In this document: piece by piece, positions 1 through 64,000 of the stretch
Layout: the number at the start of each line of letters is the position of its first letter
Position numbering within the stretch: position 1 is the first letter of the stretch
Assembly (NCBI RefSeq): GCF_030684315.1
Contig: NC_081359.1
Span: 22,082,184 to 22,146,183 of the forward strand
Source: Stegostoma tigrinum
Lineage: Eukaryota
Length of the DNA: 64,000 nt
Direction: 5' to 3'
Notes under the pieces: generated by a model
What the model was told of the DNA's origin: nothing
The model's input: the letters and a program-made list of their open reading frames with translations, nothing else
The model's database searches: none
Program-made: the position numbers and the translations under genes

Positions 1-1973
1 AAAGATTCCAACGTATAATCTACCATTTTAAAATTACCTAATTCAAATGATCTAATAATTCTATTTTCTTTAAATACAGACTCTACACCGAAACAATGTT
101 TAGTTCAAATATATCAATGATTTGATCTTGAAAATAGTCACAGTTATCTGAATCATCAGACGTGCGCTGCCTTATCTTCCCAAAAACGTAACATGCCCTA
201 AAAAGGAGTTATAACTTCCAAGAAATTGTACGAATGACAAGTCCTGATATCTAGACTGTGCCATTAACAATGCTATAAACCTCAAAATAGTCAAACAGCC
301 CTGGTTGTAGCTGTAATAACATATGCACATTTCACCCATCTCCCAATATGTCCAATGTAAATAACAATATGTGTATTATTAACATGCATCTCTTTGGAAA
401 TAGACACATTGGCCAGATTTTTAAAAAAAGATACAGTTTAGGGCTATGAAGGGAATCCCATTTTCTGTTTAAGTTTTCTTTGTGACTGATATAGAAGGCA
501 GTTAATAATATAATTAAAGCTTTCTTTTTGGAAACTTGCATCCTGTTTGGCTTCATCTGCCACTGTGCATCACATCTTTGCAAACAAATCTCATTTTGTA
601 AAGCATATCTTTTGTCAAACCATTATTTCTATTTTTGTTTGAGAGTTTGACATACGTCTTATTTCAAAGTAATGCTCACCACACACTGAGTCAGGGAGCA
701 GACAGCACTGCAACGTCCTAACACACAGTGGTATGGGGTTAACTATTTCACAGACCATAAAATATCTTCAAAAAACAAACACATTACAATTTCATTTTGG
801 TTATGTTGAACAAATTAGTTTCTCCTGTTACAAATGTTCCAACTACCTACATTTATCTTTGTAAAATGCTACAGAAACATGTGCTATCTACTCAAAAATC
901 TTTTGACAATCAAAATGCTTCACCTCAGTAGCGGAACTGAAAATCTCTGCACTGACTTTCACTTTGTAGTTCAAACACCTGTCTTTTGTGAATTCAAGCT
1001 CTGAGTTTCTACCAAGGGAAGAAAGGTAAACGGTTCAATGAATTTTTTTGCTTCACGGCTATGTTGTAGGAGAAAAGAGTCTGATATGTATAGATGCATT
1101 TTGTACATTAATACAGACTCTCACTCACTCTCCTTGCCTGATCACAGCCTAGCTATTTTCTCTTAAATGCTATGTTTATGGACTGTACACTACACAACGG
1201 AAACTGAACATTTAATATAAATGTTTTGGCTGTACACAATAAAGATATTCAGTATGACAGGGCCAAATTGTATCAATATTTACGACTTGGATGATCATTG
1301 ACATAAGGTAATAGCATTATATTGGACCACAATCAGACCTTGAATATATTGTGCATTCTATTCTTGCATTTTCAATCGATTTTGAAAATCAATTGTTAAT
1401 TTTTTCCCAATCTTGCTTACTTCACATAACACGGCTGTAGATGAAATAACACATAGCAAGGCACAAAGAAACAGCAGTGCATGGGGTTCCTTATGTGATC
1501 AAAGCATCTCTATAACTACAAATAAACTAACTGTACTGGCAAACTCTATGCTTTATAGTACAGCCTGTCAATAGCCAATCATGAAACATGGTACAGTGCC
1601 ACAAACGCTGATGTGAAATAATTCATAAAAGATTCAAAGTACTCCTAAAGAGTAGTTTAACCATTTCTTTTCACTCAATTTACAGTAACTGACAAAACAA
1701 TTAGATACGGTTCTCTAATTGAGAAGCACGTATCTGCAATGCTTCACTTGCACTCGGTTATTGTTTCTTCTGTGTTAGTACATATGTTTCAAAGTTCATC
1801 ACTAAACAAAACTACAGGTGTACTAATGTTTATCTGCAGATAATCATCAAACTACAACTATCCAGTGCTTTCCAGTATAATCATTACTAAGCAACAGCTT
1901 TTCTTCCTTGCACCTTCCCCCAATATCTAGACTGTAGTTGGCATCTTGCCACTTGCGAGCAGAAAGTGTTCCA

Positions 1974-1990
1974 GTGCCATCTACAGGCCA
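1974..1990 (-). promoter_or_regulatory. CTCF-like motif in PCDH9 intron
   Basis: Minus strand TGGCCTGTAGATGGCAC versus CTCF core CC(A/G)(C/G)(C/T)AG(A/G)(G/T)GGC(A/G): one mismatch. Confidence 0.5.
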
Positions 1991-2292
1991 TGCCTTGTTT
2001 CCCTAATTTTAGACGCAATCAAGTAATTTGAAATCGGCTTAATTTAAATCTTCATTAGTGAGAAATTAATAGGCCTACACAAACAAATATTCGGCATGAT
2101 AAAATAATAAACTTTGTTGGTTTTCTAACCACTTTGTAGTTTGGGTGCTTGTGATAATTCTTTTCAGGTAAGTTTAATTTGCAATGGAATGATTTCTACA
2201 AATTTCTGCAGGTCACTGCTGTGCTTTGCCTTGTACTGGGAAAAAATAAAATTAGAGGCGGTACTGATAGACTAGTAAAAGCTTTCAGTTAC

Positions 2293-5200
2293 CTGTCGGG
2301 TGTGCAATGGGCCCTTTGTCTTGAAGCCTCCTTGGGAGCTACACTCTGAGGCACTGAAGTGGTCTGAACTAGTGGAAGAGCGCTTCGACAGGGTGTCACA
2401 ACCCCCAACGAAGGTGTTGTCCAAAGGGAGCTCCTGAATCACGTGATGCTTTTTCGCAGAAATAGGGGTGTCTGGCTTCAGATGAAAAGAGGGCTGCGGA
2501 GAGCCAGATTTGTAATGCCTCGCTAGGTCTGGGCTGTTGGGCTTAAATGTAGTTGGTGGTGTGCTGCCCCAGTCAAATCGCCCTATCGTTTGCTCCTCCA
2601 GCTCAGCTGGAAGGGTAATGGTTCCATTGATGGGCTCATGGGCAGGGTCATCAGGTTTGGATTCCTCAATAGTGACAAAGTTTAGGAGGGAACTCTTTGG
2701 GGATTTTCTTTTCTTCCTTTTCTTCTTTTTGTTCTGCTTGCACTCCTGATTGGGAGACATCCATTCAGCACCCTGCTTGTTCCTTTGTGTAGTCTTGAAC
2801 CTTGAGGACTGCCGGCACCGCACCAATATTGTAACAAAGATGACCACAATCACTACCATGGCTCCAGCCACTATGGCAATCATTATGGTAAGATAATCCT
2901 CATTTTGCCAGGGCTGGGTGCCATCTCCAATGTTCTTATCTAGTGGAGTCTCCATTGTCCTCCGTATTAACTCATAGACGTAACTAGCATTGTTTACCGT
3001 ATCATTTACATACAAGTAGACAAGCACAAGTGTGTGCAAGGGTTTTGGATAACCTAAATCGCTGATGTTCACGACCAGACGGTGCAAGCCCTGGTCTACG
3101 GTAGTCGGTTTCTCCTCCAAGGTAATATTACCCGTCACAGGGTCAATTCGAAACAAACCCTTGTTATTTCCACTGACAATGCTGTATTTGAGCTCTGCAT
3201 TCATACCTGTATCAACGTCCACAGCAAACACTTCTGCCACCACGGAACCAGGTATAGCAGACAGGGGCACTAATTTGAATGAAGAGTTGGAGGGTGGGTA
3301 GATTACAACGGGACTGTTATCATTGACATCTATGACATTGATAGTGACTTTAGCAATGGAAGTGCGGACTGGTCTCCCCCTGTCCACAGCTTTAACTTCG
3401 AATGTGTAGGAGCTTTGCTGTTCTCTGTCGAATGATACGTTGGACCTTATCACACCACTCAGTGGGTCCAGAATAAAATTTGCATTGTCACCCACAACAG
3501 AAGCCATCACCTCTGCATTGGCCCCTGCATCCAGGTCAGTGACAGTAATCACTCCCACGGTGCTGTACTTTGGCAGGTTCTCGGACACAAAGAACTGGAA
3601 GTGGTTGTGAGTGAATTTGGGGTTATTGTCATTCTCATCCAGCACGGTGACGATCACGGCCGCTTGACTCTGTAGCGGAGGGTTACCGCTGTCCCTGGCA
3701 GTCACGGTGAAAATGTAACGCTCCTGTTCCTCCCGGTCGAAGACCCGGGAGGCGGTCAGGACGCCCGTCTTGCGGTCCAGGTCGAAAAACGAGGCGTTGG
3801 GCCCCAGCTGGTAGACGATCTCTGCGTTCTTGCCGCTGTCGTCGTCCGTGGCACTAACGGTGGTCAGGTAGAGGCCACGGTGGTTGTTCTCGGGCACTGC
3901 CAGCTCGATTACGGGCTGGCTGAAGACCGGGGGGTTGTCATTCTCGTCCTCCAGCTTCACCCTCACCAGGGCGCTCTGGTTGAGGCTGGGTTTGCCCGCG
4001 TCTGATGCCACTATCCTGAAGGAGTACTGGTTGGTGCTCTCGTAGTCCAGGAAGGAGGAGGTTTCCAGCAGGTACTGGTTGTCATACACAGCTTTGAGGT
4101 GGAAGGGCACCTCCTTCTCAATGTAGCACACCACCTTGCCATTGACATCCGTGTCCCTGTCGGAGACGGTGATGAGGGCGATTTTGGTGTTGACCGGGTC
4201 TTTCTCCGAGAGGTGCACAGAGCCATTGACCGGGCTGATGATGTAGCGGATGTCAATCCCGGGCGGGTTGTCGTTCACATCGGTGACATTGACGGTGACG
4301 GTGGCTCGGGCGGGGCTGGAGCTTCCGTCGGTCGCCAGCACGGTCATCTTGTGCAGCGAGACGTCCTCCCGGTCGAGCGGCCGCTGCACGGTGATGAGCC
4401 CGAGGCTCGGGTCCAGGGCGAAGTAGCGGCGGACGGCGGCGGGGGTCTGCGGGCTGAACAGGTAGCGGAGCTCGGCGTTGGAGCCCACGTCGGCGTCGGT
4501 GGCGTGGAGCTGGATGACCGAGGTGCCGAGGGGCGAGTCCTCGGGCAACTGCACCTCGAGCTGGCTCTCCCGGAACACCGGGCGGTTGTCGTTCACGTCG
4601 CTGACGGTGACCTGCAGGATGGCGGTGCTGGATTTCGGGGGTTCCCCGCCGTCTTGCACTTTGATCTTCATCACGTAGGTGTCCTTCTGCTCCCGGTCCA
4701 AGCCCCGTTGGACGATGAGCTGCGGCCACTTCTCGCCCTCGGGGCTCTCCACCACGTCCAAGCCCAGGACGCTCTGCCCGTCTAACAGCTGGTAGCGCTG
4801 CACGCCGTTGGCGCCGGTGTCCGGGTCGCTGGCCGACGGGATGGGGAAGCGGCTGTTGGGCAGCGTGTTCTCCGGGATGGAGATGTTGATGACCGGCGAC
4901 GGGAACATGGGCGCGTTGTCGTTCACGTCCCGCACCACCAGCTTCACCTTGACCAGCCTGAAGTAGTCGTTGGGCAGGATCACCACCTCGATCTCGAACG
5001 AGCACTCGCTCGACCCCGACTCCCCGGCGCACAGCCTCTCCCGGTCGACCCGCTGCGAGCCGGTGTAGATGTCCCCGGTGCCGCTGGAGACCCGCAGCAG
5101 CGGCACCTCGCCCGCCTTGGACACCAGGCGGTAGATGAGGTCGGCGCCGCCGGCCGAGATGTTCAGGTCCCGCGGGATGCTGCCGATCAGGATGTTCTCC

Positions 5201-5304
5201 GGCAGCTCCTCCTGGATGGTGTAGACCAGCTCCTGCGCCAGGGTACAGTCCACCGTCAGGCAGGCGACCAGAGCGAAGAGGAGGTAGAAATCCCGCACGT
5301 CCAT
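2293..5304 (-). CDS. PCDH9: Protocadherin-9 (delta1 protocadherin), large coding exon: signal peptide, 7 cadherin repeats, TM helix, proximal cytoplasmic tail. Downstream exons lie outside the window; unspliced read-through stops at 2272.
   Basis: [12 protein letters not shown]...[14 protein letters not shown], with repeated DRE/DxNDN cadherin motifs, [24 protein letters not shown] and tail [23 protein letters not shown]...KGPLHTRQ, matches PCDH9 as I recall it. True ATG at 5304 (the track's 5325 start is a TTG); donor CAG|GTAACT at 2293/2292. Confidence 0.96.
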
Positions 5305-5310
5305 CACTGC
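3640..5310. promoter_or_regulatory. CpG island covering the 5' half of the PCDH9 coding exon
   Basis: Very high GC and CpG density by eye, against AT-rich, CpG-depleted flanks. Confidence 0.8.
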
Positions 5311-5518
5311 ACCAGCAAGAAACAAGGGATACCACTTCCCAAGCTTTGGTCACACAACCCAGACTTCAACCTGCACTACTCTCCTCAATAACAATTCCTT
5401 TTTTTAAAAAAAAGCAGCCCTGTATCTCTCTAGCGTTGCTGGAAAACCAGCACAAAATTGAACACTATTGAACATCCATCGATGTTGCAAGTTTCTTGGC
5501 TTGTTTTTTCTTGTATTT
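5305..5518 (-). other. PCDH9: 5'UTR part of the PCDH9 coding exon, with predicted splice acceptor at 5519-5520
   Basis: Minus strand reads ctgcctgctcttccctctctctgtgcAG|aaatac: polypyrimidine tract plus CAG. Confidence 0.55.
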
Positions 5519-6120
5519 CTGCACAGAGAGAGGGAAGAGCAGGCAGCGACGGTTTATTTTTCCTTTGATTCTTCTTCTTTCCCCTCCTCCCCCCCAAAAA
5601 AACCCCACCACCTTGTTCTATCTCTCTGCCCTTCGCCTGCTCGGTGCAATATTTACAATGCACGGCGCACAAAACTGCCGGAGGATGCATTCAGTTCCCG
5701 GGCAGCCGAATCAGCCTGCAGCTTCTCCTTGGTACGGTTCAACCGCGTGAAAATCATCATCGTTTTATACATGAGGAAGGGGAGGGGGGGTGGGCTGTCG
5801 GTGGTGGGAGAAGCGTAATCTCAGCAACCGAGCCGGCTGTAGTTTGCAGTTATCCCACTATTGCGACAGTTTGCACGGCGAGAGAAGTTGCAAGGATACA
5901 GCAGACCGTGCACGGAATTGCAGGAGCTCCGCATTTTTTTTTGTTTTCTCACCCCCCCTTCTCCGTTTTAAATCCAGTTTTCTTTAAATGCTGGTCCTTC
6001 CTCTGCACCAACTGCCATTCCACGTTTTTTTTTGGGGGGGAGGAAGATGCAACGAACTTAAAACAAAACCAAACGACGGAGCTGTAACGAGATGCAGCGG
6101 GCAACACGAGTTTGAATCAC

Positions 6121-6240
6121 CTGTTCTGTCCTCCGTTCCCTATATCCTCCGTTCCTTTTCTCACACACATACATACACACACATCCGCGTCTCTCTACTG
6201 AATCTTCTCCCTAACTCTTGATCAGCCCAAGTGAGTATAG
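6121..6240 (-). other. Candidate non-coding first exon of PCDH9 (5' boundary uncertain)
   Basis: Donor-like CAG|GTGATT at 6121/6120 on the minus strand, just downstream of the GC-box/CCAAT/CRE cluster. Confidence 0.35.
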
Positions 6241-6244
6241 TCCT

Positions 6245-6480
6245 CCAGGTCCCGCCCCCGGCTCCTGCGCCTATTCGCTGCCCGTTGCCTGCCGCTGTTG
6301 GGGAGGACGGGGTGCCAGCCCATTGGCTCCGGGAGCCGTCCATCATCCCCCTTAGCCTTGAAAGTTGTGCAGAATTCCTGATCAGCTGCAAGGCTGACGT
6401 CACCGACCGACAGCAAGTGACTGGTGAGGGGCAGGATTTTATCCCAGGCTCAGACAGACACACGCACGCACACACACACT
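6245..6480 (-). promoter_or_regulatory. Putative PCDH9 CpG-rich promoter
   Basis: GC box GGGGCGGG (6251-6258, minus), CCAAT (6322-6326, minus), perfect CRE TGACGTCA (6395-6402), (CA)n at 6457-6479. Confidence 0.6.
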
Positions 6481-8545
6481 CAACATTGACTAACCCGCTC
6501 CCAGCCTCTCCCTTAGTGAATGTGGATTAAGCGCACACCAATCAATTCACCTGAACACATGCCCCTCAACACACACACAACGTCCCCACAAAACATGTAG
6601 CAAACTCTCCTCTAACCCACGCGGGTTTGCAGGTTGCACAGCACGGGTGTGCATCTGAGCAGGGACGAGGTACACAAGGGAGGTGTACAGTGAACTCCGG
6701 AGGGAATGCCTCGCGGAGGAAGCATCAACTCCGGCGGAGTTGCGTTGAAGAGTCTATTTCTGTGCTGCAAGTTGGATGCATTCGATTGCCACGTTTCAAC
6801 ATTTTAAATATATACTCAATTAGCAACTGCCACGAGTGACAAGCGACATTTGAATATCAAACTGCAATGACAGAGGCTTTCAATTGGCAGCGGACTCATG
6901 CTAACACTAATTAAAGGCTGGTCCCACCTCTTCCCTTTCAGGCAAGAATTCAGAGGTGTTTTGTACATTTTCCCCCTTAATTATGTGCGCAAAATGAAAA
7001 TACTGTTCGAATTAAAATGCAATCATTTCATCTCTTGCAACAGCTCAAGGAAACAACCAGTGATCGGCTACCTGCGGGAGTATAGATCAGACAGTGGCGA
7101 TTATTGCACTGATCAGGAAAGAACTTCTATTTATTTACTGGATCGTTCCCATTCAATCCGTAAGGGCGCCCAGAGTTTAGTGGTTACCTCCTGAAAGCGC
7201 ACGGAGAGTCGTGCCCCAAGTCTCCTCGACTTCCAGTATTCCTTCTTCCTTCTACACTAGCTGTACAAAGTTGGCATTGAACAGGCAGGAGTGTTGGAGA
7301 GGGAGAGAGCAGAGCTTGGAATCTGTTGCCTCAAAGAGATGAAGGGTTAGCCATGTTCAAATCGAGTACAAACAATAACCCCGATCTGAATGACCCACTG
7401 TCATTGTATTTATCTGGTACCGGAATTACAGGCAGGGCCCCTCAACATTGTTCCAAAGCGCAGGTCCGCAACTCGCAGCGATTTGCATCTCCCGAGAAAA
7501 TTTGATTTCAGGCAGCGGGTGAACACACTTTCACTAATGTGAAAAAATTGATTTACAACTTAAAACGCGCAACTGCGAATTACATAGCTCACTTACTCTC
7601 CACAAAACTATCTATTATTCGGTCAAGCGGGATGTTGGTTTCATTTTATGTACAAGTTAAGCCCCAGTACATTCAGTAAGATACGAACTCTGCCGAAAAA
7701 GTTTTGCTGGTTTAGTCGGGAGTTTTGTTTTTATTTGTTCCAAAAATAACTTGTTCCAGGAGATTTTTGAAGTTGAAACGCATGATCTACTCGGGGTTGG
7801 GTTTAGTCCACAGGATGCCGAGAACTCCATGCTGTAAATTACACTAAGGCCATTTTTTAAAAAGACTGTAATAACTGCAGGGGACTGTTCAATCATTATC
7901 CATTTGCTCAGACCCTACATCTCAGCAAGAAAACAGCGATGCCAAGCTGAAATATCTGCAACTGGGGGATCGATTACTAGCAGCCACTGTCTAACAGGAG
8001 ACAAAATAAACAAGGGGCTCAGAGCAAACTAAAAGGGAGTCACCGCAGCAACAAAACAGACACATTCTTCCTCGAAACTTGCGTGAGGGTTTGTTTCCTA
8101 ATATCTAAGTCGGAAATATTCGCCTTTAAACAAAGCAATTCCGTGAAGTGCCCCGCAGTAATTTGTTATTGTTGTTGGTTGTTTTTTATCCTTTAAAATT
8201 AACTGGACGTTCACATTCCAGTTAAAGTCAGATGAATCAGCAGAACTAGCTTGTTTCGCTGGTCTCCTTAAATGAATAAAGGAGGGCCCCAAAACAAGAC
8301 TGTCTCTCAATTACTTTCTTCACGTTTCCAGCTAAAACGTTAACGTCTTTTCCATCAACCCCTTATACACCCTTTCAAGAGTAATGTGGACATGTAATCC
8401 AACATTTTATCCCTTTAAAGAAGCCCAGAGGAATTTGCGAAAACTTCAATACATTATGATGACTTTGTGCTGGGAAATGGTGAATGTAATCGTCTCTGGA
8501 GATCTTTCTCAAGAAATGAAACTGATGTTACTGCATTAGTCAAGG

Positions 8546-8559
8546 CTGCCATCTAGAGG
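8546..8559 (-). promoter_or_regulatory. CTCF-like motif upstream of PCDH9
   Basis: Minus strand CCTCTAGATGGCAG, one mismatch to the CTCF core. Confidence 0.5.
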
Positions 8560-10113
8560 AGCTTATGTTTAATAGCAGCCTGTCTAATCGCAGACTTCGC
8601 CTTTACGCTGTCCACTCGCACTTCGAGACGGCCATGCACTTAAAGCTAAGGATATATATATTTTAAAAAGGGAACCGTGCAATATTTGCGCTTTGCCGCA
8701 TTCCACTACAATGTCCTTTGAAATCAACACTGTCGATACCTTCATATACGTTTCTGATTAACCAAAGGCAGTGCACAAACTTGTTCAAGTGTACCTTTTA
8801 TTTAACAAATGCATTTATCCGCATGAGCTTTTGTCCATACTACGAAGACAGACTATTCTAACGTTCAATAAGGTTATGGTTAATATTTGGCATCATGTCG
8901 ACTTTCAAACCTGCACCCTACATCCTTCCATTTACCAAATTCAAAAGTTTGTCAATCTTGGCTCTGAACATGATCGGGGACTGAATATTCATGGACGAGG
9001 GAGAAAATTCCAAAGATTCAAGATGGTCTGATATTCTACATTATCCCGAGGTTCCAGACTCTCCAGCTAGAGGAGACATTCTCTCAGCGCCGAGAATTGT
9101 AACATTTATGGAAAGTGGATACCTAACAGCAACAAATAATACAGTGCAAGTATAATAATAGTCCAGAACAATAGTTCTACAAACCAAATGCAACAGTAAT
9201 ACAGAATTAAAAAGAAAACGTTGTTAAAGTGAAGAACAAAAGATATAGAAGTTAATGTTTCATGAAGATGACATTTCGGAGGAACTGGTTTCGGCCCACA
9301 TGTGTTAAACATGAGAAGAGAAACTGAAAACAATGAAGATGATAACGCAAAAAGGACAAAGGGAAATCCGATTGGAGAGTAAAGCAAGATGGGCATTCTG
9401 AAATAGAAGTGAACTAAGCAAGAACAAACAACATGCTCCCGTTTTTCAAGGAGCATTTCTCGTGAACACAAATTCAGTTTTTCCAAATATATTTAAGTTT
9501 TTTTACAACAAAATCAATTTGTATAGCACTCTGAATATGGTAAACCCCAAGACAGCTGACAGGAGTACTAGCAAATAAAACTTGACAGCTTGTCAGAATA
9601 GGAATGTTAGAAGGAGTGACCTAATGCTTGGTCAAACTGATATGTGCCTTAAATAAGGAAGGAGCGGGGAAAAGGTGAAAGGGCAGAAGTTTGGAATTAT
9701 AGGAAGAAGACTTGAGGGTTGAGGCTTAACCGCCCGTGATTAAAATCCAGCTGCGCAAGAAGATGTAATTAGCCAGAATCCCGGCGGGCTATTGGCTGGA
9801 CTAGATCTAGGCAACAGGAAAGATTGGCTGGGAAGGGTTACTGCTTTGGATTTATAGCAGTCTACATACTTATGGGCAGAAACCTATATTTTATTTTGTA
9901 TGATGGTTTCTCTGAATGGGTTCTGGTAAAGTACCTTGCTCTTATTAACTGCTCATGTCACCAAGCTGCCTCTGAAAATAAAATAGCAAATTTTCAACCA
10001 GGAATAAATTATAGGGGTGCATGGATTTTTGGGTACTTTTCTGTTTGAGAAATTCCCAAATGAATCTTTGAAATAGTACTCAAGTCAGATACTGACCTGA
10101 AATTGTAATCATA

Positions 10114-10314
10114 GATAATGGGAACTGCAGATGCTGGAGAATCCAAGATAACAATGTGTGGAGCTGGATGAACACAGCAGGCCAAGCAGCATCTCAGGAG
10201 CACAAAAGCTGACGTTTCGGGCCTAGCCGCTTCACCTAGGCCTGAAAATCAGCTTTTGTGCTCCTGAGATGCTGCCTGGCCTGCTGTGTTCATCCAGCTC
10301 CACACTTTGTTATC
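10114..10314. mobile_element. Palindromic Penelope-derived mini-element (family A), HHR cores disrupted at the centre
   Basis: Inverted arms 10147-10225 and ~10236-10314, plus a 33-nt one-sided extension (10114-10146); same sequence as the copies at 16.0, 25.7, 48.6 and 52.0 kb. Confidence 0.75.
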
Positions 10315-11789
10315 ACTAACCAGAAATTACCTGAGTTATTCAAGTTGTGAGTCAATTAAGTATATAATTTGTGTTGAGAAATTCAATATAGATTACATTT
10401 ATTGCAATTTTAGTACCTTTAATTTAATTATTTAAATGCGGGTAGTTATTCTTATTCACGTCCTTTGCCATTTGGTGCAGTATAAAACTTTATGTTTAAA
10501 CCGTGAACATTGCAACTTCATTATTTTAGTAAGTGCGTTGGTTTTTGGATTCATAAATAAAAACATTACTGGTCTCTACTGAAATCATATTACATTCACA
10601 TAAATTATTTCATGGAGCAGTTTCAAGGAATGAAACATAATGTTGTATAGCAGAGGTGGCTGGAGCTTTGGTCTATGGTTGCCAGCATCTCAGTTTAAAG
10701 TCCTTTCTTCCTGCTGAAGTAATAACAGTGCAAAATAAATGATTTTGGTGTGATTTAAACTAATATTGAGCTCATTCCCGACACTGTTGCTTGCTTTGAA
10801 AACAAGACATACACCAGTACTCTCACTTGAGAAAACTATAAAACAAATTGGAGGCCAGGGTGGAACATTTGAGTGCAGTGGAAGTGAGGATGCTCTTTAG
10901 AGATTGAGCTCAGTGCTTAATGAAAAATACTGCATCAGACACAAGGCTGCTTGATGCGAGCACTGGGTGATACAAAGTCCCTTGCTCCGTTATTCATTTC
11001 ATACAACGGTCTTTAAAAATTTGGCACCTTCCAAAAAACATAAAGGAAGCCAATCCAGAGGATGTGGTACAAGTGGATCTCCAGTACATTCTTTCAATGG
11101 TTGTTTTTATTTTAAGTAGATGACCTTCAGGCATGGATGTTATAATTATTGGCTCTTTATTGGGTTTTTGGTTTTTTTTGTTTGATGTTGGCTCACTCTA
11201 GACTTTGGACATATGAACCAATATGAGCAAATATGGCCACTGGCATCGTGTACAGATGCCAGCAAGGTGACTTTGGTATCAACTGTCAGTACTGCTTAGA
11301 ACCTCCATTGCAAACAGTTGCCAATTTCAAACTGATACACCAAAGCCTAGTAACTTCTCTGTGACTTATGAATAATAACAGAATATATTGTAAGAAGGAC
11401 ATCATGATTATTTTTCACATAACTCACCAAGTTGTAGATATACCTGATACTCTTTACAGGAGTTATCTTACACAATAGGTACATCAATGTCAAAGCTATT
11501 CCATGTGGTGGTACTAGACTGTTTAGATGAGGGAGATACTGGATTCACTGTTCAAAATCCCTGTCAAATTCACTAATGGTATCCCCTGAGATTGTGACCT
11601 CTCACCTCACAGCCTTTTACCTTTCTGCTGCTCTTGACATGGCTGCCTACTTTTGCAATTCCTTTTCTTGCTTGTCAATTTGAGTAGGTTTGTCCTTGTT
11701 TATTTTCATTTCCACTATCTGATTGTATGGCAGTGACATCGCTTCCTGCCCAAATGCTGAAACTTAGAAATTTCCTAAAATATCCTGGT

Positions 11790-11885
11790 TCTGAGGAAGG
11801 GTCGCTGGACCCGAAACATTAACTCTGTTTTCTCCTCCACAGATCCTGCCGGACCTGCTGAGCTTTTCCAGCAACTTTATTTTTG
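11790..11885 (+). mobile_element. Penelope-type pLTR fragment (family B) with minimal hammerhead motif
   Basis: CTGAGGA-A-GGGTC-gctg-GACCC-GAAA-CATT at 11791-11820; flanked by ATCCTGGT duplication (11782-11789 / 11886-11893). Confidence 0.7.
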
Positions 11886-12152
11886 ATCCTGGTCTTTGCC
11901 GTCTTTACTTTGCCAGCGAGCTGCCTCTTCAAGTAATCATCTACAGATATGGATTTCTTTTTGCGTGTGTATTAATATTCAATGTTTCTATTACCACTCT
12001 TGATACTTCCACTGCATTTGTATTGTTAGACATATGCATCAAATTTGTGGATCAGCTGCAAAACTTTTTTCTTACACATTGAGATTACTCAGCTTGTTTT
12101 CAAAAGCTTCTTTCCTTGAAATAAGTATCTCTTCTGTGCATTTCTAAACACA

Positions 12153-12286
12153 GTTCTGAAGAAGGGTCACTGGAGCCAAAATGTTAACTCTGATTTCTCT
12201 TCACAGATGCTGCCAGGACTGCTGAGATTTTCCAGCAATTTCTGTTTTGTTTCAGATTTCCAGCATCCACAGTACTTTTGGTTTTG
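12153..12286 (+). mobile_element. Family B pLTR fragment, decayed hammerhead
   Basis: CTGAAGAAGGGTCACTGGAGCCAAAATGTTAACTCTG...CACAGATGCTGCCAG, homologous to the copies at 11790 and 49447. Confidence 0.65.
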
Positions 12287-13319
12287 TGCCATGCTCAAGT
12301 CTGTTTCTTGTGTCTTAACCTTGATGAGTGTAAAATAAAAGGCTTTGACTTCTTGACTCCTTTAAATCTAGAACATAAATTTAGCCTCAGTTATGGTAGC
12401 AACATTGACCACGGCCCAGTAAAGTGCAGTGACTATCCTTTAAATGTACTCGATTTCCCATAAAATATATTGAAGTGCACCATATAAATGCAAGTGTGTA
12501 TTTCTTTTATTACTTAATTCCATTTGGCAAGTAACAATTGAATGCTGTTCTAGCTTTCAAGTCACAGGCAGAATTAAGGGCATCACCATTACAGTGTCAC
12601 TCCCTTCCCCATAATTACAAATAGTGACGTCAATTTATACCAGGACAAGAGAGACTTATCTGAGTTATTATAAGAAAAGTTTCTTCACTGCAAATTCTGT
12701 TGGAAGAAAAAAAATCGCAATGTGGTGATCTGTGCTGTGGGATCATCCACACTATCTGTTCATTGAGAGTTCCCTCTCTGCATTTCACCAAGTTCTATAC
12801 AGAAGAAATGTGTGCAGTGAGGCAGGAGTTACAAAACATCTCCAGCATGAAGGCTTCACTATGTTCCAGGCTTACATAAAAGGGAGTTTTGAACAATATG
12901 CCCATAGAGGAACTCCCTTGAGACACTCAATTATTCTCAATTATTCCTTTCCCATCTCCAGGCTCAACTATTTCATTGCCCTGTAGACTGCTTTCCCAAA
13001 TTCCACGTTAATAAGCATCACATCATCCAAAAGTGTACTTGCCTGTTTCTGTCCTACCTTATATTCCATTTGCTGATTACCCCAGTACTACATTGCTTAT
13101 CAGACTGCTCACTAAAGTTCCAGCCACATATTTAAATCCATTCTTGAAATTGACCTTCCCCCTTTTCTCTGGATTTACAAACTGTCCATTTTCCCAGTTC
13201 AAATCTGGAGCATGAAATGCAGCTCAGTGTGCTTAAATGCCAGTTGCTGTTATTGTTCTACATGCTATCGACCTTGTTTACTCAATTATGCGCTCACCTC
13301 TTCCATTTCCCTGAGCTGC

Positions 13320-13775
13320 ACAGGCTGTGACTCAGTCTCTTCTGAGACAGAAGCAAGTGTGTGTGGGCTCAAGTCCCACTCTAGTGCTTCAGTGCAAAAA
13401 TCAAGGCTGAGATTGCATTGTCATACTGAGGGAGCAATGCATTATTAACTATGTTGTTTTAGAGACATTAAACTGAAGACCCCTTTATCCTGTCGGGCGG
13501 ATATAAAAGATCTCGTGTTTTTTTTAAGTGGAGCAGGGGAACTGTCTCTGGTGTCCTGACCGATATTTATCCCCCAATCAATATCATTAAAAAGCAAGGT
13601 TATATAGCTCTTAATACTTTGCTTTTTGTGGGAGCTTGCTGTGCAGAAATTGTTGACCCCCCATTTCTCAAATCACAGTAGTGAATGCACTGCAAAAATA
13701 CTTCATTGGCTGTGAAGTACTAGGGCATGACATGAGGTGATGTAAGATAAAATTTAAATATGTCTTTTTTACTCT
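13320..13775 (+). mobile_element. Deu-domain SINE (SacSINE1/AmnSINE1-like)
   Basis: tRNA-like head, central ...GGATATAAAAGATC...GGTGTCCTGACCGATATTTATCCC...GTGGGAGCTTGCTGTGC..., 3' TACTTCATTGGCTGTGAAG; several homologues in the window. Confidence 0.65.
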
Positions 13776-14269
13776 GTGCTGACACTTCTATCATTTCCTC
13801 CACCATCATATGAATTTATCTAGCACCTAGTGAAATGTCCCAAGATCCTTCTCAGAACATGAACAGCCATTCAAAACCATTCTATTTGCAGTCCCAGACT
13901 TTGCAGTTCTTTAGCAATAACTGCCAAAAATATGATACCAGCTGGGATTAGTGTCAGCTTGTTGGCATTGTTCCTGAATAAAATAAGCTGTAACACATGC
14001 CTGTATCAGAACTTTTAAATGAATCTGCTTAAATTGATCCAGCTCTATAACTGATGGGTTACCATTTCAACCCACTTCTTGGAACAGCTCAATTCAGCCT
14101 TCAACACCAGTGAACCAAATGGCAAGTTCTTATTCTGTGTTTGTAGTCACTGTAGTCAGGTTTAAACAAGTGATTTTGTCAACAGTATGTATATTGCCCT
14201 TGAATAGTACAGAGGAGCATCAAATCTTACCAATAACTGAAACAAAACAGCCACATCCATTTGTCCTTT

Positions 14270-14720
14270 AAAAACAATGCGCTCATTTTCAGAGTGATTG
14301 TCAGGACTCCATCCACAACAGCCTGCTAGATTTGACACCCCATCTACCACATTCAACTTTCACTCCCTCCATCACTGTAGCATAGGATAGCAATGTGCAC
14401 ACTCAACAAAATGCACTGGTGCAACTCACCAAGGCTTGTTTGATAGCACCTTTATAATGATTGATCTCTACCAGCTGGAAGGAAAGGACAGCAGATACAT
14501 GGAAACACCACCACTTATTTGTTTCCCTCCAGGCTACACAACACCTTGAGTATTGCTGGTCTTTCAATCCAGGAATGTCCTTCCTAACAGTGCTGTGGTT
14601 GGATCTGCAATAAATGGATTGCAGTGGTTCAAGAGGGCAGCTTATTACTTCCTATTCAAGGGCAAAGTCAGATGGGAATACATGTCAACCTAGCCAGCAA
14701 TGTTTACATCTGATTAACAA
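14270..14720 (+). mobile_element. Decayed LINE 3' fragment
   Basis: Recognisable LINE ORF2 end (CACTCCCTCCATCAC...TGCAACTCACCAAGGCTT) and 3'UTR; a related 3'UTR piece lies at ~29330-29450. Confidence 0.45.
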
Positions 14721-15347
14721 GTAAATCAAGAAATAGGAAGTCGTGAACAAGTGACTGTGAATATAGTAGCAGATGCATTCTTATCCCCGTCTGTCACTCG
14801 GTGAATTTGCAGATATGTGATGTGAGACACAGAAGAGATATAAAAAAAGAATTGCTGACTGGTGCTATGTACATCATAAACAGTTTTAAAGGCATGAGTC
14901 TCTTCAATCAGCAAACAGAGACAGCAAGCAAGAGAATATCAGAAGGACAAAATGGTATTGACAATGAGTGGAGTAAATTAGACCTTATACAAGTACAAGT
15001 GTGCCAACATTTTCAGCTTTTGGTATCAGGTTATGAAAAAACTAGATTTTTTTCTCAAGAGAATAAATTACTATTTGGCTGACAAACAAGAGGACAATTC
15101 TAAGTTTGTAGAACTGGTAGAGACAGCAAGTAATCATACTTTCAAACTTTCTTCTCTGAACTCTTGTCCGTACGATAGCGATCTATCTTCCTTAAATATA
15201 CTATGTTTGCCTGTCAGGGGAGGTTATTAAGGACAATGGAACCAAGGCAGGTAGCTCAAGTTAAGATACAGATTAGCTTGGTTTGATTAATAATCTGGCT
15301 TCAGGGATTCCTCCTGCTCTACTATTGTTCTTATGATCCCACAGTGT

Positions 15348-15567
15348 TTTTTTTCATTTCAAATGTGTACTTTATTCATAAAAATATCGTTATATTCATA
15401 CATAGTCTCTAAAGCGGTACAGTAACATATGAAGAAACAAACAAACATTGGAGTTTGACTCTATCCATCAAACAAACTAAAGGCATTTCTCATGAGAAAA
15501 CTGAATGGACCCCCGTTTAACTTTGGCAAAAAGACCTTAGATAGTGGTCATTCCCCACTGTGCCTTG
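15348..15567 (-). mobile_element. 5'-truncated 3' end of a Tx1-related LINE
   Basis: T-run + TACTTTATTCATAA and GTGGTCATTCCCCACTGTGCCTTG match the tail and ORF2 end of the element at 33367-33676. Confidence 0.65.
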
Positions 15568-15589
15568 ATTAGTAAGAAGAGAAAAGGAC

Positions 15590-15960
15590 CTTTCACGTTT
15601 TCAAGAAATGCTGTAGTGTTCCTTACATCGGTAAATTACTTTTGAAATATAGTACCCAGTTTGTGCTGAGCAGGATTTCTTACAACACTATGAAATAAAT
15701 TATCAATTCATCTGTTTGACTGATATTGATTGAGCTGATTAAAACACTAGGATAACTATTTATTCTTCTTTAAATCAATATTAATAGGATCTGTTCATTG
15801 ACCTAAACACAGAATTATTTTAAACAGGTTTAATATTTCATCCAAATATCAACATCTTTGACCATGCAATGCTCCCTCAATATTGTACTGAAATGTCATC
15901 CAAGATAATGCGCTCAGATCCCAAATGAAGTTTGAATCCATAACCTTCCGTTTTAACAGT
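15590..15960 (-). mobile_element. Decayed Deu-domain SINE
   Basis: Reverse-complement similarity to 13320-13775 (e.g. GCAATGCTCCCTCAATATTG). Confidence 0.45.
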
Positions 15961-16035
15961 TAGAGTCAAATCCACAATGTGGAAGGAATTGAACAAATAA
16001 CTTTGTGAACAAAAGCTAACACATTTGATTACAAT

Positions 16036-16131
16036 GAGATAACAAAGTGTGAAGCTGGATGAACACAGCAGGCTAAGCAGCATCTTAGGAGCTCAAAAGC
16101 TGACATTTCGGGCCTAGACCCTTCATCAGAA
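16036..16131 (-). mobile_element. Family A mini-element, single arm, with minimal hammerhead
   Basis: Minus strand CTGATGA-A-GGGT-ctag-GCCC-GAAA-TGTC (16129->16102); 14-bp duplication ACATTTGATTACAA at 16021-16034 / 16146-16159. Confidence 0.75.
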
Positions 16132-16294
16132 AATGTATCTCTGATACATTTGATTACAACAATGATTTGTGTTTATAAAATACTTTTTTACACAACAAAA
16201 TGTCCCAATGTGTCTAATGCCTGCCTTATTTAACAACATTTGACTTTGAGCCAAATAAGGAGAAAGCAGACCTATCAATCAACAGTTTCACAGA

Positions 16295-16637
16295 GCGGCA
16301 TGATGGCTCAGTGGTTCATACTGCTGCCTCACAACAGCAGCGATGTGGCTTTGATTGTTACCTCGGGTGACTGTCTGTGTGCAGTTTGCACATTCTCCCC
16401 ATGTCTGCATAGGTTTCTTGCAGGTGCTCCAGTTTCCTCCCACTGCCCAAAGATGTGCAAATTAAGTGAATTGGCCATGCTTAATTTCCCATAATTTCCA
16501 GGGATGTGTGGGTTCGCCACGGGACATGAAGAGTTACAGGGATAGGGGACGGGGTTAGGTCTGGGTGGAATGCTGTTCAGAGGGTTGGTATGGACTCAAT
16601 ACGCTAAATAGCCAGTTTCCACATTGCAAGAATTCTA
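16295..16637 (+). mobile_element. HE1-like tRNA-derived V-SINE
   Basis: A-box TGGCTCAGTGG, V-domain GTTTGCACATTCTCCCC...TTTCCTCCCAC..CCAAAGATGTGCA, CR1-like tail. Confidence 0.75.
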
Positions 16638-19600
16638 AAGAAAGTTTCAAGGTGCCTCTTAAAGGAAAAAAAAAGAGAAGTGGAGAGTTTAGGGAGACAT
16701 TTCTCAAATTTAGTATCCTTGTTACTCAGGCACATTGGCCAGTTGCGGAGATATCAAAATTCGGGACCTTCAAGAAGCCGGAATCAGATGAGCACTGATA
16801 CCTCAGTGTATTGTAGGCTGAAGAAGATTTCAGAGAAAGGGAGGGCAAACCAATGGAGAGATTTGAAAACATGTACAAAATTTAAAAAAAACTTAACACA
16901 TGCTTAATCACAAGCCATGACAGGTCAACAAGCACTAAGGTAATGAGCAAAAATGATCTGGTATGAGTTAGGCAGACTTTTGAATGATATCAAATTTATA
17001 GAGAATAGAACAGTATCAGCCATCCAGAAGTCAAGTGGAAATAATCAAGGTCCAGAGATAAACAGAGGCAGGGACAAGATTTTAAGCGGTGAGTGGAATG
17101 AGTCCAACAATGTCTCAGAATGGAAACGGTCTTCATAATGATGTGGATATGTGTTGAAGCTCATCCCAGGCTCAAATAGCAAGGCTGCTTCAGTCTCAGA
17201 CAGTTTCCAAATAAAGTATCAGAGTGTATGGCAGGGAGGTTTTGGTGTGTAATAGTTATTGGAGGCCATTTCTTCTCAATCAGAACTGAGTTAAAAAATA
17301 GTTTAACGATTTTTATAGTGGTCTTTGGATGATAGGATGGAGAAGGGTAATGGTGAAGCAGAAGTGCCATTGACATTCTTGTGGAAACAGATGTAGTTTT
17401 CACTGAATGACGAAAGGGCAGCAATTAGTCAAGCATTAGAGATTCAAGGATAGATCTCTGGGGGACACCGACGATTAGAGAGAAGTCATTGCAGAAGATT
17501 TTTTGGCTATAATTAGGTGGATAAGAACAGCACCAGTTGAGAGTAGCATCTAGTTAGATGAAAGTGAAAAGGTAATAGAAGAGGATGCAGTACATAGACT
17601 TCGTGGGTGAAGGAGGATGCCACCAGTTCTCCTTCTTTTTCCTGGATAGAATAGACTATTTGGGTTGCAGTGGTGGAGAATCAGGAACTTGAGCTGATAT
17701 ATAAAGCAAGAAATTATACACAACAGAAAATGTTTTCTCATTTTCATGAAGGTTGAGTGTGTACATATTGAGATTTAGAAAATTGTGGCTTTTAGAGACA
17801 ACCTTTAATCTTGAATAAAAATGAAGGGGTCTTGTAGCCTTTTCCATCAACTGCTTAACAACAAGCCATGGTTGTTAAATATTAAAAGAGGCCCACATTC
17901 TTTTGTTGGGAAGCAGGTGTAAGATGTTCACAATTGGAAATGATGGCAGCAACTTTTATATTTGCAGTAGTTGGACTACTAGTGTCCAAAGTCCCAGGAA
18001 GGTGTTGAGATTGTGTTGCAAATGATCATGCTTTTAAACGGTCAATGTAATTCCAAGATAAAAAAGGAAGTTGCAGTCTCAATGGTAAGTCAATCAGCAT
18101 TTCCTTTTTGGATGCCAATGTCATGGACAGGGGAAGCATTTCCAAGATATCCTGAAACTCTCAGACACAATTAGTATGCAAAGATCTTGGGAGGGGGAGG
18201 CAAGTAAAAGTCCAAGATCAATGGATCACGGCGAAGGAATTGGGTGGAAGCTCACACAGATTGAAAAGACCCAATTTCTGTGGGTTTGAAATGAAACTAG
18301 AAGACTTGTTGACCTTTCACTCATGAGAGAATCTTCAGGGGAGGGAAAAAGACTTTCAATCTGAATCACCGTTCTGAGTTAAAAGTTACTAGCTGGGAGA
18401 AGAAATGCGCAGCAGTGAAGTCTCAGGAGTTAAGATTAACTTTTGATATGTTTTGGGAGAATTGAATATCTACCTACAGGATAGTGTATTCTATACCTGT
18501 GAGGTAGGTTTATTTTTTGGTTGAGTTAAAAGTAAAATGGGGAAGTTCTATTCTCTCTTTTAAAGTATCAGTTAACTACGATAAGTATTTAGTAAATAGT
18601 GCTATTAGTCCATTTCTCACAATAAGTCTTAAATTGTAAAATGACTTGTGTCACCTTTCTAGCATCAATTGGAAGCCTGAATCTCTCTTATTGAAAAACA
18701 AACAGTGTCTACAGGGATCCTAACAAATAGAATATAGGCAGCTGTATATCTTCTCATAACCTGCTGGATAGCATACATAATTGGAGTCTTGAAACACATT
18801 AACAAAGCAGATGATGCCATGTAATTTTGAGCTGTATATGTGAAGAAGGATGTAACCTGAGCAGAAAAATGTTGAATTCATAAGACATCAGAGAAGTAAC
18901 TTTTGCTGCACTATTCAAATTTGAGGTTTACGTAATTTTTTTATCAATGATAGACAATGTGCTGAGGGATCGGAAACATTCCCCATTGGGAACATGCTAT
19001 CATCAAATAATCTCTTTTTAAAGTTCTCGAGGGTGAGTGCAGATAGACAGTGGATTGGGATTTTCATTTTCAATGCAATTATTGTGTATTCACTTAAGCA
19101 GGACTGACCAAATCTCTTATTACCATTACAAACATTTTATGAATTATGTAGCCATTATTAATAAATTATAAACTTTAAAAAAAGCATTATAAATGCAATT
19201 AAGGATTGCTTCAGAATGCTTTCCATGTCTGCCTTATTCATTCGTTACGCCATTCCCAATGGGCCACACTCCCCCCGTGTCACAGATTGAATTTTTGAGG
19301 CAGAACCTGCCTTACCAAGCGTCATTGTGACTGGATTGAATGCATTTTGTGAATTTGAGGGGTCGATTGTGGCTTGCAGCAACATGAACTTCTGTGCAGC
19401 TGGGGTTCAAATATGGTGCCAGAGACATGGGAGCTGGAAGGCGCCTGAAGTGGGAAGCACTTCCGTCTCGCCTAGCACATGGTATTCCCAGGAAATGCAT
19501 CCAACATATCAGTTGCATAATCAATGAGCTGCAAAGTGAAACGATCATGTGAGAAACCTCCCTTGGGCCTTTATTATGTAGACGCAATGGAACCCACTCG

Positions 19601-19689
19601 AGTTCTGTCTTTTGTAACCTTTCTTTGTTCCTTCAAATGTAATTCCCGATCAACAGGCATCACCATCATTTATATATTTGGAATCAAAA

Positions 19690-20150
19690 CACATGGAATC
19701 ATTCGGCTCAAAAAGGAGACCATTTAGCCCACTACAATTACGAACGTACAAATAAATGAATTGGCAGCTGGAGAAACCTATTCAGTCAGCTGAGCCAGCT
19801 GGATTTGACATAGCTGATCCCATGTGGTCTCTACATTACAGTCAGTTCCCTGTACCCATTGAGTCTCTTGTCAATCAAGAACTATCTACCTCTGCCTTAA
19901 AATATATTCAATGAGCTTGCCTCAACTGTTCTGGTGTATAGAATTTCACAAATTAGTGACATTCAGAGAGAAAAGTTCTCCAACTCATGGTCTGAAATTT
20001 GAGATACCTTATTCTTAATCTCTAGCTCCCTTTTTCTAGTCTTTTCCATAAAGCTAAATGTCCTTTCAGCAGGCTGCCTGTCAAATTCCATCAGAGATTT
20101 TTTTTTACATTTCAAGAACATTACCTCTCATCCTCCCAATGAATAATGTT
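19690..20150 (-). mobile_element. Decayed CR1 LINE 3' fragment
   Basis: Similar to the reverse complement of other CR1 tails in the window (CTCTGCCTTAAAATATATTCAATGA...). Confidence 0.45.
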
Positions 20151-20369
20151 TCCTCTGCAGGAATAAAAAAAATTAAACAAGTAGCTAAGCTCATTGTCCA
20201 TGCAGTATGTAACGAAGAGTTGGGTCTGGTTTTGGTGGTGTTGGCAAGGGGTGTCCATTGTGTCTACTCGATCATGGCACAGGGAAGTTTCCTCACATGG
20301 CCTTTCACATTACACCTTATTGATTTCCTGGGACTATCACGCAATGGATGAGACAGAGGAGCTTGCGAC

Positions 20370-20720
20370 TTCAGGTGCCTCCTGGTTTCCATGTCTTTGA
20401 CATCATATTTGAAGCTTTGCAACAAGGCTCTTCAAATGCTGCAAGCCACAATTGACACCTCATGATGTGGTAAACAAGTCTAATCACCATCTGATAAGAG
20501 AGTGAAACTAACTGCCCACTTCCAGGACAGGGGTCTGGGGCTGATAGTGGTAGATAGAGAAGGTCCAAACTCCCCTCAATGCAAGACATCACAGTAGGAC
20601 ACATCACCAGACACAACCAGCCTGGACAGAAGTTGCAGCATGAATTAGTATAGTTTTTGTATGAAGGGAGATCTCCTGGCAATGCTGCATGAAGTTCAAT
20701 CTTTCTCTGTGCTCCACAAG
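20370..20720 (+). mobile_element. Possible PIF/Harbinger Myb/SANT-like coding relic
   Basis: Frameshifted translation approx. AWTEVAA*ISIV...WQCCMKFN resembles the W-x-E-V-A...QCRKKFNDL Myb/SANT pattern. Confidence 0.3.
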
Positions 20721-21489
20721 CATAAGTGCCACTATCTTCCCTCTGTTACCTCACACCCAAAGAACCAGCATTCAGACTTCACCTATGCATATGCATCTCT
20801 CTAAATCTCAAGGAGTACAATCCTCAATATTGCATCTAACTTGTGCATTCAAGCGCTCTCTCCACCTCATCTTCCCAAATGACTAACCATTCCCACTCCT
20901 CTGGGCTTTCAGTTCATGCACTATCCCAGCTGCTCATGCATGACCACTAATCACTCTTGCATTCACTTCCATCACTCTCAATCTCTCCATTGCGGGAAAA
21001 TTCTATCCCACAAAAAAACCCAACAATGCTGAGGCTTTCCAGGGATCAGGCTCCTAAGGAAGAAATAGTTAAGCTGGCTGAGAACAGCAGGATTGCTTAT
21101 GGGAGGGTGAAGAAATACTAATGGGCAGCCAAGCTGCATTGTGCTGTGCTGCTCTCCCGTTGTCACTGGTACTAACTCATTCTTCTGCACAAGTTTTTAT
21201 CTATCTTTGACAAATAATTTCCTCTCCTTTATACGCATACCAGCAGCACCCAATAAACCTTCGCCAGGAAGAAAATATTGTTTCTTGCTCTCATCATCAC
21301 TTCCAACTCTGAGGAGGAATCCACTGAACCCTCAGAGGATGCACTGACAAGGTGTTCACCTGCACCCTCCTATTAGCGCTGAGCATACACACTGAGTTGA
21401 AAGATTACAACTGGGAAGAAGGAGACAGAGGCTTCTGTACCATCATGTCACGTGATACTATACAGTGAAGATATCATGACCATGTCCCT

Positions 21490-21800
21490 AAAGGTCTATT
21501 GCTGTGAGACATTACATTGTAATGTTTCAGTTAGGGCTCTGACTGTCCCCTCAGATAGATTTAAGGGATTGTTTGGCGTTACTTTGTAGAAAAGCAGGGG
21601 TATTATCCTGTGTGCTAGCAAATATTTATCTCTCATTCAATATCACAAAAGCTGATCTGTGGGAACTTATTATGTGCAAATGTTCGGCCATGTTTCCTGG
21701 GATATAACAGGGATTACACTTCTGAAATTGTTACATTGTCTGTTTGAATTTTGGAAGCTAGTGGTTGCAAAAGGTGCTATAAAAATTCCAGTTTGTTTTA
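21490..21800 (+). mobile_element. Decayed Deu-domain SINE
   Basis: Homologous to 13320-13775 (AAATATTTATCTCTC...TGTGGGAACTTATTATGTGCAAAT). Confidence 0.55.
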
Positions 21801-24800
21801 TTTTATTAAACACATAGCTTAAAATGAAATTCTATCATAAAGCAATTTAAACAAATTGTTTACATTGTTGGTAGATGTGTAGTGTGTCAGGATCCAAACC
21901 ATTTTGCAAATTTTATTTTCACAGGTTGTGGGAATCTTTTGCTGAACCTTCATTCATTGTTCTTCCCTAACTGCCCTTGAAAATATCATGGTGAGCCACC
22001 TTCTCGACCTGCTGCAGTCTGTGTGCTGCAGGCACACACACAGTACTGTTAAGAAGGCCACATATCTTGCCTGTGATGAGTTATTTGATCTTGGCCACAG
22101 CGCTGTTTAATTGGTGACACTATGTATGAGCCAGCGAGGGAAAAACAAGTTTTATTTCCCCCCTTCTGATTGTTAAACTCTTTTCGGAAACACACATGTA
22201 TATATGCCAGCTGAGTTTAGAAATGGTCTTCGTTGCTGCTCCATAGTTGATTAGCTTAAAAACACTCCATTTCTAGGTTTACAAATGGAGAACAGATGAT
22301 CAGATGAGGCATCAACTGCTGTCATCAGACATGGAAAGATGAAGCAATGGAGAGAAAGTGTATAGTATAAAGAAGCATGAATTCTTTCCTACTAAATCCT
22401 TATCAAAGAAACAACGCAAGTCCTATGTGAGGTCTAATCACCAGTGAATTCCATGTTTCTTTATCTTCTTTAAAGCCAATGTGTTGTGACAGTGCAACAG
22501 TAATAAATGGAAAATGCTTATTACATCCTCTTTCTTCGCTTCTAGCCCTCTGTCAGCTTCAGTCTAAACATTCACATAGAATAGCCTGTGTTGAGTCATT
22601 CTCTGACTCTCTCACTTCCTGCAGGGTAATGCTTTGTCTTCACTTGGCACTTTCACCTAACAGTAGAAGCACAGACTGCAAATTTCCTAAGATGCACTCA
22701 TGGTTCAAACGTTGTACAGCACAATGTATTAGTACCGACTTTTTTTTATCCTTCACATCCTTTTCCACTTGTTATTAGTTTGCACAACAAAGCTGTGAAA
22801 TAGTTCAAATATTATTGACTTTCTTCTACAATTGCAAACCCAATACATTTGTGAAATGCAATATTACCATTTATTAATTAAGCTGAAAGATGCTTTTTAA
22901 CATGGACTGATGCAAAGCAAGTACTTTATCTGTAGCCATTGATTGGACAAAATGTAGAATATGCATTCTCTAACTAGCAACTTAAACTGAACCAATTTAG
23001 CAATCCTTAGACTTTAATATCTGCAAAACAAATTTAATGAATTCACAGTTTGTTTAAGATTTTGATGTTATGATATGCTCTGTTGAATCTTGCATTAATA
23101 GAATTGCAATTTGTGGAAAAAGGCAGTTTTATTAATATTGACTGTAATCTTTCTAAATCCTGAGAGACATTTTCTTTAATTTAATTAATCAAACAAAAAT
23201 ACCATGCATTTTTCCTGTGAAATTCAATATAAACAATAGGACTTCTGATTTGGCTAAGAAATAAATCGAAATCAATCCAAACTAATGTTAAAACAAGTGA
23301 ATTAGAAGGCAAAATGCATTCTTATTGTATGATACATTCCCAACAACTTAATCCAGAAACAATCTAGAACAAGACAGCATGGATGTTTCAAATAGATTTA
23401 TTTTAGGTTATTCTCCAGGTCATTTTGTGCATCAAAACTGGGATTTGACCCAAAAATAAGCTGCAGTGTTCAATGCAACTCAAATGATAGGCCAACTTGT
23501 ACATCAGACCCACTTCAAATGTGTGCCACGATGCCCATATTAGGGTTATCATCACCAAGAATCATTGAGATTCACCAAACACAGCCATCAGTCTTAATAT
23601 TAAAAAAAGGGAAGACACCAAAAATGGGAATACCCAAAAATAATTAGAATTTTGGGTCACTGTGTAAAATGGGGACTGTGATATTTGCCATTTTGCTCAA
23701 TGTTCCATTGAAATTAATGTAAATCGAAACTGAGAGAGTTCTATAGCAAGCAATCTATTCAAGGCATCTCACTTCACAATTTAGCAAAATGATCCACAGC
23801 AAGTTACGATTAAAGCCTTAGAAATTATAACTCCATTTCCAGCCTACTTAAGAGATTTTGTTCATGTCTATCATTTAGATGCTGATCTAAAGGATGGTCA
23901 TTCAGATCATTCTACGTTTCAAGATAAAACTATTAGTTTAATCTGCCAGTTCTCTTTTGCATTTCAGAAAATTGAAGCAGAATTCACATGAAAAGATGCA
24001 AGTATTTTGTTTTGAACTACCATTTTCTACCAATGTCTGTAGTCTGTCTGAAACAGAATACTTTGGTTGACACATGGTTATCGAAGCACAATATTTAATC
24101 AGCTGGATTGTTAATTAACTTTTATGGGTTCCATTGAACATCAGAAAGTAAGAATCAATTTATTTTGTGAACCAACAGAGATGTTCAAATACTGTATAAT
24201 GATACCATACAAATGTAGGTATACTCTGTCCTCTGTTCTGTGTCAATGCATAACATTCCACGGTCTAATTCATCGTGATATGAAACAAATGATGTATCAA
24301 CACACATTTGCAATTTGTGATATTTCACTTTCTGTTGTGACATTTCATCATACATTTACTGTCAACCACTTCCCGTATAAATTCCAATGGAAACATCAAT
24401 ATAGTCGGGTTGGGTATTTTTCCACCGTTTTCATAATTCTCTAAAAACATTTTGAACTTTTCTTAAACTGGCATTTTTCTCTCCTCAGAAGCTTTAAACA
24501 CAAACTTAGTGTGACAGGATTCACTCAAGTCAGATGAAGCACACGCTTTGCAAAAGTCAGCATATTGCTGATCCTGAAAATCTAAAATCAAAGCAGACTC
24601 GTGGTAAAAGAAATTTAGGTCAGACAGCATCTGTGCAGAGGGAGAAGCAGAGATGAAATTTCCATCAGAACTGGGAAAGGTTAGAGATGTAATAGGTTTT
24701 GAGAAAGGAGTAGATTGGCCCAGGGCAGGACAAAATGTCTGCAATGGGGTGGAAAACTGAAGAGCCTGAGTGACAGAAAAAATAGTACACTGAGCCAAAG

Positions 24801-24934
24801 AAAATGGAGATGGGGAGAGAAAGGCAATAAAGAAATGAGAGATGCATCTGATCTGATTTTGCTTGCATTTGAGTATTTGACTTAATGTGGCAAAGCTTAT
24901 ACAATTTCCCATAACATCAGAAACTGGACATGGA

Positions 24935-25197
24935 TAGCATAGAATGCACAGAATTTTACAGTTTGGAAAGAACTCCTTCAGTCCATCGTGTCTGCACTGG
25001 CTATTAAACATTGTATGGCACTTCAAGTGATTATCCAATTACTTCTTAAAAGTTGTGATGGTTTTGCCTCTACCTCCTTTCAGGCAGTGAGTTCCAAATA
25101 CCTACCCATCTCTGAATGAAAAGAATTCTTATGTAATTCCTTTGAAACCTCCTGTCCTTTATTTTACGTTTATGCCTCCAGGTTATTGATCCCTGTA
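24935..25197 (-). mobile_element. CR1 LINE 3' fragment
   Basis: Minus-strand translation ...FIQRWVGIWNSLPER is the CR1 ORF2 C-terminus. Confidence 0.6.
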
Positions 25198-25198
25198 T

Positions 25199-25497
25199 GG
25201 TTGGACAGTGAGCTGGTTCATTGTTTTGCAGACGTTTCATTACCCTGCTGGGTAACATCATCAGTGCAGCCTCCGATGAAGTGCTGTTGTGTGTTCCCGC
25301 CTGATATTTAAACTCTGGTGTCCGTCGAGCTGGATTACCTCAAATCCGGTTTTCCTTTGCAGTGGAGTATATATCGGGTCAAGCTATATGTGTTTGTTGA
25401 TGGCCTTCTTAGTGGAGAGCCAGGCCTCTAGGAATTCCCGTACTTGTCTCTGCTTGGTCTGACCCAGGATCCTGGTGTTCTCCCAATCAAACTTACC
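25199..25497 (-). mobile_element. Penelope-like 3' fragment (endonuclease C-terminus + pLTR)
   Basis: KFDWENTRILGQTKQRQVREFLEAW...INKHI aligns with HFDWDNTPILGQAKQRHMREFLEAW at ~39.85 kb. Confidence 0.8.
25227..25268 (-). ncRNA. Minimal type I hammerhead ribozyme, core intact
   Basis: TGCA-CTGATGA-T-GTTACCC-agca-GGGTAAT-GAAA-CGTC-TGCA: both core boxes, 7-bp stem II, 4-bp stem I, GUC triplet. Confidence 0.75.
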
Positions 25498-25723
25498 GGT
25501 TGCTAATAAGCAGATTAGAAGGATTTGCAGGTTGATCATGTACATTTTGCACTGTGTGATGAATGCATCTTCAATGGTCATCACTCCTGGGTTGGGTTCA
25601 ATCCTGGAACTTTTGATTCAGAAGTACAAATTCTATATGCATCACAAGACCTCTCATTCAAAGGCAGGGTTTAATCAAATATTCAAGAAGTATCTGGTAC
25701 AAAATAGAATGATTACATTTACA

Positions 25724-25932
25724 GAGATAGTAGGAACTGCCGATGCTAGAGAATCTGAGATAACATGGTGTGAAGCTGGATGAACACAGCAGGCCAAGCA
25801 GCATCAGAGGAACAGGAGAGTTTGATGTTTTGGGTCGAGACCCTTCTTCAGAAAGGGGGGTCTTTCTGAAGAAAGGTCTCAACCCAAAACGTCAAACTTT
25901 CCTGCTCCTTTGATGCTGCTTGGCCTGCTGTG
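25724..25932. mobile_element. Family A palindromic mini-element with back-to-back decayed hammerheads
   Basis: CTGAAGA...CCC-AAAA-C(G/A)TC on both strands around 25851-25864; TGATTA(C/A)ATTTAC duplication at 25710-25722 / 25931-25943. Confidence 0.75.
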
Positions 25933-27014
25933 ATTAAATTTACTGATTGCTTTGTGTTAGAGCTTTTGAACACATTTGTTAAAGATTTTACTTGAAAGCC
26001 CATGTCTCAGGTTGGAATTGCTATGTTTACACTGTAACACCGACAGCTGAATTTGAGTTGTGTGATCTAAAACAAATGCTGGGGTATGTAATTATCCAGA
26101 TGTATCTGGCTGGCCATCTAAACAGAGCAATACTTTTGTTGAAGAATAGGCAATTTATCCTCTGGCGTTCCTTAATTATCTGAAGCACACAGAGTGTGAA
26201 ACTCATGGGCTATATGGAGGAAGAAGTTATACTCCTTATTCTGATGATGCAGATCGTGGTCTGTCATTGTATGCAAACTGGCCTGGTAGCCACATTGCAA
26301 CGTTTAGCATTGGTGAACTCCAAAGTGCCGAGCTGTAGAATAAGTGACAGAGGGTGCAGTTGTTCAATGGCCATGGTGTTTGCTGTGAAATATTGGGCGT
26401 TTCTGGAGAAGGTGGCAGCCCGGGAACAACACCAGCACATTGTAGTCACCAGGTAACTGTTTGGGTTTTCATGTCAGAGATTTTATTTTTTCTTTGCTCT
26501 CCAGGAAAATAGCAATCTATGCATAAATGAGGATGAGATTAGGTTAAAAAGTTAGATATTCATGAATACAAATAGGGTCCTCACCATTCACTACCGTTGA
26601 AGTGAAAAATGGCCTTTTGTCCGGAACCAGAAGTTCTCCTTTTATCAAGTCTTTTCTAATTTCCCAACTGTCTCACCATGCCCACGTTGTTCAGGGGTTG
26701 AGAAAATTCTGGCTCAAGTAACGATGGGAATGAGTACAGTTGTAGACAACATTGGTTAGACTTACGGGAGGCTGGATTCCTCTGCAGTCCTATTCAAATA
26801 CTGATGATTTATACTTTCCAATGTATGCTTCACAAGAATGAAGCTCACCTTATGCCTTTCCATTATTTTTAATAACATGCCTTATTTGAACAATTTTGTC
26901 CTTAAACCCTATCACAGAAATTTTAGCCTTGCAATTTTAAGTGCAGGATGATGGTTAGTCCCATGCTAAACTCACCTGCCAAGAAAGGGAAAGAAAAATT
27001 GAAAGTCACCCCTA

Positions 27015-27225
27015 CTTAAAAGCAAACTGCTGCAGGTGTTGAAAATACGAAACAATGCAGAAAAGGCTAGAGAAATTCAACAGATCCGTGGAGTGAGAAA
27101 CAGAGTTGACATTTTGAGCACCCGATATCTCTTCACAGTGAACGCTTCTGAAGAGAAAATCATTGTGCTCAAAATATTAACTATATTGTTCTCTCCACAG
27201 ATGTTGCTAGACCTGCTCCAAACAG
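27015..27225. mobile_element. Old family B palindromic pLTR remnant
   Basis: Degenerate inverted arms around CTCTTCACAG...CTGAAGAG; right arm CTCTCCACAGATGTTGCTAGACCTGCT. Confidence 0.45.
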
Positions 27226-27879
27226 AATGCGTATTTCTTTTCTCACATAGTGAATTGTTGTTTGAGTTTTTTTTAAAGAAATACCGTAAATCCACTGCCT
27301 CTTCCCCATCTCTTTATTTAACATTCTGTACCTGATTCTACCCATTTATTCTCCTGCTTTATCATTCTTGTTTCCTTCCCAATCATTAATTTAAATGGAT
27401 TGAGGAAATAACCGGTACTGCCTTATATTTGGATCCAAGCTGTTCCGTTGCTCTTGGTAACTTGTTATCAACTTGTATTTCCAGCAAGTTACAAAGTAAT
27501 GGACATCTAGTCTAATGATTGGTGCTCAGTGTAAGATGGCCCACTCCAGCAAGTCCCGGCCCAAAGAAAATTACTAATGTAAATTCATCTGACTGCAATT
27601 ATTCCTTCCATTATTAGAGGCACTGCCATACCGCAACCAAGATGATTAGTTTACATATGCAGTCTCCATTATCAATGAGGATATAATAACTTCAAATGGA
27701 AATTAGGTTAGGATGCATGTTATTAAAATAAGGATTTGATTTGTGTCTGCATGCCTTGCTTCAATTAAGCCCAACCACCTGATGCTGCTTCAACTCAAGA
27801 CATAGCTTGGTCTTGACCCACAAGATACTAGTGATAATTCTGTATGTTTCAATTATGGATACAGAGCAGAGACGATGAG

Positions 27880-28250
27880 TTGATATCCTTAGAAAAATGC
27901 CAAGGGTTGATTTAATACAGGTGTTTCAAATCAGGAGAAGTTTTGATTGATTCTGCAGCCAGAAAATTCCCATTGACAGAAGAGCACAGAACCAGAGGAC
28001 ACAGGTTCAAGATAATTGGCAAGAAAAGCTGTGTGGTGATTATCTTTTTATGGAGTAGTGATTTTGAATGCATTGCTGGCAGAGGAAATGGTTTCAACAT
28101 TACTCTTCAAAGAAATTTGAGTATCTACTTTGAAAAGAAAGATTTGCAGGGCTACTGTAGAGTGGAGTAAACAAGTCGGGTCGGTATTTCAGGGAATTAA
28201 CACAGAAATGATACAATGAATGGGTGCCTCCTGTGCTATTTGATTCCATG
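27880..28250 (+). mobile_element. CR1 LINE 3' fragment
   Basis: ...KFPLTEEHRTRGHRFKIIGK... is a CR1 ORF2 C-terminal motif. Confidence 0.65.
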
Positions 28251-31200
28251 GGTTATCCAATGTGTGGTGGAACATTTAGTAGCTACTGCTACTGAACAAG
28301 TGCTTAATGCACCCATGATACTTCTATTATAGCAAGGCAGTTAACTGAAAGCTACCATTTAAATAATTATCGATGATTATGAAAGAAAAGATTCATTGGC
28401 TAACACAAGCAATGTAGTATTTAGGTTGTGTTGTTAGATGCACTAGATTTTGATTTTAGCAGCTAAACAATGATGCTTACCACTAACTTTAAAACAAACG
28501 TTTCCCACAAAGATTCAGAGATCAAAATGTGGTGGATTTCCCCCTTCTTAATCTGAGTTTAAATCTGGTCCCAAATCAAGGGGATCCTTCGAGGTTCAGC
28601 AATGTGATTACATCATACACAGTAAGCAGCCAAACACATTGAAGTAAATCTCAACAGTAGCAAACCAGGAAGTTAAGAAAGAAACTTAGGTTTTCAATTT
28701 TAATTAAAATCATATAGAAATCAATTTAAATGATTGAAATATGTACATATGGGATTAGGGCAAGAGCTGAAATATTATCAACAAACTTCAAAAAGTATTA
28801 TTCTTAAAATGTGAATTTTTTGTCATAATAGAGAAACTTGACATTTCATAAAAATAAAAGAAGCTTCTCATGGGCAGTAAGGTTGTTCAACCATTATTTC
28901 ACACTTAGTATGGAATTAAGAAATTCAGTTACACCTCATTCAACAAGGTGCAAATATGTTAAGCATTTTTACCTAGAGACAAGGAGATCAAGTTCTCATC
29001 AGTTCAGCGATTTCTGCAATCTGGGTAGTTCTCAACAGCACCCCCTATGGAAAATCTTAGATTCACTGGCAGCAAATTCTGCATTAAATCTTGCACATAA
29101 ACCTCCAGAAGTTGCCTTCAGTTTTGGAATGCTAACAGTTTGTTACCCATCATTCATCGATAACCTTGGCCATTGTGTTTAGGTTTTGCTTGCAGGCAGA
29201 GATTTCAGATTAATAATGGGTGCTGGCAGCATAGTAGTAAAGTGGATTTTACTCCACAGGCCCTGGCTAATGCTTTGGGATCACAGGTTCAAAGCTTACC
29301 ATGGCACATAGGCTGGCCTACACATGATCCAGATTCCACAGCAATGTGGTTGATTCTTAACTGCCCTCTGAAATAGTTCAGCAAGCCACTCACTTTCAGG
29401 ATTTTTGGGGTTGGATAACAAAAGCCAATCTTGATACCAGCGCTCACAAAGTATGAAGAAATAAGATTCTCTAGCACTGATATATTAGTGTAGATTTTAG
29501 TTTCTATTGTATTGTCTCCCTCACCAGCAGTGTTAAGAAATGTGCATTAATATCCAATTTACAACACTGAGGCAAAATATGTACATGCATAGTTTCTCTG
29601 TTATTAAGGTCTATGAAATTTTCAAGTGCACTTGCACGATTAGCCTGCCAATAGGCAAGGACTCTTAAAAGACTTCAATAGAAAATTGGTTTTGACATAA
29701 ACCAAGACATAATTTTATTATTGTCTAACATTAGTGCAATACAAAGTGCTTTGCACAGACAGAAACTCAATCACACAAAATTTAACCAAACAGAAATACA
29801 TTATATAAAATTGAGCAAGACAAGGTTCTGTTTGAGAATGCTGTCACAAGGTATTTCAATGTGGTTGTCAAATCAAGCCATTGTACTCAGATCTTATTAT
29901 AAGATATTGTCGACCAGTACCAATTTGTTACATTAAAGATTACCATGTTCCAGTTATAGGTTCCGTCCATTATCATCATTACATCAACAGCACTCACAGA
30001 AACTTCACTATTATGTGATTTTATACTTTTTAACTTTAATGAGAATAATGGAGTTTTGGTTACATTAGTCTGGTAAAGAAATGCTTCTAATGGACCAGAC
30101 AATGTCAGCAATTAAAAAACTGCCTAACTATATGTACTAAACATGATTGATGCCGCTGAACAAATTGCCTTTAACGATAAACATTATAATGTCTCCCATT
30201 CATGTTGTTATATGAAAAGCCCATGTTGCATCACTGTACAAATCATATTAACCAAATGCTCATGTCACAAAGGATCTAGTTTGCTGTTTTATTTTAACCC
30301 TACCACTTTTTAGCTAAGGTAAAAAGGGGAAAGTCAAATAATATCTGTGCGACAATTGTACTGAAATTATAATCTTAAACCTTTCAAGCTTAATAGCTGA
30401 ACAGAATAAACATTTGAATAAGCAATAAAAATTTGATTCTTAAATTTTATGTGGGCACAGCCTATTCCCGTGGAATCTAAATTCTCGTGCATAACCACTT
30501 CCAGAAAGCTTTTGGGGTTGTTGCAATCAAAGGTTTTCTTCTCTCACCTTCTTTACCTTTAAGTGGAATTTGCAACATCCTGACCTGTAAGCACAATGCA
30601 GGAAATCAATGGAGCAAACCTAGGTATTTTGTTTGTTGATCAGTACAACAGTACATCAACACATCCTAAAGCTGAGTTCTCTGATTCTATTTTCATTCAT
30701 TCAGCCAAGGTGCAAGTCAAAATTACGTTTAAAGACAAGAAAATAAGTTTCACAATAATTTATAATTTAGCCAAAGTGAATAAAATCATGGAAAAAAAAA
30801 GCACCACAATTTTCTGTAAGAGGGCAGCTAAAATGTTTACTGTTAGTTAGACTTGCTGTTGCATGTTTCAGATCTGAAAATGCTTTGAGGTTGTTTGAAC
30901 TGTGATCTGATAATTGCACAGTGAGGAGAAAACAGGCAGCTATGACCTGAGTAATCACAGCAATCAACAAAGCATCTTCTCAAACAATCAGATTTTGGGA
31001 TTGTGAAATTAACAGCCAAGAAAGTATAAATTAGAATGCATAAAATAGAAGGGAACAGTATTAGTGTTTTTCACTGTCAGATTAAAGTATTGACACATTT
31101 CATCATTGAAATGATGTCAGACTGGAATGAACAGGACTTAACTTTCTGTGGCAAGTTTAGATCGAGCATACAAATACAGTAGCTTCAATCAAGATGCTAT

Positions 31201-33047
31201 TTGTATAAAGCTAACAATGAAGCAATGCAAGCTTTGACAAAAACATTTGAATTTGACATAGAATTTTGGGGGAGGAGAAAACCATTTGGGCCTTTGAGTC
31301 TGCTCTACACTCAAAAAATTAATGGTTGATTGTGGTGACTGGTTGGGGTCTCGTCTCCACTCTCCAGTCCAAAGCCTTATACTTAATTTACTGTCTCTCA
31401 AAAAAGTTATTAAACTCAAAGCTGAATAAATTCAAATAGCTATTTTATGAGGAAGTGACCCTCTGAAAGAAAATGTTTCTCCTCATTTCAGTCTTAAAAG
31501 GGAGACCATTTATTCCTAAACGATGGCCCTTAAAATTAATCATGCATCCCCTTTTATAGTTGTATTAGTTATGCATAAAAAAGTAAGCACCATTAGTCTT
31601 ATCAACATTTTGACAGAAAAGTACGGTTCAGCGCTTGGTAATGGATTGCTTTACATATGTCTTAAAATTAAAACAACCCCAAAATAGGTTGTTCAAGGTG
31701 GCATTTTAATAATTCTTCTTGCAATGACCAAGGTAAAGCTTAAATACTCAGCACTGTAATAAGATGCTGCAACTATTAATCCTAGATTGTTGCACTAAGA
31801 AAGAAGAATGTGGTGCACAAGATAACATTTGTACAGAATCTTTAAAATGCTGTGTGTATGTAATTGGACTTTACAAAGCACGAGTTCAGCAATGTTCCTG
31901 TCTTTGGAGTTTGTATTAGATAATGGATGTCAGGCAGTACACAGCAATATAGTTCCCAGAACGGTTAGCCAAGCAGTTTAAGAACCCATAGGTATTCATA
32001 CTATGAGGCTGCAAGTTATCTGCGCTGATTTTACTTAGCAGGTATGGTAAAATGAAGAGTCAGTTTTCAAGCCAGATAGAAGCACATCTCTCGTAAAACA
32101 TAACTGGAAAATGATGCTGCTCAGGGTCAATTTTAGACTAACTAATTTCAACGAGAAAGTGGCATTAATGCCTGCAAAAACTACAATAGGTGGAATTTCT
32201 GACTCACAAGGCCAGGTCAAGAAGACACAAAATAATTTGTCTAACTGTGTTTACGTGAGAGCAAATACAGTGTCCAAATTTTTATGATACATTTTCTCTT
32301 GGTTTGTTCCTATAAACTGGGCTCTTCAAACATTAACTCCCAACCGTGTATTACATTATTTAAATCTGCTTCTGGAATGAAAATGCTAATGCAGGCTTTT
32401 CATTTTAAAGGCAAAAAACAACTGTTGTTAGCTCGGGCAGCCCTGATCAGTGTCATCATTTGATCTATAATGGTGATGAAATATGTTACAAGATATATTC
32501 AGGGAGAATATTCCCCTGAAGTATATTGTATAAGAAATCCATAGCTGACATTTCAGATTGTCTCCTTGTTGGATTTATTCTTCTGTGTTGCGCAAAATAA
32601 CATTACATTTAAAGAAGGGGTGCATTATTTGCTATCCATTATCTAGTCTAACGAGTCAGCAGTTCCACTCATTGTAGGTTTTGAGTTTTTGAGTGAGGTT
32701 CAATCCTTTAAATTTGACTTTCATTGAGTGTCATTCAAATGTATTCCTTTAAGTATTGTAATTGAATTCAGATATATATCGGGTAGAGTCAAATACTCGT
32801 GAATTCATTTTACATTAATTCATATTGCCCATTTATACAATACACAACCCATTTGACTATATGGCAGATCCGTCATATATTGATCTGCAAGTGGTCGGAA
32901 TTCATAATTTTTCCATTTAGTCCATCACTAAATCCTAATTTGGGAGATATAACATTTATTTATTTACGACAGGAAGCGAGAAAAACAGTTTGGAGCCAGG
33001 GAAAATTATTCGACTTTTCAGGTTGATGTCCTTTCATCATTCATTCG

Positions 33048-33185
33048 TTCTGATAAAAGGGCATTGACCTGAAACATTAACCCCGTTTTTCTTGGTCTAC
33101 AGAAGCTAACTGATCTGCTATGCATTCCTAGCTTTCTGTTTTCCTTTCAGATTCCCAACATTGGCAGTATTTTCCTCTTGTTTTC
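33048..33185 (+). mobile_element. Decayed family B pLTR
   Basis: TTCTGATAAAAGGGCATTGACCTGAAACATTAAC... Confidence 0.5.
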
Positions 33186-33646
33186 AGGCAAATAATGTGT
33201 TAATCTCGCATGAAACTATGACAAAACGCTTGTTCAACAAATCTGCTAACTATACGTGGAAAGAATGCCATTGAGTTTTGAGAAGATTTGTAGCTCAGGT
33301 TGAGGTTCTGGATGTGAGTTTGCTTGCTGAGCTGGAAGGTTAGTTTTCAGACGTTTCATCACCATTTTTTTTTATTTGAAAAAATATACTTTATTCATAA
33401 GATGTACAAAAAAAACCATATTTATACACCTACCCAGTCATGCAAGCCGCTCCGGGTTACCCAGGGGTATGTACACCAACTAAAGGGAAAAAAACAAACA
33501 AAGAAGAAAAAAAAAACAAAGCAAAGAAAATACCCCGGCAGTCGTCATCCCGCACAGTCCCAGTTGGCCCCCTGACCAGTTGGGGAAGGCGTCAGCTGGG
33601 CCCAGTTACCAGATAGGGCCCTTTATTCTATTCTGGATGAGGGGTT

Positions 33647-36600
33647 TCATACCGTGGTCTTTCCCCACCGTGCCTTGGCGGCGGCTGCCCCAAGCTTTAG
33701 CGCGTCCCTCAGCACGTAGTCCTGGACCTTGGACTGCGCCAGTCTGCAACACTCGGTCGGGGTCAGTTCTTTCAGCTGGCAGACCAGCAAGTTGCGGGCA
33801 GACCAAAGAGCATCTTTCACCGCATTGATGGTCCTCCAGGCGCAGTTGATATTGGTCTCAGTATGCGTCCCGGGAAACAGCCCGTAGAGCACGGAGTCCC
33901 GCGTCACGGAGCTGCTCGGGACGAACCTCGACCAATACCACTGCATCCCCCTCCAGACCTCCTGCGCATAGGAACACTCCCGAAGGAGGTGATCGACAGT
34001 CTCGTCCCCTCCGCAGCCGCCTCAAGGGCAGCGTGCGGTGGCGCAGAGATTCCGGGCATGCATAAAGGATCTCACTGGCAGAGCCCCCTCACCGCCAGCC
34101 AAGCAATGTCCTTGTGCTTGTTTGAAAGTTCTGGCAATGAGGCATTCTGCCAAACGACTTTGGCAGTCTGCGTGGGGAAGCACACGACGGGATCCACCCT
34201 CTCCTTTTCCCGAAGGGTCTCGAGGATACTACGTGCTAACCACTGCCTGACGGCCTTGTGGTCAAAGGTGTTTCTTTTCAAAAATTTCTCCACAAAGGAC
34301 AGGTGGTACAGGACGGTCCAACTACTCAGAGCGTTCCGCAGCAACGAGGCCAGGCCCATCCTTCGCAACACCGGGGACAGGTAGAACCTCAGTAAGTAGC
34401 GACACTTGGAGTTTGCGTACTGAGGATCTACGCACAGCTTGATGCGGCCGCACACAAAGGTAGCCGTCAGGGCAAGGGTGGCGTTCGGTACGCCCTTTCC
34501 CACATTTTACAGGTCTTTGTACATGGTGTCTCTGTGGACCCGGTCCATCCTCGACCCCCAAATGAAGTGGAAGATGGCCCGGGTGACCGCAGCAGCGCAG
34601 GTGCAGGGAATAGACCAGGCCTGTGCCACATACAACAGTACCGAAAGCCCCTCGCACCTGACAACCAGGTTCTTACCCACGATGGAGAGGGACCGGAGCA
34701 TCCACCTGCCCAGCATCTGCTTCAGTTTGGTGAAATGCTCCTCCGAAGTCTTAGTGCACGCCCCAGCTCCACCGAACCAAACACCCAGCACATTCAGGTA
34801 GTCTGTCCAGACGGTAAAGGGGATGAAGGAGCGGTCGTTCCAGTTCCCGAAGAACATGACCTCGCTCTTACCCCTATTGACTTTGGCACCCGAGGCCAGT
34901 TCAAACTGGCCGCAGATGTCCAACAGCCTACTCACCGACCGACGATCGGTCCAGAAGACGGCGACATCGTCCATGTACAGGGAGGTCTTGACCTGAAGGC
35001 CTCCTCTGGCAAGGCAGGAGTCCACCCACCTGTCCTGCACATAGCCGATCGTATCCCTGATAAGCGCGAGGCTCTCAGCGATCTTCCTGACCGGCACAGC
35101 ACAGGTTTGGTCAGGGTGAATCACCGACTCCAGGGCAGACCTGACCCGGTTGGCTATGTCCTTGGCCACGATTTTGTAGTCCACGTTCAATAGTGAAATG
35201 GGACGCCAATTCTTAATTTCTTCCCTCTCCCCCTTCCTCTTGTAAATGAGGGTGATGATGCCCTTCCTCATGGACTTGCACATTTCCCCTGCCCGAAGCG
35301 CACTATCGTACACCTCCAGCAGGTCCTGGCCGACCAGGTCGCACAGAGCTGAATACAGCACGACCGGTAAGCCGTCGCTCCCGGGAGTCTTACTCCTCTC
35401 CACGGACTTGAGGGATCTGGTCAGCTCGTCCAGGGATATCGGCCGGTCCAGCCACTCCCTCATGCCATCGTCTAAGACCACCGTGATAGACAACAGGAAC
35501 GACTCGGAGGCCGTGCTGTCCGTGGGCTTCGTGTCGTACAGTCCGGCATAAAGGATCTGCTGATCCTCAAAATGTCGGGCCGAGACGACGTCACCGAGCC
35601 GTTGTCCTCCTTCAGCCAGCTAAGCACAGAGCTCTCTTTGTGCACCTTCTGAAAGAAGAAACGCGAGCACGTCTCGTCCTGCTCCACGGACCAGAAGATT
35701 ATCCTGGAGGCCTCCGCGGCGAAGAGCGAGGCTTGCTGGCCCCTCACCTCGCGGAGGACCTCCGTGACATCGACTCCCATCAACTGCAGAAGGAGCAGGT
35801 TCGGCACCCTTTTCTGGAGTCGTGACAGCTTTCCCTGCCTCTCTCTCGCCTTCTGAACACGCTTGAGGACAAAGAACCTCTTGATGTTCTCCTTCACCGT
35901 CTCCCACCAGTCGCCTGGAGACTCAAAGAGGGGTTTCACGGTTCTCCAACCGGCGTACTCCCTCTTAAGCTCTTTGACGTTCTCTGGGGTCAACAGAGTC
36001 GTGTTGAGCTTCCACGTCCCCTTGCCGGCCGGCTGGTCGTCCTGTAAGTGACAGTCGGCCAGCAGGAGGCAGTGGTCAGAGAAGAATACCGGCTCGACAC
36101 CTGACCGAGAACGCCCGTGACACAAACAGGAAGTCTATCCTTGAACGAATAGACCCGTCTGGCCGTGACCAGACGCTGTGCTCTGTCTGCAGGGGTGCTG
36201 ACGACGTCGAGCAGCTTGGCGTCCTTCACCGTGACCATCAAGAATCTGGACGTGATGTCCAGTTGACTCCCCCCACCCGCTGTCCCCACGCCGGATCTTC
36301 CATCTGCATCGATGCTGCAGTTGAAGTCCCCGTCTAGGATGATCGGCCTGGACGTAGCCAGCACGGGTGGAAGCCGCTGCAGGACGGCCAACCGCTCACT
36401 CCGTACCGTTGGGGTGTACACCTTGATCAGCCTCAGGGGAGCGTTCCTGTAGGTGATGTCAGCCACTAGGAGGCGCCCCCCCCCAACACCTCCTGAACTT
36501 GAGAGATGGTGAAGTTGCGCTCCTGCAGCAGAATAGCCAGGCCAGAGGAGCGACAGTCGTTACCCCCCGACCAGAACGAAGGCCCATAGGTCCAGGCGCC

Positions 36601-36753
36601 GGACCATTTTCCATACCTGCCGAGGTGCGGTATCCCGCACTCCTGCAGAAACAGGAGGCCCACCTTGATGGTGGTCAGGTAGGCCAATGCGGACACACAT
36701 CTTGTGGTTGACTTGACACTGCGCACATTAATGCTCGCAACTCGTACCCCCAT
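33647..36753 (-). pseudogene. Tx1 ORF2 (APE endonuclease + reverse transcriptase), with frameshifts and an internal RT deletion
   Basis: MGVRVASINVRS..LFLQE, GDFNC, SDHC (APE); KTPGSDGLP, NWRPISLLNVDYKI, YMDD (RT); ends ARWGKTTV*. Confidence 0.9.
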
Positions 36754-38191
36754 TGTGGGCAGTGACCGCAGTACCCTCCCCAAGTCCAAGGTCCAGCCCC
36801 TCTATCTGTCCCTTCATGCCCATTGCTCCGGCTAACTGCTGGACGCTCTCCGGGCTCAGGAAACCATCTGTGCTGCCTTCCGGGTGGCATCCCCCCGTCG
36901 GGGGTACGGAGGCAGGAGAGTCCGGCTCTGGGTCAGGCTGGGGACGGGCTGCTTCCTCCTTCCCGCCTGGAAGTTCCGGGGGACCCTCCAGGGCCCCAGC
37001 GGCACGTGTCTGGGTGCCGTAAGAGGCCTCAGGATGCCTCCCGTCACCTGGAAGCGGGGTGCTGCTTTCCTTCTCCCTTGAGATCTTTAGCTTCTGCTCT
37101 GGGCGGGCCCCCTTCGTGTCTCCCTCGTCATAGGAGCTCTTATATCCCCCCTGTAGCTCCCTCTTCCTGCCTGATGGTTGCGGTTCCTGGACCCGCCGAC
37201 GCACCTTCCTCCTTGCTTTCCGGACCGTCGTCCACTCCCCTGGGTCGCCTGTTGCCGCCTCCATCGACTCCGGGTTGTCGGGGGGGGAGCGGAGCCTGGA
37301 GGGGTGCTTTGCTGGCCTCGGGCCCATCCTGCGGGGCTGGGCCCTCCTGCACAACCTGGCCCTCCTGCACATTAGTGGGGCCCCTGCAGGGCCCTGGTGC
37401 CTTCCTCTCCTCCGGGGGGGCTGGTCCCGCATTGCCCCTGCCGGCGACCTGGGCGTAGGTGGTCCCCCGCCGCAGGCATGCCCTCTCGAGGTGGCCCGCT
37501 TCCCCGCAAATGTTGCAGCTTTTTTTTGTGGGCAATCGTTTGCAAGGTGACCCTCCTCCCTGCAGTTCCTACAGATGGTGGCTTTGCAGTCGGCTGCCAC
37601 GTGACCTGACCTACCACAGGCGTGGCAGACTTTAGGTTGCCCTGCGTAGGTCAGGTAGCCCTTGCTCCCGCCGATCGCAAAGCTGGACGGTGGGTGTACA
37701 ATGTTCCCGTCCGCGCCCATCCTCAGCATCACCTTGACCTGCCTCTTACTGGTCCAGATGCCAAAGGGGTCCATGATGTCAATTAGGGCCCCTTCCACCT
37801 TCACGTGCCTTCCCACGAAGGTCAGGACATCAACTGCTGGCACATGCGGGTTGTACATGTGTACAGTCACCATACGGCTCCTCTGCGCTGGCATCACAAA
37901 CAGCTGGACAGCGGTCATTACAGAGACGGGGCCCTCACCTCCTTTCTCCTTAAAAACCTCCAGGAAGCACTCACAAAGCTTGGCATTCCTGAAGGTTGCA
38001 TCGTAAAAACCTCCTCTGGGGAAATCCTGCAGGCAGTAAATGTCCGCAGCAGCAAACCCACAACAGTCCAACAGGACCCTCTTCACGAAGAAGGTGCGGT
38101 CCACAGGTGCACCTTCATCCACCTTCTTCACGGAGACACAGATGGTGTTCCGGACCCCCTGACCTGGGGCACGAGTACTTGCTGCAGCCAT
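36728..38191 (-). pseudogene. Tx1 ORF1 (zinc-knuckle nucleic-acid-binding protein), frameshifted
   Basis: CHACGRSGHVAADC and CRNCREEGHLANDC in one frame; third knuckle CNICGEAGHLERAC in another frame after the T8 run at 37520-37527. Confidence 0.85.
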
Positions 38192-38373
38192 CGTTGCAGG
38201 TTGATGCTCCCCTGAGCCAGCGTTAGGCCGAAGCCAGCATTAAGATCCACCAGTTGCAAGGGTGCACAGCCAACCCGATGTCTTCCTTCCACCTCCAACA
38301 CAGCGCTTTCCTCCTCCCGGTCCACAGAAGAGTGGGTCTTTACTTTGTTCCACATGTAGGCTGGTTCACTGAG

Positions 38374-38434
38374 CTGGAAGGTTTGTTCCCAGATGTTTCG
38401 TCACCATTCTAGGTAACATCAACAGTGAGCCTCC
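38374..38434 (-). ncRNA. Composite hammerhead at the PLE/Tx1 5' junction (core now mutated)
   Basis: GGAGGCTCA-CTGTTGA-T-GTTACC-tagaat-GGTGAC-GAAA-CATC-TGGGAACAAACCTTCC; CUGAUGA is mutated to CUGUUGA and GUC to AUC. Confidence 0.65.
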
Positions 38435-38579
38435 GACAAAGTGCTGGTGTTATGTCCCGCATTCTATTTATCTGGTTAGGTTTCCTTGGGTTGGTGATGT
38501 CATTTCCGGCATCGGTGATGTCATTTCCTGTTTCTTTTTCTCAGAGGATGATAGATTGGCTCCAAATCAATGTGTTTGT

Positions 38580-39245
38580 TGATGGAGTTCCAGTTGGAAT
38601 GCCATGCTTCAAGGAATTCTCGCATGTGTCTCTATTTGGCTTGTCCTAGGATGGATGTGTTGTCCCAATCAAAGTGGTGTCCTTCCTCATCTGTATGTAA
38701 GGATACTAGTGATAGTGGGTCATGTCGTTTTGAGGCTAGTTGATGTTCATGTATCCTGGTGGCTAGCTTTCTGCCTGTTTGTCCAATGTAGTGTTTGTCA
38801 CAGTTCTTGCAAGGTATTTTGTAGATGACGTTCGTTTTGCTTGTTGTCTGTATCAGGTCTTTTAAGTTCATTGGCTGCTGTTTTAGTGTGTTGGTAGGTT
38901 TGTGGGCTACCCTGATGCCAAGAGGTCCGAGTAGTCTGGCAGTTATTTCGGAAATGTCTTTGATGTAGGGGAGAGTGGTTATGGTTTCTGGGCCCGTTTT
39001 GTCTGTTTGTTTGGGTTTGTTGCTGAGAAATCGGCGGACTGTGTTCATTGGGTACCCGTTCTTTTTGAATACGCTGTATAGGTGATTTTCTTCTGCTCTG
39101 CGTAGTTCCTCTGTGCTGCAGTGTGTGGTGGCTCATTGGAATAATGTTCTAACGCAGCTTCGTTTGTGGGTGTTGGGATGGTCGCTCCTGTAGTTCAGTA
39201 TTTGGTCCGTATGTGTTATTTTCCTGTCGATGCTGGTTTGAAGTT
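38580..39245 (-). pseudogene. PLE RT C-terminus / GIY-YIG endonuclease fragment, left arm
   Basis: NVIYKIPCKNCDKHYIGQTGRKLATRIHEH; internal stops. Confidence 0.85.
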
Positions 39246-39259
39246 TGTGGGGAATGGGG

Positions 39260-39990
39260 AACTTCAAACCAGCGTCTATAGGAAACCAACACATATGGAC
39301 CAAACACTGAACTACAGGAGCGACCATCCCAACACCCACAAACGAAGCTGCGTTAGAACATTATTCCAATGAGCCACCACACACTGCAGCACAGAGGAAC
39401 TACGCAGAGCAGAAGAAAATCACCTATACAGCGTATTCAAAAAGAACGGGTACCCAATGAACACAGTCCGCCGATTTCTCAGCAACAAACCCAAACAAAC
39501 AGACAAAACGGGCCCAGAAACCATAACCACTCTCCCCTACATCAAAGACATTTCCGAAATAACTGCCAGACTACTCGGACCTCTTGGCATCAGGGTAGCC
39601 CACAAACCCACCAACACACTAAAACAGCAGCTAATGAACTTAAAAGACCCTATACAGAGAACAAGCAAAACGAAAATCATCTACAAAATACCTTGCAAGA
39701 ACTGTGACAAACACTACATTGGACAAACAGGCAGAAAGCTCGCCACCAGGATACATGAACATCAACTAGCCTCAAAACGACATGACCCACTATCACTAGT
39801 ATTCTTACATACAGATGAGAAAGGACACCACTTTGATTGGGACAACACACCCATCCTAGGACAAGCCAAACAGAGACACATGCGAGAATTCCTAGAAGCA
39901 TGGCATTCCAACCGGAACTCCATCAACAATCACATTGGCTCCAAATCAGTCTACCATCCTCTGAGAAAAAGAACAAGAAATGACATCATC
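39260..39990 (+). pseudogene. PLE RT C-terminus / GIY-YIG endonuclease fragment, right arm
   Basis: ELQTSVYRKPTHMDQ...TLFQ*...IIYKIPCKNCDKHYIGQTGR...REFLEAW; 5'-truncated, stop at 39370-39372. Confidence 0.85.
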
Positions 39991-40048
39991 AACCCAAGGA
40001 AACCTAAACAGACAAATAGAAAGCGGGACATAACACCAGCGCTTCATT

Positions 40049-40107
40049 GGAGGCTCACTGATGATGTTACCTCGAATGGTGACGAAATGTCTGAAAACTA
40101 ACCTTCC
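40049..40107 (+). ncRNA. PLE pLTR minimal hammerhead ribozyme (uninterrupted arm)
   Basis: GGAGGCTCA-CTGATGA(40058-64)-T-GTTACC-tcgaat-GGTGAC-GAAA(40084-87)-TGTC-TGAAAACTAACCTTCC. Confidence 0.8.
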
Positions 40108-40189
40108 AGCTCAGCAAACAAACCCACATCCAAAAGAATACTATATTCAACAGGGTCCAGTAGATTAAAAAAAAGTCCTAATGAACTCG

Positions 40190-40670
40190 AATTTTGCAGC
40201 AGGCAAACACAAATGCATATATCACTATATTGCAGCACATCACTCACAGACATAATTTCTATGTGAGCATGAAATAATGCATTTTGGTCAGAATATAGCT
40301 CCTTTCAAAATCCCAGAGCAATGTAGCATTTTCAACATGTAGCCACTGTTTTAATCCAGGGAACATGGCAACCAAAACTAGAGCACAACAAATTCCCACA
40401 AACACCACCATGATTATGACCAGGTAATCATTTTTTGTGAAATTGAGCGAGGGAATATAATTAGCCAGAACCCCAAGGATAGCTTCCCTGTTCTTTAAAA
40501 TAGTGTCATGTTATTTTTTTATGTTCACCTAAGTGTGGTTTGGGATGTTTGTACGATATCTCATCTGTAAGATTCTGGCTCCACTATTCGCTTAGTGATG
40601 AATATCAAGAAATGTTTTTACTATACTGTGGAGTAAGACTTGAAAACAAAACCAACTGACACAGAAGCAA
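40190..40670 (-). mobile_element. Decayed Deu-domain SINE
   Basis: Reverse complement of Deu-domain motifs (AAATTCCCACAAACA...TAGCCAGAACCCCAAGGATAGCTTCCCTGTTCTT). Confidence 0.45.
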
Positions 40671-41839
40671 GAGTGTGAGAAGAAATAATGAGGCCATCTG
40701 CACTTTGAAAAGGAGTTAATCCATGGATCTAATTGAATGACAGAGCAGGTAGAATGGTTTTTTCCTGTCCATTACTAGGAGCTTTTAATATAAGCTAGTC
40801 AGGAAGAAATTCTCTAAGAAATTAAAGAGAAACTTCACAAAAGGCTTTTACAAAGCATAGTATACCATGTGGTCTAGTTGAAATGACTACTACAGATGTA
40901 ATTGAGCTGGGTCTAGGCAAGTGCATGAGAAAAAAGGGAATGCAAGTGTAGGATAGGATGAAGTGACTGAAGACAGTTCAAGAGGAGGTGCATGTATAAA
41001 TATGAACATAATTGGGTTCACTTGGCTTGTACTTATGCTGTAGATTCTGTTCAAATATTTGAGGGGCCATGAATACCTTATACCCCATGTACATCCTCTG
41101 ATGTAATGTTATTCTCAGCCTAAACTATACCAATGGTAAACCATGCCAATAAAATGATTTTTGCATGCCACACTTTAGGATTCAACTTATACCACTTGAA
41201 AACGTTGCTTTTAACTTTATTTTTTAAAAATCACTTGTAATTCAGCTACAAGATATTGCTAGATAAATAGTGAATGTGTCATTCAAATGGGAATATAAGA
41301 AAACTGTCCACTTTATAGATATGAATAGTAAAGCTGAACGGACGTACTTTTGCCCATTCCTACCATTTGGCTGATTCATTTCCTGCTCCTAACTTCAAAG
41401 TAATCAAAATTAAATATGAACATACATCCAGTTTAACACTCTTCTGGCAAAAACCTTTTCTGATTCATCGTGGCCATAAAGGTAAGCCTCAACCACTAAT
41501 TATGACCCAGGAGAAGCTACTCTTCTTTTTCATATGGCAGGAAGTTTTCCACAAATCCATTTCCCATTAATTTTAAAGATGGTGAAGAATTACTCTCCCT
41601 AACCTGCCCCATTATCAAGTTCTATAGAACAAGCACCTTCTTAAGTAAAGTAAACGTTCTAAATCATCTAACATTATCCATGATTCCTGTTTTAGTGTGT
41701 CATTTTTCCTCCAGGCTCCATCATCCCAAATAATTTACTGACTTTAATGATGGCTCATTACAACAGAGTGAACAGATTCGGCCATGAAATAAATGCTATT
41801 ATAAATGCTATGTAATGTGTTTTGGGTCAGTTTTAATGC

Positions 41840-42130
41840 TTTCTTAACTGAGACTTTAAACCAAGGCCCTGTCTGTGCTTTAAAGTAGATTTGAAAGATC
41901 CAATGATAATATTTTGAAGAAGAGCATGGTGACCTGACCATTTATATCCTTCAGTCAACATCACAGGCAACGACAGCAGATGATTATTATTTGGCTGTCA
42001 GTGAGATTTTTGCATCTGGATGTCTTGCTAAATTGCTTACATTGTGACAGTGACTGCGCATCAAAAAGTACTTTGTTGGTTATGGCTTGTTTTGTCATGT
42101 GAGGTGTGATATAAATGCAGTCCCTATTTC
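41840..42130 (+). mobile_element. Decayed Deu-domain SINE
   Basis: GAGACTTTAAACCAAGGCCCTGTCTG...AAAAGTACTTTGTTGGTT...ATATAAATGCAGTC. Confidence 0.55.
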
Positions 42131-42569
42131 TTTCACTACACACAATGTTACAGAGTCATCCAGCAATAGATCATAGTTCCCCAATGAACCAATTCAACAT
42201 GAGCATGCAATGTTCCCTCATTGATATATTTCCTGTTTACCACCTCTCTCGATCTCTAGCTTTTCTTAGTCAACACTGACTGCTTCTTCCATTTTTATCC
42301 ATTTTATTAACCTTTAAGGAAGCACTTCTTTTATGCTAATAAGTAAAGTTGCTCACCACTTAGCTATTATTTACTCACTTCATCAATTACTTCCTTCCCT
42401 TTTGTAAGGGTACAAAGCTTCTTTTGGCACCTTATTGTAGATGTTGCATTCGATTTGGGGGGATGTATTAACATGCACTTACTTCCGCACATTTTAAAAT
42501 AAAATCAGGTCATCTTGCTTTCTTATTGGCCATTTCTCATTGAGGTTTATTTGAAAATACAGTACCATT

Positions 42570-43075
42570 GTAACAGAGAAATAAGATAGAAGCAAGAATA
42601 GGCATTTTGACCTCTTGAGTCTACTTCGCCATTCGGTTTGGTCATGGCTGATTATCAAGCTCAGTACCCTAATTCTGCCCTCTCTGTATACCCCTTGATC
42701 CCTTTAGCAACAAGAGCTATATTTACCTCCCTCTTGAAATCATGTAATATTGTGACCTCAACTACTTTCTGCAATACTGAATTTCACAGGCTTGCCAATG
42801 TCTGGGTGAAGAAATTTCTTCTCATCTCAGTCATAAAAAATTCATTCCCTATCTTTAAACAGTGAATCCTGGTTCTGAACTCTCCACCCTCAGGAGCATC
42901 CTTCCTGCACCTAACCTGTCTGGTCCTATGAGAATTTCATAGCTTTCTGTGAGATCGCCCTCCGTTCTTCTAAGCTCTAGTGAACGCAATCCAATCTCTC
43001 CTCATATGACAGTGCTGACATGCCAGGAATCAGTTTGGTAAACTTTAGCTGCATTCCCTCTGCAGCAAGAGCAGA
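42570..43075 (-). mobile_element. CR1 LINE 3' fragment
   Basis: Reverse complement of a CR1 ORF2 end and 3'UTR (TTTACCAAACTGATTCCTGGCATG...AGAAGAACGGAGGGCGATCTC). Confidence 0.7.
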
Positions 43076-43079
43076 ACAT

Positions 43080-44170
43080 CATTGCTATTGAGGGAAAATT
43101 AATGACATGGCTGGGAAATTGATTGAGTAACAGATGACAGAAAGAAGGGATAATGGGTAGGTACTCAAACTGGCAGCATGTGACCAGTGTTATTCCACAA
43201 AGATCTGTGTTAGGCCTCAATTATTCACGTTATTTATTAATGACTTGGATAATGGCATAGAAATTCATGTCTACATTTGCTGATGACACAAAGCTAGGCA
43301 ACATTGTAGCATTTATGGTAGCAGAAAATTACAAAGGGATATTGTTAGACTGAATGAATGGACAAAACTGTGGTAGATGGAATTCAGCGTAAGTAAGTGT
43401 CAGGTTATCCATTTTCAATGAATAAAGGATTGATAAGAGTACTTGTTAGATGGTGTGAAGTTAAATACAAAGAATGTCCAAAGAGATTTAGGGTTTCAGG
43501 CACACAGATCCTTAAAATGTCATAACCACTGCATAAGGTAATCAAGAAACTTAAAAGAATGCTGTCCATTTTTTATCCAGAAGACTGGAGTACATGTTTT
43601 CAGAAGTTATGCTGCAATTATCTGAAGTCTTGTTTATACCCCGCTTAGAATACTGTGAAGTACATCACACGTTAGAAAGGACATATTGGCCTTGGAGAGA
43701 GTACAAGTAAGTTTAGAAGAATGATACCTGGACTTCAGGGGTTATAGGCAGTTCTGAGGAAAGTTCCTTCAACCTGAGATGTTAACTCTGATTTGTCTCC
43801 ACAGACACTACTAGACCTGCTGAGCTTTTCCAGCAATTTCTATTTTTGTTTGTTTTACAAATTGGACCCATTTTCTCCATAATTCAGAACGTTAAGGGGT
43901 GATTTGATTGAACTCTTCAAGATATTAGTGGGAAAATACAGGATGGATCAAGGTAAACTGTTTCCACTGGTTGGGGATTCTGGAACTAGGGTATATAGCC
44001 TGAAAATTAGGGCCAGTCTGTTCAAGAGTAATATGTTATAAGGCACTTCTACACACAAAGGGCAGGAAATGTTTGGAACTTTTCAATCTAGAACAATCTA
44101 GTCAAACTAGATTGACTATTTCAAAACTAGCTTCAAAGGGCTGAATGGCCTACTCTGGCTCCTATGTTCT
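43080..44170 (+). mobile_element. CR1 LINE RT-to-3'-end fragment, interrupted by a family B pLTR at ~43751-43850
   Basis: Degenerate VTSVIPQRSVLG, FINDLD, FADDTKLG, LQRDI..LNEW, KCQVIHF motifs; tail GGCCTACTCTGGCTCCTATGTTC. Confidence 0.8.
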
Positions 44171-45913
44171 TAAACTTGCTGCAGATCCCAGTTTCACTAG
44201 AGGAGTCTAAATTTATAATAAACTCCATACTCGGGATCTTATGGCCAACTGTGGTTCATTACTTAGACACCAAGTCCAACAAATTATACACTGTACATGT
44301 TCCACTGTCTTCAATCAAGGAATAATCATTTAATCATAGCAATAAATGACTGGAAGTGACCTTCCATCTCCAGTGCCTATCCTTGTTTGTCCATTTTGCA
44401 AGTGAGTAATTGAAATCTGCCATCATTATTACCTTCACTTCATTAACTATTTAATTGATATAACCGCACAGTTGTAGATATTCATTTATTTAGCTTGGTA
44501 GGGTATTCTGTAATACAAATTCATTATCACTTTGATACTTGTTTTGAACTTGACTTAGAGTGACACTTCCTTTGCATTTATTTGGCCTTACAAGTCTGAA
44601 GACTTGATTTACATGACTGACATTGTATTTGTCATTTATAAAGCTTGCTAGTCCTGCTGTGTGTATATTTTTCATCCTCTTTACTGCTTCTGTTTATTAA
44701 TGGAAAAATACTGCAGAAGCAAACACTATCTGCACATGTTTATATGTAGAACCAAACCAAGGTGGAGCATGAAATGGAATTTCTTCTGCAATAGCTTTGA
44801 AACTAATTTTGAAATAGTCAATCTCTTGCAAAAACAGTCAGTAAGGGATAAATCATGTAGAGCTAAGGGGAAAGGCATTGAGTGTAAACAACTCTGCATT
44901 TTTATAGCATGCAATATATTTCAATAAACTATAGGAGCTTCCATGAACTGACAGGGTTCAATCATCACTTGGTACAATGGGAAGGATTTTCCCTTTTTGA
45001 TGTTCAATATTGTCTTTACTCTGAATGAGAAACTCTGAATTTGCATTTAAATAAGAATTCACAAAAGACCCCAGTAAGTGAAGGTAACAACAGCAGTAAA
45101 ACAAATAGTTTTCAGAAGGTGGAAAGCAACTCCACGTATCTTCCCTCTGAGGATATGTGTTGTTTTTTATGTTGTGCAGAGATGTCACACTCCAAGTTAT
45201 AGGTCTGAACAGGAGCTTTATTCAATGCTTTAAAAAGTCTGCTGTCACCCTTTAAGCTGCTTGCCAGCTGTTTAGTTTCTGCTTCTTTTCTAGTCACCAC
45301 ACCTACGTTCAACTAATTACACACAGAACATAAAACAGACACAAATTCAAACACTGAAGAACTGAAAGCTACGAATTGTAATTAGTTTCAAGTCAGTAAC
45401 TGAAATTTTGCAAAACAAGTTTACACTTTTTGTGTGTACTGTTGTGTAATCTCTGATTTAGAAGAAATCTTACAATAATTATTCACTAATTCATGATGCC
45501 TACACATGCCAGTTACAAATGTAAGCTTTTTCTTGGTAAATGGTTACTAACGTCAAAAAGTAAAATGTTTTGGATGGGAACTGAAAGCACTTAAGAAGGA
45601 AAAACCAGATGAAGATTAGCCGATAAAATAGCTTCCTTTCAATCCTGGTGATGTTACAGGGAATTCATCTATAATTGATAAACAAGATTGTTTGGGTACA
45701 CAGTTTACATTTTTCAATGGTGCACTCCCTCAAAAAGGTGATGAGACGCTCAGACAAGAGCGACAGGAAAGAAGTAAGTTGTTTGAGAAGCATCAAAGAG
45801 ATAAAAAAATAGCAAAAGCTAAGAGAAAATATTTGCACAGTGGTAGAAGAACAAAAACTTGAAGGAAGCAGATTGCAATGGTAAGAGTAATGGGAGGGAG
45901 AGCTAAACTATTT

Positions 45914-46234
45914 GGGTGGCATGCTGGCTCAGTGTTCAGCACTGCTCTCTCACAGTGCTAGGGATCTGGGTTCAATTCCAGCCATGTGGAGTTTACATGT
46001 TCTCCCTGTTTCTGCCAGATGCTCTGGTTTCCTTTCACAGCCCAAAGATGTCTGGATTAGATAGTTTGGCTGTGCAAAATTGCTGTGTAGTATCCAGGTG
46101 AGGTGGATTAGCTAGGGCCAATGTGGATACAGGGCAGGGCCTGAGGTTTGGGTGGGATGCTTTTTGGAGGGTTAGTACAGATTCAGTGGGCTGAATAGCA
46201 TCGTTCTGCACTGTAGGGTTTCAATTTTGATTTG
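45914..46234 (+). mobile_element. HE1-like V-SINE
   Basis: tRNA A/B boxes (TGGCTCAGTG, GGTTCAATTCC), V-domain and tail as at 55828. Confidence 0.7.
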
Positions 46235-46929
46235 CTATCTTTCTGTTGTGTACACAAATGTGAACAAACAAACAGCAAGGTTAATTTCTCTTCATACCAT
46301 GTTTGTACTTGTTTGAATAAAAAGCAGTTTGTCAACAAAATAGTCGTTCGATGAAGCCAAACTTCGTAAACATCTTTTCCCCAGGCTCTTTTTTCTACAT
46401 GGAAATATCTACCAATCATGACAACCTTTGCAGTTTTCCACAAGCTTTTGGGTTTCAAAGGGCATGTAACAAAGAAAGGCAGTTTTACCTGAAAGAGTGG
46501 TATGGCTGATATTAAGATGACTATGCTTCCTCATGAACTGTGCGCTTTTGAGGATTTTCTTTTCTTACCATTCAGACTTTTCTCTTGTCTCCTTCAGACA
46601 AAGGGTGTGCAGCTGCCACTTTCACATGTGAAATCATTCATCTTTTGCCACTTTGAGCAGGGTGATTTGCCAGACCATCTGGTCTTGTGGGATATGCTGG
46701 CCTATTTTCGACAGTCTAGATACAAGCTCACGCTCAGCGATTATCACTGGACAATGACTTCAGTGGGAAAACTTGTAATCATTGCCCAGCTAGGAGCACG
46801 TGAAAGCTTTTGAGTCACAATGTTATTGGTTCTCGTCATTCTTCATGTTGTTCAGTACAAATCTCCCCAAAATAGTGGAAAATCCTGTGGGGAATACCCC
46901 ATGAGGGTGTTTCACTGCTGGTGGTATGG

Positions 46930-47240
46930 ATTTCATGTGGGACATCTATTTAATGTTCAGTCTGCCCTCTCGGCTGCAAGTAAAAGATCCCATGGCATTA
47001 TTTCATAATGAGACCGGGAGTTGTCCCTGGTGTCTTGCTCAATATTTATCATTTAATCAGCATGTCATTTGTAATATTTTCTGGTCCTTATCACATTGCT
47101 GTCTTTGAGACCCTGCTTTGAATGAATTGGTTGTGGCGTTTCCTTCAGTACGTCAATGACTGCACTTACAAAGTTTTACTGCATTGTGGGGGTAAAGTCC
47201 TTTGAAACATCCTGCCATCATGAAAATGTTTTTGTAATTA
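46930..47240 (+). mobile_element. Decayed Deu-domain SINE
   Basis: GTAAAAGATCCCATGGCATTATTT...GGGAGTTGTCCCTGGTGTCTTGCTCAATATTTATC. Confidence 0.6.
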
Positions 47241-47251
47241 CATAATCATGG

Positions 47252-47341
47252 TTAATACAGTGTGGAGCTGGAGGAACACAGCAGGTGAGGTTGCATCAAA
47301 GGAGCAGGAAAGTCAACGTTTTGGGTGTACACCCTTCATCA
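47252..47341 (-). mobile_element. Family A mini-element, single arm
   Basis: GTGTGGAGCTGGAGGAACACAGCAGG...AACGTTTTGGGTGTACACCCTTCATCA (decayed HHR on the minus strand). Confidence 0.65.
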
Positions 47342-47479
47342 ATTATTCATCAGTCTTTCTTCCTACTACAGGAGAACTTGGACCATACTTAGCAGCTATG
47401 CAACTCCTTGCCTGAGAGCTTGTCACTGAAAAACAAGATATTTCTTGTGATCACTTGTGAAGAGATGATTATGCCATAG

Positions 47480-47680
47480 CAGGCTGTCTGATGTAAGTTG
47501 GTTAGTTTGTGAAGCCATCAGTGTGGGTTCAATTTCTATCACTGGCTGAGGGTACCACGAAGGATTCTCCTTCTTGACCTCTCCCTTCACTTGTGGTATG
47601 GTGACCTTCAGGTTAAATCACAACCAGTTGTGTCTCTTTAATGAAAGAGCAGCCCTATGGTGTAGTAGGACTATGACAAC
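47480..47680 (+). mobile_element. tRNA-derived SINE; opposite-strand relative at ~59260-59450
   Basis: B-box GGGTTCAATTTC; body CTCTCCCTTCACTTG..GGTGACCTTCAGGTTAAATCAC matches the reverse complement of 59309-59350. Confidence 0.5.
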
Positions 47681-48625
47681 ACAATGGCTGATAATAAAAT
47701 AATGGTGGTGTGGGAGCAAAACTCAGACTACATTGTTTCAGGAGTAATCTTTCCAATATTACTTTTTACACAATAAGGAATTTGGGCATGTAAAGCCATT
47801 ATGCACACTGCACAAATTTCCTATCACTAAATTAAATGCACATAAAGTTGTCTGGGCTTCTGTTGGATGTAGTCATGAAATTTTTTACTTAAGCTCCCAG
47901 TGTGTAAACTGTTGTTGTTGCTGGAATTGCTTAAACTTTATTTTATCCTCATTTCAAATGTTCAAACGATGAACAGGTAAATTCAGGGAACAAGATTCAC
48001 TAATTAAAACAGAGAGTCATAATGTTATAACCTCATTGTAAACTTAGCTCCACAAAAGAGGGCTTAATCATACTCATCCATCAGACATTTTGCAGTGTTG
48101 ATGAAGTGAAAAAGTGAATACAATTAATTAAGAATATAGTTGTACAAACTGGATAGGAAAGACTTATTCAAGGAGAAGAGGGTGAATTGCTGTGCTTTTG
48201 AAAGTTTAATTTAGAAAGACAGAAGATTATAAATGTCACAACTTTGAAAAGTGGAGGTGAGCGGAATGAACTTCAGGTCTATTTGCACAAATTATTGAAG
48301 CTGACGGGACAAGTCGATGATGTGGTTCCAAAAAAATACCAGTTACTCTAAAGAGAGGAAAGGTATAGAACATCAAAACAATCATGTTACACTTTCAAAC
48401 ACTGAAACAAAAATCACTGATCGGTCTTTAGTTGTGTAATTATGATGATCCTAAGCTTGCAACATCAGCAAAGCTGCACAAGCATTTAAAAGTTAACAAC
48501 CAGGTTTACCAGAATGTTGCTAGGCATGGGGCACTTAATTTATGATGCAATGATGTGAAAGTTAGGACTGTTTGACTTGGAACAGAGAAAAACGTTAATG
48601 GTAACCTAACAAAGGTTTCAGTTTG

Positions 48626-48834
48626 TTAGAGATAGTAGGAACTGCCGATGCTGAAGAATCTGAGGATAACATGGTGTGAAGCTGGATGAACGCAGCAGGT
48701 CAAGCAGCCTCAGAGGAGCAGGAAAGCTTAACGTTTCAGGTAGGGAAGGGTCCCAACCCGAAATGTCAGGTTTTCCTGCTCCTCTGATGCTGCTTGGCCT
48801 GCTGTGTTCATCTAGCTTCACACCGTGTTATATC
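48626..48834. mobile_element. Family A palindromic mini-element inside an old CR1 remnant
   Basis: Inverted arms plus one-sided extension; duplication AGGTTTCAGTTTG at 48612-48624 / 48837-48849. Confidence 0.75.
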
Positions 48835-49446
48835 AGAGGTTTCAGTTTGATTAGATTTGAAAGAAGTAGGTAGAAAAAATGATTCCCTTTTATTGTATGC
48901 TTCATATCTCAGGAATCAATGCAGAGATAACATTAGTTTCTAAATATGTTGCAGGTTTATTTACACAGTTTTAAGATATCTCTGCAATCACAAAATGTCT
49001 GTTCTGACAGCTCAGCTCCTAATAGCTTCTGTAACGTCTGTTTACTTTACCCTGAGTTCGTATCGAGGATTTATCAATCAAGTGTCGTGAACATAGATTG
49101 GTTACTGGACTCACATAATCAACAGAGGACAACAGAAATACTACACATCTGGTGAATGACTTGACAAAAGAAAGTAACAGATAAAAAACAGCTGTTGACA
49201 AAAGGCTGAGAGGTGAAAAGAGGGGAATAAATAACTAATCACTGTTGTAAGGATCTTGAACGCTATCCAAAAAAGTAACGGTAGTTGATTTTATAAATAA
49301 TTCAAAGTGAGAAGGCTAGGTACTTGAGTGTGAGGAATGTACAGAAATGGAGAAGAAGATGTGAGACTAAGCAGGACTGTTCTTTCAGAGAACCAGAACA
49401 CTTGAAATAGAACATCTCTCCTTATTAATAAACAAGCTTCCATGAG

Positions 49447-49545
49447 CTCTGAGGAAGGGTCACTGGACCCGAAACATTAACTCTGTTTATGCCTTCACAG
49501 TGCTGCCAGATCTGCTGAGCTTTTCCAGCAATTTTGTTTTTGTTC
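49447..49545 (+). mobile_element. Family B pLTR fragment with minimal hammerhead
   Basis: CTGAGGA(49449-55)-A-GGGTC-actg-GACCC-GAAA(49471-74)-CATT. Confidence 0.7.
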
Positions 49546-51989
49546 CATCTTAAAATCATCACAAATTAGATATTTGAAAGACGCAGCAAGAAGGCCAGAG
49601 CAAACTTCTGGCAGATTCAACTCGATGTTCTGAATGATCTTGATGTTCAAAATCGGGCATTTCAGGGCACACTTTATGGGCACCAGCCAGCCACACTCAT
49701 TGTCTATGGACAGTTACATCTGACATGTGCCAGCCTCATGGCAAATCAGTGATACACTTACAGGTCACTTCTGCACATCAATGCTGTATCATGAGCTGAA
49801 CCAGCAACTATCATTGTAATGTTGTAGCAAGGACCCTGCCCTTGTGGACTGTATCCAGCTCACGGGAGTTGATTTGGCTGCATCTGCAAGCTTTCAGCCA
49901 GAGATACCAGGTTCATATTACTGTTCTCTTGCCTTGCTGTTAAATGCAATCACAAAGCAGGAAACCTGTCATAGTTGTCAACAGGCCTCAATCAATTCAA
50001 GGGAGATAGCCTTCATTTTAAAGATTGGCCAGAGGCTGGACAAAAGAGCTGCTACAAGGCTCTGGTGGGTAATTAATGAGGCAAACTTGATAAGATACAG
50101 AAAGATCATTTGCTAGGCCTAATGACGTCAAACGCTCCAAATTACTTTGATATAACTTAGAGTTAGCTAAAAAATGTAAGATTGAACCCTATGATTATAC
50201 TAGTGTTAAAGCACTTTTAAAGTCTCACTTTCAATGGAATGCCAGATTTTGGTGTAACCCTTGGTTTTCATTTATCTTTCTGTGGTATTCCATCCATTTC
50301 GCACAGATAGTTTGTTATTTAGTTTACCATTTTTGCTAACTGATTAATCTGAATGCTTTGCAAATAGAAGAGAGCACCTTCAAGTTTAGGTTAGGGTCAA
50401 AGTACAAAGCTTCTAAAAGGATTTGCATTATTTTTTGGGGGAAAAAATGTCAATGAAACACTTCTCTTCGCCAACCCCACCCCCCATCACCCACCACCTT
50501 CCAAAGCCTCAGTATCTCTGAAGGATTCACTGAAAGTAAATAATTTTAGTGTTATTTTCTGCAGCAACTTACACCTCTATTTGACATTGATTAAGCCTTT
50601 ATTCACCCACAATGAACAGTCAGATGCAAGATTAACAGTGACATATCACCCAATAAACATCAGCTATGAAATGATTTGGTCTACTTTCCTTTTGAAATTT
50701 GTAAAAAATGACTTGAACCCTCTGTGCAATCACCTCAACCATTCATATGTTTGTTGCCAGCTAACAATTAACTTGGTGTTAATGAATGTGTCAACTAGGC
50801 ATCATATTTGTGTATTTGTAGCTCATGTTTATGATGTTAACAGTCTCGATCAGCTATACAGCTACTTAACACTTAGCTTGAGAATCTTGGCTGTTGTGTG
50901 GAGGAGCTGAGTGTATTTATGCAGTCAGTGCATGGAGTATATAAATCTTAAAATTTATGGATATTACTTTTTTCAAGCTAACATTAATGTGTGAATTTTA
51001 TCCCTTCTGTAATCAAAATTTCTCTGAAGTCTATGAAACTGGTGCTTTTCACAATTCAGGTTGCCCATTTGTCTACTTCCTTCAACCAGCTGTAAACATA
51101 AATGCACATGATTCCATACCTGAAATTGACATACAATATATTGGTTTTACATGGATGCTTTCAAATTATCAAGGCGTTTCAGAATAATCATACAGTTGCA
51201 GTTGTGGCTAAAATGCCAACAAAGGGCTATTTGTCTTTTATTTAATCCAATTATGTTTTGGGGGGGAGCACTGACTTATGTCCAGAACTTTGACGATTTT
51301 AAAAGAAAATGTTGTAACATCTGCAAGCCATTTCTCCATTTCTTAACACTAGTTGAACCGTGATGATCCAAATACAGGGCAATAAATGTCCTATGTTGAC
51401 AGCTTGTAAAATGAAATAAAATAATGTCCTGTGTTTGTGTTAGTTTTCTGAATAAAAATAAATTTAGTGCATAATCATTAGAGTGGATAACACATCTGTC
51501 TTTTCAACAACCCATCTATTCTTCAGCTGCAGGAATTTAATAGGAGTTCAATTTGGTTTGAGATTTTCTTATCATTAAGTTTGACCAAAGTATTGCGAAA
51601 AGAGTGAGGATAGACGACGTCGGATGATTATTTGGATAGAAATGGTGTGCAGAGATATGGGGAGAAAACAGGAGATTGGCAGAAGGTCATAGAGCTGGCA
51701 CTGGCACAAATGATCTCCTTCTCCATCATTACAGATCTGATTCTGAGATACTGAGATAATTTTCTTATAGCGTGCACATTTGTACACTACCTTCTGCCAG
51801 ATCTGACTACATTTACAACAGACTTTACGTTGTCAATTTGAGCTGTTAATTAAGGTCTTGAATACCAACACAATACAATTTCAGACAGTTAGACAATAGG
51901 TACAGACTCATTGGTCAGGAGCCCAATTTCCATGGAGCTGGCTTATTCCCTCTCCACAGGTTAATTTCTAAAACCAGCCTATATTTCTG

Positions 51990-52204
51990 GATGATAGGAA
52001 CTGCAGATGCTGGAGAATCTGAGATAGCAAGGTGTAGAGCTGGATGAACACAACAGGCCAAGCAGCATCAGAGGAGCAGGAAGGCTGATGTTTCGGGCCT
52101 AGACCCTTCTTCTGAAGAAGGATCGAGGCCCGAAATGTCAGCCTTCCTGCTCCTCGATGTTGCATGGCCTGCTGTGTTCATCCAGCTCGACGCCTTGTTA
52201 TCTT
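51990..52204. mobile_element. Family A palindromic mini-element
   Basis: Arms centred on CTTCTTCTGAAGAAG (52105-52119); plus-strand CTGAAGA...GCCCGAAATGTC; TATATTTCTG repeated on both flanks. Confidence 0.75.
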
Positions 52205-52457
52205 ATATTTCTGATAACCTGACGCTGGATAACTACAGGGAATAGCTGTTACTCAAGATGCCGTTGAATTGCTTGTTTACATGGTAGTGGTTGCCCACAC
52301 CTCTGGAGGTAGATTTCCATTGCTTGCCTCTTGCTGCCAACAAATTTGGGGCCAGCCAACTGAGAAGATACCTTGTTATCCAGAGCTCCATTTTAAAAGA
52401 AAACGCAAACCTTTGTTCCTGTGTGCATTTAGTTTTCATTCATTGCCGGGGTGGAAG

Positions 52458-52880
52458 GTTTGAGAGGCTGAATAGGCTGGGACTATTTTCCCTGGAGTGT
52501 TGGAGGCTGAGAGGTAATCTTATAAAATCATGAGGGGCATGGATACGGTAAATAGCCAAGGTCTTTTCCCCAGGGTAGCAGAGTCCAAAACTAGAGGTCA
52601 GAGGCTTTGGGTGAGAGGGGAAAGGTTTAAAAGGGACCTAAGAGGCAACATTTTCACACTGAGGATGGTGCACATGTGGAATGAGCTTCTAGATGAAGTT
52701 GTAGAGGCTGGTACAATTACAATATTTAAAAGCCATCTGGATTGGTATATGAATAGGAAGGGTGTGGCAGGATATGGGCTAAATGCTGGCAGATGGGACT
52801 ACTTTAATTTAGGACATCTGGTCAGCATGGACAAGTCAGACCAAAGGATTTATTTCCATATTGTACAGCTCTATGATGCT
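52458..52880 (+). mobile_element. CR1 (HER1-like) LINE 3' end
   Basis: ERLNRLGLFSLE..RLRGNLI / LFPRVAESKTRG..L.VRGERFKRDLRGNIFTLRMVHMWNEL. Confidence 0.85.
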
Positions 52881-54089
52881 AAGAAACACACTTATGTAGC
52901 TTGACTGGCTTAAATTTCCGCAGCATACTGCCATCATCCCATGTGCCATTAATCCCAGCTGTATCCACCTAGAAACACATAACTCCAAAGCCCAGACCCC
53001 ATGTGAGGTTTCCTAATGTGTTAGAGTTATGGTGGGATATCCCAAACGATTAAAATTCCAGAGGAAGGGTGAATTGGCTCCCCTTTATTCACCCTGTCTC
53101 TTTTCTCCTTCCTCCTTGATTGGTCACAATAAGGTTAACTTAGGAGCTGATCCTTTCCCTTCTGTACACTTTTCTCCCAGACTTAAATGAACTTATTCTT
53201 CAAAAGGAGCCAATTTAATCAGGTTTTGAGAAATAAAAAGATTGAGTTAATTTATTATGCAACGTCTCACTTAGTAATTCAACACACATGAATTAGAAAA
53301 AGAGAGAAGCTCACAAAAGACAAGAGAAAAATATCAGTCTTTGAATTGATCGAGAAAGTGGATGTTTGAATGTTGTTAATGGGAATGGGCTTTATCAATA
53401 ATGTTGATAACAGCAGTTGAACATAAGATATAAGTTTCATAATTCTTATCTAGCGGATTGGTCAAGGTTCTATTGCACTGGTTCCTTTAATCTCTGACTG
53501 ATCCAATATTTAAGCTACGAGAAAGTCCTTTTGTCATCTGGTTTCCTTTTGTCTGATTGCTAGCTTACTGATATCTAATATTTAGAATGAAAAAAAAATC
53601 TTAGTGATGAATATGGAATAGATTTTTGACCGTGACCTTCACAGTGCACTAACCCTTGAACAAAGGTTGGCCAATGGGAACATCCAGTCTCACTAGCAGA
53701 CTCTGGTAGAGTTTAAACTGCCTTTTTAACCCATGCTTGTGCTCAAATGAAAATACAATGGGCTGAATCTTAGCCCACAAAAAAGTAAATCAAGTTTCAT
53801 GCTGGATCTTGCATCTCCAGACTTAAGAAGTTGTCTTGCCCTACTTACAAAGCTTACCTCATTACCTACCATGTGCCCAGCCATCTCTCATGTCTGATTT
53901 TCACTCCATTTTATCACACACAATTCTCATCAATAACTTACCACTGAACGGATGTCTGCTGAAATACCAGCATCCCTTTTGTTTACACTCTTAAAAATCC
54001 ACTTGTGCACATGGGCAGGCAGGGTGCTGAATTCTCCATGTGTCTGGAGTTACCCTGCACAATTCTGAACAGTTGGCCTGAAAATGGCA

Positions 54090-54310
54090 GTGATGGGGAG
54101 GGTGGGGTGAATTCATTGCCTCACTTTGCAGGGTCCTGGAGGTTCTACTGGATTAGATGGTCCTGATATAAGACCTCTACTTTCCCAAGGACCAGTAGAG
54201 GAGAGACCACACCTGCCTGGTTAGAGGTTGCCATCAGATTAAAGCAGTCTCAGCTGTCTGAAGGTATGGTCCAGAAGGTAAATGGTATTCTCCATACTCT
54301 CTGGGTAAGT
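54090..54310 (+). mobile_element. Possible second Harbinger Myb/SANT-like relic
   Basis: Degenerate GPGGSTG/LEVLL...PAWLEVAIRL...KVNGIL, similar pattern to 20370-20720. Confidence 0.25.
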
Positions 54311-55389
54311 TCACCATTTTCTCTCCAATCTAACCCAATCTCTGCTACTGTACCCATCCCACCACCAAGGCTTATGCTCCATCACTCTCAGTATTACCGG
54401 CAACATCTTCCTTCACTTGCTTCAACTCCTGACAGCACTAACTTGGCAATCCCTCAGTGCTGCCTTCTCACTCGCTCAGGACACCTCCCTATCTGCACCA
54501 AAAGTAGCAGCTATGCCACTTTAATCTCCCACAATTCCTGCTCTCTCATATTCCAGGAGGAGAAACAGCTCACAATAGGGCATAAAGTGTCAACATGGGT
54601 GGTGTGTTGGCCATCAGTTGCCCTCTGACCTGTTATATGGGAAGGATCCTTCTTCTGACTGCCTTGAGCAGGCCCTAGACTGGTATCAAAGGTTCCCCTT
54701 GACTTACTATTCTGTACCATCTGAGCAAAGAATATCTTCCTTGGATTGAATGAGGCCTGCTAGCAATGACAAACTTCCTGCTTTGTGTCAATGCTAAACA
54801 GAAATTAAGGCAACTGTCCGGACAATTGTATCTCTTGTTGGTGGGGAATGTTAAAAAAAAGATGAGGCAAGGCTATGAGTATCCAGGTAAGTTCAAAGTG
54901 AGTAAGTGCAATGACAGTGAGTGAAGAGTCCAGTGATATGCCCATGTCGATGAGCTGGGTACATGTCTCTGAGGACATAGTGTTCTTGCTGCATTGAGGT
55001 ACAGCTCTGAAGTAGAGAAGGTCCCTGAAGGTAGATTGTGGATGACGGTTCTGAGAGGGTGGCACATATTTAATGCCAATGTCCATGCCTTTGGAGTGAC
55101 TAGTCAATGCCCGTGGAATATGCTAAGATATTGGTGTCCAATTTCCAGTATAGAGGCTGTTGAGAGCCACCATTGATCTCAATCTGCTCTGGTTTCCTTG
55201 GTTGACTTTTTATACCAAAATATTTTGCTGGCCTTGGTACGATAGAAGTCTGAGTATTAATCATTTGAGTTTGGTAATAACAAGGTATTTAAGGCACATT
55301 AATCCAGGCAATTGGTATCTCTATAATCACCAAGCAAGAATTTTGCCATGCCACCTGTGAAAAGTATGGAAGATAGAGTGAATCTGGTG

Positions 55390-55685
55390 TTCTTATGGTG
55401 CAGTGGTAATGTCCCTACCTTTGAGCCAGGAAGCATGTGTTCAATTCTCAACTTTTCCAGCCATATATCTTAATATCTCTCAACAGATTGATTAGAAAAT
55501 ACTAAAATAGTAGCTGTGCTCTCAAAAAGTACTGAATGAAAATTAGAAGAACAAATCTTAAGAAGGACTCGTGGTGCAGTGGTAGTATCCTTACCAATGA
55601 GCCAGGAGACCCGGGCTTCACAAGTCCCACTTGCTCCAGAGGTGTGTAATAACATGTTTGAAGAGTTTGATAATAAAAATCTAAA
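55390..55685 (+). mobile_element. Two adjacent short tRNA-derived SINEs
   Basis: TGGTGCAGTGGTA.T.TCC.TACC..TGAGCCAGGA heads at ~55396 and ~55572, each with a B-box-like motif. Confidence 0.6.
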
Positions 55686-55827
55686 ACACAGTGCAATATT
55701 GCGATAGGTTGGTTGTACTTATTTCTCAATTTTACCTCACATCTTGCTGTAGCCCGTTGCTCAAACCCCGAAAAGATTCCACCCAATACATTTGGAATTT
55801 GGGATATAATATAATTGGGATATAATG

Positions 55828-56144
55828 GGACAGCACGGTGGCTTAGTGGTTAGCACTGCAGCCTCACAGTGCCAGGGACCCGGGTTCAATTGCAGACTCA
55901 GACGACTGTCTGTGTGGAGTTTGCACATTCTCCCAGTGTCTGCGTGGGTTTCCTCTGGGTGCTCCCGTTAACTCCCACAGTCCAAAGATGTGCAGGCTAG
56001 TTGGATTGGCCATGCTAAATTGCCCATGGTGTTCAGGGGTGTGTGGGTATAGGGGGATAGGTCTGGGTGGGATGCTTCAAGGGGCAGTGTGGACTTGTTG
56101 GGCCAAAGGGCCTGTTTCCACACTGTAGGGAATCTAATCTAATC
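55828..56144 (+). mobile_element. HE1-like V-SINE, well preserved
   Basis: GCACGGTGGCTTAGTGGTTAGCACTGC...GGGTTCAATT, V-domain, tail GGCCTGTTTCCACACTGTAGGG(AATCT)3. Confidence 0.85.
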
Positions 56145-56297
56145 TTATCCACAGAGGGTGACTTACTGTTGTGCAGGGTTCTGTAAGACCCTCTTTAGCT
56201 GCAGTCACAAGAAATCACAGTCCAGTCTGCTCGACTAGCCTCTTCTTTCTCTATACAGGCACCTTTCTATAGGTATAACATTCCATGGTCTTGCTCG

Positions 56298-56320
56298 CTC
56301 TCTCTCTCTCTCTCTCTCTC
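56298..56320. repeat. (CT)n microsatellite
   Basis: About 11 consecutive CT units. Confidence 0.9.
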
Positions 56321-56776
56321 GATATACACTTAATTCACATCCACAGGCCATTGTTGGCTGTATCGGCCCTCTCTAAAAAAACACATTTTTGGAATTACAT
56401 GTTAAAAATGACAACAGCACTTCGGGGTTCTGATTTATTGTCAAAACACTATTGACTCGAGGACACTTCTGAGCCCAGGAAGTAGAAACTATAGATTCAC
56501 CACTCACTTGGTTGCGCTATCCTTTAAGAGATCGACTGAGGGTACCCTTAAATTCCTACTATCATTTAGAAGTCAGTGGAACTTACTCCCTGCACCCTTC
56601 CAGGAGAATTCAGGGAACTTCACACCCTGTGCTTCTTGTTCCATTGAATGTGCGCTGCCCCTAATGCTTGGGAGTATTTTAAAATCTTTAAACATTGAAG
56701 CTGTTGCCTTAATAAAATTGTAAAACTAATATTCAGTCAAGCATATGCCTGAGCTGCTTTTGTTGAAACTTTATAT

Positions 56777-58720
56777 CAATGGTCTCCCAACTTTAAGAGT
56801 AAGATCACTTTGAATTTAAGTGCAACCCAGGACCTACTCTGATTAAAATAGAATAAAAAGTTTATTTTTAGGACTACATGAATCTAAAACCAGGTATATA
56901 TGATGGCTAATTTTGTCCTCTACACACCAAGTGTCAGTGTAATTGCTCTGACTACACCTTATCTGTCAGTACCCTGAAAACTGGGTTGTAGTTTGAGTTA
57001 CGAGCCAAATACACTCTGTCAAATGGTGATCTGTGAGACCATTGCAATACACAGATTTGATTATCTTCATCTGGGAAGATGCTGTCTCAGGATTATGTGG
57101 AGACAAGGCAAGATTTTACTTTAAAAACACAGGATGATGGGAGTGGGTACTTTTCTGTTTATCCCCCAGAAATAACTGTCCCCTGATCTGATTTCCAGCT
57201 CAATATCATTTTGCATAATAATTACTTCTGTATCAACTCCACTGCTTTGTAAAGAAGACACATTTCGGAATTTGATATCTACAACCAAAGTCTACTTGAA
57301 GGAATAGATTTGAGAAAAACATGTCGACTTATTCTATCTCACCTAATCCCTAAAATCACCTTGTGTAATGCTTTGCTAGTTTCCCCAGATGTGCACAAAC
57401 ATTTTCTGGGTGTAACTATTTTTCCTTGTTTTTGATTTTTCCTGGTATTGCCCTGAGACTTGGGAAGTATTGCACTATTTTATTCATTAATTGGAATGGC
57501 CCCAGATCCAGTTGCAATTTGAATGTGTTCACAGCACTGATCATATGTGCTAAGCTTCTGTCCTTTTCCTGAAGTTCACATGTTAGCTCATTCAATTTTG
57601 ACAATATGTCTGATAGGAATCTGAAGTCAATCAGCCATACATTATCTGACAGCTCACTACACAGTTTCTTCTTTCATTCAAGAAAAGGGATGATTTCAGG
57701 CATCAGATCAAAAGGTCTTTGCAGCACCTTCCCTCAAACTGACCACGTCATATCTGCATGGAGGATTAACTCACCGTAGGCAGCATTTGTTGAGTAAGGA
57801 TTTAGACAGGCAGTGCTGAAGTGCTCGTATCAAGTTTACAATCTTAACAGGAACTTTAATTACATGAGAAAAGTCCAAGCTTTACTCACAAATGTTTGCT
57901 CGTGGATTATACTGTGGCAACTGACAAAGAAAATGGGAAATTGCTATCAAATCTGCAAAATGCAACCGAGCAAGCATTTGTGTCAAACATTGCTGCTACA
58001 CTATCAGTTGCAATGGAATCCAGTTTCTTGATTGTAATGGTTTTCTCAACCACATATCTCCTGAATTTATTGCAGACGTCCTCACCCCTTGTTTATTTAA
58101 AAGGGCAACAGTGTGAGAGGATTGTGTGAGCAAAAACAATTGACTGGGCTGCATTGGCCGTGTTGATGGAATCATTGAGCCGCAGTGAGAACCATTCACA
58201 GTCCTTCAGGTCCTGCTGTAGTTTCTGAAAGATGTCTCCAGACAAAGATTCCACTTGTCCTGTAACCATGGGAGTGTGAAGGGAGAGACTGCAGGTTGTT
58301 GTCATTATTTCTTCTGTATTCTTAAAACCTTTGAACTAAGAGTCTGCAATCACAATCATTGTTTCTTTGATTATTTCACCTTTGGCGAATGATGTGTTTT
58401 CCAAAAGATAGCAAATAAAATGATGCTTCAAGACAGGCCATCCTTTTCTAAACGAGCAAAAGGTGACTGTTGAGCTTTCAAAACAACATTCAGTTGTCAA
58501 ATTTTTTTGTCCAATACATACTGTTCAAGGCAAACTACTCTTGAATTTACCGTGCATATTGTGTTCTGAAATTCCAAGTCATCCATTTCACTTATTGTTA
58601 TAATTGGTGACACACAAGTCAAACATTCTTATGTTTTCCAGTTGTGAACAGAAATTAATTTTTCCATTTCACTTGGAATTTGAACTTTTTTAAAAAAGTT
58701 GATCCCAGTTTGCTCATCAT
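56777..58720 (-). mobile_element. Fossil hAT (Charlie/SPIN-like) DNA transposon
   Basis: Fragments CEWFSLRLNDSINTANAAQSIVF, GKVLQR..DLMPEIIPFL, WLIDFRFLSDILSKLNEL..ELQ; TIR-like CAATGGTCTCCCAACTT at 56777-56793; second TIR not found. Confidence 0.75.
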
Positions 58721-60171
58721 TATTGTTTTACCTTGTAATTATTGATGCGATTATCATAGGTCGACCTCTGGATCTGTGTCTCTGGAATATTCAGAACATT
58801 GCTGGCTGCTTTCAGGTCTGGAGGCACAGGAGGTGAGGCCAGTGGTCACAGTTTGCTTCTAGGGTCCTTGCTTGGCTGGTGTTGCTTGAATATTGGATGT
58901 GGGGTGGTACAGCATCCCCTGTAATTTTGCTTCATTCTGCAAATACAATTAGATAAACAGCTGAAAAAAAGGAACTGCAGATTTGCAGAGAACTAGCAGA
59001 AGAACAGGACTAGCTGAGTCATTCTTGCACATTGTTGTATGAGCATGGTGGGCTGAAGAGTCTCTCTGTTTCTAGAATGGTCTGACAGCTGATGCATGAG
59101 GTCAGTATATTTCTTCACTTGTTTGCATCATCAGCAATGATAGACCATCTGGACCAGACTGAAACATGATGAGACAAGTTGGCAAAGCCTATTAAGGACA
59201 TGCATTTTTTGAGCTGTGTGGCTTCCAGAAACAGAAGTAATGTAAAAAGGGAAAGATAGTGTCACCATCGTCTTTTTCTCTGATTAGAGAGAGAGAGGTG
59301 ACAGACGGTGGTTTAACCTGAGGGCTGCGACATTTCAGGTGAGGGGAGAAGTTGAGAACTTCATGGTAATCTTAGGTAGTGCAAGAATTGAATCCCTGCT
59401 TTTGATATCACTCTACATTGCAAAGTAGCTGTCCAGTCGACTGAGTTAACTAATGACAAGTGAGGTGTGTGCAGCAAGGGAAGTTGGGAAAACAGTGAGA
59501 TTAACCATCACAGAGTAAGCGATTGACCATTCATTCACAATCTATATGTTGGAGACCATGGCTATATACATGAGGCTTAAGACAGATATTTACACTGACC
59601 ATAGCCATAAACACTTTAGCTTATTAAACAGCCCAGAACATAAAAAGGTCATACAAATGTGAGTGAGCAAACTTTTCAGCCTTTTGACTGTGTTCACCAA
59701 TTCAGTTAGATCATGGCTGATTTCATTATCAAATTTGTTTATCTCCTTTGACCCTTAATACCCTTGTCTCAAAATATTTTGAGCTTTTAAAATCAATATC
59801 ACTTCCTACCTCATAACGCTCTCAATAGATTCTCTCAGCACTTCTAGATTTCTAGAAACCTTTTTGTGAAAATATGCTCCTTCATATTAGAGACTGCCTC
59901 TAATTAAAATGTTAATCCCCTTGGTCAACTCTTCAAAGGAAATAATTTCACTCTATCCCATAACATTAATTTCTTGCCATCCAATAGCATTAATTTCTCT
60001 CCATCTTGCAACATTAATTTCTCTCATCCTCATATACCGCAAGGAAATGCAGACAAGTTGCACTGAATTAAAGTGAGAACAGACATGTGGAATATAAAAA
60101 TCACTGTAGATCTGTTCAGTGAAATGACCTGTTCAGCTGATCTAAATACAGTGTGAACCTAATTATCATCT

Positions 60172-60352
60172 TAAAAAGCAAAAATGGAAATTGCTGGAGG
60201 AACTCAGCAGGTCTGGCAGTTCAGAACTAAAAAGGGTCACTGGATTTAAAACATTAACTCTTCTTTTACTCCACAGATGCTGCCAGACCTGCTGAGTTTC
60301 CACAGCATTTCTTTGTTTTTACTTTAGATCTTCAGCATCACAGTTCTGTTTT
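60172..60352. mobile_element. Family B pLTR remnant with partial inverted arm
   Basis: AACTCAGCAGGTCTGGCAG ... TGCCAGACCTGCTGAGTT inverted pair around a decayed HHR. Confidence 0.6.
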
Positions 60353-62194
60353 AATGATGCTCAAAAAAACTCAGATGTAGGGCTTAATGACTGATCTGGT
60401 TCTGGACTGATATAGATGAAAAGTGTTTTGCACATTGTTCGAGCTGAACTTTAAATTTCCCCATGTCTTGTATTTAATTAATGCTACTTCTTACACTGAA
60501 TGAACAAACTGCCAGTTCTAAACTGTAGCATGAATATCCTCATAACTCAATCTCTCGTCTGGTAGTTCTTTGAAGAGAGGAAGCTTGAAACGAAGCACAT
60601 AGCAAAAAACGGTATATGGAATCTTTGAGCATGGGGAGGTTATGGAGCTATGTAGTTGCCATACAATTCTGGCTGACCATGTTGTTATAGGTGTACCAGA
60701 AAACTTTACAGATTGGAAAATCAATTTGCTTAGCTGTAACACAAGCATATCACCTGTACATTGCCATCCAGTCCTGGAGTGGGACTCTACCTTGCTCAGA
60801 GAATAGAGATGCTGGCCTCTGCTCCACAAGACTTCCAAAGCTAATCTAAACCTAATTGGGATTAAATAGAAGCATGGAGGGTGTAATACAGGCAATTGCT
60901 GAAGAAGAGACCTTTGCATTTTCGAGTGGAGAAGGCATAATTCAAAGTAAGATCACATTGGGCATAAGGAACCAATAGAATATCTCTTTTGATTTAGGTT
61001 CCTCTGGTTTGTGGGCGTCAAAGTAACATATATTTCATATCCTGTTACATTCTATACCACAGACTGTAAGCTCTCAAAACATAGTCTGGTATTTGCCGTA
61101 ACCTGATATCCTGGAAACCTTTCCACAGTCTATTAGTTGAAGAAGTCATATGTCATTTGGCATTATTCCACAATTTCAATGAAAATGGCTGCTGTCAAAA
61201 GAAATTGAAATATGTACAACACATCTTTTTAAAATGCCATAGATTCAACAATGAATTACCGACAGCAATCTAATCTCATCATTTAGGTTTCCCAGCTTTG
61301 CTCTTGCTTCCTATGATAATGTGAACTTGAAGTGAGATTAGTTGCTTGTTCTCCATAGCTAGCACACAGTATTCTCTGTGCTCAGCATTATGTAGTAAAG
61401 GCCCCATCAAAGCACTCCAAATGAACTGCTTCTTCGAAACCAGCAAAATGTGAGAAATATTCTGCAAAATGTCAAAAATACTCTGCAAAATGGCATCATG
61501 GAATTTTACAGCAGGAACTAATTGAGTCACAAGTAATATTCTTGTTAGCACTCAAAGCTGAAAGTGACCCAATCATATTTAATCTCTTGATGGAGCAGGA
61601 GTGAAAGAGATTACCGACAGGAAAAGCAAAACATTCCTAACATGATTTGTTCTGGAGTTATTTAGCAGCAGAGATTGAAAGCATGGTTTTTAATGTTTAT
61701 AACAATTGTCCTTTCACTCTTTACCCATATTTGTAGCCAATCGCAAAGATGGCATTTTTGACTGCAGTGTGCTGTAGGTATATCGAAATACATAGATTTG
61801 GAAAATTTTCAAAAAGTAATTGCATTTGGAATGAAGGATCAGCATTTCCACCTCCATATGTGGCTTCTCCAACAATAACCAATGTGAAACAACTCTCAGC
61901 AAATTTGCCAAGAACAATTCAGATGGAATCTATCGATCATAGATTAAACGTCTTGCCATATTGAGCAATTTCTGTACATATCATGTCCATTTTGATAGCT
62001 TTTTGTTCTTGTCAGGACTTTTTCTTTCCGAAGCAGCCTGGAGCAGACATGTATAAATGGAGATTAAGCAAGATTAGCCATGATAGAATGACAGATTTGG
62101 TTCACAAGGCTGAATGGTCAGTTCTGCCACTATTTTAAATCATGTTTATCACTGTAGAATCAAACCTTTGAATTTTTGTGGCAGATCAGTAGAT

Positions 62195-62530
62195 AGTAGA
62201 TATTTTGGAGTCAAAAGGTTATGGGTTTAAGACTGGACTGCCAAACTCTAGCGTGATTTTGGAATGTGATATTATCATTTGTAAATATAACAATGAATTG
62301 AGTTTCCATTTGGTCTTTCAGGTAGGCATTAAAAATCCAAGACATTACTTCAAGAAGAGAGGAGAGCTTTTCCCAGTGCATTTATACTTCAGCATTATGA
62401 AAGCCAATTATGGAAGCTTGTGTGCAAAATTGGCTTTTGCATTTCCTACTGCAACAAGTGACAACACTTACGTATCCATAAAGCACTTTGGAACATCCTT
62501 TAATAAAAGGTAAAAATAAATGCAAGTCTC
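62195..62530 (+). mobile_element. Decayed Deu-domain SINE
   Basis: TGGAAGCTTGTGTGCAAAATTGGCT..TGCATTTCCTAC...AAAGCACTTTGG...ATAAATGCAAGTC. Confidence 0.55.
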
Positions 62531-64000
62531 TTTTTTAGACCACATTTCACTCTTAATTTACACTGAATGTCAATAAGGACATGTAGAAATTGGTACAAAT
62601 GCCAAGAATTCCTTTAAAATGGAAATGGATTTAAAAGGGCTGATGCCAGAACTACTGTAGCAATTTCATAGTCAGCTAATAGCAGCCCCAACCTATATCG
62701 CTAAGCCTTTAATGCTATGGCTGCACATGAAGTCAACAAGGGAAACATGCAGATAAGAAATAGGAGATGGCTTGGAATATATCAATGGGGGAGCAACAGA
62801 AACATAGTGAGGAAAATCCATTGCTGCAAATATGTTACTATGTTCAGATAGAGGAAAGTAGAATCAAGTGTTAGAACTTAAAAAGAAAATCCTTACTGCC
62901 TTATCATTCTGGTCTGAGCTCATTGTGAGTTTGAATTTACAGCATTTCCTTTCCAAACATCAGTCCTTCGCTTTATGTTGGTCACTGAGGATCCTGGGCT
63001 CAATCATATCGATATTCTGCTAGAATAATTTATCTTGCACATTTGTGATGTACTTCAAAAGTACATGAGCACACCAAGGCTTAGATGCCTCAATTTACAT
63101 TGTAGCAAACAGATTCATCCAAAAGAAGAAATCAACTGCAACATTAATTTAGTCCTTATTTTGTTCAGTACATTTGCGCTTTGAACTGAAGCCTTCTCAA
63201 AGAAAGTAACTTCTTCTGACAAAAATTGCTGAAAGAGTGGTGTCAACAGCATGATATCTTGTGATCAATTGTGTGACAGAAACAAACGCACTGTTAGCAG
63301 CTTTGTTTTAAAAGCAAAATAATTCACTTACTCATCAATTTCTTCTGAAATTTTGGACATTCATATCTGTCGGTTCCATTTTATTTCTCCTTAATTGTCC
63401 AGACCTTATTAACTGAGCTCCTAAAAGCAAAATTCTACGCCTTGGACTAAAATGAAGCTGTTTGATGAAATTTCGGGGGTTATGAAATGACTAGAATTAA
63501 GTGCTGTCTAGACGTGCATGGAAAACACCGAATAAAAATATTAGACTTGATAGTGACCAATGCTCGTAAATTCCCAGCACAATGCATCAGATTCTACACT
63601 GGTAATTTCATCAAGATCAACAAGATGTAATCTTGAAAACCATTTGCACAGCACGAGGACAAATAGATGTCCTTGTCCTTCCAGATGTATTTGAAGCTTT
63701 ACAGCCTGACTACTGTCTGTAAGCAGCTATAGAGGGCAATTGTAAATAATTAAATAGAAATTTGTTACCCTTTGTCAAATGTATTTCTGATGTCCCTCTT
63801 CCTCTATTTCCATTAAGCGATCCCTTGATTAAATTTTAAAGTCTGAAAACAATTTGAAGGGCTGGAAATGCAAAGAGCAAACTAGAATTTGAGTCTCTGC
63901 AAAAGGAAAGTCATATTCTCTTAGGGAGCAGCTTTGAAAGTGGCAGGTGTTTTTCATGCTCTTTTCATGATGCTTTTGTCAGTGCATTATACAGCTAAGT

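Follow-up and report, generated by a model that had tools for sequence, protein, structure and literature searches.

The window analysed here is a 64,000-nt stretch of Stegostoma tigrinum DNA (NC_081359.1, positions 22,082,184 to 22,146,183) in which a Tx1-type LINE lies within the predicted hammerhead ribozyme of a Penelope-like element. This arrangement raises the questions of whether the interrupted motif is the target of the LINE family, which property of the motif is recognized, and how the copies came to be there.

Layout of the locus

The 5.0-kb LINE lies on the minus strand of the window and is flanked by 19-mers at 33348-33366 and 38390-38408, which differ at two positions, as the sequence-only reading had stated. 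Its body (33367..38346, minus strand) comprises a unique 5′ UTR, ORF1, ORF2, and a 3′ UTR with AATAAA. ORF1 (36779..38191, minus strand), which encodes two ZCCHC3-type RNA-binding domains and CCHC knuckles, is frameshifted in the window, and ORF2 (33650..36798, minus strand; located by tblastn with the open copy L320), which encodes an APE endonuclease, a reverse transcriptase (RT), and a C-terminal zinc motif, is disrupted by frameshifts and, relative to other copies, by a deletion of approximately 283 bp near 35005. The LINE ends in a run of nine A residues (33365..33373, minus strand), two of which are common to LINE and target (AA/TGGTG), a join that belongs to a rare junction class. It is followed by the downstream half of the Penelope target in its long-end form (33273..33366, minus strand), where GGTGAT GAAA C GTC forms the 3′ half of the hammerhead and the sequence continues to the Penelope 3′ terminus. 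On the other side, the body is preceded by the target-derived 5′ leader of the LINE family (38347..38404, minus strand), which resembles, in diverged form, the Penelope sequence that follows the nick. At this 5′ junction a degenerate hammerhead is rebuilt (38387..38429, minus strand): its core reads CUGUUGA, with the A6U change at 38422, and the palindromic ACGU is replaced by ACAU.

The upstream target half belongs to the left arm of a Penelope palindrome (38405..39245, minus strand), which is 5′-truncated and carries a putative GIY-YIG end and the pLTR. The right arm (39260..40135, plus strand) is an empty, short-end copy; its site at 40075-40093 is uninterrupted with one CpG change, in agreement with its earlier designation as the empty site. 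The minimal hammerhead of this arm (40055..40094, plus strand) is likewise uninterrupted, with CTGATGA at 40058-40064, an unpaired T, GAAA, GTC at 40089-40091, and a stem II of GTTACC/GGTGAC, and it overlaps the start of the Penelope ORF (ATG 40060/40063). A possible second LINE copy in the window was rejected, since the long ORF in question (2272-5349) proved to be an exon of a protocadherin.

The Penelope family shows the inverted 5′-truncated arms, pLTR, and two 3′ end positions of Penelope-like elements. The GIY-YIG match of the window arm is below the cutoff (E 9e-4), and longer arms, which are partial Penelope copies, contain an RT fragment upstream (RVT_1, E 7e-8); empty arms extend a median of approximately 280 nt upstream of the site. 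The predicted ribozyme has the features of a minimal hammerhead, namely CUGANGA, an unpaired base 9/10.1, a G10.1-C11.1 pair, GAAA, the palindromic 15.2-16.2 positions, and UH; the unpaired base and the G-C pair were read from the sequences, and stem II folds. No Rfam match was obtained within the window at the gathering score. The unpaired base, the G10.1-C11.1 pair, the palindrome, the ORF start at stem II, and the two 3′ ends downstream of the ribozyme are shared with the published minimal hammerheads of metazoan Penelope-like elements (PMC4209133) and Poseidon PAc (PMC11167929). In contrast, the accessible text of these two papers makes no mention of a LINE inserted in the motif.

The LINE family

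In the genome assembly, exact 3′ ends of the family number 2,779 or more. Copy L320 is open across both ORFs; Pfam assigns RBD_ZCCHC3_1st, RBD_ZCCHC3_2nd, and zf-CCHC to ORF1 and Exo_endo_phos, RVT_1, and zf-RVT, without an RNase H, to ORF2 of L320, as is characteristic of the Tx1 clade. The best solved relative of ORF2 is human L1 ORF2p. Takifugu BAD04856.1, a probable Keno element, matches ORF2 at 36% identity over 1,121 aa, and nearer relatives, at 45-48% identity, are unnamed amphibian elements. In an RT tree of 56 rows, built without an L1 outgroup or a curated reference of known target, the family is sister to amphibian elements (SH-aLRT 95), and the enclosing group (92) includes a Danio protein named "transposon TX1 uncharacterized 149 kDa protein". 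The A-rich 3′ run is 6-10 nt long in 77 of 78 scored copies, and the 5′ end is kept in 30 of the first 40 copies on one contig; thus, the LINE is mostly full length.

Searches for a second Tx1 family gave no candidate. A genome search with a junction pattern for a related site returned 30 loci, all of the same LINE family, and when a shark ORF1 of 61% identity served as protein query, the 30 loci fetched, of 94 scored, again all belonged to it. A junction pattern for a Tx1 family at the site of an older Penelope family found none in that older family.

Target specificity and the 3′ junction

All 94 LINE 3′ ends that were chosen irrespective of their flanks pass from a run of A6-10 straight into the (G)GTGAC-GAAAC-GTC of one Penelope family, and for random insertion a Penelope flank at the same position and on the same strand would be expected with a frequency of only about 1e-5. 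The Penelope site is therefore the target of the LINE family, and the 3′-flank enrichment that the sequence-only reading had proposed as a check is borne out. All of the 30 best copies, the window copy included, are on target, and genome-wide the target hexamer follows 2,284 of the 2,779 ends, compared with 34 of 40 in an all-target control. The orientation of the LINE relative to the Penelope site is the same in all copies, and approximately 11-13% of the sites of the Penelope family are occupied. As weak evidence on other species, the 3′ junction is spanned by a 151-nt contig (depth 2.7) and a 59-nt contig from a run labelled as another organism. A check for expression listed no RNA data set with the LINE, a result that is neutral as to expression.

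The A-run joins GGTG in 47 of the 94 ends, GTG in 38, TGGTG in 3, and elsewhere in 6. The two main junction positions are adjacent and lie at the border of loop II and stem II, between the two halves of the core, with the GUC cleavage site 13-14 nt further on, and not exactly in the catalytic core as had been claimed. The nick would thus fall at AAT^G^GTGAC, outside the core nucleotides. Eight of the 94 copies lie inside the degenerate leader of another copy, roughly the share of such sites among exact matches (1,824/17,168), and only two of these eight leaders keep GAAACGTC. The earlier proposal that the Penelope hammerhead is the target accordingly stands as regards the Penelope site, but not as regards the ribozyme as such; what the LINE targets is more plausibly a stretch of conserved DNA than a functioning ribozyme.

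The 5′ leader and the target-site duplication

The two flanks of the window LINE are similar over approximately 62 nt at 76%, and the 5′ copy belongs to the LINE family itself as its diverged leader (GGAACAAACC...TGAACCAGC versus AAAACTAACC...CGAGCAAAC); the flanking 19-mers are therefore not the plain 19-bp target-site duplication that they were first taken for. Similarly, the two differences between them cannot both be read as CpG-type transitions, since the G>A at +10 reflects an allele that the family carries in its 5′ copy (5′A/3′G in 27 elements, the reverse in 4). The leader, a diverged target copy of approximately 55 nt, is present in nearly all full-length copies, its alleles are not found in empty sites, and the bases around the nick remain alike in leader and target. 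Switch points within the leader differ between copies (L037, L047, L053, L201, and L208). No special fold of the leader was detected (z = -1.4, not significant).

In full-length copies, the homology of the leader hides any target-site duplication; for the leader allele xGATT, which begins at +5 (16/92), the duplication is at most 5-6 bp. In the 19 5′-truncated copies, the truncation point adjoins an inverted arm, an internal part of Penelope, or other sequence, and never the upstream target half, so that a classical duplication is not seen. Arm comparisons with few informative loci and some alignment noise had hinted that the LINE RNA carries 100-500 nt of upstream sequence, but this was rejected: carry beyond -18 is unsupported, and the diversity of the flanks of young copies near the nick is not lowered. 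The -34 marker, a CpG site, was dropped.

Probable separate insertion versus co-amplification or a role of the ribozyme

Young LINEs lie within older, diverse Penelope copies. The bodies of 25 young LINEs are 1.2% apart, while their flanks are 2.6-6.4% apart in all seven bins, similar to the 3.3-6.5% between empty arms. This diversity is not what would be expected if the LINE had invaded a single Penelope source copy, or a few of them, with LINE and tail then spread as a composite by the Penelope protein. Such spread would account for the truncated copies that join inverted arms, an architecture of Penelope type, for several LINE-only palindromes (L066, L067, L213/214, L226/227, L228, and L229), and for the rare variants common to inverted LINE pairs (up to 11 per kb versus 0.12 per kb in random pairs); furthermore, in a related element, the insertion site would lie upstream of where the Penelope RT begins, according to the accessible text of PMC11167929. 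The shared variants are patchy, as arm-to-arm conversion predicts, and a central deletion accounts for the LINE-only palindromes. The LINE copies are mostly full length despite the short Penelope arms, no 3′ flank runs on into a shared Penelope ORF, and no LINE copies were found ahead of the Penelope ORF. On the LINE tree, which is weakly resolved (5/66 branches starred), no signal was carried by the junction type (G/GG, P 0.34), the -18 allele (P 0.20), or the Penelope end type (P 0.85), and the +20 target allele was borderline (P 0.057); one leader variant does follow the tree (14 changes versus 29.7 shuffled). Counting against separate insertion, the youngest LINE clade has mostly the GG junction, and inverted double-filled loci seem too frequent (13 pairs in the first 100 ends, counted by eye). 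Composite spread is thus an unlikely explanation of the family as a whole; the copies were most likely inserted independently, and a minority may have been co-amplified. Fewer than 100 nt lie upstream of the site in 4 of 105 filled arms versus 18 of 71 empty arms, a difference that the mechanism proposed below leaves unexplained.

Two further explanations, both highly improbable, assign a role to the hammerhead itself. In one, the LINE borrows the ribozyme, and the hammerhead rebuilt at the 5′ junction cuts a co-transcript to produce the LINE 5′ end, in the manner of the HDV-like ribozyme of R2. The uniform orientation and the hammerhead-shaped sequence recreated at the junction would suit this idea, and the consensus is kept at 8 of 104 junctions; however, core, GAAA, UH, and palindrome are all intact in 43 of 69 empty arms (P 1e-14), so that intact consensus is rarer in filled than in empty sites. 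The A6U core mutation was seen in none of the 69 empty sites but in 51 of the 104 filled ones, and it is confined to the filled arm in 17 of 34 arm pairs and never the reverse (two entries are one locus re-read); its frequency is 40-56% within every one of the four successive leader subfamilies. In addition, LINE-specific alleles (-18 and +5 to +10) lie upstream of the cleavage site, and the copied RNA must therefore reach past it. In the other explanation, the endonuclease or RNP reads the hammerhead structure, either a stem II DNA hairpin or RNA in an R-loop, instead of the linear DNA sequence. The position of the nick at the stem II/loop II border and the likeness of the nick-flanking bases in leader and target are compatible with this, but degenerate leaders are reused as sites. 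No other hammerhead-bearing Penelope family was hit among the 94 ends, including the families to which further hammerhead-like cores of the window belong (at 16129, 25264, 52112, 11791, and 49449), and of the 18 loci obtained with the junction pattern aimed at the older Penelope family, 15 lay in the main family and 3 were unrelated.

Proposed mechanism

Based on these sequence comparisons, a mechanism is proposed, to which we assign a probability of roughly 0.8, in which the LINE targets AAT^G^GTGAC in one Penelope family, most likely through separate insertions by APE-type target-primed reverse transcription, with the 5′ end likely sealed through leader-target homology. The APE domain would nick the bottom strand next to the first G, one base to either side of it. 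The LINE RNA may be read in from the Penelope pLTR and would retain at least 18 nt of upstream target, because the junction hammerhead is mostly broken. The cDNA end could then pair with the target at a variable switch point, so that A6U would overwrite the target in about half of insertions, and target alleles would sometimes be carried on into the leader. What probably makes the site attractive is that no other stretch of the Penelope family is as abundant and conserved, and not that it cleaves RNA. Every insertion would divide the host ribozyme and the ORF start, and a reusable site would remain ahead of the LINE, from which tandem arrays could arise.

More tentatively, the LINE might be a hyperparasite selected to keep the host ribozyme dead, in which only sources whose junction hammerhead is broken, by A6U or in an equivalent way, would yield RNA with the upstream homology that a clean 5′ join requires and would copy the break into new targets. 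This idea, which we consider possible but rather doubtful, comes from the persistence of A6U at the frequency given above, although it would be diluted with each founding if unmutated sources were equally fertile. If true, it would provide genomic evidence for in vivo cleavage by minimal Penelope hammerheads.

Comparison with known systems

Tx1L of Xenopus laevis inserts into the piggyBac-type Tx1D, and the crocodilian families Tx1-Mar, Tx1-9_AMi, Tx1-8_Crp, and Tx1-4_AMi occupy fixed sites in other transposable elements, two of them in LTR retrotransposons (PMC4494074). The Stegostoma LINE is similarly a Tx1-type APE LINE at a fixed site of another transposable element; in contrast to these families, its target is the hammerhead and ORF start of a Penelope-like element, with approximately 100% of copies on target. 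The accessible parts of PMC4494074 describe no leader of target origin with core mutations for those families, and the word "Penelope" is absent from the main text. Keno (U2 snRNA) and Kibi and Koshi (microsatellites) are also target-specific Tx1-clade elements (PMC4494074), and the Stegostoma LINE differs from them in target class. No report of Tx1 insertion into Penelope was found in a literature search, Repbase reports and subscription papers being outside its reach. Tx1 targeting of DNA transposons and LTR elements is thus already published, whereas the Penelope target is new to the literature searched.

At the 5′ junction, the closest likeness is to the earwig R2, in which all 5′ junctions described carry a duplicated copy of the downstream target (22 bp, 3 substitutions) and some R2s retain upstream 28S sequence on the RNA; annealing of cDNA to the target explains the uniform 5′ junctions of R2, and junction variants are passed on via RNA (PMC3774820). 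Both systems thus share a substituted duplicate of downstream target and the same logic of joining by homology. R2, which targets rDNA, uses a restriction-like endonuclease and carries an active HDV-like ribozyme of its own (PMC3774820), whereas the Stegostoma LINE has an APE-type endonuclease, a duplicate of approximately 55 nt, and the mostly broken ribozyme of its host element.

Penelope-like elements therefore join the target list of Tx1 LINEs. The family is an unusually clean APE-type site-specific system, with thousands of copies, nearly all on target and mostly full length, and an open copy in L320. Its natural series of 5′ switch points makes the homology-annealing model of second-strand priming testable outside R2, and, if the ribozyme-breaking allele is selected, the system would bear on whether minimal Penelope hammerheads cut in vivo.

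Target specificity of the LINE family

The 5.0-kb Tx1-type LINE family is real and strongly target-specific, and its target is a pLTR site in one Penelope family. In a search of the Stegostoma tigrinum genome (G000) with the LINE sequence alone as query, a short A-run was followed by (G)GTGAC GAAAC GTC in all of the best 30 LINE 3′ ends, the window copy among them (30/30), and by eye also in the first 30 pattern matches on C1 (30/30), of which a strict regular expression recovered 21. After exclusion of 38 ends chosen by their flank, 94 of the 132 distinct 3′ ends from all loci were flank-independent; 93 of these exceeded the alignment score and the remaining one was a target with a deletion, and the enrichment downstream of the A-tail expected from the sequence-only reading was thus found in 94/94. 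Across the genome, GCTCAG lay 28–50 nt downstream of 2,284 of 2,779 exact 3′ ends (82%), compared with 34/40 (85%) in a calibration sample with all ends on target, and the chance of a random insertion at the same position and strand is ~1e-5. Exact matching returned 15,344 empty sites and 1,824 5′ junctions; corrected by detection rates of 24/39 and 38/76, respectively, these counts give a filled share of Penelope sites of ~13%.

In the window (G000:C6:22082184-22146183), the LINE (33367-38404, minus strand, 5.0 kb) interrupts the left arm of a Penelope palindrome, whose arms span 38354-39245 and 39260-40135. The arms (38409-39245 vs 39260-40083) are identical over ~200 nt (−746 to −546 from the nick) and differ by 3–13% elsewhere, which suggests a possible conversion tract. 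The locus is 28 kb upstream of a large first coding exon of a delta-type protocadherin (2272-5349, minus strand) with six cadherin repeats and a Protocadherin domain. The window LINE copy is frameshifted and lacks ~283 bp near 35005. In another copy, L320, ORF1 and ORF2 are open in one frame (1671-6530, plus strand; 1,619 aa) encoding ZCCHC3-type, CCHC knuckle, APE, RT and zf-RVT domains; ORF2 seems to be in a separate frame in other young copies. ORF1 homologues come from sharks and rays, with 74% to a whale-shark protein, which points to a probable cartilaginous-fish host, and the nearest relatives of the RT are unnamed amphibian elements.

Insertion point and target-derived leader

The hammerhead of the target is laid out as CTGATGA, an unpaired T, stem II (GTTACC/GGTGAC), GAAA, C and GTC, features matching those described for minimal hammerheads in PMC4209133. 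The A-run joined GGTG in 47 of the 94 ends, GTG in 38, TGGTG in three and other bases in six. The insertion point is therefore not exactly in the catalytic core, as had been proposed, but at the loop II/stem II border; it avoids the conserved core and precedes the cleavage site by 13–14 nt. In the Penelope ORF, the insertion point corresponds roughly to codon 5; the ORF begins at stem II, as it does in PAc (PMC11167929). The A-rich run at LINE 3′ ends measures 6–10 nt in 77/78 copies, the youngest included, as if it were templated by read-through RNA instead of being a poly(A) tail.

The two 19-mers flanking the window LINE are present and differ at two positions, yet they do not constitute a 19-bp TSD. 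The flanks are similar over ~62 nt at 76%, beyond 19 nt, because the LINE begins, at its 5′ end, with a diverged copy (leader, ~55 nt) of what follows the site in Penelope. At +15, +16 and +20, counted from the nick, the leader alleles occurred in 87, 86 and 83 of 92 filled arms (with LINE) and in at most 2/62 empty arms (without LINE). Among elements scored at both ends, +10 was A in the 5′ copy of the site and G in the 3′ copy 27 times and the reverse four times (P 3e-5), so that one of the two supposed CpG-type transitions is a family allele; the TSD length is consequently unreadable from the window locus. In 16/92 filled arms, the leader allele xGATT starts at +5, which limits the duplicated target in those copies to at most 5–6 bp. 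One locus, L168 (G000:C1:11822617), joins leader-type alleles to the Penelope end without a LINE between them and is likely a clean LINE loss by recombination between the leader and the 3′ flank.

At −18, the core base A6 was A in 69/69 empty arms and T (A6U) in 51/104 filled arms. Among 34 empty/filled arm pairs, two entries being one locus re-read, 17 had T in the filled arm and none had it in the empty arm. All four successive leader subfamilies contained T (18/32, 10/24, 9/19 and 10/25), with 108 of 134 junctions scored. Because of this confinement to filled arms and recurrence in all subfamilies, A6U was most likely brought by the LINE RNA, which would then have to reach beyond the cleavage site, to 18 nt or more upstream of the nick. 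Upstream carry of hundreds of bases, raised by arm comparisons, was not supported by the flank diversity of young copies, and only −18 is firm. The junction hammerhead was intact in 8/104 filled vs 43/69 empty sites. In hammerhead ribozymes, A6U lowers cleavage. The boldest reading, selection for a dead host ribozyme, seems rather unlikely. In some copies, the switch from target to leader alleles occurs further downstream. The 5′ junctions fit the annealing model of R2, especially that of earwig R2, for which a substituted downstream duplication is described (PMC3774820).

Separate insertion and co-amplification

The upstream target half was found at the truncation point in 0/19 5′-truncated copies (10 truncated among 39 copies in one sample and nine among 40 in another, in which one more copy was interrupted), and for this reason separate insertion had to be tested against co-amplification. 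The 25 young LINE copies are 1.2% apart (non-CpG), whereas their upstream flanks differ by 2.6–6.4% in every one of seven bins, as empty arms do. On a weakly resolved tree of 69 LINE copies, each aligned over 3,800 bases or more (11/80 dropped), signal was absent for junction type (P 0.34), the −18 allele (P 0.20) and Penelope end type (P 0.85) and borderline for the +20 target allele (P 0.057); a leader variant followed the tree (14 changes vs 29.7). The 5′ end was kept in 30/40 unselected copies, 26 of them preceded by the upstream half of Penelope and four by another LINE, and these mostly 5′-complete LINEs contrast with the short Penelope arms. Flank diversity, absence of tree signal and intact 5′ ends together favour separate insertion of the LINE copies.

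Inverted double-filled loci count against separate insertion: they seem too many (by eye, the first 100 ends held 13 such pairs), and their LINEs often have rare variants in common, in patches. Age differences among Penelope copies could account for the excess, and arm-to-arm conversion with central deletion fits both the excess and the patchy variants; a minor Penelope-driven route may also contribute. Other details of the family include Penelope upstream sequence of <100 nt in 4/105 filled vs 18/71 empty arms in G000; two copies 24.5 kb apart, L288 and L289 (G000:C41:32050917 and 32075393), which look identical in the junction and alignment ranges shown, through either segmental or assembly duplication; and a (GGGGTC)n expansion in place of the LINE 5′ UTR in copy L088.

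Recognition of the site

Copies in leader-type sites numbered 8/94, roughly in proportion to how common those sites are, and 6/8 were without GAAACGTC, to which later mutation or recombination could contribute. An older Penelope end in the window (25186-25491, minus strand; ~68% related) carries a minimal hammerhead of its own (stem II GTTACCC/GGGTAAT), and no LINE of the Tx1-type family studied here was found inside it. Short palindromic repeats of another family (10110-10314, 16035-16139, 25723-25932, 48628-48845 and 51990-52209) in part carry hammerhead-like cores (16129, 52112), as does a further family (11791, 49449). Among the 94 ends, no insertion of the Tx1-type family was found in the other hammerhead-bearing families of the window, nor was one found in the older Penelope family with a pattern aimed at it in G000. 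The proposal that the Penelope hammerhead is the target holds for the site (94/94); the evidence gives no support to the ribozyme being recognised or used as such.

Target-specific Tx1-type families are known, with targets in piggyBac, Mariner, Harbinger and LTR elements described in PMC4494074. No report of a Tx1 element inside a Penelope element was found in literature searches outside Repbase, and the PMC4494074 supplement may add targets; "Tx1" is absent from the main text of a bioRxiv retrozyme preprint (10.64898/2026.07.22.740005). The family combines this Penelope pLTR target with an R2-like, target-derived leader. On the simplest reading, a predicted sequence-specific endonuclease would use a stretch that nearly every Penelope copy keeps, held constant by ribozyme and ORF constraints.

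Follow-up and report, generated by a model that had tools for sequence, protein, structure and literature searches.

A Tx1-like LINE in the Penelope hammerhead of Stegostoma tigrinum probably inherits upstream target sequence rather than borrowing the host's ribozyme

Target-specific Tx1 LINEs that insert in other transposons have been described from Xenopus (Tx1L, in Tx1D) and from crocodilians (Tx1-Mar, Tx1-8_Crp, Tx1-4_AMi and Tx1-9_AMi), and for SINEU transcription from the flanking transposon has been suggested (PMC4494074); the word "Penelope" is absent from the main text of that paper. For R2, the RNA is reported to include upstream target sequence, uniform 5' junctions to arise by annealing of the cDNA to the target, and junction variants to be propagated; in earwig R2 a 22-bp duplication of the downstream target, with three substitutions, is found at all 5' ends (Eickbush et al., PMC3774820). 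As for Penelope elements (PLEs), hammerhead mutants leave their insertion in vitro unimpaired, cleavage needs the PLE protein, and the main substrate in vitro is uncut RNA (Frangieh et al., PMC11167929). Among the papers listed by searches of mainly open-access literature, none was found to deal with a Tx1 element that inserts in the hammerhead of a PLE.

Such an element lies in the stretch of DNA analysed here, a window of 64,000 nucleotides from Stegostoma tigrinum (NC_081359.1, positions 22,082,184 to 22,146,183 of the forward strand). An original prediction from the sequence of the window held that this LINE is transcribed by read-through from the PLE and that a hammerhead rebuilt upon insertion frees its 5' end. 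We have followed up both parts with copies of the LINE and its target from the whole genome.

The LINE, its PLE host and the target site

The Tx1-like LINE of the window runs on the minus strand from about 38404 to 33365. Its ORF1 (36728..38191, minus strand, 487 aa) contains two ZCCHC3-type RNA-binding domains and CCHC knuckles (Pfam), ORF2 (33647..36753, minus strand) specifies an APE-type endonuclease and a reverse transcriptase (RT), and the 3' UTR (33365..33646, minus strand) has an AATAAA and a short A tail. ORF2 is split into several broken frames in this copy, in which Pfam detected a piece of the RT; another copy (L064) has a natural ORF2 frame of 981 aa, with PF03372 (APE-type endonuclease) followed by PF00078 (RT). 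The endonuclease ahead of the RT, the A-rich 3' tail and the fixed target site are features of the Tx1 clade, as is the ORF1 type with RNA-binding domains and CCHC knuckles, which we take to be a mark of that clade. Named relatives of ORF1 come from cartilaginous fishes, and the best matches to the RT among the 120 listed of 154 are amphibian RTs (45–47%); the names Tx1L and Keno do not appear among those 120. Compared with most other copies, that of the window is missing ~280 bp in the RT region, at about 35010 in ORF2.

The host has the terminal repeat with hammerhead, the variable tail and the inverted arrangement of a PLE. A PLE palindrome (38354-40129, self-match 90.9%) houses the LINE in its left arm. 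The remainder of the palindrome comprises a GIY-YIG end and pLTR on the left (38442..39225, minus strand), with a TATA-like box that may serve as promoter (38464..38471, minus strand), and, on the right, the mirror arm (39242..40135, plus strand), which bears the short tail and a free hammerhead. The GIY-YIG match in the arms is weak (E=9e-4; 19.9 bits, below the Pfam cut-off of 22.6), and no RT core was found in the window's PLE fragments. Behind the LINE lies the downstream half of the target, the original host copy (33273..33364, minus strand), with the 3' strand of stem II, GAAA, the cut site and the long PLE tail. The copy at 40.1 kb, which the prediction used as a separate host copy without saying that it is the mirror arm of the palindrome, is host sequence and is that arm. 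The PLE reading frame begins at an AUG at 38419, inside the hammerhead, and is open through the tail in 6/6 free arms shown. All 12 PLE palindromes examined have one long and one short tail, and in 10 of them a repeat of 7–16 bp flanks both ends (by script).

The two arms of the window palindrome are ~100% identical in the inner 300 bp and ~88% identical farther out, as expected of conversion near the centre, and the repeat of the right arm is 22 bp shorter, with an apparent short inversion. A more distant PLE end (25206-25491, minus strand; 66–69% identity) has its own hammerhead motif with a different stem II loop. Elsewhere in the window, a frame of 1025 aa with six cadherin repeats and a Protocadherin domain (2272-5349, minus strand) is an ordinary host gene exon. 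Two further repeat families were seen: short palindromic repeats in six copies (10110-10314, 16034-16139, 25722-25932, 47253-47341, 48628-48845 and 51990-52209) and a short dispersed repeat of ~100 bp in five (11788-11889, 12151-12279, 43749-43854, 49445-49547 and 60173-60350).

Searches with the 5' and 3' ends of the LINE gave 2333 and 2462 candidates, respectively, of which 40 of each were scored and 39 non-window loci per end were fetched. The family has about two thousand copies, with 1837 junctions between target and leader (the LINE's first bases, see below) by exact pattern count genome-wide, and occupies ~10.7% of hammerhead arms. All 69 LINE 3' junctions examined, window included, show an A tail joined to the 3' strand of stem II, with the PLE tail beyond it; the target resumes at GTGA in 43 and one G earlier in 23. 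Among 67 complete 5' ends, 62 follow a PLE hammerhead and three the tail of another copy at the same target; the remaining two are at palindrome centres. That the LINE is target-specific and its copies share a leader was thus borne out (69/69 3' ends in PLE stem II; 65/67 complete 5' ends after the target). Complete copies make up 28 of the 39 loci chosen by 3' end, and none of the 11 incomplete ones is joined at the target site. At least 5–7 bp of stem II are doubled at insertions, the inherited leader hiding the true length of the target-site duplication. Tandem copies and junctions of the form A tail, target, A tail also occur (L045, L063). At two loci (L169 and L170, about 1480-1560) a LINE 3' end is followed by leader-type target and then PLE tail, likely by recombination of leader and tail in a tandem copy.

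The junction hammerhead and the alleles upstream of the cut

A position check and RNA folds confirmed the hammerhead parts where they had been placed, including the predicted cut between 38392 and 38391. On the minus strand, the 5' strand of stem I (38426..38434) is PLE sequence; the core C3-A9 (38419..38425) follows, with U instead of A6 at 38422, and an extra U separates it from the 6-bp stem II and its loop (38400..38417). The LINE interrupts the 3' strand of stem II, its point of insertion being ahead of 38404 or 38405 or, in the window copy, of 38406. G12-A14 (38399-38397), a minimal stem III and the cleavage triplet make up 38392..38399, with A instead of G16.2 at 38394. The catalytic core in the window is hence broken at two places; both changes are LINE-linked alleles. 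The motif fits the minimal hammerhead of Cervera and De la Pena (PMC4209133). Rfam gave no hammerhead family match in 28000-46000; its MIR5565 match over the palindrome centre was below the gathering score and was treated as a hairpin artefact.

Past the cut comes the leader, a diverged duplicate of the downstream target that the LINE carries (38347..38391, minus strand). Its reported alignment was reproduced exactly (38389->38354 against 33347->33312, 26/36 without gaps, a 15-nt exact core at 38383-38369); the match to the 40.1-kb copy (40094-40129) is 28/36, and the two host copies are nearly identical, as claimed (34/36). The likeness over 38389-38354 stood, while the extent did not, as most copies continue it for another ~7 nt, up to about 38347. 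The leader was present, whole or in part, in all complete copies examined, so that its match to the PLE is not due to chance, and it is, as proposed, an old copy of the target that travels with the LINE rather than a fresh target-site duplication. Nor does it belong to a current PLE subfamily, a possibility named beforehand as fatal to the prediction: genome-wide, 1545 leader ends run into LINE and two into PLE tail, both of the latter at LINE 3' ends. An origin as the mirror of the right arm was also ruled out, the leader being common genome-wide. The leader's GG is found in 0/66 free arms, and its near-fixed stop codon (38368-38366) halts the PLE frame after 17 codons in 66/76 LINE junctions vs 6/66 free arms.

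The 17-codon upstream ORF (38419-38366 in the window, minus strand) is out of frame with ORF1 in 38/43 copies. In many copies (window 38400-38192, minus strand; L052, L064, L131, L048) the ORF1 frame stays open for ~70 codons 5' of the AUG and across the leader. Of the ORF1 relatives with a whole N-terminus, the closest two have their start at this AUG, and the upstream open stretch may be chance.

The prediction had described the core of the window copy (CUGUUGA) as decayed. Exact counts at A6 over the genome gave 867 junctions with U and leader, 970 with A and leader, 142 with U and host tail and 15132 with A and host tail (odds ratio 95), i.e. CUGUUGA is an inherited family allele (867/1837 LINE junctions vs 142/15274 free arms). 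From hammerhead mutagenesis A6 is known to be needed for cleavage, which A6U would abolish. After the duplicate loci L111 and L121 had been dropped from the association counts, the second change, G16.2A (A38394), was found in 51/76 LINE junctions and 2/66 free arms, and in 15/69 of the 3' target copies, the original targets; the difference between 51/76 and 15/69 (p=5e-8) rules out CpG decay as its source. G16.2A abolishes the palindrome that the dimer fold needs. Other copies have a block change at 38399-38396 (G12-A15.1), which includes A13->G, in ~14/76 LINE junctions vs 0/66 free arms and 0/69 3' target copies. G12A (21/76 vs 8/66) is not clearly above decay. These changes in the passed-on copy of the landing site are predicted to break the hammerhead motif.

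When LINE junctions are compared with unselected arms, 38422 is the sole linked site upstream of the insertion point, from which it is 17-18 nt away. Associations 100-160 nt upstream were an artefact of choosing free arms by the 40.1-kb query and were gone with unselected arms; an allele at 38438 fell to p=0.08 once conditioned on its neighbour. The linkage at 38422 would also result if the LINE preferred PLE copies whose core had been broken beforehand. Given that only 1/27 unselected free sister arms has A6U, and that the original targets preserved behind the LINE keep CG in 45/69 and never have the block change, we consider such a preference barely credible.

LINE-linked sequence thus lies on the host side of the cut. 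The claim that the cut falls 2 nt before the first LINE-specific base fails, as A38394 and T38422 are both upstream of it, and the LINE cannot be said to start at the cleavage site when donor-linked sequence reaches at least 30 bases upstream. Had the RNA been cut at 38391, the upstream bases would come from the new target, and the share with an intact motif would equal that of free arms, where 65% (9921/15274) have the full pattern (exact match to CUGANGA, extra base, stem II, GAAA, palindromic 15.2-16.2 and UH). The observed figure is 9.5% (175/1837 leader junctions); in the fetched loci the core is intact at 14/76 LINE junctions vs 51/66 free arms. Purely host-derived upstream sequence is present in at most ~15% of copies. 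Judging from the junction sequences, RNA released by cleavage cannot lie behind most copies: the core is broken, by inheritance, in most LINE junctions, which implies that the RNA that was copied was uncut.

The "borrowed ribozyme", in which insertion rebuilds an active hammerhead and the cut of read-through RNA frees the LINE 5' end at 38391, is contradicted by these figures. The leader does keep stem I much like the host (mean pair probability 0.36 vs 0.35 proximal, 0.51 vs 0.59 distal), its GG adds a pair, and there are the 175 junctions with a full core. A ribozyme helix completed by host bases is moreover already known from the P1 stem of R2 (PMC3774820). Against this, apart from the inherited alleles upstream of the cut and the shortage of intact cores, distal stem I is weakened in 32/76 LINE junctions, no class of copies starts at the cut, and single minimal hammerheads failed to cleave in vitro (PMC4209133). 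Leaders with foreign letters right before the cut numbered four genome-wide, three being local changes within an otherwise normal context and the fourth ambiguous, although this test is a weak one, since annealing of the cDNA would hide starts at the cut. Taken together, we regard a rebuilt, active hammerhead as very unlikely.

Start of the RNA and route of insertion

The other half of the prediction, read-through transcription from the PLE, fared better. In 10 short free palindromes, hand-picked among the shortest of the first 100 rows of two pattern listings, 7/20 arms begin at the base equal to 38441 (five by alignment, two read from the sequence), which suggests this base (minus strand) as the 5' end of the PLE RNA and likely also of the read-through LINE RNA. 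It lies 30 nt after the TATA-like box, and all LINE-linked alleles are downstream of it. The usual spacing of TATA box and start supports a distance of ~30 nt. With linked alleles upstream of the insertion point and PLE arms that start at 38441, read-through from the PLE appears to be the best explanation of the data.

We consider it probable, on the comparison of copies, that the LINE inserts at a fixed site in stem II and inherits upstream target sequence, with an RNA that likely starts at the PLE promoter and stays uncut and a cDNA that likely anneals to the target; it is likely, then, that what the LINE borrows is the host's promoter and not the host's ribozyme. In this model the LINE endonuclease would nick before the G(G)TGAC of stem II, with priming at the A tail; priming by the LINE fits the tandem copies and doubled A-tail junctions (L045, L063). 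Transcription would begin near 38441 in the pLTR and pass through the uncut hammerhead, giving an RNA with ~36 nt of upstream target followed by the old ~55-nt duplication of downstream target. The leader may go back to a target duplication of ~55 bp that became part of the transcript and diverged afterwards, a course also proposed for earwig R2. The end of the cDNA would pair with the target and overwrite a stretch of varying length, which would account for precise, mostly full-length copies and for mosaic junctions; in five copies (L037, L040, L049, L106, L167) host-type letters do reach to varying depth into the leader. An R2-type feature, a template RNA that includes upstream target, is indirectly indicated by the allele linked at 38422, 17-18 nt before the insertion point.

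Some observations sit less easily with this model. The 9.5% of junctions with a full core could cleave, and two copies at palindrome centres, where no PLE precedes them, begin upstream of the cut, L043 by 9 and L134 by about 4 nt, which could mark an internal start. A LINE with its own start near 38400-38395 would need the 38422 allele to have spread among LINE-bearing loci by gene conversion at the DNA level, and conversion from arm to arm is indeed visible (L185, and the nearly identical inner 300 bp of the window palindrome). However, A6U stands at 47% over ~1800 dispersed copies, each with 3-4.5% private change, and the centres where L043 and L134 both lie are where deletions are common; such an origin seems unlikely.

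The LINE is found on both arms in 13/40 palindromes, more than expected from an occupancy of 10.7% (p=2e-4, a hand tally that leaves out L043). At 16 loci with a copy on the opposite strand, seven sisters are in the closest tenth, six are no closer than usual and three are between. With this excess and these alike sisters, inheritance of the upstream target through read-through RNA needs conversion between arms in addition. At L185 the identity of sisters breaks off inside the 5' UTR, as expected of a conversion tract, and at L187 they are alike over the 210 nt shown; the sharing of tails between sister arms is weak (5/33 vs 40/676), and a comparison of the PLE upstream of sister arms is suggestive, with a noisy control. 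At five loci (L136, L137, L043, L161, L164) the LINE occupies both arms with little or no forward PLE between, through centre deletions or transport by the PLE enzyme.

The same excess would follow if PLE and LINE travelled together as cargo of the PLE enzyme, which would prime at the PLE tail that follows the LINE and take the upstream alleles along. Rare alleles common to sisters (L137, L187), two palindromes of LINE sequence alone that have one long and one short PLE tail (L136 and L137, the former with a 9-bp flanking repeat) and the 0/11 5'-truncated copies joined at the target site are in agreement with such cargo. Yet the linked alleles end at 38422, in six of the 16 pairs the sisters resemble each other no more than unrelated copies do, and tandem copies and repeated A-tail junctions indicate LINE priming; the length of upstream PLE also drops alike in LINE-bearing and free arms, which centre trimming could mimic. 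As a general account it is improbable, and transport by the PLE enzyme may explain a minority of copies.

Breakage of the ribozyme and comparison with known systems

The tree of LINE bodies is star-like, from which the family appears to have expanded from few sources, and the upstream alleles are not sorted by clade. Selection might have favoured changes that break the core, since cleavage would strip the RNA of its cap, or since the PLE protein would take the RNA. We give such selection about the same weight as its alternative, neutral hitch-hiking in a few source copies. Of the 52 nt from start to leader, 14 belong to the core and stem III, and the chance that three separate changes all hit these 14 is about 0.02 (hand arithmetic), but one of the three is a CpG hotspot, and A6U also removes an upstream AUG. 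LINE junctions fold 2 kcal/mol more stably (59 vs 52 junctions, p=3e-5). The idea that the changes lock an inactive hairpin was unsupported, single changes ranking 6-69 of 108 in stabilisation. The fuller proposal that the LINE parasitises the PLE promoter and has been selected to disarm the hammerhead, with three breakages, a short upstream ORF and a dead version that overwrites new targets, can be put forward only tentatively, and we think it somewhat less probable than its negation. If true, selection on the breakage would show that PLE hammerheads cut, or bind the PLE protein, in the animal germline. In any case, the junctions offer a natural allelic series (intact, A6U, G16.2A and block change) for asking if PLE minimal hammerheads work in vivo.

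Free PLE arms resemble the minimal hammerheads of metazoan PLEs in their core, the extra base after A9, G10.1-C11.1 and the palindromic 15.2-16.2, as well as in having variable tails and an ORF that begins at stem II (PMC4209133, PMC11167929). The LINE junctions differ from these in being broken in ~90% of copies and in cutting the PLE reading frame to 17 codons.

Like the target-specific Tx1 LINEs described before, the present LINE has two ORFs, an APE-type endonuclease, a fixed site in another repeat and tandem copies (PMC4494074). It is unlike them in that it targets the PLE hammerhead, which makes the PLE ribozyme a new class of target for such LINEs, and in that it inherits a copy of the target in which the ribozyme core is mostly broken.

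The likeness to earwig R2 lies in the inherited, diverged duplication of downstream target at the 5' end (PMC3774820). R2 has a single ORF, a restriction-like endonuclease and a 28S rDNA target, in contrast to the two ORFs, APE endonuclease and PLE target seen here, and it encodes an active HDV-like ribozyme, while in the present case the host supplies the ribozyme and the inherited RNA would pass through it uncut; a 5' end released by a ribozyme is therefore a feature of R2 that this LINE does not share. What it would add is R2-style joining by homology in an APE-type LINE, for which the ~1800 natural junctions appear to record replacement of target by donor. This bears on how precise, full-length LINE 5' junctions arise, a matter of importance for LINE-based gene insertion. 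Each ingredient has a precedent, so that the LINE is better seen as a variant than as a category of its own.
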